From positions 3,906,001 to 3,970,000 of the forward strand of contig OZ365119.1 of NCBI GenBank assembly GCA_977030845.1: a DNA stretch of 64,000 nucleotides. Reading direction: 5' to 3'. Shown here piece by piece: positions 1 to 64,000 of this stretch (the first letter of the stretch is position 1; every line of letters begins with the position of its first letter). The position numbers and the translations under genes are program-made. The notes below the pieces were generated by a model, which saw only the letters and a list, made by a program, of their open reading frames with translations, did no database searches and was not told the origin of the DNA. This stretch comes from Fimbriosthenelais zetlandica. Taxonomy: Eukaryota.

Positions 1-138
1 TACACTCAAAGATGAAAAATCAAATATTTACATTATGTGGATATTTAGATCCTCATAATATTAACTATTAGTTATAGTTATAGTTCGATTTATCATTGGT
101 TTTCCATCTGCGAGTGTCCCTTCTCATCCCAAGCATTT

Positions 139-806
139 GGTATGGGGCATGTAAAAGGTCAGCCATGTCTCCCACTGTCTGTGGTGAGAGGCATGTAAAA
201 GGCCAGTCATGTCTCCCACTGTCTGTAGTGTGAGGAATGTAAAAGGCCAGTCATGTCTCCCACTGTCTGTAGTGTGAGGAATGTAAAAGGCCAGCCATGT
301 CTCCCACTGTCTGTAGTGAGAGACATGTAAAAGGCCAGTCATGTCTCCCACTGTCTGTAGTGTGAGGAATGTAAAAGGCCAGCCATGTCTCCCACTGTCT
401 GTGGTGAGATGTATATTAAAAGCCAGACATGTCTCCCACAGCGCTCTCGTGAGAAGTATGTAATAAGTATGTAATAAGTCACATATGCCTCCCAATGTCT
501 GTGGTGAGAGGCATGTAAAAGGCCAGCGATGTCTCCCACTGTCTGTGGTGAGAGGCATGTAAAAGGCCAGCCATGTCTCGCACTGTCTGTAGTGAGAAGT
601 AGGCAAAAAAAAAACCAGACATGTCTCCCACTGTCTGTGGTGAGATGTATATTAAAAGCCAGACATGTCTCCCACTGTCTGTGGTGAGATGTATATTAAA
701 AGCCAGACATGTCTCCCACAGCGCTCTCGTGAGAAGTATGTAATAAGTATGTAATAAGTCACATATGCCTCCCAATGTCTGTGATGAGAGGCATGTAAAA
801 GGCCAG
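139..806. repeat. 44-bp minisatellite (about 15 units, with variant units) in the last intron of the channel gene
   Basis: CATGTCTCCCACTGTCTG recurs at 164, 208, 252 (44-bp period). A variant block near 400-540 recurs near 690-810. Confidence 0.95.
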
Positions 807-994
807 CCTGTACATGCGATATGACACTGGCTGGTGGCAAAACTGCGTCCTTAAATCTTTATTCAAAATTGAACTGAACCTTTTAAGTTTCTGTACGTTT
901 CAATTTGAATCGTGCCCATTAATATCAACATATTTAATCCAAAAACACTCAATTATTTCCAATATTTCTAACTCTCTGTCTCTTAATCTTCCAG

Positions 995-1641
995 GTGTAT
1001 ATCTCACTTGTACTATGGCTATCACGACGTTGGCGATGGTTGCGACAGTTTTCGTCTTGAACCTTTACGGCATGAAAGAAAAACCAGTCCCGCGCTGGGC
1101 TAAGAAAGTCTTCACTGTTTATGTGGCCCGCTTCCTGTGCATGTGCGACTGTGGCTCCCCATCCCCATCCTCCCGCCGCACAAGCGAGCCTTCTCACAAC
1201 ACAACAACCACGACACAACCAGACAACAACCGACATCGGTTTAAAATCGTTAACCACAACGCCACCCACTCCTCCATAGAAATGGACGATGAGAGAATGC
1301 CTCTAAGAGGCCATGGAGATGTGTGGCGAGAGAAGAACCCACAAGGTGGTGGGATCGAATCCGGACATTATCCTCGCCCGATTCAAAATCCTATGATTGG
1401 TCGCCGAGGTGGTGGGGGTGGAGGGGGGCTTGGGGCAGGGGGAGGCCCCCATGATAAAAAACCAGAGGAAAGTAAACCTGACTATGCCAAAGATTGGGTG
1501 CACGTGGCAGCTGTCTTTGATCGACTCTTTTTCTGGTTATGTCTAGTTTTTATTCTAATTACGACGTTAATTCTCTTCCATCCTCTCACGACAGCGAAAT
1601 ATTTCAGTGCTGCTCCTACAAAAAGTCCCGAGGCCAGGTAA
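995..1641 (+). CDS. Last coding exon of a nicotinic acetylcholine receptor-like Cys-loop ligand-gated ion channel subunit (M3, cytoplasmic loop, M4)
   Basis: Acceptor tcttccag ends at 994 (phase 1, G|VYL). M3 VYLTCTMAITTLAMVATVFVLNLY; M4 KDWVHVAAVFDRLFFWLCLVFILITTLILF; stop at 1641. Upstream exons lie outside the window. Confidence 0.9.
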
Positions 1642-2165
1642 CCTCTCAGCAACTTCACCCAGCTTTCTATCATGCCATCCACCGGCATGGGACAATGAAA
1701 GTTATGATTATTCTGGTGTTCCCCAAGGAAGTGTTTTGAGACCTGAACTACTATTATTATAACAATGCGCAACATGATACCCAGATTTGGGACAAAGTAG
1801 AGGTCTTGTTTTTTGGGTTATAACTTGGAATGGTGATCTGAGAATGATACTTACCTGGATTGTAGGATCACCCAATCAGAGTCTACTGATCATGACCGAT
1901 CATGAGCCCTGATCATGACTCGACATCCCATGATTCATCTCATTCGACGTTTTCTATGTTTCCAAAGGCAGCCGGTGCATCGAGCTGTGCTGCTGAAAAC
2001 TACTTTCACAACAAATAGGGGTGATCCACTGAGCTTACTTATCCTTACATATCCATACAGAACATTGTCTACCTTCATAAGAATATCTAGACACATCCAT
2101 ATATGGACTTTCTTAGATCAGGTCTTGCGTTTTCCATACGTTTTCTGACTCCCTGTGCAATCTTA

Positions 2166-2395
2166 AGCCCGACATCCACTGTACGATCTTTGGAAAAACA
2201 GATTTTTCTGATCGGCAAAGATCAAAATTAAATCGTTCGGGATCATTTCTCTATTGATTTACCATTGAAAAATCGGCGCTGATCCCAAGATTTTGACATC
2301 CACCAGCCCGATCGTATGTTTTTTGGGTCCCGGTCGCCTGTGATCGCTTAAGATCGCAAAATCGTGCTGAAAATCGGGCTGGTAGATGTCAAGCT
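2166..2395. mobile_element. MITE family B (GATC-rich, AGCCCGACATC termini)
   Basis: Imperfect TIRs AGCCCGACATCCAC / GTAGATGTCAAGCT flanked by TA; inverted homologue at 62034-62273. Confidence 0.8.
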
Positions 2396-5300
2396 TAAGG
2401 ATATGTAATGTAATGCAGCGAGTGGATCACCCATACAATTACCCTCACCATGTAGCCTTGCCAGAAAAAAAAAGAAACTAGATAAATCTGGCACCTATAA
2501 TTGTGATGGCTATATCAAATGATGGAGAGAATAATTATTCAGACCTTACACACACTGATGCATGGTTTCACATTAGCGTCCATCGAAAATTTCCTTTGTC
2601 TTAGCAAGGCCGGGCCTTGCATATCTGCCTATGTTCTCGAGCAATATTATCAAAGCTTCAGCTATTTCACAAAGGGGGCACGGGCAACTTGAGTTACTCC
2701 GTTAGAACTTATTCATTTCCTCTAGCCTTACTTCATAATTTATACACTCTCATAGAAACATGTCGAAGGCCTTTATGAAATCAATAAGTTCTAAATGGTA
2801 TCTTGTCTGATGTGATTCTCGTTGGATTGGACTAGGACAATTAATGTGTTATATGTCCAAAGTCCAAATTATGTCGAGACAATTGCAATTTAGGATGACT
2901 CGACAAGTGATATGTGCAGAAACCGTACTTATTGCTGCCAAATATACTAGTACATGTCCCTCAGACAACACTCCTGATCATAAAAAACTAAATATAATCA
3001 TCTATTCACTAAAAATGTCTCCTCATACTCGTAGGGAAAGTTTTGATGTCCTTTGTCCTGTCTGAAGTTGGTTCAAAAGATATCTAAGGATGTTAGTCTT
3101 ATCGATAAGATATATCTGTAAACAATTTTGATGGTTGAGGTGAGGTGCCTTTGTTGGCAAGGAATAATTTTTAGATCACTTGATTCAAGAAAACTGCTGC
3201 TTTCTCAAAACTTAAATCTTGACAAACTGGTATCTTTAGGGTATATATCATTCGGGGGCATCAAGGAAATCTTTTAGATCCTTATTATTTGATTGGGTCT
3301 GATTTAAGAAACAATATTTCATCGACAAAAGCTGAAGTGTCTAGATATATTATGGGTAGATACGTCATTTGGTAACTTTCTATTGAAGTGTACATTGCCG
3401 AAAGGCCCAACAAGAATATGCACTCTAATATCTATAATTATATATATCGTAAGACAATAATTTAACAAGTTGTACATATCCCCAGGTACATTGTCACAAT
3501 ATCATCGAGAAATAGATGTGCCTTAAGAAAGAAGTGTTAAATTTCAAACACAGATCTATTATATATAACTAGTAGACTGCCTTAACTTCATTGAGAAACC
3601 ACTGCTAACGAAATTAACGGGAAGTATTTTCTTTGTCATTGTAACAAATATGGTCTAAGTTAGTTCCAATAATATTTAAAACTGACCCTGAAAAAAGGGA
3701 CGTAAGGGTATTTACTTAGGTGGATTGTGGTCTGATTTTTTCCTGAAACATATGGGTCAGTGTCTGTGAAAAATTATTGTCCTGACCCCAAAACGGGTGT
3801 TTGTCTCAAATTGTGACAGGGTCAGGAGTGGGTGTCTGATACTAAATGAGTTTTGCAGAAGTCTTTTACTACTAAAGATAATTTCATTTGATATAGAAAT
3901 GAATCTAAATATATTTCATACTAGTCATCGGTATTAAGTTTATACATTCAGGTATTATCAAAAAAGGGTTGGTACAAATTTCATGAGGCGGAAAGAAAAT
4001 TCTCACTTTTTTTCAATTTTATTTAATAATTAATTTCCCCTTGTAAATGGTACACATTGTGTTAAACTATGCATCCATTCATATTTTCTAAAAAGCATTA
4101 GTATTTTCTACCAACCAGATATGATAATTTGGACTGGTAGTACATTGGTGTACATATACTTCAATACCGAATATTCACATTCGTTCTTTTCCTTTTGCAT
4201 TTGTTACTAACCCTATAGGTAGAGCAAATACAAAATGTTTTTAAGCCGGATAGAACTGTATGTCTGAAAGACTTTGTTACGATATCGCTGGTTTTTGTTG
4301 GTTACTTCAAAAGAGCTGGAATTGAAATGTAGGAATTGAAAGTGTGATATTTTGTTAGTTAGTTTTGGAGTATTCTTGAATTAATTTTTCGATGATTTGC
4401 TCAGTTGTGGCTAATTGGAGGCTTTGACTATGTTGCAATATGCCTGCAATCTTTGAAAAGTATGTCTTTTGACCACAAAAATATCTTAACTGGTTCATAT
4501 TTTAACTTGGGACTGCAGGTACTTATTACAAATTCAAGAAGATTACAAAAGTTAGTTTTTTGAAACCCATTCGAAAATGCATGATTCAAATAATTATGCC
4601 AGAGTAATTTTGTTAAGAGTCTATCTGTTTTAGTCCCACAAAATATTCATCAAGACATTTGTTACATTACCCGATTGTCATCCTTGAACATTGCTGTGTC
4701 CGATTTGCAATTTTATTCACAATTTAACAAGTTAAGGATGATTGTTTAATGCTCTCTCTCAGCTACTGATAATAATTATATCAACTGTCACACCATTTCT
4801 ACTGAAACAAACCAAACCAGTAGCCAGTCTATTATAGAGATACGAGATACGATAACACTGGCATGCATGATATATGAAAACATTCACATAACATATATAA
4901 CGTATGATATATATATATACATATTATAATTACAAGCCTTATCTTGCCATATCAAGAATATACCATTTTGATGGAGATTATGCCACTTGTTCATTCATCA
5001 GCATTTTCTGTATTTTTTTTCCTTTTTGATTTATCAAAGTAATATGTATCCCTGCACTATCTTGTCATGTACTAGCGAATGTCTCTCTATAGTGGCAGCT
5101 TCTTAACTGGGTCTTGTTCCATATTATCTGTTCCTCCTTATATGTTCTGTTATGTCCTGTGTGTTTCTTCGTAAGTTTTATTACAGAGTTCAGAAGTGTA
5201 CTTCGTACTTTGTTCACAAATCCCACTAATGTCCTGTCGCTGTGGACCAACATCTATCTCCTGCAAGTTCTACCCGCAAAAAGGTACAACCACAAATTAA

Positions 5301-6105
5301 TTTTCATCTTCCTACTAACCCAACTAATAATTATTGCTGACCTAAGCTTTATTGCATGACTGTTTACAAATTACTGACTTATTTCAACTTTTAAGTCTTC
5401 CTTTGGTCCCTGGAAAGACCACATACAACTGCTGTTTTGGTACTTTCCTCTTGTTTTTGAGGCTAAATGAAATAAACAACCTATACTTCCAATCGAACGG
5501 GTTGAAGCCCAGTGCCAAAGTGAGTTACAATGCACTACAAATTCCATAATCTCACAATAGCTTTCCAACGTACCATTTCAAAACGAAACTAGTCTATTTA
5601 AGCTAAAAAAAAAAGTCAAGATTTTAACTGTATTTTTCTTTTGTTGGTGCATGGTAACTTACTTTGGTTCTGCTTGCCCCATATTTGTGGATTTTCATAC
5701 CAGGTCTTCCCCCTGGTCTCGCATCTTTTGCTACATATATCCTTATGATTCATTATTTTTCATTGGGTAAACATGACTCATTTGTCAGTTTGTTGTGCTT
5801 AGATGACAAATACATTCGGCATTGGAAGAACATATTGTATGAAGATGAGACTATTGAATAAAGATATTAACACATAGTTAAGATGTTAAGTTACTGTTTT
5901 AAGTTAATAGATTTTAAGTCACAAGTGGTGGTTGCCAAATACAAAATTATTTGGTTTTAATCTGATCACTTGAGTTTTAAAAATCAAAAACACATATTGG
6001 TGACAACTCTCCTTGCCAAGAATAAAATAAGGTTGTCTTAAGGCAACTCGCACGTTCAGATTCTTAAGACTATAAGATGTTCTAAGATATAAGATGTTAT
6101 TCTTA

Positions 6106-6317
6106 AACCTGGAACACGATAATCCGATTCTTCAACCCTTCGCCATCCTAACCACAATTTCTAATGACATCCAATGATTGAAATTGAGTCAGTGGTTAGC
6201 CTTACCTAGGTGTAAAGGTCTGTTCGAATTAAAAACATTTGGTATGAATAAAAATATAGTTTCGGAGAGCTATCGAATGGAGGCAGATAAGAGAATCGGA
6301 TAAGTGTGCTCCAGGCT
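6106..6317. mobile_element. MITE family C (diverged copy)
   Basis: TIRs AACCTGGAACACGATAATCCGATTC / GAATCGGATAAGTGTGCTCCAGGCT; homologue at 53233-53443. Confidence 0.7.
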
Positions 6318-6771
6318 TATTAAACTCACTCATATTGCTAATATAAGATTTTGAGTTGAGGATACGGTTAATTACTTCTATAAATTGATAATTAAATAAA
6401 TTTCTTAAATAAGAATTTCATGACTACGAAATTGAGAATCCGACCATCTGTCGCCAACAGATTTCTTAACATGTTGCGTCGCAAATTGTGCTGGAATGAA
6501 GCTGGGACCAATACTGAAACAGAAACTATGTCATCATCATCATCATCATCCAGTGTTCGGACAGTTGAAAGTGAAACTCCTGTGTCATGGAAATTAGAAG
6601 CTGGCGGGAATGCGAAACTGTCCCGGGGATCGGGAAAGAGGACTGGCCCATGCTTGCTCACCAACAGCTCATGGGGGCCACTACCGTAAGTAAATATTTT
6701 TAATAAATTTAAGATAAGATCATATCAGATAAGATGTCCAGTTAAGTTGATACACTCTGGCCAGTGTTTCC

Positions 6772-7035
6772 CATAGGGTACTACAATTACCATAGGGTAT
6801 TGCACCACTATGGACTACCACACCTTTGATTTTTTTTTCAACGGGAGAATTTTTGTTGTTGAACACCTAATTACCATAGGGTATTGCAATTACCTTAGGG
6901 TATTGCACCACTATGGACTACCACTCCTTTGAATTTTTTTTATTGTTGGGGACATAATTTCCATAGGGTATTGCAATTACCATACGATATTGCACCACTG
7001 TGGACTACCACATCTTTGATTTTTTTTTCAACGGG
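6772..7035. repeat. Dispersed tandem-repeat family (TTACCATAGGGTATTGCA...GGACTACCACACCTTTGA units)
   Basis: Several imperfect units here and a second cluster at about 28750-29045. Absent at the equivalent position of the duplicated segment near 12100. Confidence 0.8.
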
Positions 7036-7847
7036 GTCAACACACTCGAGCATTTCTCTTAGTTGTTTGGGTCATAATAAAACAACTGAGAGAAAAGCTC
7101 TCGTGTGTTAACCCCTAAATAAAATGGCCATGATGACCCTGGTTGTTTTTGCATACTGTGCATTGCGTTGCCAAAAGGTGTAATTTCATAGAATTTTATT
7201 GCATGTATCGTACCTCTGTGGGAAGACTTGGAACAGATACTCTTAAGAGTATCCCCCCTCTCTCACATCCCCACTCTCTCTCTCGCATTATCATAAACTA
7301 CGTCCGCAGTAGCTGGTATCTAGAAACACTTAAGATTTTCCCTCCATCCCATCGAACGACTACCCCTCTCTTCTTGCCAAGACCTAATAATATAAATACC
7401 GGCGAAAACGACTTCCGACCTGACATTAGCTTTTAGTTTGGTGAACAACACAGTCCAAGTCACCTATCCCATTTTCTGGTGAGTACTATATAGTTTGCTT
7501 CTAGTTTTCTTGATTCACTATTCTCTGCCTTTGGGTTTGATTTCTCCAGAAATCGTAAACTAACAATTATATAAAAATATTTTGAAATAATTGTAACTAG
7601 ACAAAGAAGGCCTAAGGTATACCTGAAAGATTTTTTTAGATTGAAATTGTTTTTAACCTGACTAATCATTCCAAACAATTCTGCCTGTATTGAGATTGAC
7701 TTACTATCATTGAAGTGATTATGAGAATATATAAGATATATTTGATATATAATTCTTTTTCATTGTAACATTTTCAACCATCCAAATCACCTATCACCTC
7801 TTATCTTCAAATCTGAAATATCTAAAATGGAATTTATTTTTTTAGAT

Positions 7848-9422
7848 ATGTCTGGAAAGGAATTCTTCGAATTTGATCTGGAAATAAGTGACAATGAAAA
7901 AATAACAGTGAGGGTCTACAGTCCCAAGGACACTGGGGAAGAGATTCCTCGACTAACAGCCAAGCACAAGAAAAACAAACCCAACAAAAAAGATGTTGAT
8001 GTGAGTATGTTTATACAATTGTGTCCAGAATTGTAGATCAGTGCATTTTGTAAGGAGATTTTTTTGGGGGTTGGGGTGTGAGGAGGTTGGAGTTGGTGTC
8101 GGAGATGGGGAGGGTGGAGATGCTGGAGTTAAGCAGACTCATAATGCACCCCATGCATTTGGCTGCTGTTTCTTCCCCGTTGACAGCTTGCTAGTCTAAA
8201 CCCATCCAACTTAGTTTAGGAATGTGCCGATAGGAGAAAGCCAGACGACCTAATACACTGTCATGGCCTATATTCTGAGATAGAAAGACGGCAAGGGTCA
8301 GAGAGAGAATGTTTCCTACACCCAAAAATTAACCTGCTTTAAAAATGAAGTGTTCAAAGAATTTTGAAATATTTTGAACTCCAAGGGACCATTCAATATT
8401 TGAATCACTATGTAGCTCTAGATAAAGTTCATGGGTGTGTAGGGGTGTGTGTGTGTGGGGGGGGGGGGGGGCTGGTGGAGGGGGGGTGTGGTTATGTATT
8501 GACTGATTTGTAATCTGTTATAGCTAATCTAAAGTTCTTGGGGGCATGCATTTAGATATTAGTGATGTTTAACTAATTAACAAACTAATGAATACGGATG
8601 TACTAGTCTGGAATGAGGAATTGAACTGAATTTAAACCAAAATCAATGACAATGCACTGTTCATTTTTACAGGAACTCGTAGAACGATTGACTCCAGATC
8701 ACATTCGTCGGAAATTGAATCGTCAGGATACCATGGTCAAGAAAAGACAAAGCTCTCTCCGTATCGACAGCCAACGTGTCAACCGAGAATTCCGCAACAT
8801 CCACATCCAAGAAGGCGACCTCTCCTACGCCGTCGTCACTGTCGACCCAGCGGGACTACTTTGTTTTTTCTCCGACGAAAGCACCGAAGCTGACGAAGCG
8901 TTGAATCAATACATCCGAGATGGCCTCGAACTCAGCTTCAAAAGCAGTACCTACCATAGAATCAAAGTCACCGTTGAATACCTCAAAACACAGGACTGGA
9001 AGAAAAGTCGAAAATCGGCCAGGAAGAAAATCGACCAGGATGAAAAGAAGGAAAAGGATTTAGATGGCGGGGTCCAAGCTGAACGGTTTTATAGAGAAGT
9101 GCAGACAAGACAGTGGTCGACTGGGAAGACGCAGCGGCCAACTATACGTTGGTCAACACACAAGGGAATCCGGGCGGCGGTTAATGTATGGAGATGGTGG
9201 CATAATTTGAATCAAGACTTAGTAGAGAATATGCTTACAGTAGTTGGCCTGGGGGAATGCAGAGAAGATCCACCTTGCCCCGAATGTTCTTCGAAAATTA
9301 TAATTGGAAGATTTATTTTTTGGGTTATTTTTGCTTTTATTAATATTGGTATTTTGTTTAATTATATATATACAGCAATTGGCATAATTTGGACCTACAT
9401 AAGACAGGGGCCCTCATGCTAG
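7848..9422 (+). CDS. Unknown protein, copy 1 of a tandem pair (coding exons 7848-8000 and 8673-9422, about 300 aa)
   Basis: ATG conserved with copy 2; phase-0 donor GAT|gtgagt at 8000 and phase-0 acceptor ttacag|GAA at 8673; protein clearly homologous to copy 2. Upstream exon-like blocks (donors at 6686 and 7478) appear non-coding in this copy. Confidence 0.65.
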
Positions 9423-10469
9423 AACTCAATTTAACCTCTGGAACTTTCAACAAAATCGTGTAATGCTGTCTGGTTGGCAATATCCTGTGATCACAATAAC
9501 TTGATACTTTAGACCGTTTATACATCAAACCTGCCATGTGCCTTATTAACAGTTTCTTAACATTAGCTGGGTTATGCATTTCATCAACAGACAATGTTTC
9601 ATAATTAAATACAATCCTTATTGCACGGTTTTGCATAGACTGCAGTTTCTTTTGTTTATCCAATGTTAAATACACATAGAAAATATCACCATAGTCCAAA
9701 ATGGGTAGTATCGTGCTCTTATAAAGTTCAATCGCTACATGTGTAGTCAAAAGATATCTAATTTTTGCGAAAGTTTTTTAACTTCTCAGAAACTATGCCC
9801 ATGACCTTATGGAATTGATTAATACATGACAGTTTATTATCAATTAATAAACCCAGGTATAATTTACAGGTGACATTTTCTTCTAGTGGTGATTCACCAA
9901 CAAACACTGGTTTGAGAGCATCAATATTGGAGCCTTGCAAGTCGAGTCGTAATTGATCAATATATCTACACAAACTCCTAATATTTAAATGACAAAAAGT
10001 GAGAACCTTATGGCTCCCTGGAACTCTCAGTCCAGACATCCTAGCCCAAGATAAATAGTCTCCATCTCAATACAGATCCCTCTAAAATTATAACCATCAC
10101 ACAGATTCAAATGAATGACAAATAAATGACCACTACCAAAAAGTATTAAGTAAATCACTTGGATATAAGCAATAACTGAATTCAGTTTAATGGTTTGCTC
10201 CATTATAGATTGGTAGCCAAATACATGTAGCACGAACTAATAAAATATTAATATCGTCTTCATTTGTTTTCCTTTCTCTTTTTTAATATTTATATAGAGT
10301 CGTTCTTTGATAATCAGAAAGGATCTATATGTCTGCCATGCAGAGTAACCAATATGAGTAGCACATCAAGCCATTGTTACAGTTACTGTTCCTGTGTTGG
10401 GGGTGGGTGGGGTTGGGGGGGGGCTTCACTCAAGCCAGTATTACAGTTATTTTTGGGGTGGGGGGGTGG

Positions 10470-11100
10470 GGTCCTTCATTTCAACCAAGATTTCTCCCAG
10501 TTGGTTCTGTCCAGACCTCATTTTGCATGAAAACTGTACAATTTAGCCCCTATGCCAAAGCACCTGTCCATTGTAGCTTCACATATAGGTTTGTTCCCGA
10601 GTCCTGCTAATTTTAGTTGGAGATCTGGATGTTGAGCAAACTTTGCGTTGACAATATCAGTCATTACCCGAAGCTTCTTTGTTTCCCAGTCTACAGGCCC
10701 TTCCACTCTATCCCCCATCCTCTTGGTTTCAATTTTCTCAGCAGCTGCTGACTGTAAAGCCGGGACTCCACTGCTGCGATTTTGCTTGCGACACGTCTGC
10801 GACAAAGGTGATGCTTGTGTTTCAATGATCAATTTACCATTGGAGGACGGCCTTAAGGCCTTGGACACTTGAACCACAATTTATAAATTGTATTCTTACA
10901 CAACTTCACAAGCATCACCTTTGTCGCAGTAGTGTCGCAAGCAAAATCGCAGCAGTGGAGTCCCGGCTTTAATCCCCACCAAGAGCTGCTTTGGCACTCT
11001 GATAACAGATAGAAATGTCTTGTCTTTGAATTTGATGGGCACCTTTTGAAAGTTGCTTAGAATGAGTCTCCCGATTGGAAGTAGGCCTAAATTCCATGTT
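10470..11100 (-). pseudogene. NADAR (YbiA-like) domain at the 3' end of LINE ORF1, interrupted by a MITE and frameshifts
   Basis: Hand translation gives, in order: LSNFQKVPIKFKDKTFLSV; YQSAKAALGGD; TKRMGDRVEGPVDWETKKLRVMTDIVNAKFAQHPDLQLKL; ICEATMDRCFGIG; SGQNQLGEILVEMKD. Confidence 0.85.
10758..10968. mobile_element. MITE family A, 211 bp, about 62-bp TIRs, inserted in the NADAR coding region
   Basis: Perfect 37-bp TIR AGCCGGGACTCCACTGCTGCGATTTTGCTTGCGACAC extending with 2 mismatches; flanks gtaa/ttaa. Confidence 0.95.
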
Positions 11101-13100
11101 CCCTCTCGACAGAACTCGGGTGGAAGGAAGGCAGGATTATCGATGTGGTATCTGTTTCCTTAAATGGAGATTCCATCAGGGTGGATTTTGTAGTCTACAT
11201 TAAATTTTCGCTCCTTACATAGATTACCAACAGCTCGAATTTTTTCTCTTTTTGATGCAGTTGCAGGTGATACATCATCATTAACCCATACATCTTTCCA
11301 AAGATCCTTGCCCTTGAGTTTATTCGTTATGGCTAAGATATTGTTTCTAGCTTTTCTTGACTTAAGCTTTATAATCACGGGGCGTGAGCGATTCTCATGT
11401 ACCTTTCGACCAAAAACGACCAAAATCGACCGTTTCGACTTATAACATAAAAATTAGTTTTTTTTATCAGTGGTTTTATTTTTAAAGAGCAAAAAGTGTG
11501 TCTAAGGTAATTTAATTAGTCAGGAAGCAGGAGGAAGACCGGTTATCATACCGATCCTGCTTATCGTGAATTTTGTATTTTTTTCATGTCTCCTGAATAA
11601 ATTAGATGTTGTAAAAAAAACCAAAAAAAAACCGGTATATAGCTTCAATGTCATTTTCATTGAGAGTAACTCCCATATGAGTAGCCAGCTGGACTGCTGC
11701 CTCATGTAGGTTTTCCCCTGTAACCTCCCCTATTCCAGTGATTCTCAGATTACAGCTGCGCTTGTCATTTTCTAATTGTTCTACTCTATCTGACAATCTA
11801 GTATTTTCTGATTCTAAATGTCTCAAACGTGTGTTTTTTTTTATAGTCGGAGATCATTTGAGGCAGTTGTTTCGTTAATATCTCCAAACCCGCTCGGTAG
11901 GGACTCCACTGTGGTGGAAATTGGAAACTGGCAGGGATGTGAAACCGTCCCGGGCATCAGGAAACAGGGACTTGCCCATTCTTGCTCACCAACAGCTCAT
12001 GGGGGCCACTACCGTAAGTAAATTTAATATTTTTAATAAATTTAAAATAAGATCATAGCAGATAAGATGTTCAGTTAAGTTGATACACTCTGGCCAGTGT
12101 TTGCCTGTATCTTTACACCATAACAACTGCACTGCGAAGGCCGCAGTCCAGTTTGAATGTGATAAAACTCCTTGGTGGTCAAGCCTCAGGACTCTTGGCA
12201 CAGGTAGGCTGAGCCACGAGTTTGGAAGGAAATCATTGAAGCGCGACTGACTTTGATTGGGCTGATTCGAGCACATTCGAGCTTTTCTCTTAGTTGTTTT
12301 GGGTCGTAATGAAACAACTGCGAGAGAGGCTCTCATGTGTTAACCCCTAAATAAAATGGCCATGATGACCCTGGTTGTTTTTGCATACTGTACATTGCGT
12401 TGCCAAAAGGTGTAATTCCATGGAATTTAATTGTATCTATGGTACCTATGTGGGAAGACTTGGAACAGATAATCTTCAGGGTACCCCCCCCCCCCTCTCA
12501 CACACTTTCACATCCCCACGCACTCTGGCATTAGCATAACCTACCTCTCCAGTAGCTGGTATCTAGAAACACTTTTGATTTTGCCTCCATCTACATCGAA
12601 CGACTGCCCCTCTCTTCTTGCCAAGACCTAATAATAGAAATACCGGCGAAAACGACTTCCGACCTGACATTAGCGTTTAGTTTGCTGAACAACACAGACC
12701 AAGTCACCATTCAACATTTTTCGGTAAGCACTATTATAATATATTTTGCTTCTTGAGTTTTTTTGAATCTCTATTCTCTGCCTTTAGGTTTGATTTCTCC
12801 AGAAATCCTTAACTAACAATTATATAAAAATATTTTGAAATAATTGTAACTAGACAAAGAAGGCCTAAGGTACCTGAACGATTTTTCAGTTTGAAATTGT
12901 TTTTATCCTAATCATTAATCATTCCAAGCAATTTTGTAGGTATTGGGATTGTCTATCATTGAAGTTATTATGAAAACACTATTTGATATAGAATTCTTTT
13001 TCATTGTAACATTGTCAAGCATCCAATTCAAAAATCACTTATTCAAATCTGAAATATCTAAAATATAACTTATTTTTCAGAGTTGATATCAGCTGTTGAT

Positions 13101-15226
13101 ATGCCTGTAGAGGACGAATTCTTCGAATTTGATCTGCAAATAAATGACAATGAGAAAATTACCGTTAGAGTGTACAGACCCAAGGACACTGGGAAAGAGA
13201 TTCCGCGATTAACAGCCAAGCACAAGAAAAACAAACCCAACAAAAAAGATGTTGTTGTGAGTATGTTTATACAATTCTGTCCAAATAGAGTAGATCAGTG
13301 CATTTTGTAAGAATAATTTTTTGGGGGGTTGGGGTGTGAGGATGTCGGGGATGGGGAGGGTGGTGATGCTGGAGTTATGCAGACCCTATGGGGTGCATTA
13401 TGAGTCTTAAGCCGGGACTCCACTGCTGCGATTTTGTTTGCGACACGTCTGCGACAAAGGTGATGCTTGTGTTTCAATGATAAATTTACCATTGGAGGAC
13501 GGCATTAAGGCCTTAGACACTAATACTTGAACCACAATTTAAAAATTGTATTCTTACACAACTTCACAAGCATCACCTTGGTCGCAGTAGTGTCGCAAGC
13601 AAAATCGCAGAAGTAGAGTCCCGGCTTTAACTCGTTATATAAAGCCGGGACTCCACTAAAATTTACAAATTGTGATTCAAGTGTCCAAGGCCTTAAGGCC
13701 GTCCTCCACTGGTAAATTTATCAGTGAAACACAAGCAACACCTTTGTCGCAGACGTGTCGCAAGCACTGTCGCAGCAGTGGAATCCCGGCTTTAAGTCTG
13801 TGGATTTGGTTGCTGTTTATCTCTGTTTCTTCCCCGTTGACAGCTTGCTAGTGTAATCCCATCCAACTTATATAGTTTAGGAATGTACCAATAAGAGAAA
13901 GCCAGACGACCTAATAAACTGTCATGGCCTACTTTCAGAGATGGAAAAGACGGCAAGGGTCAGAGAATGTTTCCTACACCCAAAACTTAACCTGCTTTAA
14001 AAATGCTACTCTCATTCCTCCAATATTTTGTAGGCTATATATTTGGGGGGCTGGGGCGGTAGGCTGTTCAAAGAATTTTGAAGTGTTCAAAGAATTTTGG
14101 AATTTTTTGAACTCCAACGGACCATTCAATATTTAAAATCACTAATATAGTACATACTTATCCAGGTTAGACATTATGACCATACCATGAAATATATCAA
14201 AGGCAAGCTCTAGATAAAGTTCATGTGTGTGTGGGGGTGGGTGGGGGGGGGGGGCTGGTGGAGGGGTGCGGGTGGTCATGCATTGACTGATTTTATATCT
14301 GTTATCGGTAATCTAAAGTTCTTGTGGGCATGCATTTAGACATTAGTGATTTGAAATAATGTTCCAACTAAGCTAAACTCTATTAACAAACAAACTAGTG
14401 GATGTATAACTATTTAACAAACTAATAAATATCAATGTACTAGTCTGGAATGAGGAATTGAATTGAAATTAAACCAAAATTAATGAGAATCCACTGTTTA
14501 TTTTTACAGGAACTCATAAAACGATTGACTGGAGATCACATTCGTCGGAAAATGAAACCTCAGGAGACCATGGTCCAGAAAAGACAAAGCTCTCTCCGCA
14601 TCGACAGCCAACCTGTCAACCGAGAATTCCGCAACATCCACATCCAAGAAGGCAACCTCTCCTACGCCGTCGTCACTGTCGACCCAGCCGCACTACTTTG
14701 TTATTTCTCCGACGAAAGCACCCAACTTGACACCATGTTGAATTCATACATCCAAGAAGGCCTCGCTCGCAGCTTCCGAAGCAGCACCCACCATAGAATC
14801 AGAGTCACGATTGAATACCACAAGACACAGGACAAAAAGAAAAGTCCAAAATCGGCCAGGAAGAATAATGAAAGGGAAGTAGATGGCGGGGAAGCTGAAC
14901 GGTTGCATAGAGAGGTAGAGAAAAGGCAGCAGTCGACTGGGAGGACGCAGCAGCCAAATCCTTCATATGGGTCGACCCACAAGGGAGACCGAGCGGAGGT
15001 TAATTCAGAGAGATGGTGGTTTATTCTGATGGAGGATGATTCTTATGATGACGTGGAGGTTGGACAAGTTGGACAAAAAGTCCAAGGGGTGTACAAGGAT
15101 TGGCTTGCAGTTCATGGTCCCCCTCAGGGGGCAGCAACATCTGGCCTGGTGAAATGCAGTGAATATCCACCTTGCCCCGAATGTTCTTTGGCAATGAAAG
15201 TTGGAAAATTCTTCGAATGCCCTTAA
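13101..15226 (+). CDS. Unknown protein, copy 2 of the tandem pair (coding exons 13101-13256 and 14510-15226, about 290 aa)
   Basis: Same ATG position and phase-0 splice sites as copy 1; shared FFEFDL..RVY.PKDTG.EIPRLTAKHKKNKPNKKDV and REFRNIHIQEG.LSYAVVTVDPA motifs. Confidence 0.7.
13410..13626. mobile_element. MITE family A copy
   Basis: Same TIRs and core as 10758-10968, with a short internal insertion. Confidence 0.95.
13643..13791. mobile_element. MITE family A, internally deleted copy, adjacent to the previous one
   Basis: AGCCGGGACTCCAC start and GTGGAATCCCGGCT end; core in opposite orientation; shortened. Confidence 0.85.
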
Positions 15227-15561
15227 TTACTTCCAGATTTCTGCATATTTCTTCAGCAAATATTCAGCCAACTGTTATTGATGCTTTATTGACTGCTATG
15301 GGTATTCAAAAGAAAGCCCTGAAAAATACATAATTTCATGCCCTACTGTATTGCCTATAAATATGAAAAATGGAAACTTATACGGGAATACACAGTTTAA
15401 TGTGATATAAAGCTCTATAAATCTAGTAAAATAGATAGAATATAACATACTGTATATTAATTTAGAAATCAGTAGATTTAGAAATGTGTCATTGAGAGAC
15501 CTTGTGGAATAGTCTATAATTATATAGGTCTTATCTAATGGAGTGTGACAAACCCTTATAT

Positions 15562-15809
15562 AGCTAATCAAGCATCGAGAATACTGTCACAGATTTTGGA
15601 TATTTATATATATATATATGTTGTACTTTTTCATATATTACTATGTACATGTATACATGTATGTATAACATATAGGCCTAAATATCCAAAATTCCCTTCA
15701 GTATTATACAGGCCCAACCAAAGTTTACGGGATTAGTAATATATGAAAAAGTACAACATATATATAAATATCCAAAATCTGTGACAGTATTCTCGATGCT
15801 TGATTAGCT
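15562..15809. mobile_element. Fold-back MITE with about 80-bp TIRs
   Basis: AGCTAATCAAGCATCGAGAATACTGTCACAGATTTTGGATATTTATAT... is the reverse complement of the right end; the arms differ in (TA)n length. Confidence 0.85.
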
Positions 15810-16396
15810 TACTATGTCACCCCTATCCACTGTCAGCGTCAAGTTAGATTAACTATTGCTATAACCAAAGGACTGTACTGTATTAGTAACAGGGATGTGA
15901 ACCCAATCGCTATCTTTTTAATTATTTTGAATCGAATAAAATGTTATCTGAATTGTAGACTTATTTCCTTTCAAAACGAAAACCCATTGTCTCTCATTGT
16001 CTGTGGTTAGAGTCTTGTAAGAGAACCAATGAAGATGCTGTCTGAGAAGAGCAGACTGAACACCGACAACTTGTTTCCACTTGTTCCAATATAACCCTGG
16101 CTGATTTTTAACCAATACAGAGAGTGAGATTGGCAACATTTTGATAGCAATTTTATTTGACAATTCCACTGGGATTCCAAACTTATATTCGTTATTAATA
16201 CATAAATGAAATTTAAATTTGAATCATTGATGCAAAGAGAATCTCCTGCATTATTAAGCCTTTTACTCGCCCCTAGCCAAAACTAATGCCCAACATTTGA
16301 TTTATATTTTGAGTGCATGCAGGTAGGTTACTATTAGAATTTACTGAAAACATCACTGGAAACTAAGTATTACAATTCGAACACCCACATAGCAAA

Positions 16397-18031
16397 ATGG
16401 CTGTTTTCGTCACGATTGCTTTTGGATTTCTGACTATACTTGTATGCAAGGTAATTCATGACTACATATCTAAGAAGCAAGCTCTACCAGGACCCTGGGC
16501 GTTCCCATTGCTTGGTAACATTCTCCACATGAGAAAAAGCTCCTATTTAGGCCTCACTAAATTAGCTAGACAATATGGAGGATTGTACAAGCTGCGCTTC
16601 TTCCGTACTGACTATGTTGTCGTGAGTGACTTAGCTTTAATTCAGGAGGTTTTCGCTTCCGAGGAGTGCTCGGCCCGAGCTTATTCTTACCGAATGAATC
16701 AAATGATCATGAAAGGATGGCAGGATGTTGGTTTGGCCAGCTACTCTCCTGAATGGAACGATAGAAAGAAAGCATTGATTCGATCCCTCAGTACCAATGG
16801 GCAGATTGGTAGTAAGCTAGAACGCATCACCACTCAATGGACTGACAAACTTTTGAAGGATGTTTCTGTTGCAAGTCGCGGCGACAAAAGGACCGTCGAT
16901 TTGAAGAACCATCTCCATCTTTGCACTGCTGGAGTCATGACGACTCTAATATATGGACGTAGACTAGATGATTCAGTTATTATGGAACTTATGAGGGGCG
17001 ACTATGCCAAGCTGAAGTTCATGTCTCCATTTGGATTATCAACACTGATTGATTGGTGCTCCTGGGTCCGATTCCTACCCATTAAAAGCCTTCAGGAAGG
17101 CATCGCAACTGCTAATATTACAGCAGATTGGTTACAAGCCAGATACAAAGAACTGAAGGAGATTGACAAGGCAAAACACTGCAAACCGAAGACGTTGGCT
17201 GCAAGCAATTTGGTAGATGACCAAAATGAAAATCCTGAGGAGAACACCAAAAGCGAACGGCCAACCGACAGTCAAGTTGCGGATCGAAGCAGGATAACTA
17301 ACACACAAGTTGAGGATCGAAGCATTCTACATTCCTTGATGGAACATGTGAATAAAGTTACCAATAAATCTTTCACCGAAGCTGAGATACTCGGGATGTC
17401 ATCTAATATGATTTCAGCTGGGTTCCAAACTACTTCAAACTCCCTTTACTGCTTCTTTCTTATACTGATTAACCATCTTGACATTCAAGAGAAACTCTAC
17501 GAAGAAATTCAAAATGTTCTTGGAGACAAGCAGCCTGTGGTTGCAGATAGGAATCGTATGCCATACATGGCTGCTGCAATTGAGGAACTATTCCGTTATA
17601 CAAGCATACTACCCATGGCATTGGGTCACTACACAAGCAAGGACACCACAATCGGTAGCTATTACATCCCCAAAGACACCCATGTCTTCGTCAACCTCTG
17701 GGCTGTAAACCACAATGAAGAATACTTCCAAAACCCATGGGAATTCAAACCTGAAAGATTCATCACAGAAGATGGCATGTTGACAATCGGTGGGGAGAAA
17801 ATGAGAAGTTACAATCTACCATTTGGTGGAGGGAAAAGGATATGTCCAGCAATCCCCATGGCTAAAAACAGGATCTTCCTCATTGTCACATCTATGCTGC
17901 AGAAATTCAAGTTCCTGCCTGAAGATGGATCCAACATCCCATCCTGTGACCCACGCCTATATTGTCCTGGTTTTGTTGTTTTGCCTCAACGTTATAAAGT
18001 GCGAATTGAGGAAAGGAAATTGATGGCGTGA
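16397..18031 (+). CDS. Cytochrome P450 (clan 2-like), intronless, copy 1, 544 aa
   Basis: N-terminal anchor, PGPWAFPLLGN, I-helix AGFQT, EELFR, PERF, heme motif FGGGKRICPA. Confidence 0.95.
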   Translation: MAVFVTIAFGFLTILVCKVIHDYISKKQALPGPWAFPLLGNILHMRKSSYLGLTKLARQYGGLYKLRFFRTDYVVVSDLALIQEVFASEECSARAYSYRMNQMIMKGWQDVGLASYSPEWNDRKKALIRSLSTNGQIGSKLERITTQWTDKLLKDVSVASRGDKRTVDLKNHLHLCTAGVMTTLIYGRRLDDSVIMELMRGDYAKLKFMSPFGLSTLIDWCSWVRFLPIKSLQEGIATANITADWLQARYKELKEIDKAKHCKPKTLAASNLVDDQNENPEENTKSERPTDSQVADRSRITNTQVEDRSILHSLMEHVNKVTNKSFTEAEILGMSSNMISAGFQTTSNSLYCFFLILINHLDIQEKLYEEIQNVLGDKQPVVADRNRMPYMAAAIEELFRYTSILPMALGHYTSKDTTIGSYYIPKDTHVFVNLWAVNHNEEYFQNPWEFKPERFITEDGMLTIGGEKMRSYNLPFGGGKRICPAIPMAKNRIFLIVTSMLQKFKFLPEDGSNIPSCDPRLYCPGFVVLPQRYKVRIEERKLMA

Positions 18032-18064
18032 GCAGTGCATCCATGATCCTAGCTGATAGGTGTC

Positions 18065-18365
18065 CATTTCTTTTAGTTAGAATTTTTATAGAGCCTGTTA
18101 TGGGTGAATACCAGCTCACACTCTTGATTACTCAAGTTTCTCGTATGATTTTCAGCTGGGGGCTCTTTCTATGTGCATAACTACATTGCCTTCTGTGCAA
18201 TGGATATTTCTAGGTGCATGTGCTCTAGAACATATGTACAACAGTGAGGAGGGAGGCATTGGAAATGCCTTGGACAACTCGGGGGATTGAACCGCCGACC
18301 CTTCGATCATTGATCAATCACCCTGTATGAGCTGGCGCTCTAACCAACGGAGCTAACTCCCCTCC
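18065..18365 (-). mobile_element. tRNA-derived SINE, near full-length copy
   Basis: Minus-strand head with A box TAGCTCCGTTGGTTAGAGC and B box GGTTCAATCC but no acceptor-stem pairing. Body and A-rich tail recur at four other sites. Confidence 0.75.
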
Positions 18366-19205
18366 CCTTTTGGTAACATTTGTGGTTACAAAATCCTGAA
18401 ACTGCTGACAACTGGAACTGTTTGAGTTCGAATGTTCGAATGGACATGCTGTTATCATTGCTCAAGTTTCCTTGATGGTCCCATGGAGAGATTTCAAATT
18501 AAACCTGAAATCTAAGACACGTTTCATTGCATTGCTAAATTCTGAACTTGAACTATAAGCTCTTAAGGCCTGATTCTCAAAAGATGTCCCGAGTATCGGA
18601 CACCTATAATTACTCAGGCGTTTGGCTTCATATTCTGTTCGGAAGGTCCCTTAGTGATATTTCTAGGTACAATGTTATGGTGATATGGTATATAGATTTT
18701 TATCTTAGGTCAAAAATCAAGGTCAATAAAAAAACCTATAAAGAAAATAAAGTTTTTCTGTATTCCTCTATAGCTATTTCATACATGATCTTTCAGAAGT
18801 CATTGGTTTGTGTAATTCTTGGATTGGTCGTTGTATAATTGAGTTTCAAATGGAAAATGTTGTGCTCCGTTTACGATGGGGAAAGTATCAAATATTCTGG
18901 TCGGAATAATACCGAGGGTGTCATCTCAGAAAAGTTGTCATACTGATCTACGTCCCCCCAACCCCCACCCACCCTCTTTAAGCAATCCCTTTCCACCTCT
19001 ACTGTATAATATATCATGTAAATCTAGATAGCTGTATGTTCAAAGTTTAAACAAACTGGGACAGTATAAAACTAGTTGCCGCTTGCTTAGTTATACTATA
19101 TACCCCAACTAGTGTGACATGTGCCCTACATTTAAGGATAAGCTAACACACATTGATTTTATTGAACAGACCTACGACGAATAGAGGTAAACCCCGAGGA
19201 GAATC

Positions 19206-20816
19206 ATGGCTATTTCATTGTCAATTGCTGTTGGATTTCTAACCTTCCTTGTGTGTAAGGTACTTTATGACTATGTCTGGCCTACAAGGCCGGCTCTACC
19301 AGGACCCTGGGCATTCCCATTCCTTGGTAACATCCTCCAAATGAGGAAAATGTCATATTTATCACTCACTGAATTAGCTAGACAATATGGCGGATTGTAC
19401 AAGCTGCGCTTCTTCCGTACTGACTATGTTGTCGTGAGTGATTTGTCTTTAATTCAGGAGGTTTTCGCTTCCGAGGACTGCTCTGCCCGAGCTTATTCCT
19501 ACCGAATGAATCAAATGATCATGAAAGGATGGCCGAATGTCATCTTGGGTTGCTACTCTCCCGAATGGAACGATAGAAAGAAAGCATTGATTCGATCCCT
19601 CAGCGCGTATGGATTAGCAGGTACTAAGTTAGAACACATCACCACTCAATGGATTGACAAACTTTTGAGTGATATGTCACTCGAGAGTGGAGAAGATTCC
19701 ACCCAGAGCATCGATTTGAAGACTCACTTCCATTTATGCACTGCTGGGGTCATCACTACATTGATGTATGGAAGGAAGTTAGATAATTCAGTCATTATGG
19801 AACTTAAGAAAGGTGATTATGCCAAGATGAAGTTTATGGCACCGTTTGGACTCGCTGCATTAATTGATCGGTTCCCATGGGTCAGATTCCTGCCCATTAA
19901 GAGCCTCCAGGAGGGTGTAGCATCTACTAATGTCACATCAGATTGGTTGCAAGCTAGATTCAAAGAACTAAAATCACGTGACAAGGCAAAACATCGCCAA
20001 CCGGAGAAATTGGTTACACATGGGACCGACGGGCATAATGATAATTCTAAGGACAATCCAGTGAGTGGGAAAACCAAAATTGAAGGACCAACTGAGGATC
20101 GAAGCATTCTACATTCCTTGATGGAACATGTCAACAAAGTTACCAATAAATCTTTCACCGAAGCTGAAATACTAGGAATGTCATCTAATATCGTTTCTGC
20201 TGGTTTTCAAACCACTGCCAACTCCCTTTACTGCTTTTTCCTGATATTACTGAACCATCTGGACATTCAAGAGAAACTCTACAAAGAAATCCAAAAGGTT
20301 CTTGGAGACAAGCAGCCTGTGGTAGCCGATAGGAATCGCATGCCTTATATGGCTGCTGCCATTGAGGAACTCCTGCGTTACACAAGCATTTTTCCTATGG
20401 CATTGGATCATTTCACAAGCAAGGACACCATAATCAGTAGCTACCACATTCCTAAGGACACCCACATCCTCATCAACCTCTGGGCCGTAAGCCACAACGA
20501 GGAATATTTCCAAAACCCGTGGGAGTTCAAACCTGAAAGATTCATCACAGACGATGGCATGTTGACAATCGGTGGGGAGAAAATGAGAAGTTACAATCTA
20601 CCATTTGGCGGAGGGAAGAGAATATGCGCTGCCATGCCCATGGCTAGGAACAGGATCTTCCTCATTGTCACATCTATGCTGCAGAAATTCAAGTTCCTGC
20701 CTGAAGATGGATCCAACATCCCATCCTGTGACCCACGTCTCTATTGTCCTGGATTTCTTCTTATACCCCACCCTTATAGAGTGCGGATTGAGGAAAGAAT
20801 AACGGCTGGGAGTTAG
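19206..20816 (+). CDS. Cytochrome P450 (clan 2-like), intronless, copy 2, 536 aa
   Basis: AGFQT, EELLR, PERF, FGGGKRICAA. Confidence 0.95.
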   Translation: MAISLSIAVGFLTFLVCKVLYDYVWPTRPALPGPWAFPFLGNILQMRKMSYLSLTELARQYGGLYKLRFFRTDYVVVSDLSLIQEVFASEDCSARAYSYRMNQMIMKGWPNVILGCYSPEWNDRKKALIRSLSAYGLAGTKLEHITTQWIDKLLSDMSLESGEDSTQSIDLKTHFHLCTAGVITTLMYGRKLDNSVIMELKKGDYAKMKFMAPFGLAALIDRFPWVRFLPIKSLQEGVASTNVTSDWLQARFKELKSRDKAKHRQPEKLVTHGTDGHNDNSKDNPVSGKTKIEGPTEDRSILHSLMEHVNKVTNKSFTEAEILGMSSNIVSAGFQTTANSLYCFFLILLNHLDIQEKLYKEIQKVLGDKQPVVADRNRMPYMAAAIEELLRYTSIFPMALDHFTSKDTIISSYHIPKDTHILINLWAVSHNEEYFQNPWEFKPERFITDDGMLTIGGEKMRSYNLPFGGGKRICAAMPMARNRIFLIVTSMLQKFKFLPEDGSNIPSCDPRLYCPGFLLIPHPYRVRIEERITAGS

Positions 20817-21495
20817 AAGTGAATCCTAGCTTCAAGCTTGGTAATCGTTTGGGGTTACAAGATGGCAAATTTTGAGCTGTGACTTGACATCCAAGAAGAA
20901 ACCACTTGCAGCTCACTGCAGGCTCAAACCGAATATTATCACTCTTCTCATTCTGTTGGAGAGATTTTAAATTAAAAGTGAAATATAATACACGTTTCTT
21001 TGCATAGCTTAATTCTGAATATTGACTAAAGTTGAAGTGCTTATTCACAAAAGAGGCCTTGAAATAAGGACACTTATTGGCATCCTATTGTGTTGAGGGT
21101 CTCTAAGTTATGCTTCTAAGTACATGTGATGTGGTACAGATTTTTATCTTGGACAGTCGAGGTCAATAAAAACATAGGAATCCTGAAAATGGAGGTTTTT
21201 TTGGTATTTTCTCTATAGCTGTAAGTGTACCAGGGCTCGGAGGCTTTTGCTGCTTAGTTATTCGGTGCGACACAATCCTTTTACCACCCCTATTATGTGA
21301 TATATTATGTAGATAGTGGTATTTATGTTCAAAGTTTAAAATAAACTAGGACAGTATACATACTAAATAATAGTTTTCAATCCATGCTACAATTTATGTG
21401 TGACTGGTGTGACATTTGTCCCACATTTAAAGATAACCCAGATTAATTTCATTTAATACTGTCTGTCACTCTGAGAAGTATAAACCCAGAGGAGA

Positions 21496-23110
21496 ATGGC
21501 TATTTCATTGTCAATTGCTGTTGGATTTCTAACCTTCCTTGTGTGTAAGGTACTTTATGACTATGTCTGGCCTACAAGGCCGGCTCTACCAGGACCCTGG
21601 GCATTCCCATTCCTTGGTAACATCCTCCAAATGAGGAAAATGTCATATTTATCACTCACTCACTGAATTAGCTAGACAATATGGCGGATTGTACAAGCTG
21701 CGCTTCTTCCGTACTGAATATGTTGTCGTGAGTGATTTGTCTTTAATTCACGAGGTTTTCGCTTCCGAGGACTGCTCGGCCCGAGCTTATTCTTACCGAA
21801 TGAATCAAATGATCATGAAAGGATGGCCGAATGTCATCTTGGGTTGCTACTCTCCCGAATGGAACGATAGAAAGAAAGCATTGATTCGATCCCTCAGCGC
21901 GTATGGATTAGCAGGTACTAAGTTAGAACACATCACCACTCAATGGATTGACAAACTTTTGAGTGATATGTCACTCGAGAGTGGAGAAGATTCCACCCAG
22001 AGCATCGATTTGAAGACTCACTTCCATTTATGCACGGCTGGGGTCATCACTACATTGATGTATGGAAGGAAGTTAGAGAATTCAGTCATTATGGAACTTA
22101 AGAAAGGTGATTATGCAAAGATGAAGTTTATGGCACCGTTTGGACTCGCTGCATTAATTGATCGGTTCCCATGGGTCAGATTCCTGCCCATTAAGAGCCT
22201 CCAGGAGGGTGTAGCATCTACTGATGTGACATCAGATTGGTTGCAAGCAAGGTTCAAAGAACTAAAAGCACGAGACAAGGCAAAACACCACCAACCTGAG
22301 AAATTGGTTACACTTGGGACCGACGGGCAAAAGGATAATTCTAAGGACAATCCTGTGAGCAAGAACACCAAAATTGAAGGACCAACTGAGGGGGGAAGCA
22401 TTCTACATTCCTTGATGGAACATGTGAACAAAGTTACCAATAAATATTTCAGCGAAGCTGAGATACTCGGGATGTCATCTAATATCGTTTCTGCTGGTTT
22501 TCAAACCACTGCCAACTCCCTTTACTGCTTTTTCCTGATATTACTGAACCATCTGGACATTCAAGAGAAACTCTATGAAGAAATTCGAAATGTTCTTGGA
22601 GAAAGACAACCTATAATGGCGGACAGGAATCGCATGCCTTATATGGCTGCTGCAATTGAGGAACTCCTGCGTTACACAAGTATTTTTCCTATGGCATTGG
22701 ATCATTACACAAGCAAAGACACTGTAATCAGTAGCTACCACATTCCTAAAGATACCCACATCCTCATCAACCTCTGGGCCGTAAGCCACAACGAGGAATA
22801 CTTCCAAAACCCGTGGGAGTTCAAACCTGAAAGATTCATCACAGACGATGGCATGTTGACAATCGGTGGGGAGAAAATGAGAAGTTACAATCTACCATTT
22901 GGCGGAGGGAAGAGAATATGCGCTGCCATGCCCATGGCTAGGAATAGGATCTTTCTCATTGTCACATCTATGCTGCAGAAATTCAAGTTCCTGCCTGAAG
23001 ATGGATCCAACATCCCATCCTGTGACCCACGTCTCTATTGTCCTGGATTTCTTCTTATACCCCACCCTTATAGAGTGCGGATTGAGGAAAGAAAAACGGC
23101 TGGGAGTTAG
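21496..23110 (+). pseudogene. Cytochrome P450 copy 3, frameshifted by a 4-nt CACT duplication near 21652-21666
   Basis: Near-identical to copy 2 from ATG 21496; TCACTCACTCACTGA versus TCACTCACTGA in copy 2; remainder open to 23110. Confidence 0.8.
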
Positions 23111-23771
23111 AAGTGAATCCTAGCTTCAAGCTTGGTAATCGTTTGGGGTTACAAGATGGCAAATTTTGAGCTGTGACTTGACATCCAAGAAGCAACCACT
23201 TGCAGCTCACTGCAGGCTCAAACCGAATATTATCACTCTTCTCGTTCTGTTGGAGAGATTTTAAATTAAAAGTGAAATATAAAACACGTTTCTTTGCATA
23301 GCTTAATTCTGAATATTGACTACAGTTGAAGTGCTTATTCACAAAAGAGGCCTTGAAATAAGGACACTCAGAACACAGAAGGTTTGGCACCGGTATATTT
23401 TTTTTATCTTGAAAAGTTCAACAGTCGAGGTCAATAAAAAGCTAAGAACCCTGAAAATGGAGGTATTTTTTGGTATTTTCTCTATAGCTGTATAAGTGTA
23501 CCAGGGCTCGGAGGCTTTGGCTGCTTATTAGTTATTCGGTGTGACACAATCCTTTCACCATCCCTATGTGATATATTATGTAGAATCTGATAGTGGTATT
23601 TATGTTCAAAGTTTAAAATAAAGTAGGACAGTATACTAAATAGTTTTCAATCCATGCTACAATTTATATGCGACTGGTGTGACATTTGTACTACATTTAA
23701 AGATAACCCAGATTAATTTAATTCATTTAATAGGTCTGTCACTCTGAGAAGTATAAACCCAGAGGAGAATC

Positions 23772-25463
23772 ATGGCTATTTCATTGTCAATTGTTGTTGG
23801 ATTTCTGACCTTCCTTGTGTGTAAGGTACTTTATGGTTATGTCTGGCCTACAAGGCCGGCTCTACCAGGACCCTGGGCGTTACCATTCCTTGGTAACATT
23901 CTCCACATGAGAAAAAGCTCCTATTTAGGCCTCACTGAATTAGCTAGACAATATGGAGGATTGTACAAGCTGCGCTTCTTCCGTACTGACTATGTTGTCG
24001 TGAGTGATTTGTCTTTAATTCAGGAGGTTTTAGCTTCCGAGGCCTGCTCTGCCCGAGCTTATTCTTACCGAATGAATCAAATGATCTTAAATGGTTGGCC
24101 GAATGTCGTCTTGGCCAGCTATTCTCCCGAATGGAACGATAGAAAGAAAGCCATGATTCGCACGTTCAACGCATATGGACAGGCAGGTACTAAGTTAGAA
24201 CGCATCACCACTCAATGGACCGATAAACTTTTGAGTGACATTTCACTCCAGAGTGAAGATTCCACCCAGAGCGTCGATTTGAAGACTCACTTCCATTTAT
24301 GCACGGCTGGGGTCATCACTACATTGATGTATGGAAGGAAGTTAGAAGATTCTGTTATCATGGAACTTAAAAAGGGTGAATATGCCAAACTGAAATTCAT
24401 GGCACCATTCGGACTTTCTGCACTAATTGACTGGTTCCCTTGGGTCCGATTCCTACCTATTAAAAGCATACAGGAGGGTGTAGCATCCACACTTGTGACA
24501 CCAAATTGGTTAGAAGCCAGATACAAGGAGATGAAAGAGCTCGACAAGGCGGTTACCAACCTGCCAGACGACCAAAAGGAAAATCCTGAGGAAAGCACAA
24601 TGAGAGGGAACACCAAAAGTGAACGGCCAAATGACACACAAGTTGGGGATCGAAGCATTCTGCATTCCTTGATGGAACATACAAATAAAGTTACCAATAA
24701 ATCTTTCACCAAAGCTGAGATACTAGGAATGTCATCTAATATGATTTCTGCCGGGTTCCAAACTACTTCAAACTCCCTTTACTGCTTCATTCTCATATTA
24801 CTGAATCATTTGGACATTCAAGAGAAACTCTATGAAGAAATTCGTAATGTTCTTGGAGAAAAACAACCTATAATTTCGGACAGGAATCGTATGCCTTATA
24901 TGGTGGCTGCCATTGAGGAACTGTTCCGATATACAAGCATTTTTCCTATGCCATTGGATCATTACACAAGCAAAGACACCACAATAAGTAGCTACCACAT
25001 TCCTAAAGACACCAACATGCTCATCAACCTCTGGGCCGTAAGCCACAATGAAGAATACTTCCCAAACCCATGGAAATTCAAACCTGAAAGATTCATCACA
25101 GACGATGGCATGTTGACAATCGGTGGGGAGAAAATGAGAAGTTACAATCTACCATTTGGCGGAGGGAAGAGAATATGTGCTGCCATGCCCATGGCTAGGA
25201 ACAGGATCTTTTTGATCATCACAAGTATGCTGCAGAAATTCAAGTTCCTGCCTGAAGACGAGTCTAATATCCCGTCCTGTGATCCACGTCTCTATTGTCC
25301 TGGATTTCTTCTTATACCGCACCCTTATAGAGTACGGATTGAGGAAAGGAAAGATCTGGGAGCTAAGAGTGTTAGGTCATTTAGGCCTAAAGGTTGCCTA
25401 GTAAAGTCTGAAACCTCTCAAGGCATAACTTACAATTTGAGCGCTTCTGCCATTACCAATTGA
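23772..25463 (+). CDS. Cytochrome P450 (clan 2-like), intronless, copy 4, 563 aa with extended C-terminus
   Basis: Same motifs; a 1-nt shift near the paralogous stop extends the tail. Confidence 0.93.
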   Translation: MAISLSIVVGFLTFLVCKVLYGYVWPTRPALPGPWALPFLGNILHMRKSSYLGLTELARQYGGLYKLRFFRTDYVVVSDLSLIQEVLASEACSARAYSYRMNQMILNGWPNVVLASYSPEWNDRKKAMIRTFNAYGQAGTKLERITTQWTDKLLSDISLQSEDSTQSVDLKTHFHLCTAGVITTLMYGRKLEDSVIMELKKGEYAKLKFMAPFGLSALIDWFPWVRFLPIKSIQEGVASTLVTPNWLEARYKEMKELDKAVTNLPDDQKENPEESTMRGNTKSERPNDTQVGDRSILHSLMEHTNKVTNKSFTKAEILGMSSNMISAGFQTTSNSLYCFILILLNHLDIQEKLYEEIRNVLGEKQPIISDRNRMPYMVAAIEELFRYTSIFPMPLDHYTSKDTTISSYHIPKDTNMLINLWAVSHNEEYFPNPWKFKPERFITDDGMLTIGGEKMRSYNLPFGGGKRICAAMPMARNRIFLIITSMLQKFKFLPEDESNIPSCDPRLYCPGFLLIPHPYRVRIEERKDLGAKSVRSFRPKGCLVKSETSQGITYNLSASAITN

Positions 25464-27847
25464 AGGATCGCAATCTGCACGATTTCTTTCGGTCTGATAA
25501 AAATATTTGGAGACTGCCAATTTAGAGAGCCGCAAATTATAATTGCTGGTTACCCCATAAGCAAACATTATGCTCACTTCTTAAATATTGAGTGCTAAAA
25601 ACATAAAGCATGTGTTTTCTTGGATGATTTTTTTTAGCTGAAATTAAAAATAAATATTTCAATGCATAGCTTATGATCTCTGTACTATTATATCTCTATT
25701 TCTTACTGATGCGTTGGCTATATATCTATAAAAACGCATCTGAAACAGTCTGTCTGGAAATTATTAAACGATGTTAAACCTCCTTGGTAGAATTTTCTGA
25801 AAGCATTCAAAATGCAAGAGAAAACAATTACGCGATAAATTGGGGATTTCATATCAATACATATTTCACTATGCAATAAAGAATTAATATATGATTCATT
25901 GATTCAGCAACTATTTATTGCGCCCCTATAGTTGTGCCCCCCCCCCCCCCCCCACAAATTGAAATAAAATGGATCCTCCCCTGCCTCCTAAATAAACTCC
26001 TAGAATACATCTTATAATACATGGTGAAATTCAGAGCCTAATACTTTTCCACTGCCATCCCCAACCATACCTCTCAGCAGAGAATGGCTTGGGTAGGATT
26101 TTCCTTACATTAGGTCCGATATTGTGACCCCGGAAATATTTCTGTCACCCTGGACTATTATAATAATTTAATTCCTGGTAATATTTTCAATTTCAATTCC
26201 ATTTAATCCTCTGATACGAATTACTTATATTTCTAAGTTCCTGTAGTAAAATCTAAAATAAGTCCACTTCTAAATACCAATACGTTATAAATAGCTTAGT
26301 CACATGACACACTTCATACACTCACACCATCTCACGCACACACCAACCCAACACGCCATATCCAACACACCTTTACCTTCTAGCATTATACCTTCCAGTG
26401 TGGTAAATATCTTTTATTAAACTTTATATTTTGTTTTAAACCATTCACTCATATATGTATATTTGTTATGTCGTGTCAGAAACCATTATAAATTCATATA
26501 ACTTCATATAATTCCCTTAGATATCATACCGGTGTGTGCTCTGTGTTTACCATAAAACCTCTACTACCCTTACCGTAAACCCATATATGTTAACCCTAGC
26601 TTTTCCATTCATTTACTGTGTTACTTAATTCCAGTTGTAATATTGTTTATTCGAAATATTTGATGTGATTTAGTTGGAATATTTATTTTTATTTTATTTT
26701 AGTTTAACTAATTCCAAGCAATTTCTACAGACCAATTACAAACCTACAAAACTACAATCCAATGTCAAGACCAAGCTCAAACTACCATGTATTGTGTGTG
26801 AACCACTGGGCTTAAATATACTTTGAAAACCTAATAAACATTGAAACCTAATTTTCTATGTTGAAGTCAACAAGTATAATAGTAACTAGGCGATTAAGCT
26901 TGATAGATATCAATATTTCCTATCAATACTCTTACTATGTATTGAGGCTAATATTTCCCATATTTTTATCCCCTATCATAGGTGCTGATAGGCCTACAAG
27001 TAGCCTAAAGATAGTGGGCACATCATATAGCAGAAAGAGGCGGGAATGGCCGTAGTTCATCGTTTTGACAACGAGAGTGGTGGCGCTAGTGTACCGGGTC
27101 GGCGCATGTGTATTTGACATGCCAACCGCCTCTCCCGCCTCCTCGCATACCAACTTAGTAGTGCATCGATGGAAGCGTAGTCGCTTGGACACCAACACTC
27201 CCTACGCTCAAATAGGTATGTAGTTTCTATCATTTTCTTTGGTCTTTTCCCGACTATGGCTTCCAAATATATCACATCGGTTTCACCGGAGTTTTGTCTT
27301 TACTCCGGTGTATGTTTTGGTACCGATCGCTCCGAAATTCACACGTTTCCAGGGAGACAAAGATGGGAGGTGGTGCAATCGGAATTAAGTATCCGACTGA
27401 TTCAAAATGGCTGCCGGTGGCTATAGCCTGAAGGTTAAAACTAAATGCGCAGTTCTCTGTTGTTCTAAAGTGTTTCATGTGGGAATAGCGCCACCGAGAT
27501 TTATACCAAACTCTTTCTTATGACACTGGCTATCTTATGTGTGAAGTTTAATTGAAATTTATTGTATTTTCGTACTTGAAAACCTCCATTTTCCATCGAC
27601 ATTTGTGACCTAGTTATTTTGTCTGGGTCGTGTTTGACAGCATAATTGTGTGCGTTTCATATCAGATTTATTCACCGTTTTACTGATTTTGACTTGAATG
27701 AAACACACGGAAGCCATGGCGATTAAAATAGTCGGGGATTTTTTGTTTTGTTATACGGTTTGAACCGTTTCTAATGCCGTGTGTGCATTTCCTACCAAGT
27801 ATTGTTGGACCGCATACACAAAGGGCCATGGGAACAGGTGAGCCTTA

Positions 27848-28228
27848 GGCCAGACTTTGTTTATTGTTTGGTTCGCGGATCCGCCGACGAAAAATAGAAT
27901 TTTTTTTTATTATTATTTTCTAGCATTAGCGGATCCGCCGACGTTAGATCAAGTCAAAACGAAAAAAAATATTTTGTTTTACCTTCCGACCTCCGAAGTT
28001 TAAAAATGTTTATATCATGGACCTATACATCAATGGTTTTTAGCAGTTTATATTTTTAATGAAGATTAAAAATAAAATTTATATTTTTAATATTTTATTT
28101 TTTCCCCGCCGACGTTAATTTTTGAAAGATGACTAAATATTGGGATTCAGAATTTTTTATTTCCGCCCGCCCCCGAAACAAATTAGAACCATTTTGTCCG
28201 TGAACCAAACAATCAAAAAGGTCTGGCC
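27848..28228. mobile_element. PIF/Harbinger (Tourist)-like MITE
   Basis: TTA target duplication at 27845-27847 and 28229-28231; about 32-bp TIRs starting GGCCAGAC. Confidence 0.8.
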
Positions 28229-28749
28229 TTAGGACTGTTGGAAAAATGCCCTGGGTGACATCTCTTGTTGGTCAGGAAGCAGCTGCAACCTGTCACTTGC
28301 CACTTGTCTTGTCACTTGTCACTTATTGGCGTGACTTATTTGTGGTTTGCAGTTCTTTCCATTGAGGCAGTCTGTCAGTTTATCTTTGAAATCTCAGCCT
28401 CAGGATTGAAAATATTTATAAAATTTATGTACCCGTTTCTTGGACTCCGACCTTTGTGGACCGCTTTGAATTTACCTGTCATTCTCTGACTTTTTGTTAT
28501 CAGTTCATGTTCTTAAAAAGAAGCGAGAGTTTCCGCGCCTTTTTTTTTACTGTAACAGTGGTCAAATTTGAGTCTTTTGTTTCTCTTAGATCAAGAGAGA
28601 AAAATATATTGTAATCTTGTTGCCACTGTGGGTCTCAAATTTTGAGGGTGAACTGATAAGTGTTGTCAAATCCTGCAAGTTGCTGAATGTGTCTTTCCTT
28701 CAGGATTTTGTTGACACTTTGAATTATTTGATTATTGGAGACATAATCA

Positions 28750-29045
28750 TCATAGGGTATTGCAATTACCATACGGTATTGCACCACTATGGACTACCAC
28801 ACCTTTGAATTTTTTTTGTTGAACACCTATTTACCATAGGGTATTGCAATTACCATACGGTATTGCACCACTATGGACTACCACACCTTTGAATTTTTTT
28901 TTATTGTTGGATACATAATTATCATAGGGTATTGCACCACTAAGGACTCACACCTTTGAATTTGTTTATTGTTGGATACATAATTATCATAGGGTATTGC
29001 AATTACCATAGGGTATTGCACCACTATGAACTACCACATTAAGAT
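28750..29045. repeat. Second cluster of the TTACCATAGGGTATTGCA tandem family
   Basis: Units match those at 6772-7035. Confidence 0.85.
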
Positions 29046-29899
29046 CATGTTCATCTGATTCACATGAATGTATTTGGTTTTTAGACAGTTTCAGGTATTG
29101 CATTGGTATTGCAATAGTTCTGTTATTTCTGAGGATATTCTGGCATATTTCTGCCAGTGCCATTTCCCACATTTCATCATCAAAAGTCAGGGGCATTTGA
29201 TGACATTTGGGGCACTGCCATTGACCTTCACACAAATGTAATTGACAGACCTCAGTGGGAAACTCACCAATTTGAAATTTACATCCCTGTTTTTTTTTTC
29301 TTTGTTTTGTCTCACCATGTCGATCAGCAAAATGCCATGTTGCATTTACAATCGCATTTATACTTACACTATGTCTCATTGGCCTTAGACATTTACTGCG
29401 TGTTACTTCCGAAATACAAAAACTTAACCAAGTTTTTCCAGTATCTGGGACTCCGGTTTTATTTCTCTTGTCTCTTGGTTCCTGCTGGTACAATATGCTG
29501 GTTACAGTGTTCAGGCAAAATAGAACCACTCTCATGACATTGAGACAGGAGTTATTTTGATGTTATAGTCACTCCTAAACCGAATTCATGTCATATACTT
29601 ACTTACATTACCTGACAGAACGCCACCTGTATTTCTACATGGTGAGCTTCTGTCAACAAGGTTAAATTTTTCGATGTTTTCGTGTCAAAAGCGATGCCGC
29701 TTATGAGCCAGTTGCGAAATTAAAACCACTTCACTTCGATGCCATTAACATGGCCATGGCCTTTGCATGGGTCATCGCCTTGCATAGGTCATAGGCCATA
29801 AATGACATTGGCATGGGTCATAGGCCATTGTAACAAAGGGACTTGTCACTTGTGTTTATAGGATCAATATATTTTCCTTTTCCAATTCCAAGCGTATAG

Positions 29900-30090
29900 T
29901 AAAGTTCACCTGCTCCCCCAGGGTTTTGTGATTGAGCAGGGATGTGGAAGAGAGGGAGATTCTGATCAATCCAGGCTAAGCCTCTTGTCATGGCCTCATT
30001 TCTGTATATCTTACTAGGAACAAAATCGAGCAAATTAAGTCCTTGTAGATTTGTAACTCTTGATAAGGCTACATTTGCATAGCCATATTA
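29900..30090 (-). pseudogene. PIF1/Helitron-type helicase C-terminal relic
   Basis: VALSRVTNLQGLNLLDFVPSKIYRNE matches the helicase motif VI region (YVALSRV..L.GL....fd..kI); other helicase motifs not recognised. Confidence 0.55.
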
Positions 30091-31559
30091 TTGACATGGG
30101 TCAAGGACTCAATGGTGGTAAAGAATTCAGTGGTTGTGGATATCCACCACTGACTTTGACCACCATACTTTCCAAGTCCAAATCCTTCCTTAAAATCAGC
30201 TGTTTTCTGACCAGTTTTCCCTAGGTAGAAACTGACAGTCAACTTGATGAACTTACCACAATCCACTTATTCGTTCAGTGATGGACCAGAGACCTGATTC
30301 ATCGAGTAAGGGATAATTTATTTATCCCTCCATGCTCTTTCTTGCTAGCTTTCACACTCACAATGTAGCCCATCTGATAATCATTGTTGTTGTTATTTTC
30401 CACGTACTTTCTTTCCATCATGATTCCAGCCATCTTTCTTTCCTCGACACCAGCCTGTGTCATGATGTTGGGGAAAACAACATCCAACATACCCTATATG
30501 TTTTTGAATGGTATGTTGGTTCCCACATAGTGATAGTTGCTGTCTGCCAAGTCCACAAGACCCTATTTTATAATGTTCCATAAACTAATCACATACCCAA
30601 ACTTCCAAAAGAAATATTACCTTGGCAGCAGTTTTCCTGTTCAAAACGACTTATTCCATGTTTATACCTGTGCCTATCTTCTTGGGGTAAAAACTCCCAA
30701 AAGAAAAATATCCATTATGAAAAAAAACTTTTTCATTATACATATTCATTCTGTTATGGCTGGCTCTTTCCGTTTCTGATTGTGTCAACATTTTGGTGGA
30801 CATTGAACAATACAATACATTTTACAATACAATAATTTTGTTCTGTAGTGCAGACAACAACACACAATCCTTTTATATTATCGACAACCAAAGCAGAATA
30901 CACATCCCATTTGAGTGACTTGGAATTGTGAGGCCAGTCCGGTTGTCGTATCCCTGAAAAAAGTTGTGCATTTGCTCCAGAAGCTTTGGACTTCTGTTGA
31001 GCCTTTGGCTACTTGGGACACCCCCCCCCCCCCCCTGAATATTTACCACCATTCTCATCATTGCTAGCTTTCATATCTGGAATATAAACACGAACCTTTT
31101 CTGCTGTTTCATGTTTAAAGATATTCTCTCGTAAAACGAGCTGGAAACGTCTCAGAAGGTCGTGATGTACGACATTCTGTCGTTATCTCGATATATTTTA
31201 AGTCAGGCATCATTTCTCAAGATTGCTAGCTTTCATATCTGGAATATAAACCAGTGAGGGATTGATTGAAATAGTTGTCATCAAAGGCAGAAATGAAGCA
31301 GTATGATAAATCAATATTCTCTACAGAATCATTGTCAGGGAGCCATGATAGGATTTTGGAAGTTGCTTTTCTACAAACTAGCCTATATAAGATGGACATG
31401 ATAACACTCTATTGGCTTTCTAGTGAAACCATATTGACAATCCTACTACTACCCAAAACTAAACCTTATATTACTTGTAATAAAATACATTAACATTCCT
31501 AATTGAAGTTGTTTTTCTACAAAGTGAAACAAACAATACATTAATTTAACATTTTCATG

Positions 31560-32160
31560 GAGGTGAATTATTTCTCCGTTCCTCTTCCTCCTCTGAGGCA
31601 GGACACTTTACCACGCATTGAGAATGACGGGCATTTGATCGAAAATTGCAGAATAGACTACACTTTCTTACGAATAATTTTAAGGCTTCTGAGATTTTTA
31701 TGTTGCTAACTCGGTGGATAGTGGAGAAAATCGGAAGTTGAACGTAAATATTGTACTTACTCAATGTCTGAATAATTACTTCTCTGTTCTTATTCAGTAC
31801 AATTATTAGTTGAGTACAAGGAACGGAGCCATAGCATTGTTGAGTGGGTCGCAAGTTTTGCATTTCCTGCAGCTAGGACTAGCTCTAAGAGAGGTACCTC
31901 AAGTTCTCCTCAATTTTATTTTTTTGTTCGCAAAACAGAGTTGAACTCATAGGTGTATTATATAATTCCATTGTCTCTGATGACAATACAACGTCTGGTT
32001 CTCTTTCTGTTGGGATATTTGACACCAAAATTTCCAACTCTTTGGCATCATAATTGGTTCGCCATTCAGCTTCCTCTGAGGAAGGAGACATAGTCAAGTC
32101 TTGCTGTAATGTACTTTGTTCTACATTAGAAAATAATGGTAGAATGTTCCCCCCTTCACA
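31560..32160 (-). pseudogene. Possible Kolobok-like DDE transposase N-terminal relic
   Basis: Frameshifted pieces LLELV / CRKC / YGSV / PVILNAW...GEIIHL occur in the expected order; catalytic residues not seen. Confidence 0.3.
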
Positions 32161-32949
32161 CACAGTATTCCCAGTATAAGAAGGTGAAGGTTTGGGACGA
32201 TAATACTCTTATCAGAGGAGGAAAAAACTGAATGCTTGTACTGTTTGTTGTAGCAGTCCCTTGGGTAACATCTGCCTGGACAACAGAACTTTTGGTTACA
32301 GAACTTGCAACAAAAGAACTAGCACTTATCTAGTTATCTAACAGCAAAAGCTATGTGGCTCATTTCCTAGAAAAATATCGCCCATGTTAAAACCCTGTGA
32401 TTCCCCTCAATCCACAGGGGTAGGACTGCCCTCCCTTTTTTCTCTTTCTTAGGAGTTTTTTTGGGATTAGAGTAAAAAAAATGAACTTACCGGCGTTTGC
32501 GCCTCCTCATCTACTATCAGTTTTGAAATGGATGATTCAGAAGCGGGAGAGGAAGGGAATCTCTGCGCGTCTTGCGAGAATTCTTCGTCATACTCAAGCT
32601 ATTAATTAATAATGAAATTAATCCTGCATTGGACTCTAGGACCTGTTCCAACGTGATATTATGCTGTTAATTCTTATTAACAGCAAAGGATGATCTTGCT
32701 GCCCAACTAGTAATTTTAGCCAAGTTTATATCTTGTTTCCCCGCTCTTATAAGTATCTTAGAGTATTTTTACTTGAATTTAATTGGTACTTTCTGTCCTT
32801 TATTGGACTATCACTTGCTCTACACTTTCATTTTTTATGTACACATATTTTGGAAACACACACGAAAATAATAGTGTCATTATCCACACCCTGTCATTCA
32901 AAAAAATCTATCTTATATTTTATGATTAAAACTATTTTACTCCAACTTT

Positions 32950-33785
32950 AACTTCGTAGCTTGGGCTGATTGGTGATATTTCTAAACCAGGGACCAAGTT
33001 CTAGTATGCCTAAAACCACATGTTCATCATTGCTAGCTTTCATATCTGGAATATAAACTAGATTTAGGATGTCAGGACTTACATCACTGTATGATGCGGC
33101 TATGATGAATCTGTGATCACAGATTGTAGCTTCTGTGTTGTGGCCATCACTAAGAACAACCCCTAACCATTTCTCATCATTGCTAGCTTTCATATCTGGA
33201 ATATAAACTAGATTTAGGATGTCAGGACTTACATCACTGTATGATGCGGCTATGATGAATCTGTGATCACAGATTCTAGCTTCTGTGTTGTGGCAATCAC
33301 TAAGAAAAACCCCTAACCATTTCTCGTCATTGCTAGCTTTCATGTCTGGAATATAAACCAGATTTTAGTATGTCGTTTCTCACATCATGGTATGAGCCGG
33401 CTTTGATGAATCTGTGATCACAGATTGTAGCTTCTGTGTTGTGACAATCACTAAGAAAAAACCCTTTAACATTTCTCGTCATTGCTAGCTTTCATATCTG
33501 GAATATAAACTAGATTTAGGATGTCAGGACTCACATCATGGTATGAGGCGGCTATGATGAATCTGTGATCACAGATTGTAGCTTCTGTGTTGTGGCCATC
33601 AAAAAGAAAAACCCCTAACCATTTCTCATCATTGCTAGCTTTCATATCTGGAATATAAACCTGGTTTAGGACGTCACGTGTCATATCACAGTAGCTCGCG
33701 GCTGTGATGAATCTGAGATCACAGATTCTAGCTTCTGTGCATCTTTTCTCATCATTGCTAGCTTTCATATCTGGAATATAAACCA
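32950..33785 (-). repeat. 150-bp tandem array (about 5.5 units) translatable as 50-aa repeats
   Basis: CATTGCTAGC at 33028, 33178, 33328, 33480, 33630, 33753. Confidence 0.95.
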
Positions 33786-33814
33786 AGTATGTTAAAATAC
33801 TGTTTTATATGTCC

Positions 33815-34410
33815 ACATGTCCTTGGAACTGCCCTGTCTTTTATCCTTAGTTGTAACTATGATATCTGTCCTTGGAAATGCCCTGTCTTATATCATGAAC
33901 CATAACTATATCTGTCCTTGGAACTACCCTGTCCTATACTGAACCATAACATATCTGTCCTTGGAACTACCCTGTCTTATATCCTTTGTTATGACTGATA
34001 TCTGTCCTTGGAACTACCCTGTCTTATATCCTGAACCATAAATATATCTGTCCTTGGATCTACCCTGTCTTATATCCTGAACCATTACTATATCTGTCCT
34101 TGGAACTGCACTTTCCTATGCATATTTTTGATAAGGTTTCTTTAGAAAGGTTATTATGATATTATATGGCCTCATTGGGAACCTGCTCATGTAAAATTTA
34201 AAAATCATCGTCAGTATCCATAGAGTTGGCCGCCTCTATGACTCCTCCTGTGGCCTGCGTTCCTGATTTTGTCGGGGTCTAATATCCAGAACCAGAACTA
34301 TATCTTTCCTTGGAAATACCCTGTCTTATATCCTGAATCATAACTATATCTGTCCTTGGAACTACCCTGTCTTCTATCCTTAGTTGTAACTAATGATATC
34401 TGTCCTTAGC
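33815..34410. repeat. About 45-bp minisatellite (TATCTGTCCTTGGAACTACCCTGTCTTATATCC), two blocks
   Basis: About 6 units at 33815-34110 and 3 more at 34300-34410. Confidence 0.9.
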
Positions 34411-34633
34411 CAAGTAAAAACAGGTGCACTTTGTAGTCCACGATGAAGCAATACACACAACACAACAGGGAGACAGTTAGGTCCAGTAATGTTCGAGCAC
34501 AGCCCAAAATAAATGGGTCCTAATTATAAGTCCGCGAACATAATTAATTAATAATTAATAACTTAATTTGTTACCCACATTTGTATTACATGTACCAGCA
34601 TAGCCAAATTTGTCAATGAAAGTAATGGATGGA

Positions 34634-34888
34634 CTATTCCCTTTCTTGCTGACTGACACAGTTCCTCGGCAGCAGCCCGCAGCACACGTTTTCAGCTGCT
34701 GTTGCCATGTCCCGGCAATTGCCACATCGGCACCAGTCTGGCTGCTCTGGGGTGGTAGGTGTGGGTGTTCCATTCAGGGTATAATACCCAGCCATCGTCT
34801 CAAACATAAGAAACGCGACAGTAGGGTCGCGTCTTATGAACAGGCCGATGAACCTGCTTCTGTCCGACTCAGTCAATTCTTCTGCCAT
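34634..34888 (-). pseudogene. P2X7 ballast / nanor-like Cys-rich zinc-binding domain fragment
   Basis: PDWCRCGNCRDMATAAENVCC matches the WCxCGxC...ExxCC motif; acceptor ttctcttttag just upstream; C-terminal half not found. Confidence 0.7.
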
Positions 34889-34949
34889 GTTCTAAAAGAG
34901 AACAGGAACCACATAGTCCTAAAAAGGACTCCCCCCTGGTTAAATAAAT

Positions 34950-35340
34950 GGTTCTGGTTTAGTATGGCAGGTTTAGGATGTCGGTAGTTACATCGCTGTA
35001 GGACGACCCTGAGGGTCAGGGTTTGGCAGGTTTAGTATGGCGGGACTCACATCCCTGTAGGACGTTGAGGTTCAGGATTTGACAGGTATAACATAACATG
35101 CATGATGTCACTATGACGTTGAGGTTCAGGATTTGGCAGGTCTATCACATCACGTGTGATGTCACTGTTGGACGTTGAGGTTCAGGATTTGGCAGGTCTA
35201 TCACATCACGTGTGATGTCACTGTATGACGTTGAGGGTCAGGATTTGGCAGGTCTATCATAACACGCGTGACATCACTGTATGACGTTGAGGGTCAGGAT
35301 TTGGCAGGTCTATCACATCACGCGTGACGTCACTGTAGGA
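34950..35340. repeat. 56-bp minisatellite (GACGTTGAGGGTCAGGATTTGGCAGGTCTATCACATCACG...)
   Basis: GACGTT at 35115, 35171, 35227, 35283; older diverged units to the left. Confidence 0.92.
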
Positions 35341-35619
35341 CATTGCTGTCTTATTGAAAACATGACAATATCGATTCTTTTTACTAAGAAGCGATTGGAC
35401 GTTACTGCGGGTATCAGGTTTCCTTATCCTGATTTTGCCTACTCCTCTTTTTGTCCATATTTTTCCATTATAGTATTACCTTTTAGTTAGGTTTCGGTTG
35501 GGCCCACAACATGTATGCAGTCCTTAGATGTGAAACGAGGGAACTGAGCTTCTGTGAGAGATGAGTTTCAGTATTGTTTGTTCCTGTGTGCTGCCAATTG
35601 TGTTGTTGTGGACTCCATC

Positions 35620-38265
35620 AAACTATACCAGGTCAATGCCTCCTTTTGCTGGTCTATTTTGTTAAGTTCGTCCTATTATATACAAAAGTTGGTATATAAA
35701 GATTACCCAATATATAAAATACTTACTCTGGGGTTCGTAGTACAACTAGTACAGTGAATCCATATTAGGTCAGGAAGAATATTCCTACAATCATCCCAAT
35801 CATTTTCACCATCTGTAGTTCAGCCTTCCTTTGTGGAATCTGAATATCCATGACCAGTGATGGCCATGTCATAGCTTGTGTTTGAAGGAAGAGATATTGA
35901 GGGTCAGCCCCTTTTGATCATACTTGTGATCAAACATCCTAAATTACATTTTTATTTCATTTCAAGACACTTTACAAATAATACCACCATTCAGTTCGTC
36001 CTATTATATACACAAATTATTCTTTAAAAATTACCCAATATATAAAATACTTACTCTGAGGTTCATAGTACAACTAGTACAATGAACCCATATTAGGTCA
36101 GGAAGAATATTCCTACAATCATCCCAATCATTTTCACCATCTGTAGCTCAGTTTTCCCCCGTGGAATCTGATCATCCATGGGGTTGGCCAGTGAGGACCA
36201 TGTCATAGCTTGTGTTTAAAAGAAAAAAGTGTTGAGGGTCAGTCTCCTTCTCTCTCCCGAACAAAAAGTGAATAATAACAATATTATACGCAAAATTTGA
36301 AACATCACACTTACATTATGCCTAACTATTTACTGTACTTGGTTGAACACCAGCCGGTTCTTTTCCAAATGCGGCCCGCTCCCATCCCTCTCGCTTGTGT
36401 AGAAACTGTCGTATTCCTCCCAGTTGTGCCCTCGTCTGAGTTTTGCTATTACTCCTTTTATCTATGTAGGTTTCTCTGCAATATGCTCCAAACACATCCT
36501 TCTCTGTCGGGTTCTCCATGGTTAATGTAGCGGCTATACAGTAGTCTAGGGCGGGAGGCACCAATTTGCATATTGCTTGCGCAGAACGGAAATGACGTTA
36601 AATTGGTAAACTGCGCACCATCCAAACGCTGCGCTCCATCAAACTATACCAAGTCAATGCCTCCTTTTGCTGGTCTATTTGTTTAAGTTCGTCCTATTAT
36701 ATACAAAAGTTAGTATATATAAAAATTACCCAATATATAAAATACTTACTCTGAGGTTCATAGTACAACTAGTACAATGAACCCATTTGATGATAGATGT
36801 CTTGTCTGCACCTTTGCAGAACCATATATTACGTGAGGAAGAATATTCCGACAATGATTCCAATCATTTTCACCATCTGTACCTTCGCGTTCCTCCGTTG
36901 AATCTGAGCATCCATGGGGTTGGCCAATGAGGGCCATGTCATAGCTTGTGTTTGAAGGAAGAGATATTGAGGGTCAGCCCCTTTTGATCATACTTGTGAT
37001 CAAACATCCTAAATTACATTTTTATTTCATTTCAAGACACTTTACAAATAATACCACCATTCAGTTCGTCCTATTATATACACAAATTATTCTTTAAAAA
37101 TTACCCAATATATAAAATACTTACTCTGAGGTTCATAGTACAACTAGTACAGTGAACCCATATTAGGTCAGGAAGAATATTCCTACAATGATCCCAATCA
37201 TTTTCACCATCTGTAGCTCAGTTTTCCCCCGTGGAATCTGATCATCCATGGGGTTGGCCAGTGAGGACCATGTCATAGCTTGTGTTTAAAAGAAAAAAAT
37301 GTTGAGGGTCAGTCTCCTTCTCTCTCCCGAACAAAAAGTGAATAATAACAATATTATACGCAAAATTTGAAACATCACACTTCCATTATGCCTAACTATT
37401 TACTGTACTTGGTTGAACACCAGCCGGTTCTTTTCCAAATGCGGCCCGCTCCCATCCCTCTCGCTTGTGTAGAAACTGTCGTATTCCTCCCAGTTGTGCC
37501 CTCGTCTGAGTTTTGCTATTACTCCTTTTATCTATGTAGGTTTCTCTGCAATATGCTCCAAACACATCCTTCTCTGTCGGCTTCTCCATGGTTAATGTAG
37601 CGGCTATACAGTAGTCTAGGGCGGGAGGCACCAATTTGCATATTGCTTGCGCAGAACGGAAATGACGTTAAATTGGTAAACTGCGCACCATCCAAACGCT
37701 GCGCTCCATCAAACTATACCAAGTCAATGCCTCCTTTTGCTGGTCTATTTGTTTAAGTTCGTCCTATTATATACAAAAGTTAGTATATATAAAGATTACC
37801 CAATATATAAAATACTTACTCTGAGGTTCATAGTACAACTAGTACAATGAACCCATTTGATGATAGATGTCTTGTCTGCACCTTTGCAGAACCATATATT
37901 ACGTGAGGAAGAATATTCCGACAATGATTCCAATCATTTTCACCATCTGTACCTTCGCGTTCCTCCGTTGAATCTGAGCATCCATGGGGTTGGCCAATGA
38001 GGGCCATGTCATAGCTTGTGTTTGAAGGAAGAGATATTGAGGGTCAGCCCCTTTTGATCATACTTGTGATCAAACATCCTAAATTACATTTTTATTTCAT
38101 TTCAAGACACTTTACAAAATTATTAATACCACCATTCAGTTCGTCCTATTATATACTCAAATTATTCTTTAAAAATTACCCAATATATAAAATACTTACT
38201 CTGAGGTTCATAGTACAACTAGTACAATGAACCCATTTGATGATAGATGTCTTGTCTGCATCTTT
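35620..38265. repeat. 1070-bp tandem array, about 2.5 near-identical copies, each with two related sub-blocks
   Basis: Near-identical ORFs offset by exactly 1070 bp (36297/37367; 36322/37392). Confidence 0.95.
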
Positions 38266-38695
38266 ATCGGTGGTTTTGATATATTATTTGATATATTTGG
38301 TATATTCTACCAACTAAGTGTCAAAGAATGTTCTTCCATGCAAACACATTTTATTTCAATCATGCATTTGGATTCCAAAGATTAATCCAATATGAAATCT
38401 TGCCAAAGGTCGACAAGCTCTGGATAATCAACTTACCATTGCTCATTCTTGCTAGTTTTTATGTCCACAATAAAAACGGTAGGGTGACAAGCTGTTGGCA
38501 TTTTTTGCCCTACTATTGGTCATAGCTAGAAGCTATCCCTTGTACTGGGGTTATTGTAGCCCCTGTTCCATACTTTCCTTGCTATCCCCTCCTCTGTGAT
38601 CATTTTGTACCAGGGTCTTGGCTCGCACATTGCTTGAAATTGTGTTTTTTTCAGTTCGTTACTATTTCATGATTACCATATACATGAAATACTTA

Positions 38696-38785
38696 CTCTG
38701 AACTCTAGAACAATGAACCCATGTGGGATATAGGTCAGGAAGAATATGCCTACAATCAGTCCAATCATTTTTGCCATTTGTAGCA
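38696..38785 (-). pseudogene. Class-A GPCR TM6 exon relic
   Basis: LQMAKMIGLIVGIFFLTYIPHGFIVLEFR followed by donor gtaagt; degraded copies lie inside the 1070-bp array. Confidence 0.5.
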
Positions 38786-41205
38786 GGAAGAATATTCCAA
38801 TTATTACAAATATTACATTTGTTATCCGCAGCGATATTTGGGTTCTATTAGCAAGTGGAGGGATGCTTAGCTACACTTACGTTCAAGTAGAGTATGTAAT
38901 ATTACCATTATAGAAGAGACAAGAGATCAGTTAGTTTCAAGTAGTTTTATTTCGGTTTGGGGAAAAAATAATGCGATATTTTATAGGATAGATAAATGTC
39001 AGTGTCCTTGGTTATAGGTCTAGTAATTGTCATGTTTGGGTGATGGCACAGGCACCAAGCCCCCACAGCCAGCACCCAGATACTCGCAAGAGTAAGTGAT
39101 TATTCCAGTCATTTTCGCCTATTCCCAGACCTTCTTTTTGCTGATTTTGGACCTCTGATTGAGAATGGGAATGTATCAGGGTTCAGGTCGGTGAAGTGAG
39201 TTCTCTTTCTGAGGAAAAGACTTACATCTACCTTGACCATTTTTTCCTTTGAACTGCCTGAAAGCATTCGCTCTAGCATTTGCATTATGGACGTACCAAA
39301 ATAGCATCCGGGTTGTTTATTTTTGCAATGATGCACTTGTACAGGTTGTTCATAGTCAGAGGGGCATCTTGCATCTCAACGTGGTCATTCTCCTGAAGGG
39401 ACACCATGGTTGCGATACCCCACATCGCACATCTGAACTCAACTATTCCTTTTATGTCGAGAGAGAGAGAGACATCTGTTTTTTTTGGCTTGGATAAAAA
39501 TGGGAATGCATCAGGTTTGAGGTCATCCCCCCTTCTGATCATAATTCCGATCAAACATCCTTGTCATACTATTTTTTTGTCCTATCTCTTGGTACATATT
39601 AAAGTCACATTTGAGTGGCTCCGGTGGTGTAAAATTTGGAGCAGGTTCTTGTTGCTCCTCTAGGGCATTAGAAAAGATGTCACTATCGTTCTTTAGGCCT
39701 ATGTCTGATACTGTGGGTGATGAAATGTCGAGTAGTCTTTTGTCTGGAGTGGATGTTTTTCCAAACAATTTGTCCTTAGCCCTGGTGACAATATTACCAT
39801 CCAACTTTGTTAGTCTCCTCACAGAGTCGTTGAACTGCTGGAATTTCGACTGACTCATTATTATTGAGATGTTTTAGAGATAATCATGGCCAATAGGGAA
39901 AACCCATTCCATGGGTCGTTTCACCTGTATGAGGCATGGAGGGGACTCCAGGCACCCATGCTATCATCCCATCCATAGTCCACTCAGTCACATACTAATT
40001 CCACCAGAGATTACATGGTTGTAAAATAAAGGTAAAAACCGGAGGGGAACCTCGAGGGTAGCAAATTCTCAAGATTAAAACGTTCCTTGATCGAAATAAT
40101 GCCATGTTTAATTCCAGTGTGTGGTGGGTGGGAGGGGAGGGGGGAGGGTATTCCGCATCAGTCAAAAATTAAATGTTACTTACCTTTAGCTTCGCCTCCT
40201 CTTCCGGGGTTCTCATCGTTAAAGGCGTGCCCTTCTGGTGGAGATATCTGAAGGTATCTCCACCAGATGTTATGAGTGAGGTTCGACTATTATCGTGAAT
40301 GAATATGGAGTTGTGATATGAGAGAGAGGGGAGCAGATACAACTCGGACACCAGAGACTTGTCTACTCTACTTAATATTAAACATAAGATCGTTCAGCAT
40401 TAACCATAAAGATCGTTCAATATTAAGCATAAATAATCCTTTTATTTCTACATACCGGTAATATATTTTTTTTTATAGATACAAGTATCCTTTGACATTC
40501 ACGTAGTTATTTTGTAAGGACATGTGAAATCCTTCGATATGGACTGAGTGAGTGTTCCGTGTGTTGTAATTAATCCACTCTCTGAGTTGTGTTTCTCAGG
40601 GAATAGCGGTGCTCCGGGTGTAAAGGCCTCTTCACCTTCCTCATGTCCCAATGCTACACCAACATTTAAGTTTGAAATTAAAAGGCTTAGTAGGCATGTG
40701 GTAGACAATTATAGTCGATCACTCCCCTGGTCATTGGGAATGGCGTCATCCGTCTCTGGGTCCATAGCCACCGACGGCGACGTCCTCAGTGGAGTATAGC
40801 ACCAGGCCCCGCACTTTAATTAAGAAAGAGAAATAATAATAATAATACAAATAAATCAGAGCCCATCAAACATAAGCCATGAGCAGAGCTCCCCTGGCCA
40901 TTGAGCGTGGCGCCATCCGTTTCAGAGAAAGGCATCAAGTACACAACCACAATCATACCTAGTTTTAACACACGGGATCATAAAATTGTCGGAAATAAAT
41001 TGATCCCAATTTAGATCCCGTTTGTAATTCCAAAAGTGTGTAGGTAGTTGGTATACCCATATTGTCATATGGTGCACCCGCATGCAGCATGGCAAGGCTG
41101 TTGTAACGTTAAAGTCAATGCAAGTACTCCATGAGTATAGTAACATCTTGCAAGATAATATAATCCCGGCACTGACCGATGTGGGACTGGAACAGTCAAA
41201 GTGTA

Positions 41206-41632
41206 TGATGGGTTCCCCTTGGTCATCAGATTGCCAAAAACCATAAATGTGCCGCTAAAGTATCAGGCCATGGTGCGAGGGGCCTGCAACACCCCCAGCA
41301 CCCTAGTAGCCATTATATTTGCCCGCCATCCAGATGCCATGGGCTGCGCCATTTGATGGCCTTATCCCCATCGACGGCCAAGCTTAAGTAAGTGGTATAC
41401 CCATATTGTCTATGATCGAATTTATTAGGGGCAATAAGATTATAACTTACTTAAGCTTGGCCGTCGATGGGGATAAGGCCATCAAATGGCGCAGCCCATG
41501 GCATCTGGATGGCGGGCAAATATAATGGCTACTAGGGTGCTGGGGGTGTTGCAGGCCCCTCGCACCATGGCCTGATACTTTAGCGGCACATTTATGGTTT
41601 TTGGCAATCTGATGACCAAGGGGAACCCATCA
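41206..41632. repeat. Perfect 188-bp inverted repeat with 51-bp spacer, plus a second 138-bp inverted arm (41073-41210 / 41705-41842)
   Basis: Arms 41206-41393 and 41445-41632 read as reverse complements; the spacer is repeated at 41655-41705. Confidence 0.95.
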
Positions 41633-41844
41633 GTCACATCTTGTAACGGTGCCGCCCATATTGTCTATGATCGAATTTATTAGGGGCAATAAGATTATAA
41701 CTTACATCATACACTTTGACTGTTCCAGTCCCACATCGGTCAGTGCCGGGATTATATTATCTTGCAAGATGTTACTATACTCATGGAGTACTTGCATTGA
41801 CTTTAACGTTACAACAGCCTTGCCATGCTGCATGCGGGTGCAGA

Positions 41845-43075
41845 TTTATCTTTGAATGAGAAACACCCAACAAACCTTCTTCCATGCCTTCCATCCTATC
41901 AATCCAGCCACGATCAGACAGATAACAATAGTGAGCCATGACACCGCATTGGTGGTGACATGACATTGTTCCTCGAAGTCTGAGGGCACGTGTGTTGGCC
42001 TATTGATTGTTTTGACATCGACAGGGTTGACGTTCAAGGTACTGAGGTTGAATATGCGGGGGGCCATACGTGAAGAAGACTCTGTATAAAAGAATGCAGC
42101 ATGCCAGGGTGTTAAGAATAGTAAGAATGTAGAACAAAACATTAATGTATGGGTGGTTAGTTGTGTCATATAACAAACACTGCCGATTATATAGATCAAT
42201 CCTTTTACTTTCTTAACTTTTACCTCAACATTTTACTTTTATCTACATACTTCTTTTAACCCTGTTGATTTCATCTTGATGGTTTTGGTACTAGTGTTTC
42301 AATATTAATTGTTTGATAACACATGTCTCGCCATGAATATAGCCTTTAGAAGCTGGCATGGCGTTAAATCACCATTCATTCATTCATTCATTTCTTTGAA
42401 TGAGAAACACCAACAAACCTTATTCCATGCCTTCCATGCGATGCATGCGATTAGGATGACACAAATTACAATCGTGAGCCATGACACCGGATTGGTTGTG
42501 ACATGGCATTGTTCCTCGAAGTCTGAGGGCATGTGTGTTGGCCTGTTGATTGTTTTGACATCGACAGGGTTGACGTTCAAGGTACTAATGTTGAATGCCC
42601 CGGGGGCCATACTTCAAGAGGACTTGCACTCTGTATAAAAGAATGCAGCATGCCAGGGTGTTAAGAATAGTAAGAATGTAGAACAAAATATTTATATATG
42701 GGTGGTTAGTAGTGTCATATAACAAACACTGCCGATTATATAGATCAATCCTTTTACTTTCTTAACTTTTACCTCAACATTTTACTTTTATCTACATACT
42801 TCTTTTAACCCTATTGATTTCATCTTGATGGTTTTGGTACTAGTGTTTAAATATTAATTGTTTGATAAAATATGTCTCGCCATGAAGATAGCCTTTAGAA
42901 GCTGGCATGGCGTTAAATCACCATTCATTCATTCATTCATTTCTTTGAATGAGAAACGCCAACAAACCTTATTCCATGCCTTCCATGCGATGCATGCGAT
43001 TAGGATGACACAAATTACAATCGTGAGCCATGACACCAAGAATGCAGCATGCCAGGTTGTTAAGAATAGTAAGGA
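41845..43075 (-). repeat. 549-bp tandem array (about 2.3 units) encoding a small single-pass membrane ORF
   Basis: 549-bp offset (42309/42858); ORFs MAPRIFNLS...SWLTIVICLIVAGLIGWKAWKKVC and MAPGAFNIS...SWLTIVICVILIACIAWKAWNKVC. Confidence 0.85.
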
Positions 43076-43104
43076 GGTGATATTGCGTCGTCATTGCAGG
43101 CACA

Positions 43105-43560
43105 TAATCATCTTTGCCTGTGGCCTCATGTAGTTTGGGTATGTTTTGTCATAGAAGTCGGGATGTTCTTTGACAGAATCAGCAAGGGTGTGGTCGCTGG
43201 CCTCTGTCTAGGTGTACTCTGGCACAAGTTTCTTTGATGGTCGCTCCCTTTTGCTTGGCCTTGGCTGCTCGTCTCTTGTGGAGGCGGTGGAGGACGCAGG
43301 AGAAGGTTCCCTCTGCCTTCTCTTCCCATCTTCTTCTGGCGCTGCCTGGTGCTGGTACTGGTTGCTGCTCTTCTTCAGGCTGGGGCTTTTGTCTCTGACT
43401 GTGGCACTTCTGGTTCTGGCAATTCTGGTTCTGGCACTTCAGGCTGTTCTGGTTCGGCTACTCTTTCTTCTTCCTCTTGTCTGTGCTGCTCTTCCCCTGC
43501 CCCTTCCCCAGGGTGCCTTCTTCTTGGGGCTGGTTTTCTTTTTCACAGGCATGTCGCTGA
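43105..43560 (-). pseudogene. Low-complexity region plus MADF/Myb-like domain start (Harbinger accessory-gene-like relic)
   Basis: TLADSVKEHPDFYDKTYPNY resembles the MADF N-terminus (L...V...P.LYDK...Y); in-frame stops upstream. Confidence 0.45.
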
Positions 43561-45438
43561 AGATGTCGGCGAATATATCAATATGAATAATTATGTGGTA
43601 GATATACATGCTCTGAGTGAATGCCTGAGATGTTGTGTGGAATGGTATATATAATAATATGGATTATATTTAGATTATAAACTTAAACAAATTGAAAAGG
43701 AAAGAAAGAAAAATGGAGCTCCATGATATGCCCGAGTGAGATAATCTTTAGATATTTTACAAATAGGATAAGTGTTTAGTTTATCAATGTAAGTGCCAAA
43801 TGTACTTGTACAAAGTTAAGCCTTGCATCACTTTGCAATGTTTAGCCTGATCCACTCCTTCGTACCTCTTGATGGACTAGGTCCTTGACTAACTGCTTAT
43901 AATACCCCTTGGTCAACCTATCCATGCCTGTGTACCCTGCTTTCCCCTTTCACATTTTACCATATTTTAACGTTATTTTTCTATATTTAATTTACAACTT
44001 TTCATCAAATCGATGTACAGTGTCATCTCGCTATCCCCATGTACATCTATGATGATGAGACTATGAAGTTGGTTGTTCATGAGTACTTACCCTATCCTTA
44101 GTCTGTTTGATGACTGAGCGCATATCCCCAGCGCAGATCCCCAGCGCAGATCCCCAGCGCAGATCCCCAGGTTCACTTTCACCTAATGAATAATAGAAAT
44201 GAATTATGAAAAAATGAAAAAAAATGGCTTCACTACAAAGACAGAAATGATGAACTGATGTTAAAATCTATTATCTCTACTGTTGTAACATCTGTCCTCT
44301 GTAGATAGACATGCTCTGAGTTGTTGTGTGGAATGGTATAGAATAATATAGATTATATTTAGATTATAAACTTAAACAAATTGAAAAGAAAAGGAGAAAA
44401 ATGGAGCTCCATGATTTTAAAATGTACACTGAGAACAATAGACAAGGAAAAACAATTAAAAACAAAAACAAAAGTACAGAGTAGATGGGACGTATACATG
44501 TACATGCATTATTACTACAAGTGCTGTCCCAGATTTTCCTACTGTGTCTGTGACCAAATATTGATCAACATATATATGCCCGGTTATTCACCCCTGTGTC
44601 AAGTGTAGTGCCATGGTTGCATTAAAAAGGTGTTTGTATTGGACATTCAGGTACATATATATAATCTTGGCCCAACTTAAACAATGAAGCTTGCCCTACT
44701 TAACTTTGAACTTGAATAAGTCGCAAAAACCATGACCTGCAGATCAAAACTTAATTATTCATGATTGTTTTGCGGCCTTGTCTAGTCAAGTGTTCCAGTT
44801 CCATTCAAACCTCCCATTGTGCTTGGGGCATTTTAGTTTGGTAGAAGATATAAGAAGAAAGGAAATATCTGTCGATATTTTTCTTTTCAACATAACCTTG
44901 CACTGGTTTGATTCTTAACCTGCTTTGAAAATTGAAGGTATGTGGTTTTAAGTTGTAAACATTTTTAGTTTCAAATGTGCTTATCTTCTGGCACAGGTTC
45001 AAAATGAGCAAAGTATCAATTGATCCTCAATTTGCATATTTCTTACTTTGAAAAGTGTTGCTTCTAATAATTGATTAATCATTAATTTGGTTAAGTTAAA
45101 ATTAATGCAAAGTGATATTACATATATGAGGACATAGCTTGATAAATTTTCAGTCCTTAAAAATCAAAAAACAGCCCACTGTTCTTGTCTTATAAGTCAA
45201 GGTCTTGGATGGATTTCATTCTTTTTTTCTAAGTGATTATCATGAACCAACTCCACAATTAAGCACACCATTCTCTTGCTCACCTCAACCCAAAAGTAAC
45301 ACTACAATCACTTTAAAAACCTGCTGCCACCCAAGAAATACCCCCCCCCCCAACCCAACCCACTTCCAGCTTCGCTTAAGAATCCCACAGATTCCCAAAC
45401 CCTAAATCTGAATTTTTTTAATTTTTTTTTAAACAGCC

Positions 45439-46593
45439 ATGGACTGGGTTGGTATGGCCGGGACTTTGAGTCCCATTGAGTGGTCCCAGACTAACAGCAC
45501 ACCAGCTTGCCACCCTGGGAAAAGCCAAGAATGGTGCGAATGGTGCGAATGGTATGACATTTTCACTCACCGGGCAGATGTCCTACAAGACATCATGTAC
45601 CCGATCATTTCCATCACTGGCATTGTCCTAAACACCCTCAGCATCCTCATGATGCTCAAATCAAGCCTGAGACACAGATCCGTTGGGGTATACCTCCTCC
45701 TGCTCGCTATTTTCGATCTTGTCTTTTGCACATCAGGGCTCATTTTTGCTCTCTTCGAAGCTTCTGGAAACCGACAAGACGGGCGTGCGCTTTGTAAAAA
45801 ATGGACTTATATAGACATCCTCGCTCCAACTTGTAGTTCTTGGATGATTGTATCACTAACTTTAGAACGGTTGATCACTGTTGTTGCCCCTCAAAAAACA
45901 GCCAAAATATGTACCCGTAAAATGGCTTGGAAAATATCGGCAGGGATTGTTTTGGTGCTGGTACTTCTAAACACATACGCTTTGTTCATATATGATATCC
46001 CAGACGAACCAAATCCAGAATGTTTCCTGTCGGATAAATACAACAGCAACATGGTTGGGATTACTTTTGGAGTCCTGCACCTTTTGGTGTATTCCCTAGT
46101 ACCTACAGTTATTATCATTGTCAGTAATACTGTGTTGGTTAAGAAGGTCTGGGAGGCTGCCAAGGCTAGAAATGAGGATGAGAAAATCAGCAGTGAATCA
46201 AAACAGCTCATCTGTACTCTAGTGACAGTCAGTACTGTCTTTGTCGTCTTCACACTGCCCTTATCATGCTTTCTCATTTCGGATTTCATACCTGAACATT
46301 TACTTTATTACCCCAAAACACGAGAACTCTGGTTCACTATTTTGTCAATTTTGCTCTGTTTGAACCATGCCGTGAATTTCTTGCTCTATGTCATTGGTAG
46401 TCCAATCTTCAGGGCAGAATTCAAGTTTATCTTTTGTAACCGCTGTAGAAAGGAAACTGCTAATGTTGATGATGATATTGATATGACTTCGGTTGCCTCA
46501 GGTCGAAGTAATGTATCAGAGACTCGCTGGTCTGCTTATGAAGTACCTCCAGAAGATGCAGAAAATACAGACCAAAAAGAAACAAGATATTGA
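45439..46593 (+). CDS. Intronless class-A GPCR (FMRFamide/peptide-receptor-like orphan), copy 1
   Basis: Seven hydrophobic segments; GIVLNTLS (TM1), LAIFD (TM2), ERL (TM3), FTLP (TM6), NFLLY (TM7). Confidence 0.95.
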   Translation: MDWVGMAGTLSPIEWSQTNSTPACHPGKSQEWCEWCEWYDIFTHRADVLQDIMYPIISITGIVLNTLSILMMLKSSLRHRSVGVYLLLLAIFDLVFCTSGLIFALFEASGNRQDGRALCKKWTYIDILAPTCSSWMIVSLTLERLITVVAPQKTAKICTRKMAWKISAGIVLVLVLLNTYALFIYDIPDEPNPECFLSDKYNSNMVGITFGVLHLLVYSLVPTVIIIVSNTVLVKKVWEAAKARNEDEKISSESKQLICTLVTVSTVFVVFTLPLSCFLISDFIPEHLLYYPKTRELWFTILSILLCLNHAVNFLLYVIGSPIFRAEFKFIFCNRCRKETANVDDDIDMTSVASGRSNVSETRWSAYEVPPEDAENTDQKETRY

Positions 46594-47771
46594 TGAGTGA
46601 AATACCACATATATAATGTAACTAATCTTAATAATTCCATGATCATTTGAAAGCAGACTCTTACCTCTTAATTTTCCCTGTGCAATCAAGATTCTCACAG
46701 TGGCAATCGAGGTTCAGAGTCATTTCTTTTGGTCTGGCGAGAAAAGAATGATGTATATTTGGTCATTTGCAGTATCTTGTTACATTTTGACTAAAAATAA
46801 AATGTGGGAACATTTTAAAGCATTTTAAAGTCATGATTTCCCGAATGCTCTATTCCCTTTTTGCCCTGGAGTGACGTGGTAGACGAGATCATACTAACTA
46901 TCCTCAATGATTTATTTGAGATACCAATCTGATATGAATTCCAGACTAAATTAGTGAAATTTTAGCTCAATTATAGTTGGCATACTGCCCCTTTATCTGG
47001 TTGATCCATCGGTTTTTGGTTAATTTAATGACTTGGGTCTCAGATAATAGCTTATCTGATAAGCGAATCGATTTGTCATTCAGTCAAGGCTCTCTTCCTG
47101 CCCGAGTTAGATAATCTTTAGATATTTTAAAAATAGGATAAGTGTTTTGTTTATCAATGTAAGTGCCAAATGTACTTGTACAAAGTTAAGCCTTGCATCA
47201 ATCATTTAAGCCTTGCATCATCAATCTTTCAAAGATTTAGGCCTGGCTCTGAACCCCAATAACCTAGGCTGTTAGGTATAGAGGCCTACCACATGTTAAA
47301 AATTAAAAAAAGATGTTTATTGGCTAACAAGGAATTTGGCTAATTAAATTCACATTTGACTAAAAGTCTTCCTGATCTAGCTCTATCCCTGGGCAAGGGA
47401 TATGCATGGGAAGAGGGAGAGGGAAGGAGCTAGGCCAATGAGGCTCTAGGAGGAGACTTGAAGAGGACCATGCAGTGCTTTTTTCATGTTGCTATTGCTA
47501 CAGCATTCATGTTACCACTTGGAAGTCCCCAGAAATATGACTTAGAAAAATCATTGTTCTGCATGTGGAATACTCGTAATGCTAAGTAGGCTCCTTTGTA
47601 CATCTTGATTGACTAGGTCCTTGATTAAATGCTTATAATACCCCTTGCTCAACCTATCCATACCTCTGCACCCTGCTTTCCCCTTTCACATTTTACCATA
47701 TTTCAACGTTATTCTTTCCATATTTAATTTACAACTTAAATGTCCATGGCACTTTGCAGAGCCAAGCCATC

Positions 47772-48887
47772 ATGGACCACTCCAACACTAACCAGTCAGT
47801 TGCCATCGAGCATCACCACATTTACTCTGACGACTGGGTCAAAGCCTACGAGGCCTACATTAACGATGGCACTCTCCTTGACGAGACCCTAACACCCTTC
47901 ATCTCTGTCCTCGGTATGACCCTCAACATCCTAAGCATCATCATGATGTTCAAATCAACCCTTAAAGCCCAATCCACAGGGGTTTATCTACTCTGGTTGG
48001 CTTTGGCTGACTTCACATACTGTTCCTCTAACTTGGCCTCAGTTTTTGATGATTATGTCTTGGGTCTAAGCCTTGATAATCAGATCGCATGTAAAGTTTG
48101 GTCATATGTTGATGTCATCGCCCAGACTGTTAGCTCTTGGATGATTGTCATGGTCATATTTGAACGCGTTCTCTCAGTGCTACAACCACGTAAAACTGCA
48201 GAATTCTGCATCAGAAAAATGGCATGGAAGATTGCTATTTCGGTTATTGTACTCTTAATGCTTCTGAATATATATGCCCTTTTTCTGTATGATATCCCAA
48301 ATGAACCAGAACCTGAATGTTTCATCGCTGACAAGTACCACGAACATGAATCTGCTTTAGCATTTGCCATCTTCCACTTGCTCCTCTATTCTGTACTTCC
48401 CTCTTTGATCATTGTCACTGGTAACTCCATTGTCATCTGGAAAGTGAAGGTTGCAATTCGTAGTCGAGTTGGGCGTCCTCCCACCAAAGAATCCCAAACA
48501 CTTATCTGTAGTTTGATAACAGCGAGTGTTGTCTTTGTCGTCTGCACCATCCCCTTGTCCTGCTTTGTGTTGTCTGATTTCATTCCTGAAGATGTCCTAT
48601 ACATTCCAGCTTCAAGGGAGCTTTGGTACACTATATGTAGTCTTCTAAACCTCCTAAATCATTCAGTTAACTTTATTCTTTATGTGTTGGCTCGGCCCAA
48701 GTACAGGAAAGAGTTTGGTGCTCTGTTCTGTCGTGCTTGTAGGAAGCGAGGACGTGGGAATGAGAATAATGATTTGACTCGGATAGATACAGTTGTGAGT
48801 GAATGGGATGGAGAGAATGAAATGTCCAGTATGGATTTGATTATGCATGATTCAGGAGTGTCTGCCATTCTTGATATCAAAATATAG
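47772..48887 (+). CDS. Intronless class-A GPCR, copy 2
   Basis: First ATG at 47772 after acceptor tttgcag; LALAD, ERV, CTIP, NFILY. Confidence 0.95.
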   Translation: MDHSNTNQSVAIEHHHIYSDDWVKAYEAYINDGTLLDETLTPFISVLGMTLNILSIIMMFKSTLKAQSTGVYLLWLALADFTYCSSNLASVFDDYVLGLSLDNQIACKVWSYVDVIAQTVSSWMIVMVIFERVLSVLQPRKTAEFCIRKMAWKIAISVIVLLMLLNIYALFLYDIPNEPEPECFIADKYHEHESALAFAIFHLLLYSVLPSLIIVTGNSIVIWKVKVAIRSRVGRPPTKESQTLICSLITASVVFVVCTIPLSCFVLSDFIPEDVLYIPASRELWYTICSLLNLLNHSVNFILYVLARPKYRKEFGALFCRACRKRGRGNENNDLTRIDTVVSEWDGENEMSSMDLIMHDSGVSAILDIKI

Positions 48888-50510
48888 CTATATTTTACAG
48901 AAATAACAGAATTAACATCTTGCCTACTGGCCCTCACCCAGCCCCAGCCCCCCCCCCCCCCAGCCATCATGATTAGGCCTATGTGAGCCCCCCCCCCCCG
49001 ACCATGCTTATGTGATGCTAGTTGTTTCAGTAGCAGACTTAAAAACTACTGGTCATGATTTTCAGCCGAGTGCTTTTTGGTGCGATTCTAATCTGATTTG
49101 TCATAATCTAATATGTGTAGACAGGTAGGATTTGGGACAGTGAGAGATAAAGGGATGGTAAAACATCATAGGTGTCTTGAATGGAGATGTTTTATAATAT
49201 ATAATCTAGCACAAGGTATCCTCAAATTGTAAATAGCTGCATCATAGTTTAGAAACACCTATGTGAAAAAGTTGTGAACTAGATTTAGGATGTCCTGTTG
49301 CAAACATTATTATATATGCAACTCGGACTACAGGAAGCAACTTCTCTTTTGTCTCCCCATGGCTGCCACCATCTTCCTCCCCAAATCCACCCCACCCCTT
49401 TTATAGTTATAGATTATTTTAATCTATCTTAAATAAGACATATTTTAATCTATCTTAAATAAGACAACATTCTCGTGTTGTGTTGTGGAAATTCACCACA
49501 CAGATACAAATGTAAAATAAATAAATAAGATAGGTCCAAACCAGACCATATCCTTCTTAATCAACTTGACAGCACTAGTGCATGGCATCTATTCTATGGC
49601 TGTCCGATTTTTAGTTAACTTTCTACATTTAGAAAAATCATAAAGATTTATTCCCTGAAACACTTTTTCGTAATAAATCTAATATTTTTAAAATGGACTT
49701 AAGCAGTCCTTTCCATGCTGGCTGTTGTCATGTAGATGGGTGAAGTTAAAGATTCATTCATACATTGCCGATTTACAAGGCGATTCTGCATTGCCCCTAG
49801 CTAGATATTGCCGATTTTCAAAGCGATTCTGCATTTCCTATTTCATTGTTTTACCATGTGCACTTACCACCATTGATGAGAAAAACGCCGCACATCAGAT
49901 GTAGTCGGCTGGCCTTCGTTGGCGCCCCTGGACAATTTCTTTCCATATTAATCACTTGAAATGTTAAAACCACATTTTAATTAACCACATTTCAATGATT
50001 AAAAGTCGATTTTAATGACATTTAATATGATCATTAATGCAGTAACGCATCAGTTACTACTATCTACATCTCCTGATTTTTCTTTGAGTATGTCATATTT
50101 TTGGGGAAGATGCCAAGAAGAATTATGCTTCAAACCACAGGCGGTATTTGTCTAGTTTGGCTTGAAAGTCTTCAGACATATTCAAAGCGCAGTTCAGACT
50201 TCTAAAAGGGAGAGACCAACTTACAGGTCAAAAAGCTGCTAAGATATTATTTCCCATCGGGGAATGACAAAGTTTAAAGTGAGCAAAAGTTGTTCTAATT
50301 GTATAGCAATTTATTGCGCCCTCCTTGAATTATTAGGGATATATTGCCTCGGGAACAATTTCCACTGGAAATATTATTTACAAGAAAACATTAACATTGC
50401 AACCAAATAGGACCATTTTGTACATGTCAATATAACGAATCCATCTCGAATGAGTCGGGGATGTTCTAGAGCTTTCATTTCTTCAGTGACATCCTAAAAA
50501 GAAAGCAAAC

Positions 50511-51548
50511 ATGAACAACTCAACATTAGACATGTTCGACAAGGATTATGAAAGATATACCCATTATGGGGATATCCTTGACATGGTGATAGGTTGTGTC
50601 TTCTCCACTCTTGGCATGATCCTCAACACCCTAAGCATAATCATGATGTTCAAATCAAGCTTCAAAGACCAATCAGCTGGAGTCTACCTCCTCTTCCTTG
50701 CCATCTTCGACCTCATATTCTGCATCTCTGGTTTTGGAACATTCATATCAGACACCGTCAGCTACAAGCTTGACAACAGTACAACCTGCAAGATCTGGAC
50801 ATACATTGACACAATGTCAACCACCTCGAGTTCTTGGATGATTGTGACACTGACGATTGAACGCGTTGTTGCCATGGTGTTACCTCAGAAAGTCCCCTCC
50901 TTCTGCACTCGGAATAAAGCCTGGAAAATATCCGCTGGCATCCTAACCCTCCTTCTCTTCCTAAATATGTATGTGGTCTTTATTTATGACATCCCAGACG
51001 AACCCGAACCGGAGTGTTTTCTCTCGGACAAATACAATGACAATCTCTATGGTCTAGCATTTGGTCTTCTGAACCTCCTCCTCTACTCACTCGTCCCTGC
51101 GGCTATCATAATCATATGCAATGCCGTTCTGATCAAAAAGGTCAAGAAAGCAATTGAGGTGCGCATTTCCGGTGGTCCTTCTGAGACTTTCACTAAGGAA
51201 TCCAAACGGCTTGTGTACACTCTTATAACAGTCAGTACTGTCTTCGTCCTTTGCACTCTTCCTCTCTCATGTTTTCTGTTATCAGATTACGTCCCCAGGG
51301 AGCGGCTGTACATGCTCAAGACCAGGGAGCTTTGGTTCAGTATTTGTGATGGACTAATCCGTGTAAATCACTCAGTTAATTTTGTCTTGTATGTTCTGAC
51401 TGGACCCACGTTCAGGAGGGAGTTTCGTAGGATGTTCTGTGTCTGTTGTAAGGGTGCGGATGGCAGGATTGAACGGGAGTTTAACATGACTACTGTAGGT
51501 CTGATGCTTGAGAGGCATGAGACTGAAATGACTAACACTGTAGTCTGA
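50511..51548 (+). CDS. Intronless class-A GPCR, copy 3
   Basis: LAIFD, ERV, CTLP, NFVLY. Confidence 0.95.
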   Translation: MNNSTLDMFDKDYERYTHYGDILDMVIGCVFSTLGMILNTLSIIMMFKSSFKDQSAGVYLLFLAIFDLIFCISGFGTFISDTVSYKLDNSTTCKIWTYIDTMSTTSSSWMIVTLTIERVVAMVLPQKVPSFCTRNKAWKISAGILTLLLFLNMYVVFIYDIPDEPEPECFLSDKYNDNLYGLAFGLLNLLLYSLVPAAIIIICNAVLIKKVKKAIEVRISGGPSETFTKESKRLVYTLITVSTVFVLCTLPLSCFLLSDYVPRERLYMLKTRELWFSICDGLIRVNHSVNFVLYVLTGPTFRREFRRMFCVCCKGADGRIEREFNMTTVGLMLERHETEMTNTVV

Positions 51549-51695
51549 AATGACTAACTGCGGTCTGAAATGACTAACACTGCGATCTGAAATGGCTAAA
51601 CTGCCGTCTAAAATGATTAAATTGCGGTCTGAAATGGCTAAACTGCGGTCTGAAATGACTAACACTATAGTCTGAAATGTCTAACACTGTGGTCT
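51524..51695. repeat. 20-22-bp minisatellite overlapping the GPCR3 stop codon
   Basis: CTGAAATGACTAACACTG(T/C)(A/G)GT repeated about 8 times. Confidence 0.9.
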
Positions 51696-52076
51696 TCATG
51701 GATAGTTGCCCGATAATCATTATCTTAGCTGCTGAGGATTTGGTAATGACTTTGAAATCCATTTAACAATGATTTGGTGAAACAAAATACCGGAAAATGT
51801 ACATAAACATTCAATACATTAAGAAGCTACCTTTAGGCATAGTTATATGTAACCGAAGGGGTTTATAATCAAAGTAATAATAATAGATAATAGAAGGGTT
51901 CCCAGTCGGGTTCCCGACAACCGTATTGTTCAAGTAGCTATAGATTCAGTGGCATGTGCATCACGGATCACCAAGCACCAAATGTGAAGCCTGTATCACT
52001 GGCTTCACTACAAAGTCAGAAATGATGAACCATGTGAAAATCCATTATCTCTACTGCTGTAACATCTGTCCTCTAA

Positions 52077-52287
52077 AGCCGGGACTCCACTGCTGCGATT
52101 TTGTTTGCGACACTACTGCGACAAAGTTGATGCTTGTGAAGTTGTGTAAGAATAAAATGTGTAAATTATGGGTCAAGTGTCCAAGGCCTTAAGGCCGTCC
52201 TCCAATGGTAAATTTATCATTGAAACACAAGCATCACCTTTGTCGCAGACGTGTCGCAAACAAAATCGCAGCAGTGGAGTCCCGGCT
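52077..52287. mobile_element. MITE family A copy (211 bp)
   Basis: Same TIRs; core inverted relative to 10758. Confidence 0.95.
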
Positions 52288-53232
52288 CAAAGACCAACTC
52301 ATGGCAAAATGTAAAAATGTGCTAGTACAACATGCCCATGAGTAGTCAATGTTGTCAACTTACCCCGATTACAACTTAACTTGTGATACCTTATATTAAG
52401 TAGTCTAATATGTATTTTTTTTTAAATAACTCTTGAAAGTATTTCTATGTAATACACAAATGCTGGAATGTGTAGATTGGAATCTGACATGTCTAAAATG
52501 GAGAGTGGTCAGAAACTTCATTGATGGACAGACTTAACTAGAAATGAGCTCTTGGTTGATGTAAGATTTAACTAAATGTTTTCGAGACATATTCCAATGG
52601 AATGGCTCCTATATGTGTCTATGATAGGAAAAACTGGAGGCTGATGAGTCCATCTGAACCTAAGTTGTATTGAACTGGTTTAGGGTGATGATAATTATCA
52701 ATGCTTTCTTATAGTCAATAAATGCATTAACGAAATAATTTTTTGATACAAATTTATATACAAATTCACTTGAATACACTGCGACCACTACATCGATCCA
52801 CTCTTATCTACCAATGCATGTGGCTCCATCTTGTGTCGAATTGGATAACCACTGACTTAGATAACCTCTTATTTTTTTTTTATTAAAGATGTTTATACAG
52901 CACAACACAAAAACCAGTTTAGGCTCACGGGGCAGTTACAAGATTTCTACCGTTCATGATATTCTGCCTAAGGCTGTATCTAGTGCAAGACTAAGGATAA
53001 AGAGAGTTGTGTGGGAGAAAGTCAGTTGGGCCTATGGCGTCATCTGTACTTGAGTTGAATAACTACATGTATATCCCCACTAGAAGCTGCCATTATAAAT
53101 GAATGTTGTTTAGATGTAGCCTACATGTCTATGACATAGGCTACACGTTTTGGTGCCTTTGGATATCGCATGAAAAACATTATACTAATGTTCAAGTGGA
53201 TATCTCCAGCTTTGGTCCACACTTCAGTTTTA

Positions 53233-53443
53233 AGCCAGGAATACACTAATCCGTTTCTCTATCCGGAGCCATCCGATAGCTGTCCGAAACTGTATTTCTA
53301 TTCACAACAAATGCTTGTAATTTGAAAAGTCCTTTACGCCTAGGTAGGGCTATCCATTGACAAAATTTCAATCTTTAGATATCATTAGAAATAAGCTATC
53401 GGATGGCGACGGATTGGAGAATCGGATTAGTGTATTCCAGGCT
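53233..53443. mobile_element. MITE family C (211 bp)
   Basis: TIRs AGCCAGGAATACACTAATCCG / CGGATTAGTGTATTCCAGGCT in TA context; partial copy from 58009. Confidence 0.88.
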
Positions 53444-54668
53444 TTATACAACTACATTGAAATGAAATGACGGAGAATAAATTAACAAAATGTTTAATTT
53501 GCTTGATATATGTTTCATCTTCAGAACTGGTGGCCATGATCGGATCCCAACAGGACTTCTTGCCCCGATTGGATCTCGACTTTGTAAGTTGTACATAATA
53601 AAGAAATAAGCCATAACATTAAGACTGAGTTTGTAAGTTATTTTATTTAAGCTTCTTCATCACACACAATTTACGTCACATTTAGGAAACGGTTTGTCTG
53701 GGAATTAGTCATAATTATATATCAACATCCTTTATTATATTAAGTAAGTTCTGGCTAATTAAGAATGTATAGGCTAAGGATAAAAATATTTTCTGTGCAT
53801 TTAAAAAAAAGATGGAATTCTAACAATATCACAATAAAGCTATGTATGTATGAAAATAAAATGTGCAGAATATATTTTTAAAAAGTACACTTATAAGTTA
53901 TGGATTTTTCTTAACATGTATTATGTATACCTTAAGAGTTAGAAATGTTAAGATTTTAAAATTTAAGAGACAGTTCACAAACGTTCGTTTTTTTTTCGAA
54001 ATTAAGATAATTATTAAGAGGAAAGTCCCTTACAAGGTTGAAGAGGGAAACGCAAAGCACCTGAAGGCTATGAACATTCAAAGACAATATTCTACACAAC
54101 TAATGGACGCTCATCACAAAATGATAGCTTCAAGGAAAAACCCCCCAAGGACGACCTCTCTAGTCTTAAGCAAATAATTATAAGGTTACTCATATTTTTG
54201 GGGAAAACGTTGGATAAATTGGTTCCACTAATATGTGGGATTCAAACCTAGACAGTTTGGCTTAGCATGGTTTGTTAGAAATAAGATTTTATATTACAAA
54301 ATAATTTGCAGTTTTAATTCAATAGAATTCAAGGAAATATAGGAATATATGTTTTGAGTTGGGATTATCGGTACAGCAGTAAATTCTTTGAAAAATTCAA
54401 AAGCAAAGTACTATGCCATATATTCACTCAGAAATATTGATTTATAATATATTAATATTCATACATCTTATATTCCTATACATCTATCGTAGACTAAAGG
54501 CGCACAAAATGCAAGATATTGCACCGTAAAAAAAGTCATTCATAAAATTCAATTCAGCCAAGGATATAGTTGCTAGGTTTCTTATATAATAATCTGATAA
54601 TGATATAAGAGTAAAACAATGTTCTTTATCATTTCTCCAAATGGAGTCTTCAAGATACATCCCCCATA

Positions 54669-54862
54669 ATGCCAGGCCCACACAGAAGCGATTCGCCCAA
54701 GCGATGCAGAGCGATAGTATATCTCCAGTCACAACCAATGCTTGTAATTAATTTTAAGTCCTTTAAACCTAGCTAAGGCTAACCACTGACAAAATTACAA
54801 GCATCGGGTGTGACTAAAATATACTATCACTCGGGCAAATCGCATCTGTGAGGGCCCGGAAT
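54669..54862. mobile_element. MITE sharing the family C core but with different TIRs
   Basis: CCAGGCCCACACAGAAGCGATTCGCCC / GGGCAAATCGCATCTGTGAGGGCCCGG; core AATGCTTGTAATT...CCTAG.TAAGGCTAACCACTGACAAAAT resembles 53310-53370. Confidence 0.7.
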
Positions 54863-55429
54863 TACTTGGAAGAAGATAAATTTTATATATATAACTGGAA
54901 CTTTTTTAGAGAAAGGATTACGAAGTAAATGCTTCTCTGGGGATAAGTTTTGAGTGGATCTCCACCAGTTTTTTTGTTGTAAATACTTGGAAATATGTGC
55001 GTAAGTTTAGCCAGCACCTCCATGGTGTTTGGAAGATTAAAGATTTAAAATGATGTGATGATATCTACTTCAACAGACATCTGCTCCAGAGAACCATCTG
55101 CTCAGAAAACATCTGCTCCAGAACCATCTGCATCAACAGAAATCATCTGTCTGTTAGATTACATCATCCCTAGAAGTTAACATAAACCGCAAGTCCACCA
55201 AGATGTTTTCTTGACATATATTATCTCCTCTGTCACACAATTGACAGGCCAATTTGAATCGGGCTACGCCAAGCAAAATGCTCACTGGATCTTGAGGCTC
55301 AACTCGCAATTCTACCAATGCATGCTCGGTTAGTACCCTTCTTCCACAGGCTTCAAATCTGCATTTTAGAGACCCAAGTCCGAGTTAGGTAGACGTAATC
55401 ACTTGGTTGTTTGGTCGGGTAGAAAGTAA

Positions 55430-55627
55430 ATTGAGACCTGGGTCCATTTTAAAAATAAACTTAGCAATGTTAAGTTTATGGCTAATATTTCTTTTGAAAT
55501 GGGCTCCTGTAGTATTGGACTTTAGATAATCTATGGGTTCTTTGATCCCAATTTCGCCTTTGGAGTTCGTGGGGTCAAAAAAGACCCATAGATTGTCATC
55601 AGTCCAATCCTATCTCGGTCTCAATTC
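55430..55627. mobile_element. Small fold-back element with a nested mini-element of about 70 bp in its left arm
   Basis: AATTGAGACC...GGTCTCAATT ends with inverted arms; insert bounded by CTGGGTCCATTTTAAAA / TTTTGAAATGGGCTCCTG. Confidence 0.55.
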
Positions 55628-56634
55628 TCTCTTCCCAGAAATCGCTATTTGGATTTCTTATAATTATATGGATTTCTCTTAAAAATCTTCCGTCATTAAA
55701 ATTCCCTTGCGCACTAGTTGCTTATTACGATGGACCAATAAGTATGTATACATCTTTTGGTAACATTTAAAAATTCAAATTATGCTTATTAAAAAGCAAA
55801 AAATATCCTTTATGAATAATCACAAGGACAAGCGCGTGTTGCCCTTATTCTCTCGAGAAAATAATAATTATTTCTATTTTAACTAATTCTTGTATCACAA
55901 GTAACATAGTAGCAATATATTTATATTATTTCAACCTCGAATAGTCAAGGTACTTATTCACATATCCATTATAGTAGTATTCGTAAATTCATTAATTTTC
56001 TTACTTCAATGAACCTTTACAGACATTCTTAGTTAGATTCTCTATGTTTATTCACCTTATTAGGCATACCTTGCAATGTCCAAGTTTTGTCGATACGTAT
56101 CGTATGGTATTGACTATGGAAGATTGCCGAAAAGACCTGACAGACCTGTCAGTATTATTTGAACTTTCAGGAATTCTAAAACCTTATGTCAACATAGCCA
56201 TTATTTCAATGGGCAAACATTTAATAAAACTATATCCCAAATCTAATCTTTCCCTGCCAATGTCTTGGCATTTTATAATTTGAATTCTGTAATTTCCATG
56301 AACATTCTATGCAAAAGAACTTTAACTTGCCTTTAGAAACCCACTGTCCATCTTCCCCATCTTTTGACATTCCTTGGTCAATACAAATTCACTTCAATCT
56401 TTACTGAACCCTTGCTCAATACAAATACAACTTTTCTGTATCATTTAAATTTCTTTTGTGAGTAAAATGCACCTTCTTCACTGTCTCTATTTCCTTTTTC
56501 AATTAGATACACCTTCACTGTATCTATTTCCTTTGTCAATAAATTTCCCTTGTCAATAAAATGCACCTCTTTCACTGTATGTATCAATTTAAATTTCCTC
56601 AATAAAATGCACCTCCCGGACGACCTAACATAAT

Positions 56635-59600
56635 CTAATAACATTCCTTTGTTTTCTTACAGATGAAGTAATGGCTTGCGGTGCATTCTGAGCTGATCCA
56701 CCTGTAGGTCTTATCTCTAAACACCTGTAGGACCAGACAGTTTCTTCTCCTCCGGTATCCTCGCTCCTCGTCCGTCGCCCAGTTCTGATAGGTCAGTATG
56801 GTGGTTGTGAATCGTTTCTCGTCGTACCAGACCCACTGCGACATATTCCGGGAGTAGATTCCAGAAGTCCAGTAGGTCCGGTTAGTCTCTGTGCCTATTG
56901 AGAAATAATTTTTTTAATTTTTTTTTTAATTTTTTTTTCATAGAACCTGTTATGGGTGAATACCAGCGCACACTCTTGATTACTCAAGTGTCTCGTATGA
57001 TTTTCAGCTGGGGGCTCTTTTATGAATAACATTCTAATAGAGCAAGGAATAGAGCACTTGAATGCGACCAAAAATGGAGAGAAAATTATTTAGTTTTAGT
57101 TGTCTTGAGGGAAGGGTCAGGTCTGCAGCCGGTCATTTCTGTTGGGTGGGTGGGGGGGGGGGGGGGGGGGGGGGAGTGGTTCGGGGGGGGGGGGCATATT
57201 ATATTCAAACTTTGGATATTTTCTAATTTGCCTGGACTATTCAACTATGTACTGGGAATCGTTTTTTTAATTATTATTTTATTGGGGGGAGGGGGTCTGG
57301 CCCCAAATAACAAATTAAATTCAAACTTGGGACATTTCCATCAAATGTTATGAATCATTCTAGAACTATATACAGGGAATCTGATCTTGCTCCAAATAAA
57401 TGGAATTAAATTAGAGAAATCAACTTCGGAACATTTGAGATGTCCCCTTACATTTAGGAAATATTGAGTATGAAAATAACTGAAAACACGCCATACTCCA
57501 AATAAAAGTATCTAAATTTAGAAAAAACAACTTCCGAACATTTGAGATGACCCCTTATGAGTATGAAATCAATTGAGTAAAAAAATAACTGTGACGCTAT
57601 AATAACATAGACCTACTTTGAATTGTTGAATGTACTGTCGAAGCCAGATAGTTGTCCCCTTTTGAGTATGAAATCAATTGAGTATAAAAATAACTGTAAT
57701 GCTATAACCTACTTTGAATTGTTGAATGTACTTTAGAAGCCAGATAGTTGTCCTCGTTCAGATTAGTAATATCCATGAGGTGGCTGTTTCGTGCACTAAT
57801 ACAATCCAAGGCCGCCTCACCAAATGTCTTTCTTGTATTCATTACCAGGTAGCAGTTCCCCACGCCATAATCTCCACTGATGAATTCACTAGGACAAACT
57901 CCAGTCGCTCTATCACCTGGAAGAAATACGGTAAGTCAGTGCTTTTTTCACCAATTTATTTTTTCAGGTTTTGTTTTGATTTGTGAATGTATTATCTTGT
58001 TACTGTTAAGCCAGGAATACACTATTCCGATTCTCTATCCGGAGCCATCCGATAGCTGCCCATTCCCTGTTGAGCACTCATACTTTAGCATTGGGTGAAT
58101 AACAATTTGGTCTAATTTTAGCGAGATGAAATGTGGGTGATTGGTTTTCTGTATTTGAATTATTCTGACTACATTCTACAAAGTAGGTTTTCAATGTAAT
58201 CTGTATATATTATATAGATACGTAGCTTATGATTAGACGAAAAATGAAACAACAAGTAACAACAAAGAAAGGAGTTTGATGAAATGATTATTAATGAAAT
58301 AAATGAGATGGCATTGGTGTTAGGATGAGGTATGAGGTATCAGGCCTGGAAATTATTGGGATGATATCTATCATATGTTACATAAATTATCAGCTCGCCA
58401 AATTCTGTTTTTGGTGAGCAGAAATGAGCGAATGATGATTGCATTTCTACTCGCCAAAATCTCTTTTGGTGAGCAGAAATTCGCAGGCGATGGGTTTTCT
58501 TACCTCCTCCTATTTTCTTGAGTTCATTATCTATCTTGGTAATTTCTCTGAGGATCGTTTCCGCTTTTCCATCCACGTCATTCACCTTTCCAAGGATGGC
58601 GTCCGGTTGGTCACACGAGAATGCTTTAGTTGATAAAGAAAAAGGAATAATTATGAGTATTTGGGAATGGACTTAGAAAACTACAGTAGGAAAGAGATGA
58701 ACTAGTACTTAGTTTCTACACTGTGAAGCAAACATTCTGGGATTTGCCACAAACATAAGCCTACACGGGCATTGCATTGTGCAAGGATAAGTCAAAACTA
58801 AAAGAGAGTTTGTGCACATACATTTTTCCAAATTAAGAGTGTCAACACAATTTTAGTGTTTTAAATGGTGGAATATTGCATAGCCACAAGTGACACTCGA
58901 ATTTATGACAGCTCATAATGTTTTAGGACCAAGTACAGACTAAGTTTAGTTTTTGTGTACATAACACTAGGGCAATATATAAGACTATTGGCACCGATGT
59001 TGTGAATATATTTTTTTTCCTATTGAAATATGCTTCATTATGCCATGAGATATTTTCCTGATATACATAATTTTAACTGCATCTGTCAGTTAAATATAAT
59101 TTTAACTGCATCTGTCAGTGAAACCTAATTTTAACTGCATCTGTCAGTTAAACATAATTTTAACTGCATCTGTCAGTTAAACATAATTTTAACTGCATCT
59201 GTCAGTTAAACATAATTTTAACTGCACATATATGTGTTAGTCAGGTTGACATATATCTAGCAAATACTCACGGACACCTGAGCCAGGTGGTCCTGGTGGT
59301 CCCTGAGCTCCTGGTGGTCCAGGGCGGCCCGGTGCTCCCCGACAGCCCTGATTAGAAAAAAAATATACTTCAACATTGGTTTTATGTTTATAAAGAGATT
59401 CATAAAGCATTTAATCAATTGATAGATCATACCCCCATTACAGAATTTTAAGATTTCGAAAACGCATTGCACAAGAATCAAAATATGACATGCAAGATCT
59501 GCCCCCAAATCACATCAGATCTGACATGCACAGATCTATGAGAGAATCATCCCGATCATGATCGTATCTTCATACACATTATGCCGATTTTTAATCTGAA

Positions 59601-62600
59601 TTCAATTTGATCTGATGAGACCGTTAAGATCATGGAATCGAGCCCCAGATCGGTGTAGTGTAGATCGGTCTTAAGACAGAATTTCTGCAATGGCCCTAAG
59701 AAAAAGAGTACATGACTCAAGGTATTCCTATTATATATTATTATTATGAACTCTAATAGTTTTAGCTGGTTTGTATTCTAGGTTATAGAATCCCTCACCA
59801 TCTTAAGTCAGTTTTCACAATTGGTTTGACTATTATTTGCGAGAGTCTTAAGATGCGATAGGCGTTCTGCAATGCATCTCATCATGCCTACAAGATTCTT
59901 AAATTAAGACGCTCTTAAGATAGAACTTCTGCAATGGAACTAATATGGCCCTAAGACAGAATTTCTGCAATGACCCTAACAAAAAAGAGTGCATATGACT
60001 ATTATATATATGAACGCTAATAGTTTTAGCTGATTTGTATTCTAGGTTATAGAATCTCTCACCACACAGAGCGCCTCATCCCTGCACCCTTCTGGGGGAC
60101 AGAAATAGATGAATGGTTGGAAAGATCGCTCCCAGGGGAAGGTTTCGATCCTCACGCGGGTGAAATCGATCTGTCGTGGAGGTGTGTTACTCTCCACATT
60201 ACCTGAAACAGGAACAGAGTGCTTATCAGTCTTATTAGTTCAAATGTTGGTTCCTTATCCGTTTCTTTAGTTAAAATGTTGGTTCCTTGCCAGTCTTTTA
60301 GTTCAAATTTTGGTTGCTTATCATTCTTTTTATTTGAAATGGTTTTTCTTTATTAGTTTCTTGAGTTCAAATGTTGGTTGCTTATCCGTTTCTTTAGTTC
60401 AGATTTTGGTTGCTTATCCGTTTCTTGAGTTCAAATGTTTGTTTCTTTTTTTTCAAAGTTAGTTGAAAACACCAATTATTTGATACAGTATAGCAGAGAT
60501 ATTTTAAGGGCAATCTAATGCTGCTATGAAAAGGAAATAGTTTGGCCTTAATGATTTAAACTAGATCAAGGCAAGTTAAGATATTACAATGTTGCCCTTA
60601 ATTTGTTGATTGGTAAATTTACAAACTTGTGAGAAGCCACAGCCATAGGGCTAACTTCATGGATATCTGGATTAGGAATTAGTGTAGAAAGTGGACAAAA
60701 TTGGGGGACAAGGGTGGGTAGACTTGGATGATTTTTTATGCAACTTTGCTTTTCTAAGGGCTAGATCCATGTATTTGGATAATTTCATGATGCTAATAAT
60801 TATAGAGTAAGGGCTAGGGCTGTGTATTTGGATGATTTGTGATGCTACTATGCATATTTTCTATTTTAAGAGCTGGTCGAGTCTTTCATTTGGATGAGCC
60901 CCCAGCTGAAAATCATACGTAAAACTTGAATCATCAAGAGTGTGAGCTGGCTTCACCAACAATATGGCTCTATAAAAATTGTAACTAAAAAAAAAAAAAA
61001 AAAATGACAATGCAACTTGGCCACTTATATATAAAGGTCATGACATTAGTTCGCATCCTAACTTAAACATGCACACTCACCTAAAGTTATACTATGGAAC
61101 CTGACACCCAGTGGGTCTCTGCCTGGTCTGTTACGGTTTCGCTGTGCACTGTTACTGTACGGGATGGGAATCTTGTCAGTCATCCCCATGATTCCTACGT
61201 AATGTTCCCGCGTCAGGTTTACTAGTTGTGTAAAATTCATCTGGAAAAATTCAAAGTTTGTAATAAGTTAATCTGTTTTAGCTTTGCTTGGTGCGTTGTA
61301 CACATATGTTCTAGAAATATCCATTGCATACAAGGCAATGTAGTAATGCACATAGAAAGAGCCCCCAGCTGAAAATCATACGAGAAACTTGAGTAATCAA
61401 GAGTGTTTCACCCATAACAGGCTCTATACACATTTTAATTATTAAAAATCAAATGGCAGAGCTTGAATGAATCCCAAGTGAGATGCCTTTGGAAATGTTT
61501 TCCTTACGACTCTGGATCTAGGGCCGTTAGAATCACACATAGCTTTGCGACTATATCTTAATTTTTAGATGTGGTCGCTTGGGACTCTAGCAACTTCTGC
61601 TTAAAGACTGTTGCTGCTAGTTTCAACACAATAGTTGCATAGATTAAGTCCATTGTAAAAAAAAAATAGTTAAACTGCCCCACCATTTGAATAATAATAC
61701 AAAAATCATACTTGTGTAATCAAGAGTTTGAGTTGGTATCCACCCCTAACAGGCTCTATATAAATTGTTAAAAAAAAAACAAAAAAACAAAAACGTATCA
61801 CTCACCGCATACCACGTTTCATCGTTTCGTTTTATTTGCCGCCATCTGTTGTTGACTCCTGGGTAATCCAGTGTTAATTTGAACTGAAAAATAAAACAGA
61901 GAAGAAATGAGATTAATAAGATGTTTTAATGCATCATTCACAAGCCTGAATGACTTTTTAAAAATTGTCTTGTCCCATGCCCATCTTCGTAAAAATCAAC
62001 CCAAGCAATATTTCAGTTATGATGTACTTATGAAGCCCGACATTCTCCAGCCCGATTTTCATCCCGATTTTGCGATCTTAAGCGATCACAGGCGATCGGG
62101 ACCCAAAAGAAAGATCCGTTCCGATTATCGGGCTGGTGGATGCCAAAATCTTGGGATCGGCGCCAATATTTCAATGGTAAATCAATAGAGAAATGATCCG
62201 TAACGATTTTATTTTGATCTTTGCCGATCACAAAAATCGGTGACCTCAAAGATCGTACAGTGGATGTCGGGCTTTAAAAGGCCGAAACCTTTGACAAATG
62301 GTAGTGACTTCGAGTGATTCAACCTGTCCTCTTTAGAAATAATGGCGACTTCAAAATTCTAAAAAATCCCCCCAAATAATCTCACCTCTTGTAAGTCCTG
62401 TCCAGACACAACAGGTGCCCACAAGTCGAGGGCGAAGGGGTCGTTAGTACAGAGTTTGACCGCCACACCCCCGTACGATCCCGGCGCTACTGTCGTGTTA
62501 AAATCGATCACCTCCCGCCGTGGGTTGTCCATCAAGAAGTTATTACAGCATGACCCTTCTGAAAAAACACAAAACAAATGTCTTGCAAAATAATGACAGG

Positions 62601-63252
62601 CTCTGGGCTAATTCTAACCACACATTTCTTTTAGCAAAAAGTGCTAAGACACCAAATTTCTTTTAGCAATTTGCAGTTGGAGTTTTCAATTGAGTTGTCA
62701 ATTTGGAGGAAACATTGCTAGTTGGATTTTTCCTTCAATATTTGTGTGATTTTGCGGTGGTTAGGTGTGATTTTTATTTCGCAAAATTAGCGAATAACAG
62801 TCATTTTCATTTAGCAAAGTAGCATTTTTATTCGCAAATTGCGACAGTGCGATCGGGTAGAGCGAGCCCAGACAGGGTGGGTGCCGAATGTTCTGGTGTC
62901 AAGAGATATGGAAACTGTGGTAATTGGAGAGTTGCCAATTTGTTGTCAGATTATCAGAGTTGCTAGATCAGGCCTATACCTGACATAAAATCTGCTTAGA
63001 AATTTGATGTTTTGATGTTCACAGGTTTTAAGATGGGGAAAGTACTTTAGTTCTGAGGCTTAATGTATGGAAAAATTGTTGACCGTCAGAATTTTTGTTT
63101 CATGAATAATTGATTTTGTACTGTCATACTTTTATATTGATATTATTATCCATTATATACATACCTTGACATGAGGAAGGACAATATCCTTCTTGTGCTT
63201 TTGTGGATAGGGAGAGACTAAGTGCTACTAGCAATATTTTCCAACCCGCCAT
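56635..63252 (-). CDS. Secreted collectin-like protein, 9 coding exons, 432 aa (signal peptide - unknown domain - short collagen - neck - C-type lectin domain)
   Basis: Exons 63252-63165, 62558-62386, 61883-61806, 61240-61081, 60202-60063, 59347-59272, 58623-58504, 57916-57713, 56894-56635. All introns are GT-AG with compatible phases; total 1299 nt with no internal stop. Confidence 0.88.
56942..57020 (-). mobile_element. 5'-truncated SINE copy
   Basis: Matches 18090-18170. Confidence 0.8.
59085..59225. repeat. About 29-bp minisatellite (ATAATTTTAACTGCATCTGTCAGTTAAAC)
   Basis: About 5 adjacent units, intronic. Confidence 0.9.
60230..60445. repeat. About 33-bp minisatellite (TTAGTTCAAATGTTGGTTGCTTATCCGTTTCT)
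   Basis: About 6 diverged units, intronic. Confidence 0.8.
60895..61005 (+). mobile_element. 5'-truncated SINE copy with poly(A) tail
   Basis: GAGCCCCCAGCTGAAAATCATACG...GGCTCTATAAAAATTGTAACTA followed by an A run. Confidence 0.8.
61296..61430 (+). mobile_element. 5'-truncated SINE copy (further fragment at about 61712-61790)
   Basis: Reverse complement of the 18090-18245 body. Confidence 0.8.
62034..62273. mobile_element. MITE family B copy
   Basis: Inverted homologue of 2166-2395; ends GTGGATGTCGGGCT followed by ttaa. Confidence 0.85.
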
Positions 63253-63355
63253 CTTGTCTCTGAAAAAAGAAAAACAAATTTGTCATTTATTTCATTCAAT
63301 TAAAACAAGCCATATTTTGTATTTTCTAACCAGTGGTAGTTCCTTATTTTGCTAA

Positions 63356-63565
63356 AGCCGGGACTCCACTGCTGCGTTTTGTTTGCGACACGTCTGCCAC
63401 AAAGGTGATGCTTGTGTTTCAATGATAAATTTACCATTGGAGGACGGCCTTAAGGCCTTAGACACTTGAACCACAATTTATAAATTTTATTCTTATACAA
63501 CTTCACAAGCATCACCTTTGTCGCAGTAGTGTCGCAAGCAAAATCGTAGCAGTGGAGTCCCGGCT
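63356..63565. mobile_element. MITE family A copy (210 bp)
   Basis: Same TIRs and core as 10758-10968. Confidence 0.95.
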
Positions 63566-64000
63566 TAATACATTTTAGTTTAGAAATTTTCATTGCTTTC
63601 TAAAATAAGGCAGTCCCGATGGACCCGAGACCAAAGTAGGCTACCATTAAAAAAATTATCAAAGTCCATTAGATATAAAAAGTATGCATTGAAATATTTC
63701 AAAATGTAAAAGTTTATTGTAAAATCAAGTTCAAAAGCACAGAAAAAATGACCTGAACAAAAAGCTACTCGGTATAAATCGAGGTCTTGTTCGTTATTTC
63801 AATACAGCTCCAGCCCTCACAGCACCTGCTATTTCCACCATCTAATATTTCAACTTATAAATTCTTCCCCTTTTCTCAGTTTACTATACAGCCACTTGCT
63901 TGGCTGGTTTGGCAACCACATTCATGCTCTTACTATGACAAGCAAAACCACCAAAAAGAGAGCTCAAAAAAATGGACAAGAGCCATAAGAAAACGCAGGT

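Follow-up and report, generated by a model that had tools for sequence, protein, structure and literature searches.

[quoted passage not shown]

The stretch of Fimbriosthenelais zetlandica DNA analysed here (contig OZ365119.1, 64,000 nucleotides, hereafter the window) carries a Jockey/CR1-group LINE copy that is dead and rearranged, and the first protein of this element is an L1-type ORF1p with a C-terminal YbiA-family NADAR domain. The copy itself, a decayed non-LTR retrotransposon on the minus strand at 9383-11832, is a functionally unimportant relic, incapable of any action: it is dead, and one catalytic Glu is missing. Both this genome and public data are rich in intact, recently active relatives with the same fusion. 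The architecture is already on record in the literature, in one passing sentence on oyster LINEs (PMC12477816).

Within the window copy an L1-like ORF1 (coiled coil, RRM and CTD) is followed by NADAR, all coding pieces being on the minus strand. The end of the coiled coil and the start of the RRM occupy 11629-11832 (open frame 11826-11605, with RHLESENTRLSDRVEQLEN at 11823-11767) and match amino acids 57-125 of L062, an intact 395-aa ORF1-NADAR protein of the same genome, with 42% identity in tblastn (alignment A1). The RRM is split by a dispersed repeat of ~184 bp at approximately 11437-11620, which has 31 genome matches of up to 91% identity over query positions 6-189. The remaining RRM and the CTD are located at 11163-11423, including FGRKVHENRSRPVIIKL (11414-11364) and KIHPDGISI (11189-11163), and this piece, jointly with the part that follows, corresponds to amino acids 134-265 of L062 ORF1 (tblastn, 37% identity; also aligned in A1). 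A TAA stop at 11160-11162 marks the boundary between CTD and NADAR, through which the relatives have a single frame, and the break in A1 between the CTD piece ending in ...DGISI and the NADAR piece starting with GNRY... falls inside the unbroken L062 stretch ...SVTINGAKYG....

The N-terminal part of NADAR (GNRYHIDN...) lies at 11004-11159, with GNRYHIDNPAFLPPEF at 11159-11112 and LSNF...FLSV at 11060-11004, and is followed in a shifted frame by the helix YQSAKAALGGD (10972-11004), which was compared with SAEHAFQWKRA of L062. Just upstream of this helix, at ~11004, an 8-nt deletion has removed the E-x-x codons with the catalytic Glu (equivalent to E43 of P. nicotianae), whereas K50, E125 and D130 are retained. 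The domain is then interrupted at 10755-10972 by a palindromic MITE of 218 bp with terminal inverted repeats of ~40 nt and TA/TTA flanks; query positions 229-446 have matches of 94-99% identity at hundreds of loci (opposite strand ~74%), with more than 1000 candidates at first look. The NADAR core (KRMGDRV...W...AKFAQHPDL...CEATMDRCFGIG), which ends with TGA, is found at 10521-10754, where KRMGDRV...AKFAQHPDL spans 10724-10620 and PICEATMDRCFGIG spans 10589-10521, and the last helix is encoded in another frame at 10450-10512 (GQNQLGEILVEMKD at 10512-10471, stop at 10449-10447; translation and A1). The window piece 10521-10790 alone matches the Pfam NADAR profile (PF08719) with an E-value of 5.2e-11 and 43.5 bits, above the curated cut-off of 35.1 bits, which bears out the earlier recognition of a genuine YbiA-family NADAR.

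ORF2 survives as a remnant, in which ~40 amino acids of the N-terminus of an AP-type endonuclease (LTFCHLNIRSL..., 10039-9919; tblastn to amino acids 20-54 of L067 ORF2, 54% identity) are fused in frame to the last ~180 amino acids of the RT region (9918-9383; tblastn to amino acids 740-958 of L062 ORF2), corresponding to an internal deletion of ~730 codons. The element ends at 9383. Other 5'-truncated copies, with 86-95% identity, have only 9918-9383 in common with the window copy, and their RT extends further upstream. DNA searches of the assembly, one with the ORF1/NADAR part of the window and another with the spacer and the beginning of the endonuclease, returned the window itself as the sole match; the 5' part of this family thus survives only in the window copy, and therefore sister families have to stand in for it below.

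Scripted translation placed every peptide quoted in the preliminary description on the minus strand at the position given there, and both the MITE and the second insertion that it postulated are genuine. Its claim that ORF1 continues into NADAR through one stop holds for the stop but not for the extent of the damage, which includes at least three frame changes and the 8-nt deletion in addition to the MITE, the second short repeat and the shortened ORF2. Likewise, the CR1/L2-type ORF2 said to follow ORF1 belongs to the Jockey/CR1 group, but in the window only the remnant ending at 9383 is present.

In the genome at least 151 full NADAR domains exceed the cut-off. When loci were collected by their NADAR alone, 28 of the 29 had an ORF1 part immediately upstream, in most cases within one and the same open frame. 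In intact relatives ORF1-NADAR forms a single polypeptide of 395-860 aa, answering the question of whether one frame encodes both parts, and these proteins match Pfam NADAR with E-values of 1e-29 to 4e-33 (101-115 bits). Full-length elements consist of ORF1-NADAR, an ORF2 of 970-987 aa with APE and RT, and a poly(A) tail; the assignment to non-LTR retrotransposons is supported, and in some families a separate SGNH/GDSL-esterase-like ORF is additionally present. The layout is identical in two further public assemblies, and public proteins at E≤1e-30 form 3,624 clusters at 50% identity, both parts being present in 145 of the best 150 of them. Copies within families are 98-99% identical, which points to recent activity, and for the same reason there are too few changes within families for dN/dS of ORF1, NADAR and the tail, with pairs between families being saturated; the omega of 0.35-0.48 obtained in one pair rests on very few sites. 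In three full-length elements the two flanks were compared for target-site duplications, and they share no exact repeat of 8 nt or longer. Two side observations are a 181-aa open frame on C10, possibly a stand-alone host NADAR, and a tandem array on C14.

An AF2 model of the 395-aa L062 ORF1-NADAR protein, representing a sister family and not the window copy, has a pLDDT of 88. Its C-terminal half resembles the NADAR structure 8BAU (E 1.5e-9, TM 0.72) and YbiA 2B3W (TM 0.76); in this model NADAR has the YbiA fold, a helical core flanked by two small sheets. Residues were counted in the best 150 of the 3,624 public clusters, which are mutually at most 50% identical, using P. nicotianae numbering. 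The equivalent of E43 is Glu in 148 of these 150 proteins, that of K50 is K or R in 140, that of E125, the YbiA-type Glu in the last strand, is Glu in 147, and that of W89 is Trp in 149. All four residues are important for guanine de-ADP-ribosylation according to mutagenesis and structure (PMC11543638), and their near invariance suggests that the NADAR of the LINE relatives is catalytically intact. On the other side, one third of the proteins have Asn or Ser instead of D130, and W133 is replaced by Phe in the lineage of the window copy, and both substitutions count against reading the domain as an ADP-ribose eraser. A NADAR profile match, the occurrence of NADAR in other copies and the conservation of catalytic residues across families, on which the preliminary description had staked its case, were all found.

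In the N-terminal half of the L062 model, residues 15-80 form a helix and alpha/beta domains come after it; for this half Foldseek retrieves the human L1 ORF1p trimer (2YKP/2YKO; E 5e-7, TM 0.65-0.68) and the RRM 2W7A, in agreement with the L1-like ORF1 described earlier. Of the two profile matches anticipated for this protein, NADAR was obtained and Transposase_22 (PF02994) was not, Pfam giving only NADAR and weak coiled-coil noise; as modelled, ORF1 resembles L1-type (type II) ORF1p in fold only. Trimerisation and RNA binding of ORF1p are inferred from that fold. ORF2 belongs to the Jockey/CR1 group and is closer to Jockey/BS/X than to L1 or Tx1. The ORF2s of 970-987 aa contain both Exo_endo_phos and RVT_1, and the long C-terminal part of L1/Tx1 is absent. 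Among Swiss-Prot structures the ORF2 model matches BS, X-element and Jockey best and over full length (E 5e-44 to 2e-40), L1 and Tx1 being at ~1e-34, and in phmmer human L1 ORF2p (1e-13) scores no better than R2. Xenopus Tx1 ranks seventh, after four Jockey-clade and two L1 entries (human, slow loris), and is covered over 1-981 of its 1308 aa; this rank and partial coverage speak against the Tx1 clade for ORF2. In three full-length elements the 3' end is poly(A) and not a short tandem repeat, which fits Jockey-like elements better than classical CR1/L2.

What could such a domain do on a retrotransposon protein? ORF1p would coat the element's own RNA as a multimer, and because of this many copies of an N-glycosidase would be placed on the LINE ribonucleoprotein; it is plausible that the LINE particle carries a de-ADP-ribosylase with it. 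NADAR would remove ADP-ribose linked to guanine or cytosine from LINE RNA, nascent cDNA or target-site DNA, and removal would undo marks set by host ADP-ribosyltransferases that otherwise block reverse transcription or integration. We give an even chance to this reading, in which ORF1p-borne NADAR clears host-laid, base-linked ADP-ribose from the RNA, cDNA or target DNA. NADARs including YbiA types do take ADP-ribose off G and C of single-stranded DNA and RNA alike (PMC12945103). Candidate host writers in this genome are nine PF01129 matches, which represent at least eight ORFs of ARTC type and include a tandem cluster; the pierisin-type profiles PF03496 and PF01375 had no match in the genome, and the controls were equally silent. 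The wider proposal that LINEs escape by means of a NADAR eraser on each ORF1p subunit, with the corollary that a sizeable share of the surveyed 'animal NADAR proteins' would be retrotransposon ORF1 proteins, is tentative and rather doubtful.

The substrate could instead be a small molecule. E. coli YbiA is an N-glycosidase acting on riboflavin intermediates, and the conserved catalytic residues fit either kind of substrate, so NADAR might destroy ADP-ribose- or NAD-derived signals or toxic metabolites of host immunity. A survey by the Aravind laboratory argues for mainly soluble ADPr derivatives as the targets of phage NADARs, but for the NADAR/Macro domains in polyproteins of animal RNA viruses it argues for macromolecular ADP-ribosylation as the target (PMC9503650), and all NADAR families tested so far cleave G-ADPr in nucleic acids (PMC12945103). 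Covalent fusion to a cis-acting, RNA-coating protein also best suits a substrate on the particle, and we regard the small-molecule alternative as unlikely. Another alternative, quite unlikely in our judgement, leaves host defence aside. Target-primed reverse transcription creates nicks in target DNA, and at such nicks or on ssDNA flaps NADAR might, as a housekeeping activity in retrotransposition, trim adducts of ADP-ribose left by DNA-damage PARPs; this comes close to the second suggestion of the preliminary description, the protection of integration intermediates. PARP1 can ADP-ribosylate ssDNA adenine and phosphates at DNA ends, but the marks that PARPs are known to leave at DNA ends are attached through phosphate and are removed by macrodomains, PARG or ARH3, not by N-glycosidases (PMC12945103). 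Moreover, transposition in most LINE clades proceeds without any domain of this kind.

It is also conceivable, although improbable, that NADAR serves ORF1p as a non-catalytic module for nucleic-acid binding or structure, considering that surfaces beside the active site of NADARs have been proposed to bind ssDNA (PMC11543638) and that some lineages have Phe in place of W133 and Asn in place of D130. Conservation of the catalytic Glu, Lys and Glu in 93-99% of the 150 representatives would be unexpected for a mere scaffold. Finally, the stop and the differing frames between ORF1 and NADAR in the window, together with the lack of a second copy of the 5' part of this family in the assembly, could be taken to mean that a host NADAR exon or some other insertion lies beside the LINE by chance and that the two never formed one protein. 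This is in practice refuted, since the window pieces are colinear, without extra sequence, with the single-frame ORF1-NADAR proteins of sister families (in A1, with L062), and the same junction recurs at dozens of loci as well as in thousands of public proteins.

Accessory domains are familiar from CR1/L2-type ORF1 proteins, which include esterase (SGNH) and PHD domains. There, as here, an additional enzymatic domain is attached to, or encoded beside, an ORF1 protein of the Jockey/CR1 group, but a lipid/ester hydrolase differs in fold and reaction from an N-glycosidase acting on ADP-ribose conjugates. The closest precedent is the report that in the Pacific oyster several 'Tx1' LINE families of Repbase have ORF1 proteins with a YbiA-family NADAR, which its authors guessed to process the RNA intermediate (PMC12477816, Genome Biol 2025). 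Those elements share with ours the LINE ORF1 protein, the YbiA-type NADAR and a lophotrochozoan host. They differ in that the oyster note is a single sentence based on a Repbase match, without anatomy, copy numbers or residue analysis, and in that the elements here have an ORF2 of ~980 aa nearer to Jockey/BS/X and a host that is probably an annelid, the oyster elements being compared by description only. In Ectocarpus a retroelement has acquired a YbiA-family NADAR independently, since one Gypsy lineage carries the domain at the N-terminal end of Pol (PMC12477816); that element is an LTR retrotransposon of a brown alga and carries NADAR in Pol rather than in an RNA-binding protein.

Macro and NADAR domains also occur in the polyproteins of other genetic parasites that share these groups of hosts, namely positive-strand RNA viruses of animals, among them annelid and bivalve picornaviruses (PMC9503650). 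In both cases a domain removing ADP-ribose is fused to replication proteins, and reversal of host macromolecular ADP-ribosylation is the proposed role; the viral domain is part of an RNA polymerase polyprotein, whereas here it is on the RNA chaperone of a nuclear retrotransposon. DarG1/NADAR antitoxins and orphan phage NADARs neutralise DarT1 (PMC11543638, PMC11825919), and they have the same fold and catalytic Glu/Lys, their removal of guanine-linked ADP-ribose from DNA countering an ADP-ribosylating defence. However, the last strand has Asp in the BC4488 family and His in the phage family, in contrast to the YbiA-type Glu of the LINE domain. With this Glu, no DarT partner and LINE ORFs as neighbours, the LINE domain does not fit a DarTG1 toxin-antitoxin NADAR (BC4488 family).

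The ADP-ribosylation literature describes the roles of animal NADARs as unknown and says of endogenous G/C ADP-ribosylation that in eukaryotes it 'has not yet been discovered' (PMC11125620, PMC12945103). Transposons inflate the NADAR counts of animal genomes, and the ORF1 repertoire gains a well-supported accessory enzyme domain, alongside the esterase and PHD domains. Considering that a NADAR with apparently intact catalytic residues is fused to an RNA-coating protein in hundreds of LINE copies with recent activity and in public protein clusters numbering thousands, retrotransposon RNA or cDNA in lophotrochozoans is a concrete place to seek base ADP-ribosylation.

The minus strand of window positions 9300-12400 was translated and its ORFs were listed, with peptide coordinates fixed by script, and every peptide quoted in the preliminary description is present in that translation. 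Along the minus strand, the last part of a coiled coil and the beginning of an RRM (11832-11629) are followed by an insertion of about 184 bp within the ORF1 RRM (about 11620-11437), the remaining RRM with the CTD (11423-11163), a TAA stop (11162-11160) and the N-terminal part of NADAR, including its LSNF motif (11159-11004). The YQSAKA helix lies in a different frame (11004-10972), and beyond a 218-bp MITE (10972-10755) come the NADAR core, with a TGA at its end (10754-10521), and the final NADAR helix, whose frame differs again (10512-10450). On its own, the core piece matches Pfam NADAR (E 5.2e-11, 43.5 bits; curated cut-off 35.1); therefore the ORF1-NADAR observation is real and far beyond chance.

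The window copy itself is a dead relic, broken by its TAA stop and by three or more changes of frame. Its NADAR has also lost, to an 8-nt deletion at about 11004, the E-x-x codons that in relatives carry the counterpart of Glu E43 in the Phytophthora enzyme. In a 93-aa ORF downstream of NADAR, about 40 aa of the endonuclease N-terminus (10039-9919) stand in frame with a C-terminal RT region (9918-9383). Other copies of the family share only 9918-9383 with it, at 86-95% identity, and in them RT extends further upstream and the ORF further downstream. By this comparison, the window copy lacks about 730 internal codons and stops short at 9383. DNA searches of the assembly with the ORF1/NADAR part, and with the spacer and endonuclease start, gave no match besides the window itself; by these searches, only the window copy keeps the 5' half of its family. 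On the plus strand, an ORF of 258 aa (8646-9422), which has no Pfam match, abuts the truncated 3' end of the LINE.

Both insertions proposed to split the ORF are matched by repeats elsewhere. The MITE (query positions 229-446 of the DNA search, with 1133 first-look candidates) has hundreds of matching loci, 94-99% identical, and so was active recently; it is palindromic, matching its own reverse strand at about 74% identity, with terminal inverted repeats of about 40 nt and TA/TTA flanks. Peptides similar to those of the MITE occur in ORFs at 13295-13535 and 13672-13851, and additional copies appear to be present in other parts of the window. The insertion in the RRM is a dispersed repeat, possibly a SINE or a MITE, with 31 genome matches at up to 91% identity.

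Whether ORF1 and NADAR form a single protein was examined on natural intact relatives instead of a repaired copy or consensus. As a protein query, the NADAR core has 114 matches in the genome, mostly within long open frames, and the Pfam model has at least 151 above cut-off, a lower bound, as 150 of 483 candidates were scored. The nearest relative, locus L062 on contig C39, encodes one open frame of 395 aa, with which the window pieces are colinear at 42-45% identity, and the window TAA falls inside an uninterrupted ...SVTINGAKYG... stretch of that frame. When HMMs of the ORF1 and NADAR parts, made from an alignment of ORF1-NADAR relatives, were run on 29 loci recovered through NADAR similarity alone, the ORF1 part was found directly upstream of NADAR in 28, mostly in the same open frame. 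ORF1 and NADAR are one polypeptide in the intact relatives, and the reading of NADAR as a chance neighbour of ORF1 is refuted in practice.

In each of the eight loci for which long flanks were retrieved, LINE ORF2 sequence lies downstream, and three of these loci hold complete elements: ORF1-NADAR proteins of 395, 609 and 608 aa are followed by ORF2s of 987, 970 and 977 aa with Exo_endo_phos and RVT_1 domains, and by a poly(A) tail. Genomic copies of the same family are 98-99% identical, so the elements transposed recently; NADAR-LINEs combine high copy number with recent activity. In three families a further ORF of 219-228 aa stands between ORF1-NADAR and ORF2 (L067:2461-3135, L065:3035-3718, L068:6244-6900 minus); it carries the DSRG/DGLH motifs of LINE esterases and a weak GDSL-lipase match below the Pfam cut-off (E 5e-6). 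If this esterase-like ORF holds, those families would have two accessory enzymes. Four NADAR matches spaced 8,742-8,744 bp (G000:C14:1105826-1132436) form a tandem array with a unit of about 8.7 kb containing a NADAR-LINE. A full-length NADAR match (E 2e-32) lies in an open frame of just 181 aa (G000:C10:16164662-16165099), which may be a truncated element or, alternatively, a free-standing host NADAR gene from which the domain could have come.

Beyond this genome, a profile searched against 1.84 billion representatives found 3,624 proteins at E<=1e-30. For nearly all of the best 150, the match is a single stretch that begins at about profile position 50-170 and ends past 420, and the HMM finds the ORF1 part in 145 of them. 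The nearest ESM Atlas clusters (415-489 aa) are 100% NADAR and Eukaryota, with Annelida the commonest phylum on record, and the gene order of ORF1-NADAR then EN/RT recurs in two other assemblies. ORF2 relatives also occur in MAGs of Sedimenticola and of Candidatus Thiodiazotropha, a symbiont of lucinid clams; these matches are read as host contamination. Several public proteins (P0124, 4240 aa; P0210, 2914 aa; P0125, 1075 aa; P0155; P0237) contain 3-7 NADAR stretches apiece; they may genuinely have several NADAR domains, or their gene models may span tandem LINE copies.

The 395-aa protein was modelled with AlphaFold2 from a 19-sequence alignment (mean pLDDT 88), and the model was compared with the PDB by Foldseek. 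Its C-terminal half resembles Phytophthora NADAR (8BAU, E 1.5e-9, TM 0.72) and E. coli YbiA (2B3W, TM 0.76), and its N-terminal half the human LINE-1 ORF1p trimer (2YKP/2YKO, E 5e-7, TM 0.65-0.68), whereas neither the window pieces nor the intact relatives match Transposase_22 in Pfam. Therefore the description of ORF1 as L1-like is valid for the predicted fold, but not for family by profile. By phmmer, ORF2 is equally far from human L1 ORF2p (1e-13) and R2 (2e-12). Its AF2 model (pLDDT 85) best matches Drosophila BS, X-element and Jockey over the whole length (E 5e-44 to 2e-40, identity 19-21%), followed by L1, Tx1 and R1 (about 1e-34), and at about 980 aa it is without the long L1/Tx1 C-terminal part. 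The modelled structure and the length support the Jockey/CR1 group; the proposed CR1/L2-type ORF2 stands in this broad sense, but the elements end in poly(A) instead of the tail classical for CR1/L2.

Guanine de-ADP-ribosylation depends on E43, K50 and an acid in the last strand (E125 in YbiA types), while W89, D130 and W133 touch the pyrophosphate (Schuller et al., PMC11543638). The alignment of relatives (17 proteins of this genome and two from elsewhere, mean identity about 25%) shows little or no variation at these positions. Among the best 150 public representatives, in P. nicotianae numbering, E43 is kept in 148, E125 in 147, W89 in 149 and K75 in 135; position 50 is Lys in 105 and Arg in 35, position 130 Asp in 97 and Asn in 38, and position 133 Trp in 115, Phe in 27 and Tyr in 8. 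Judged by sequence, the active site is intact in the relatives. The last-strand Glu places the LINE NADAR in the YbiA family and rules out the DarT1-linked BC4488 family.

Multimers of L1 ORF1p bind, in cis, the RNA that encodes them. By analogy, an ORF1p of this fold would coat its own RNA likewise, which would place NADAR domains along the whole LINE particle. Every tested NADAR family removes ADP-ribose from guanine in ssDNA/ssRNA, NADAR and YbiA types also remove it from cytosine, and CARP-1 homologues, mainly of bivalves but also of other invertebrates, write such marks (PMC12945103). Candidate writers are present in this genome as at least eight ARTC-type PF01129 ORFs, in a tandem cluster (G000:C11:49557685-49568790) and scattered (including C25:30507299 and C37:20941847). 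We prefer, at roughly even chances, the reading that NADAR erases base-linked ADP-ribose from LINE RNA, cDNA or target DNA. A small molecule as the substrate is rather unlikely, clearance of PARP adducts from the nick made at integration slightly more so, and a non-catalytic module, considered beside the conserved catalytic residues, is improbable. The preliminary interpretation is partly supported, in the fusion architecture; a packaged de-ADP-ribosylase that counters host defence or protects integration intermediates may be its function.

Full-text literature searches on NADAR in transposons found one relevant paper, an Ectocarpus study with NADAR in Pol of one Gypsy lineage, which also notes YbiA-family NADAR domains in ORF1 of several oyster 'Tx1' LINE families (PMC12477816); the ORF1-NADAR architecture was therefore already known in passing. 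The NADAR literature, including PMC12945103, records NADARs of unknown role in molluscs, cnidarians and other animals and leaves transposons unmentioned, and others occur in annelid and bivalve picornaviruses and further RNA-virus polyproteins (PMC9503650). As a kind, ORF1-NADAR LINEs were known before but hardly described; their anatomy, scale and catalytic conservation and a different LINE group are new here, and the host phylum probably differs from that of the oyster. At the family level, the finding is of real interest for the ADP-ribosylation and transposon fields alike.

What the first reader, a model, noticed from the sequence alone, without database searches (positions are those of the whole stretch)
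56635..63252. Hidden nine-exon collectin-like gene with an unrecognised N-terminal domain
Seen: phase-consistent splicing gives signal peptide MAGWKILLVALSLSLSTKA; a Cys cluster (YCPSSCQEGSCC); about 175 aa of beta-rich-looking sequence I cannot name (…ALDLWAPV…FKLTLDYPG…EHYVGIMG…PIPY…); a second Cys cluster (FCPPEGCRDEALCVGC); GCR-GAP-GRP-GPP-GAQ-GPP-GPP-GSG on its own exon; a heptad neck (ILGKVNDVDGKAETILREITKIDNELKKI) on its own exon; and a two-exon C-type lectin domain. Established: collagen-neck-CTLD is the collectin layout, best known from chordate innate immunity, where the N-terminal segment is short. Inference: a trimeric two-headed pattern-recognition or matrix protein with a new domain combination, possibly convergent.
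Basis: partly seen in the sequence, partly recalled or inferred. Interest (0 to 1): 0.8.

Follow-up and report, generated by a model that had tools for sequence, protein, structure and literature searches.

The report
Collectin-like lectin of an unnamed family
This is a real, intact nine-exon gene for a secreted protein from a small, unnamed family of marine-worm-type lectin-like proteins. In this animal alone it has gained a short collagen segment, so it resembles vertebrate immune collectins by convergence, not descent.

Summary
Nine minus-strand exons (63252 to 56635), all with GT-AG introns, splice into one 430-residue frame: signal peptide, Cys-flanked domain of about 190 residues, eight G-X-Y triplets on their own exon, a four-heptad neck, and a two-exon C-type lectin domain (CTLD).

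No RNA run was listed, so the junctions rest on comparison. Four full-length relatives, one a spliced mRNA, align collinearly. All 15 core cysteines and two intron positions with phase are shared.

None of the four relatives has collagen. Here the triplets sit between two conserved cysteines just before the neck, so the collectin layout is a lineage-specific gain.

The N-terminal domain matches no Pfam family or solved-structure sequence. Medium-confidence models of two relatives give a beta jelly roll nearest the Cwp84 lectin-like domain, phage tail modules and carbohydrate-binding modules. The same fold recurs unnamed in annelid, sponge and other proteins.

The CTLD keeps only one of five canonical calcium/sugar ligands (EPN is EER, WND is WIS).

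Best reading: a secreted, probably trimeric, two-headed binding protein. Function is untested.

One note (s1-196133) reports an unnamed lectin-like sandwich elsewhere in this genome; I did not test a link.

The parts
63165..63252 (-). Exon 1 (aa 1-30): ATG, signal peptide (MAGWK + hydrophobic core, ...TKA|QEG), first Cys pair (C24, C28)
   Evidence: Phase-1 intron at the same place as in the relative's genomic locus L021 and as the splice seen in mRNA L026 versus genomic L009/L010.
62386..62558 (-). Exon 2 (aa 30-87): start of the N-terminal domain, conserved motif CC..LMD...I......PG.Y..V...C.....W.P
   Evidence: Exhaustive phmmer search found only three true relatives. Alignment A1 has 15 invariant columns.
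61806..61883 (-). Exon 3 (aa 88-113): N-terminal domain, strand region FKLTLDYP
   Evidence: Collinear with relatives across the 2|3 junction. The phase-0 intron after it is shared with L021.
61081..61240 (-). Exon 4 (aa 114-167): N-terminal domain, conserved ...HYVGIMG...K.PIPY, plus a basic loop of about 11 residues absent from relatives
60063..60202 (-). Exon 5 (aa 167-213): end of the N-terminal domain (FPWERSF matches WPRTF in relatives) and Cys cluster FCPPEGC...C
   Evidence: tblastn with P0009 gives 37% identity over 27 aa.
59278..59347 (-). Exon 6 (aa 214-237): G-C then eight G-X-Y triplets (GCR GAP GRP GPP GAQ GPP GPP GSA). Lies between the conserved CGC-type and SCxPD cysteines.
   Evidence: Only G-X-Y run in the window. 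Weak Pfam Collagen hit, E 9.5e-4. Absent from all four relatives. The 70 nt are needed to keep the frame.
58504..58623 (-). Exon 7 (aa 237-277): conserved SCxPD cysteine and a four-heptad neck
   Evidence: a/d hydrophobic fraction 0.90, reached by 0 of 2000 shuffles. Relatives score 0.80, reached by 9-22 of 2000 shuffles.
57713..57916 (-). Exon 8 (aa 277-345): first half of a long-form CTLD (TGxCP, GxCY, first core Cys)
   Evidence: Pfam Lectin_C positions 2-36. 37% identity to P0009.
56635..56894 (-). Exon 9 (aa 345-430 plus TAG): second half of the CTLD. EER in place of EPN, WIS in place of WND, basic loop RGYRRRRN, family-specific C-terminal K-x-C-Y.
   Evidence: Pfam Lectin_C positions 38-107, E 2.9e-8. 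Alignment to E-selectin and others..
56047..56225 (-). Candidate polyadenylation signals downstream of the stop (ATTAAA at 56225-56220, AATAAA at 56052-56047)
   Evidence: Motif scan only; not verified.

Best explanation
The locus is an intact gene for a 430-aa secreted protein. It belongs to a small, so far unnamed family with this layout: signal peptide, a Cys-bounded beta jelly-roll domain of about 190 aa, a cysteine staple (CGC...C), a four-heptad coiled-coil neck, and a long-form C-type lectin domain that ends in K-x-C-Y.

Shown here:
- the gene model;
- family membership;
- the domain order;
- the absence of collagen in all four full-length relatives found;
- the loss of the canonical Ca2+/sugar site in the CTLD.

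Inferred:
- The neck, pinned by the conserved cysteines, makes a parallel oligomer, most likely a trimer.
- In this lineage eight G-X-Y triplets arose between two staple cysteines. The adjacent coiled coil could nucleate a mini triple helix there, which would lengthen and stiffen the stalk.
- The molecule would then carry a cluster of lectin-like jelly-roll heads at one end and a cluster of non-canonical CTLD heads at the other.
- It would act as a multivalent bridging or agglutinating protein. The N-terminal heads would bind glycan. The CTLD would bind a non-canonical ligand, possibly a polyanion given its RGYRRRRN loop.
- The setting could be immunity or the extracellular matrix.
For: Gene model:
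- Nine exons, all GT-AG, one frame.
- Pfam Lectin_C is split exactly across exons 8 and 9.

Family:
- L024 carries an uninterrupted 411-aa ORF collinear with residues 22-430 (25% identity, E 3e-36 against the 25 fetched loci only).
- P0009, P0010 and P0011 have the same layout.
- All 15 core cysteines are conserved.
- Two intron positions with the same phase are shared with genomic locus L021.
- P0011 comes from a spliced mRNA. It matches genomic contigs at 99-100% in two blocks separated by an intron of about 410 nt.

Neck and collagen:
- Neck heptads are present in all five members.
- The G-X-Y run is unique in the window and frame-essential.

N-terminal domain fold:
- Both models hit the same AlphaFold DB clusters (E 2e-5, TM 0.67).
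- Atlas feature scores are 0.94-0.95 to unnamed annelid and sponge clusters. The nearest named families are PF18560 Lectin_like, PHR and DUF4082.
Against: - No RNA evidence in this species; no run was listed.
- The window's own spliced protein has no reference, so it could not be folded or searched whole. The fold comes from relatives only about 25% identical in this domain.
- The models are of medium confidence, and the second half is weak (pLDDT 35-68).
- Eight triplets are few for a stable triple helix.
- The CTLD keeps 1 of 5 canonical Ca2+-site ligands, so it may not bind sugar at all.
- Oligomeric state, ligands and site of expression are all untested.
Confidence: 0.6

Rival explanations
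1. The G-X-Y stretch is only a flexible Pro/Gly-rich spacer, equivalent to the Pro/Thr-rich linker of the relatives, and forms no triple helix. Oligomerisation rests on the coiled coil and disulfides alone, and the collectin likeness is cosmetic.
For: There are only eight triplets. The relatives manage without any collagen and have a Pro/Thr/Ala-rich linker a few residues upstream. The Pfam Collagen score of 19.3 bits is below the 27.2-bit cut-off.
Against: The run is a perfect, uninterrupted G-X-Y register with Pro in 9 of 16 X/Y positions. It sits directly next to a predicted parallel coiled coil and between conserved cysteines, which is the arrangement that nucleates and locks short triple helices in other proteins (established knowledge, not tested here).
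Confidence: 0.3
2. It is a structural component of cuticle, tube or mucus that cross-links glycans and matrix polymers, rather than an immune pattern-recognition molecule.
For: The CTLD lacks the EPN/WND sugar site typical of microbe-binding collectins. [quoted passage not shown] The odd number of conserved cysteines (15) would allow intermolecular cross-links. Notes from other agents report large cuticle collagen genes in this genome (unchecked).
Against: There is no expression or localisation data. Lectin-like jelly rolls and CTLDs are equally common in soluble immune lectins. The neighbouring genes (P450s, GPCRs) give no hint.
Confidence: 0.3
3. It is a true orthologue of chordate collectins that kept the ancestral collagen-neck-CTLD core and added an N-terminal domain.
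For: It has the same order of collagen, coiled-coil neck and C-terminal CTLD, with the neck on its own exon.
Against: - All four full-length relatives lack collagen.
- The CTLD is split by an intron, whereas vertebrate collectin CRDs are single-exon (established knowledge).
- EPN/WND are absent.
- Solved-structure sequence hits to exon 9 are weak and mixed: a generic CTLD protein, E-selectin, snake-venom lectins, MBP-A and langerin, with E 1e-3 to 0.7 and no preference for collectins.
Confidence: 0.03
4. The model is a pseudogene or a chance or chimeric assembly of exons that is not expressed as drawn.
For: No RNA run was listed. No identical or near-identical protein exists in the protein collections searched.
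Against: There are 430 codons without a stop across nine exons with canonical splice sites. All 15 family cysteines are retained. The alignment to relatives runs through every junction, and two intron positions are shared.
Confidence: 0.07

Closest known systems
Unnamed family represented by P0009, P0010, P0011 and the ORF L024:256-1488 (metagenome, metatranscriptome and Logan transcript records; the nearest Atlas cluster is labelled Annelida)
   Same: Signal peptide, N-terminal jelly-roll domain starting CC..LMD, 15 conserved cysteines, CGC...SCxPD staple, heptad neck, non-canonical long-form CTLD ending K-x-C-Y, and two shared intron positions.
   Different: The relatives have no G-X-Y. They carry a Pro/Thr/Ala-rich linker before the CGC motif. 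The window protein is only about 25% identical overall, has two extra N-terminal cysteines, an 11-residue basic loop in the N-terminal domain and an Arg-rich CTLD loop.
Vertebrate collectins (MBL, SP-A, SP-D; group III C-type lectins)
   Same: Secreted, with a collagen-like stretch, then an alpha-helical coiled-coil neck on its own exon, then a C-terminal CTLD. Cysteines near the collagen could form interchain bonds.
   Different: - A 190-aa folded domain replaces the short N-terminal segment.
- There are 8 triplets, against roughly 20 or more in collectins (my knowledge).
- The CTLD is split by an intron.
- EPN/QPD and WND are absent.
- There is no Lys in the MASP-motif position (PMC2856262).
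- The collagen was acquired independently.
Ascidian glucose-binding lectin (GBL) and other invertebrate coiled-coil CTLs
   Same: Coiled coil plus CTLD without collagen, as in the four relatives. PMC8605247 describes GBL this way, and PMC8878817 notes that secretory invertebrate CTLs may carry N-terminal coiled-coil or collagen repeats.
   Different: Those proteins have no N-terminal jelly-roll domain. No sequence relationship was tested.
Cwp84 lectin-like domain (PDB 4ci7; Pfam PF18560 Lectin_like) and CBM/PHR/DUF4082-type beta sandwiches

Membership tests
Collectins (group III C-type lectins) | Short N-terminal segment with one to three cysteines | tested here: not met
   About 195 residues (aa 20-215) of folded, Cys-bounded domain precede the collagen.
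Collectins (group III C-type lectins) | Collagen-like region of repeated G-X-Y forming the stalk | tested here: inconclusive
   Eight uninterrupted triplets, the only such run in the window. The Pfam Collagen score is below its cut-off. Whether a triple helix forms is not testable here.
Collectins (group III C-type lectins) | Alpha-helical coiled-coil neck directly before the CTLD | tested here: met
   Four heptads with a/d hydrophobic fraction 0.90, reached by 0 of 2000 shuffles. The pattern is conserved in four relatives.
Collectins (group III C-type lectins) | C-terminal C-type lectin domain | tested here: met
   Pfam PF00059: exon 9 scores 34.8 bits against a 22.6-bit cut-off, and exons 8 and 9 together cover profile positions 2-107.
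Collectins (group III C-type lectins) | Ca2+-dependent sugar site (EPN or QPD, a Glu two residues before the Cys, WND) | tested here: not met
   The alignment to E-selectin gives EER for EPN, Arg for the Glu, and WIS for WND, so 1 of 5 ligands is kept. The relatives also lack WND.
Collectins (group III C-type lectins) | Common descent of the collagen-neck-CTLD unit | tested here: not met
   All four full-length relatives lack G-X-Y. Exon 9 shows no preferential similarity to collectin CRDs. No formal phylogeny was run.
MBL/ficolin-type lectin-pathway initiators | [quoted passage not shown] | tested here: not met
   The collagen segment has no Lys. The nearest match is P-G-R-P-G-P, with Arg at the position where the paper calls Lys essential.
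Unnamed N-domain/neck/CTLD family (P0009, P0010, P0011, L024 ORF) | Collinear full-length similarity | tested here: met
   tblastn of the model against L024: residues 22-430, E 3e-36 (against the 25 fetched loci only). Four-way alignment.
Unnamed N-domain/neck/CTLD family (P0009, P0010, P0011, L024 ORF) | Fifteen conserved cysteines including CC, CGC, SCxPD and the C-terminal K-x-C-Y | tested here: met
   Cysteine positions listed, alignment. CVGC in the window corresponds to CGC in the relatives.
Unnamed N-domain/neck/CTLD family (P0009, P0010, P0011, L024 ORF) | Shared intron positions and phases | tested here: met
   A phase-1 intron just before the CC motif and a phase-0 intron in mid-domain (WYA|MNF here, YVT|KKF in L021). 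Other introns differ.
Pfam PF18560 Lectin_like / CBM-type jelly rolls | Significant match to the family profile | tested here: not met
   There is no Pfam hit in the N-terminal domain of the window exons or of four relatives at E up to 10. A profile of the domain against PDB sequences gave nothing below E 1.5.
Pfam PF18560 Lectin_like / CBM-type jelly rolls | Same fold | tested here: inconclusive
Pfam PF18560 Lectin_like / CBM-type jelly rolls | Carbohydrate binding | not testable with these tools
   Needs glycan arrays or binding assays.

The most novel reading that the evidence does not exclude
This would be a protostome 'collectin' caught at birth. In a family of disulfide-stapled, coiled-coil, two-headed lectins, a functional collagen triple helix arose inside the staple in one annelid lineage. 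The result is a trimeric stalked molecule with a new lectin-like head opposite a remodelled CTLD. It would serve as a soluble recognition or bridging molecule. It would be the first described protostome protein with the collagen-neck-CTLD layout. It would also be a natural experiment on how collagen stalks get added to lectins.
Probability: 0.2. Interest if true: 0.7.

Novelty: new variant of a known kind. Interest (0 to 1): 0.45.

Why it matters
Collagen-stalked lectins (collectins, ficolins, C1q) are the recognition arm of complement-type immunity. A 2021 paper states that no protostome MBL/ficolin homologue with a collagen-like region had been reported (PMC8605247).

This gene shows the same layout being assembled independently. 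The collagen segment lies between conserved cysteines of a family that otherwise lacks collagen.

It also puts a name-worthy module on the map. The jelly-roll domain of about 190 residues has no Pfam family, and its fold recurs unnamed in annelid, sponge and other invertebrate proteins.

The practical value is modest until expression, oligomeric state and ligands are measured.

Tried and rejected
- **RNA evidence.** Two searches for runs (a 6-kb stretch, then exon 9 alone) listed none.
- **Whole-protein analysis of the window gene.** The spliced protein has no reference. Exons were used singly, and relatives stood in for it.
- **Exon-wise Pfam for the N-terminal domain.** This gave only noise: hGDE_N at E 0.17 and EAD9 at E 0.034.
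- **Repetitive hits in the exhaustive exon 2 search.** P0001, P0002, P0003 and P0005 were rejected as compositional matches.
- **TNF/C1q-like trimeric jelly roll.** Foldseek PDB hits to TL1A, FasL and C1q have TM 0.3 or less and E above 0.07, so I rejected this.
- **Cnidarian minicollagen-type Cys-rich domains.** I considered these from memory for the Cys clusters. I dropped the idea because the cysteines are those of the family alignment.
- **A second structure model with a slightly deeper alignment.** It was not better (pLDDT 64.6), but it reproduced the same matches.
- **Neck plus CTLD search (P0011 residues 228-434).** It returned only P0011 itself, P0009 and P0010, which were already known.
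- **Accession text search.** A search for the ERR run numbers found no paper. I could not verify the source organisms of the relatives.
Full report
**The gene model**

I anchored the exon ends on the sequence and checked splice sites and phases.

The model has nine exons:
- 63252-63165
- 62558-62386
- 61883-61806
- 61240-61081
- 60202-60063
- 59347-59278
- 58623-58504
- 57916-57713
- 56894-56638, followed by TAG at 56637-56635

All eight introns are GT...AG. The CDS is 1290 nt and encodes 430 aa.

First, the exon 8 donor that keeps frame is GTAGGT at 57712. An earlier GT gives a frameshift and a stop in exon 9. Second, the last collagen triplet is G-S-A, because the codon is split across the intron.

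Exon 6 (70 nt) cannot be skipped without losing the frame. It is the only run of four or more G-X-Y triplets on either strand of the whole 64-kb window.

**What can be named by sequence**

Pfam finds Lectin_C and nothing else. Exon 8 covers profile positions 2-36 and exon 9 covers 38-107 (E 2.9e-8). Exon 6 gives a sub-threshold Collagen hit.

Aligned to E-selectin and other solved CTLDs, the second half of the domain has EER where EPN stands. It has Arg where the Glu two residues before the cysteine stands, and WIS where WND stands. So only one of the five canonical ligands of Ca2+ site 2 is kept.

The neck (aa 246-274) has hydrophobic residues at 9 of 10 a/d positions. None of 2000 shuffles reaches that.

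**Looking for relatives**

No RNA run was listed for the locus, so I relied on comparison.

An exhaustive phmmer search of exon 2 against 1.84 billion representative proteins found seven hits. Four are compositional. Three (P0004, P0006, P0007) are short exon-like fragments that share the motif CC..LMD...I......PG.Y..V...C.....W.P. They lie on short metagenome contigs.

A scan of JGI metagenome contigs with that alignment gave 18 loci. One of them, L024, carries an uninterrupted ORF. Its 411 residues align with residues 22-430 of the window protein from end to end (25% identity, E 3e-36 against the 25 fetched loci only).

Using that ORF and then a profile, the 5.8-billion-cluster collection yielded three more full-length proteins: P0009 (417 aa), P0010 (421 aa) and P0011 (434 aa). 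It also gave several exon fragments. All carry Pfam Lectin_C only.

P0011 comes from 1.5-kb Logan contigs of two ERR runs. Its DNA matches genomic metagenome contigs L009 and L010 at 99-100% in two blocks separated by about 410 nt. It is therefore a spliced mRNA, and the family is expressed in at least one other species.

A search with the neck and CTLD of P0011 returned only P0011 itself, P0009 and P0010. The family is small and tight in the data available.

**What the family alignment shows**

All members have:
- a signal peptide;
- the N-terminal domain starting at CC;
- a Cys pair at its end;
- a CGC motif, followed three residues later by SCxPD;
- a heptad neck;
- a long-form CTLD beginning TGxCP...GxCY and ending K-x-C-Y.

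All 15 cysteines of the smallest member are conserved in the window protein, which has two more near its N-terminus.

The alignment runs through every one of the window's eight junctions. Apart from the collagen exon itself (junctions 5|6 and 6|7), no junction needs more than a single-residue gap.

Two intron positions are shared, with the same phase, with the genomic copy L021. One is a phase-1 intron just before the CC motif. The other is a phase-0 intron in mid-domain (WYA|MNF here, YVT|KKF there).

This is independent support for the model, although it is not RNA from this species.

**The collagen segment**

None of the four full-length relatives has any G-X-Y. They have a Pro/Thr/Ala-rich linker before CGC, and then CGC-x3-C runs straight into the neck.

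In the window protein the corresponding cysteines (C215 and C240) are separated by 24 residues, and these are the collagen-like run.

So the collectin-like layout is a lineage-specific gain inside a probable interchain disulfide staple, next to a probable trimeric coiled coil. This is convergence with chordate collectins, not orthology.

Four further differences from collectins:
- The CTLD is split by an intron.
- The EPN/WND site is absent.
- There are only eight triplets.
[quoted passage not shown] The nearest stretch here is P-G-R-P-G-P.

**The N-terminal domain**

It matches no Pfam family at E up to 10, either in the window exons or in four relatives. A profile of it finds nothing in PDB sequences.

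Because the window's spliced protein has no reference, I modelled relatives instead:
- P0009 residues 24-196 with a 17-row alignment: pLDDT 69, pTM 0.69.
- P0011 residues 42-215 with 20 rows: pLDDT 65.

Both models are all-beta. The first 100 residues are confident and the second half is weak.

Both models also hit the same AlphaFold DB clusters (best E 2e-5, TM 0.67). These hits are unnamed segments inside multidomain proteins annotated with cadherin, EGF, sushi, kringle or kinase domains.

The ESM Atlas agrees, independently of my models. The feature search with P0011 residues 44-215 scores 0.94-0.95 to unnamed clusters labelled Annelida and Porifera. The nearest named families are PF18560 Lectin_like, PHR and DUF4082. 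The shape search gives TM 0.64-0.68 to the same unnamed clusters.

**How it most likely works**

Shown:
- a secreted multi-domain protein with the order given above;
- membership of the unnamed family;
- a non-canonical CTLD.

Inferred:
- The neck forms a parallel coiled coil, most likely a trimer as in collectins. The conserved CGC...C cysteines staple it.
- The eight triplets, flanked by those cysteines and nucleated by the coiled coil, form a short triple helix that extends the stalk.
- Clustered N-terminal lectin-like heads and clustered CTLD heads give a two-ended multivalent binder that bridges or agglutinates.
- The odd number of conserved cysteines leaves one free for higher-order links.
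- The window protein's Arg-rich CTLD loop (RGYRRRRN) is not shared by the relatives. It hints at an anionic ligand, which is speculation.

Whether the role is immune recognition or matrix, cuticle or tube assembly cannot be decided here.

**Context and literature**

Pfam confirms the neighbouring genes:
- four tandem single-exon cytochrome P450 ORFs;
- three single-exon rhodopsin-type GPCR ORFs;
- part of a Cys-loop channel.

None suggests a function for this gene.

Notes by other agents of this scan call the genome probably annelid and report an unnamed lectin-like sandwich inserted in an A2M gene. I did not test either.

Reviews note that secretory invertebrate CTLs may carry coiled-coil or collagen repeats (PMC8878817). 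An oyster complement paper states that no protostome MBL/ficolin homologue with collagen-like regions had been reported (PMC8605247). My text searches found no description of this family.

**Verdict**

The gene is a new variant of a known kind. It is a CTLD protein of an undescribed family that has convergently acquired a collectin-like stalk.

Interest is moderate. The layout and the unnamed domain are real. However, expression in this species, oligomeric state, the triple helix and the ligands are all still to be shown.

Noticed in passing
window 57408-57758 (intron 8 and the 3' end of exon 8): Tandem duplication with a period of about 100 nt. The last 46 nt of exon 8, together with its GTAGGT donor (57707-57758), are repeated at 92% identity 96 nt downstream in the intron (57611-57662). 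Further partial copies are families D4 and D5. The copy has no evident acceptor, so it may be a decoy donor or an inert duplication.
   Followed up: partly
window 59033-59255 (intron 6) and 60223-60458 (intron 4, just upstream of exon 5): Two minisatellites inside the gene: six copies of a 29-nt unit and six copies of a 32-nt unit.
   Followed up: no
window 56935-57020, 60896-60950, 61356-61406, 61710-61764: Four copies, in both orientations, of an interspersed element of about 55 nt (core GAGCCCCCAGCTGAAAATCATACG) in introns 8, 4 and 3. Identity is 84-98%. It is probably a short mobile element.
   Followed up: no
window 59736-59800 vs 60000-60064: The first 62 nt or so of intron 5, including the donor region next to exon 5, are duplicated 264 nt further into the intron at 91% identity.
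   Followed up: no
window 16397-25463 (+): Four tandem single-exon cytochrome P450 ORFs of 473-563 aa. Two were checked and match Pfam p450 at E 1e-83 and 3e-85.
   Followed up: partly
window 45439-51548 (+): Three single-exon ORFs of 345-384 aa. Two were checked and match Pfam 7tm_1 (E 9e-27 and 2e-25), with secondary matches to nematode Srw-type chemoreceptor profiles.
   Followed up: partly
window 8646-9422 and 14483-15226 (+): Two paralogous ORFs of about 250 aa (both starting M..HC.FLQEL..RLT.DHIRRK). The one tested has no Pfam match.
   Followed up: no
L021 5032-5070 (relative's genomic contig): The exon encoding ...LPFCG appears to end at a GT one nucleotide away from the position of the window's intron 5 (C-V|G-C). 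This suggests the intron in front of the collagen exon may predate the collagen. The contig ends there, so it could not be confirmed.
   Followed up: partly
window 57140-57195 (intron 8): A long poly-G tract (about 45 nt with a few interruptions) lies inside the intron.
   Followed up: no
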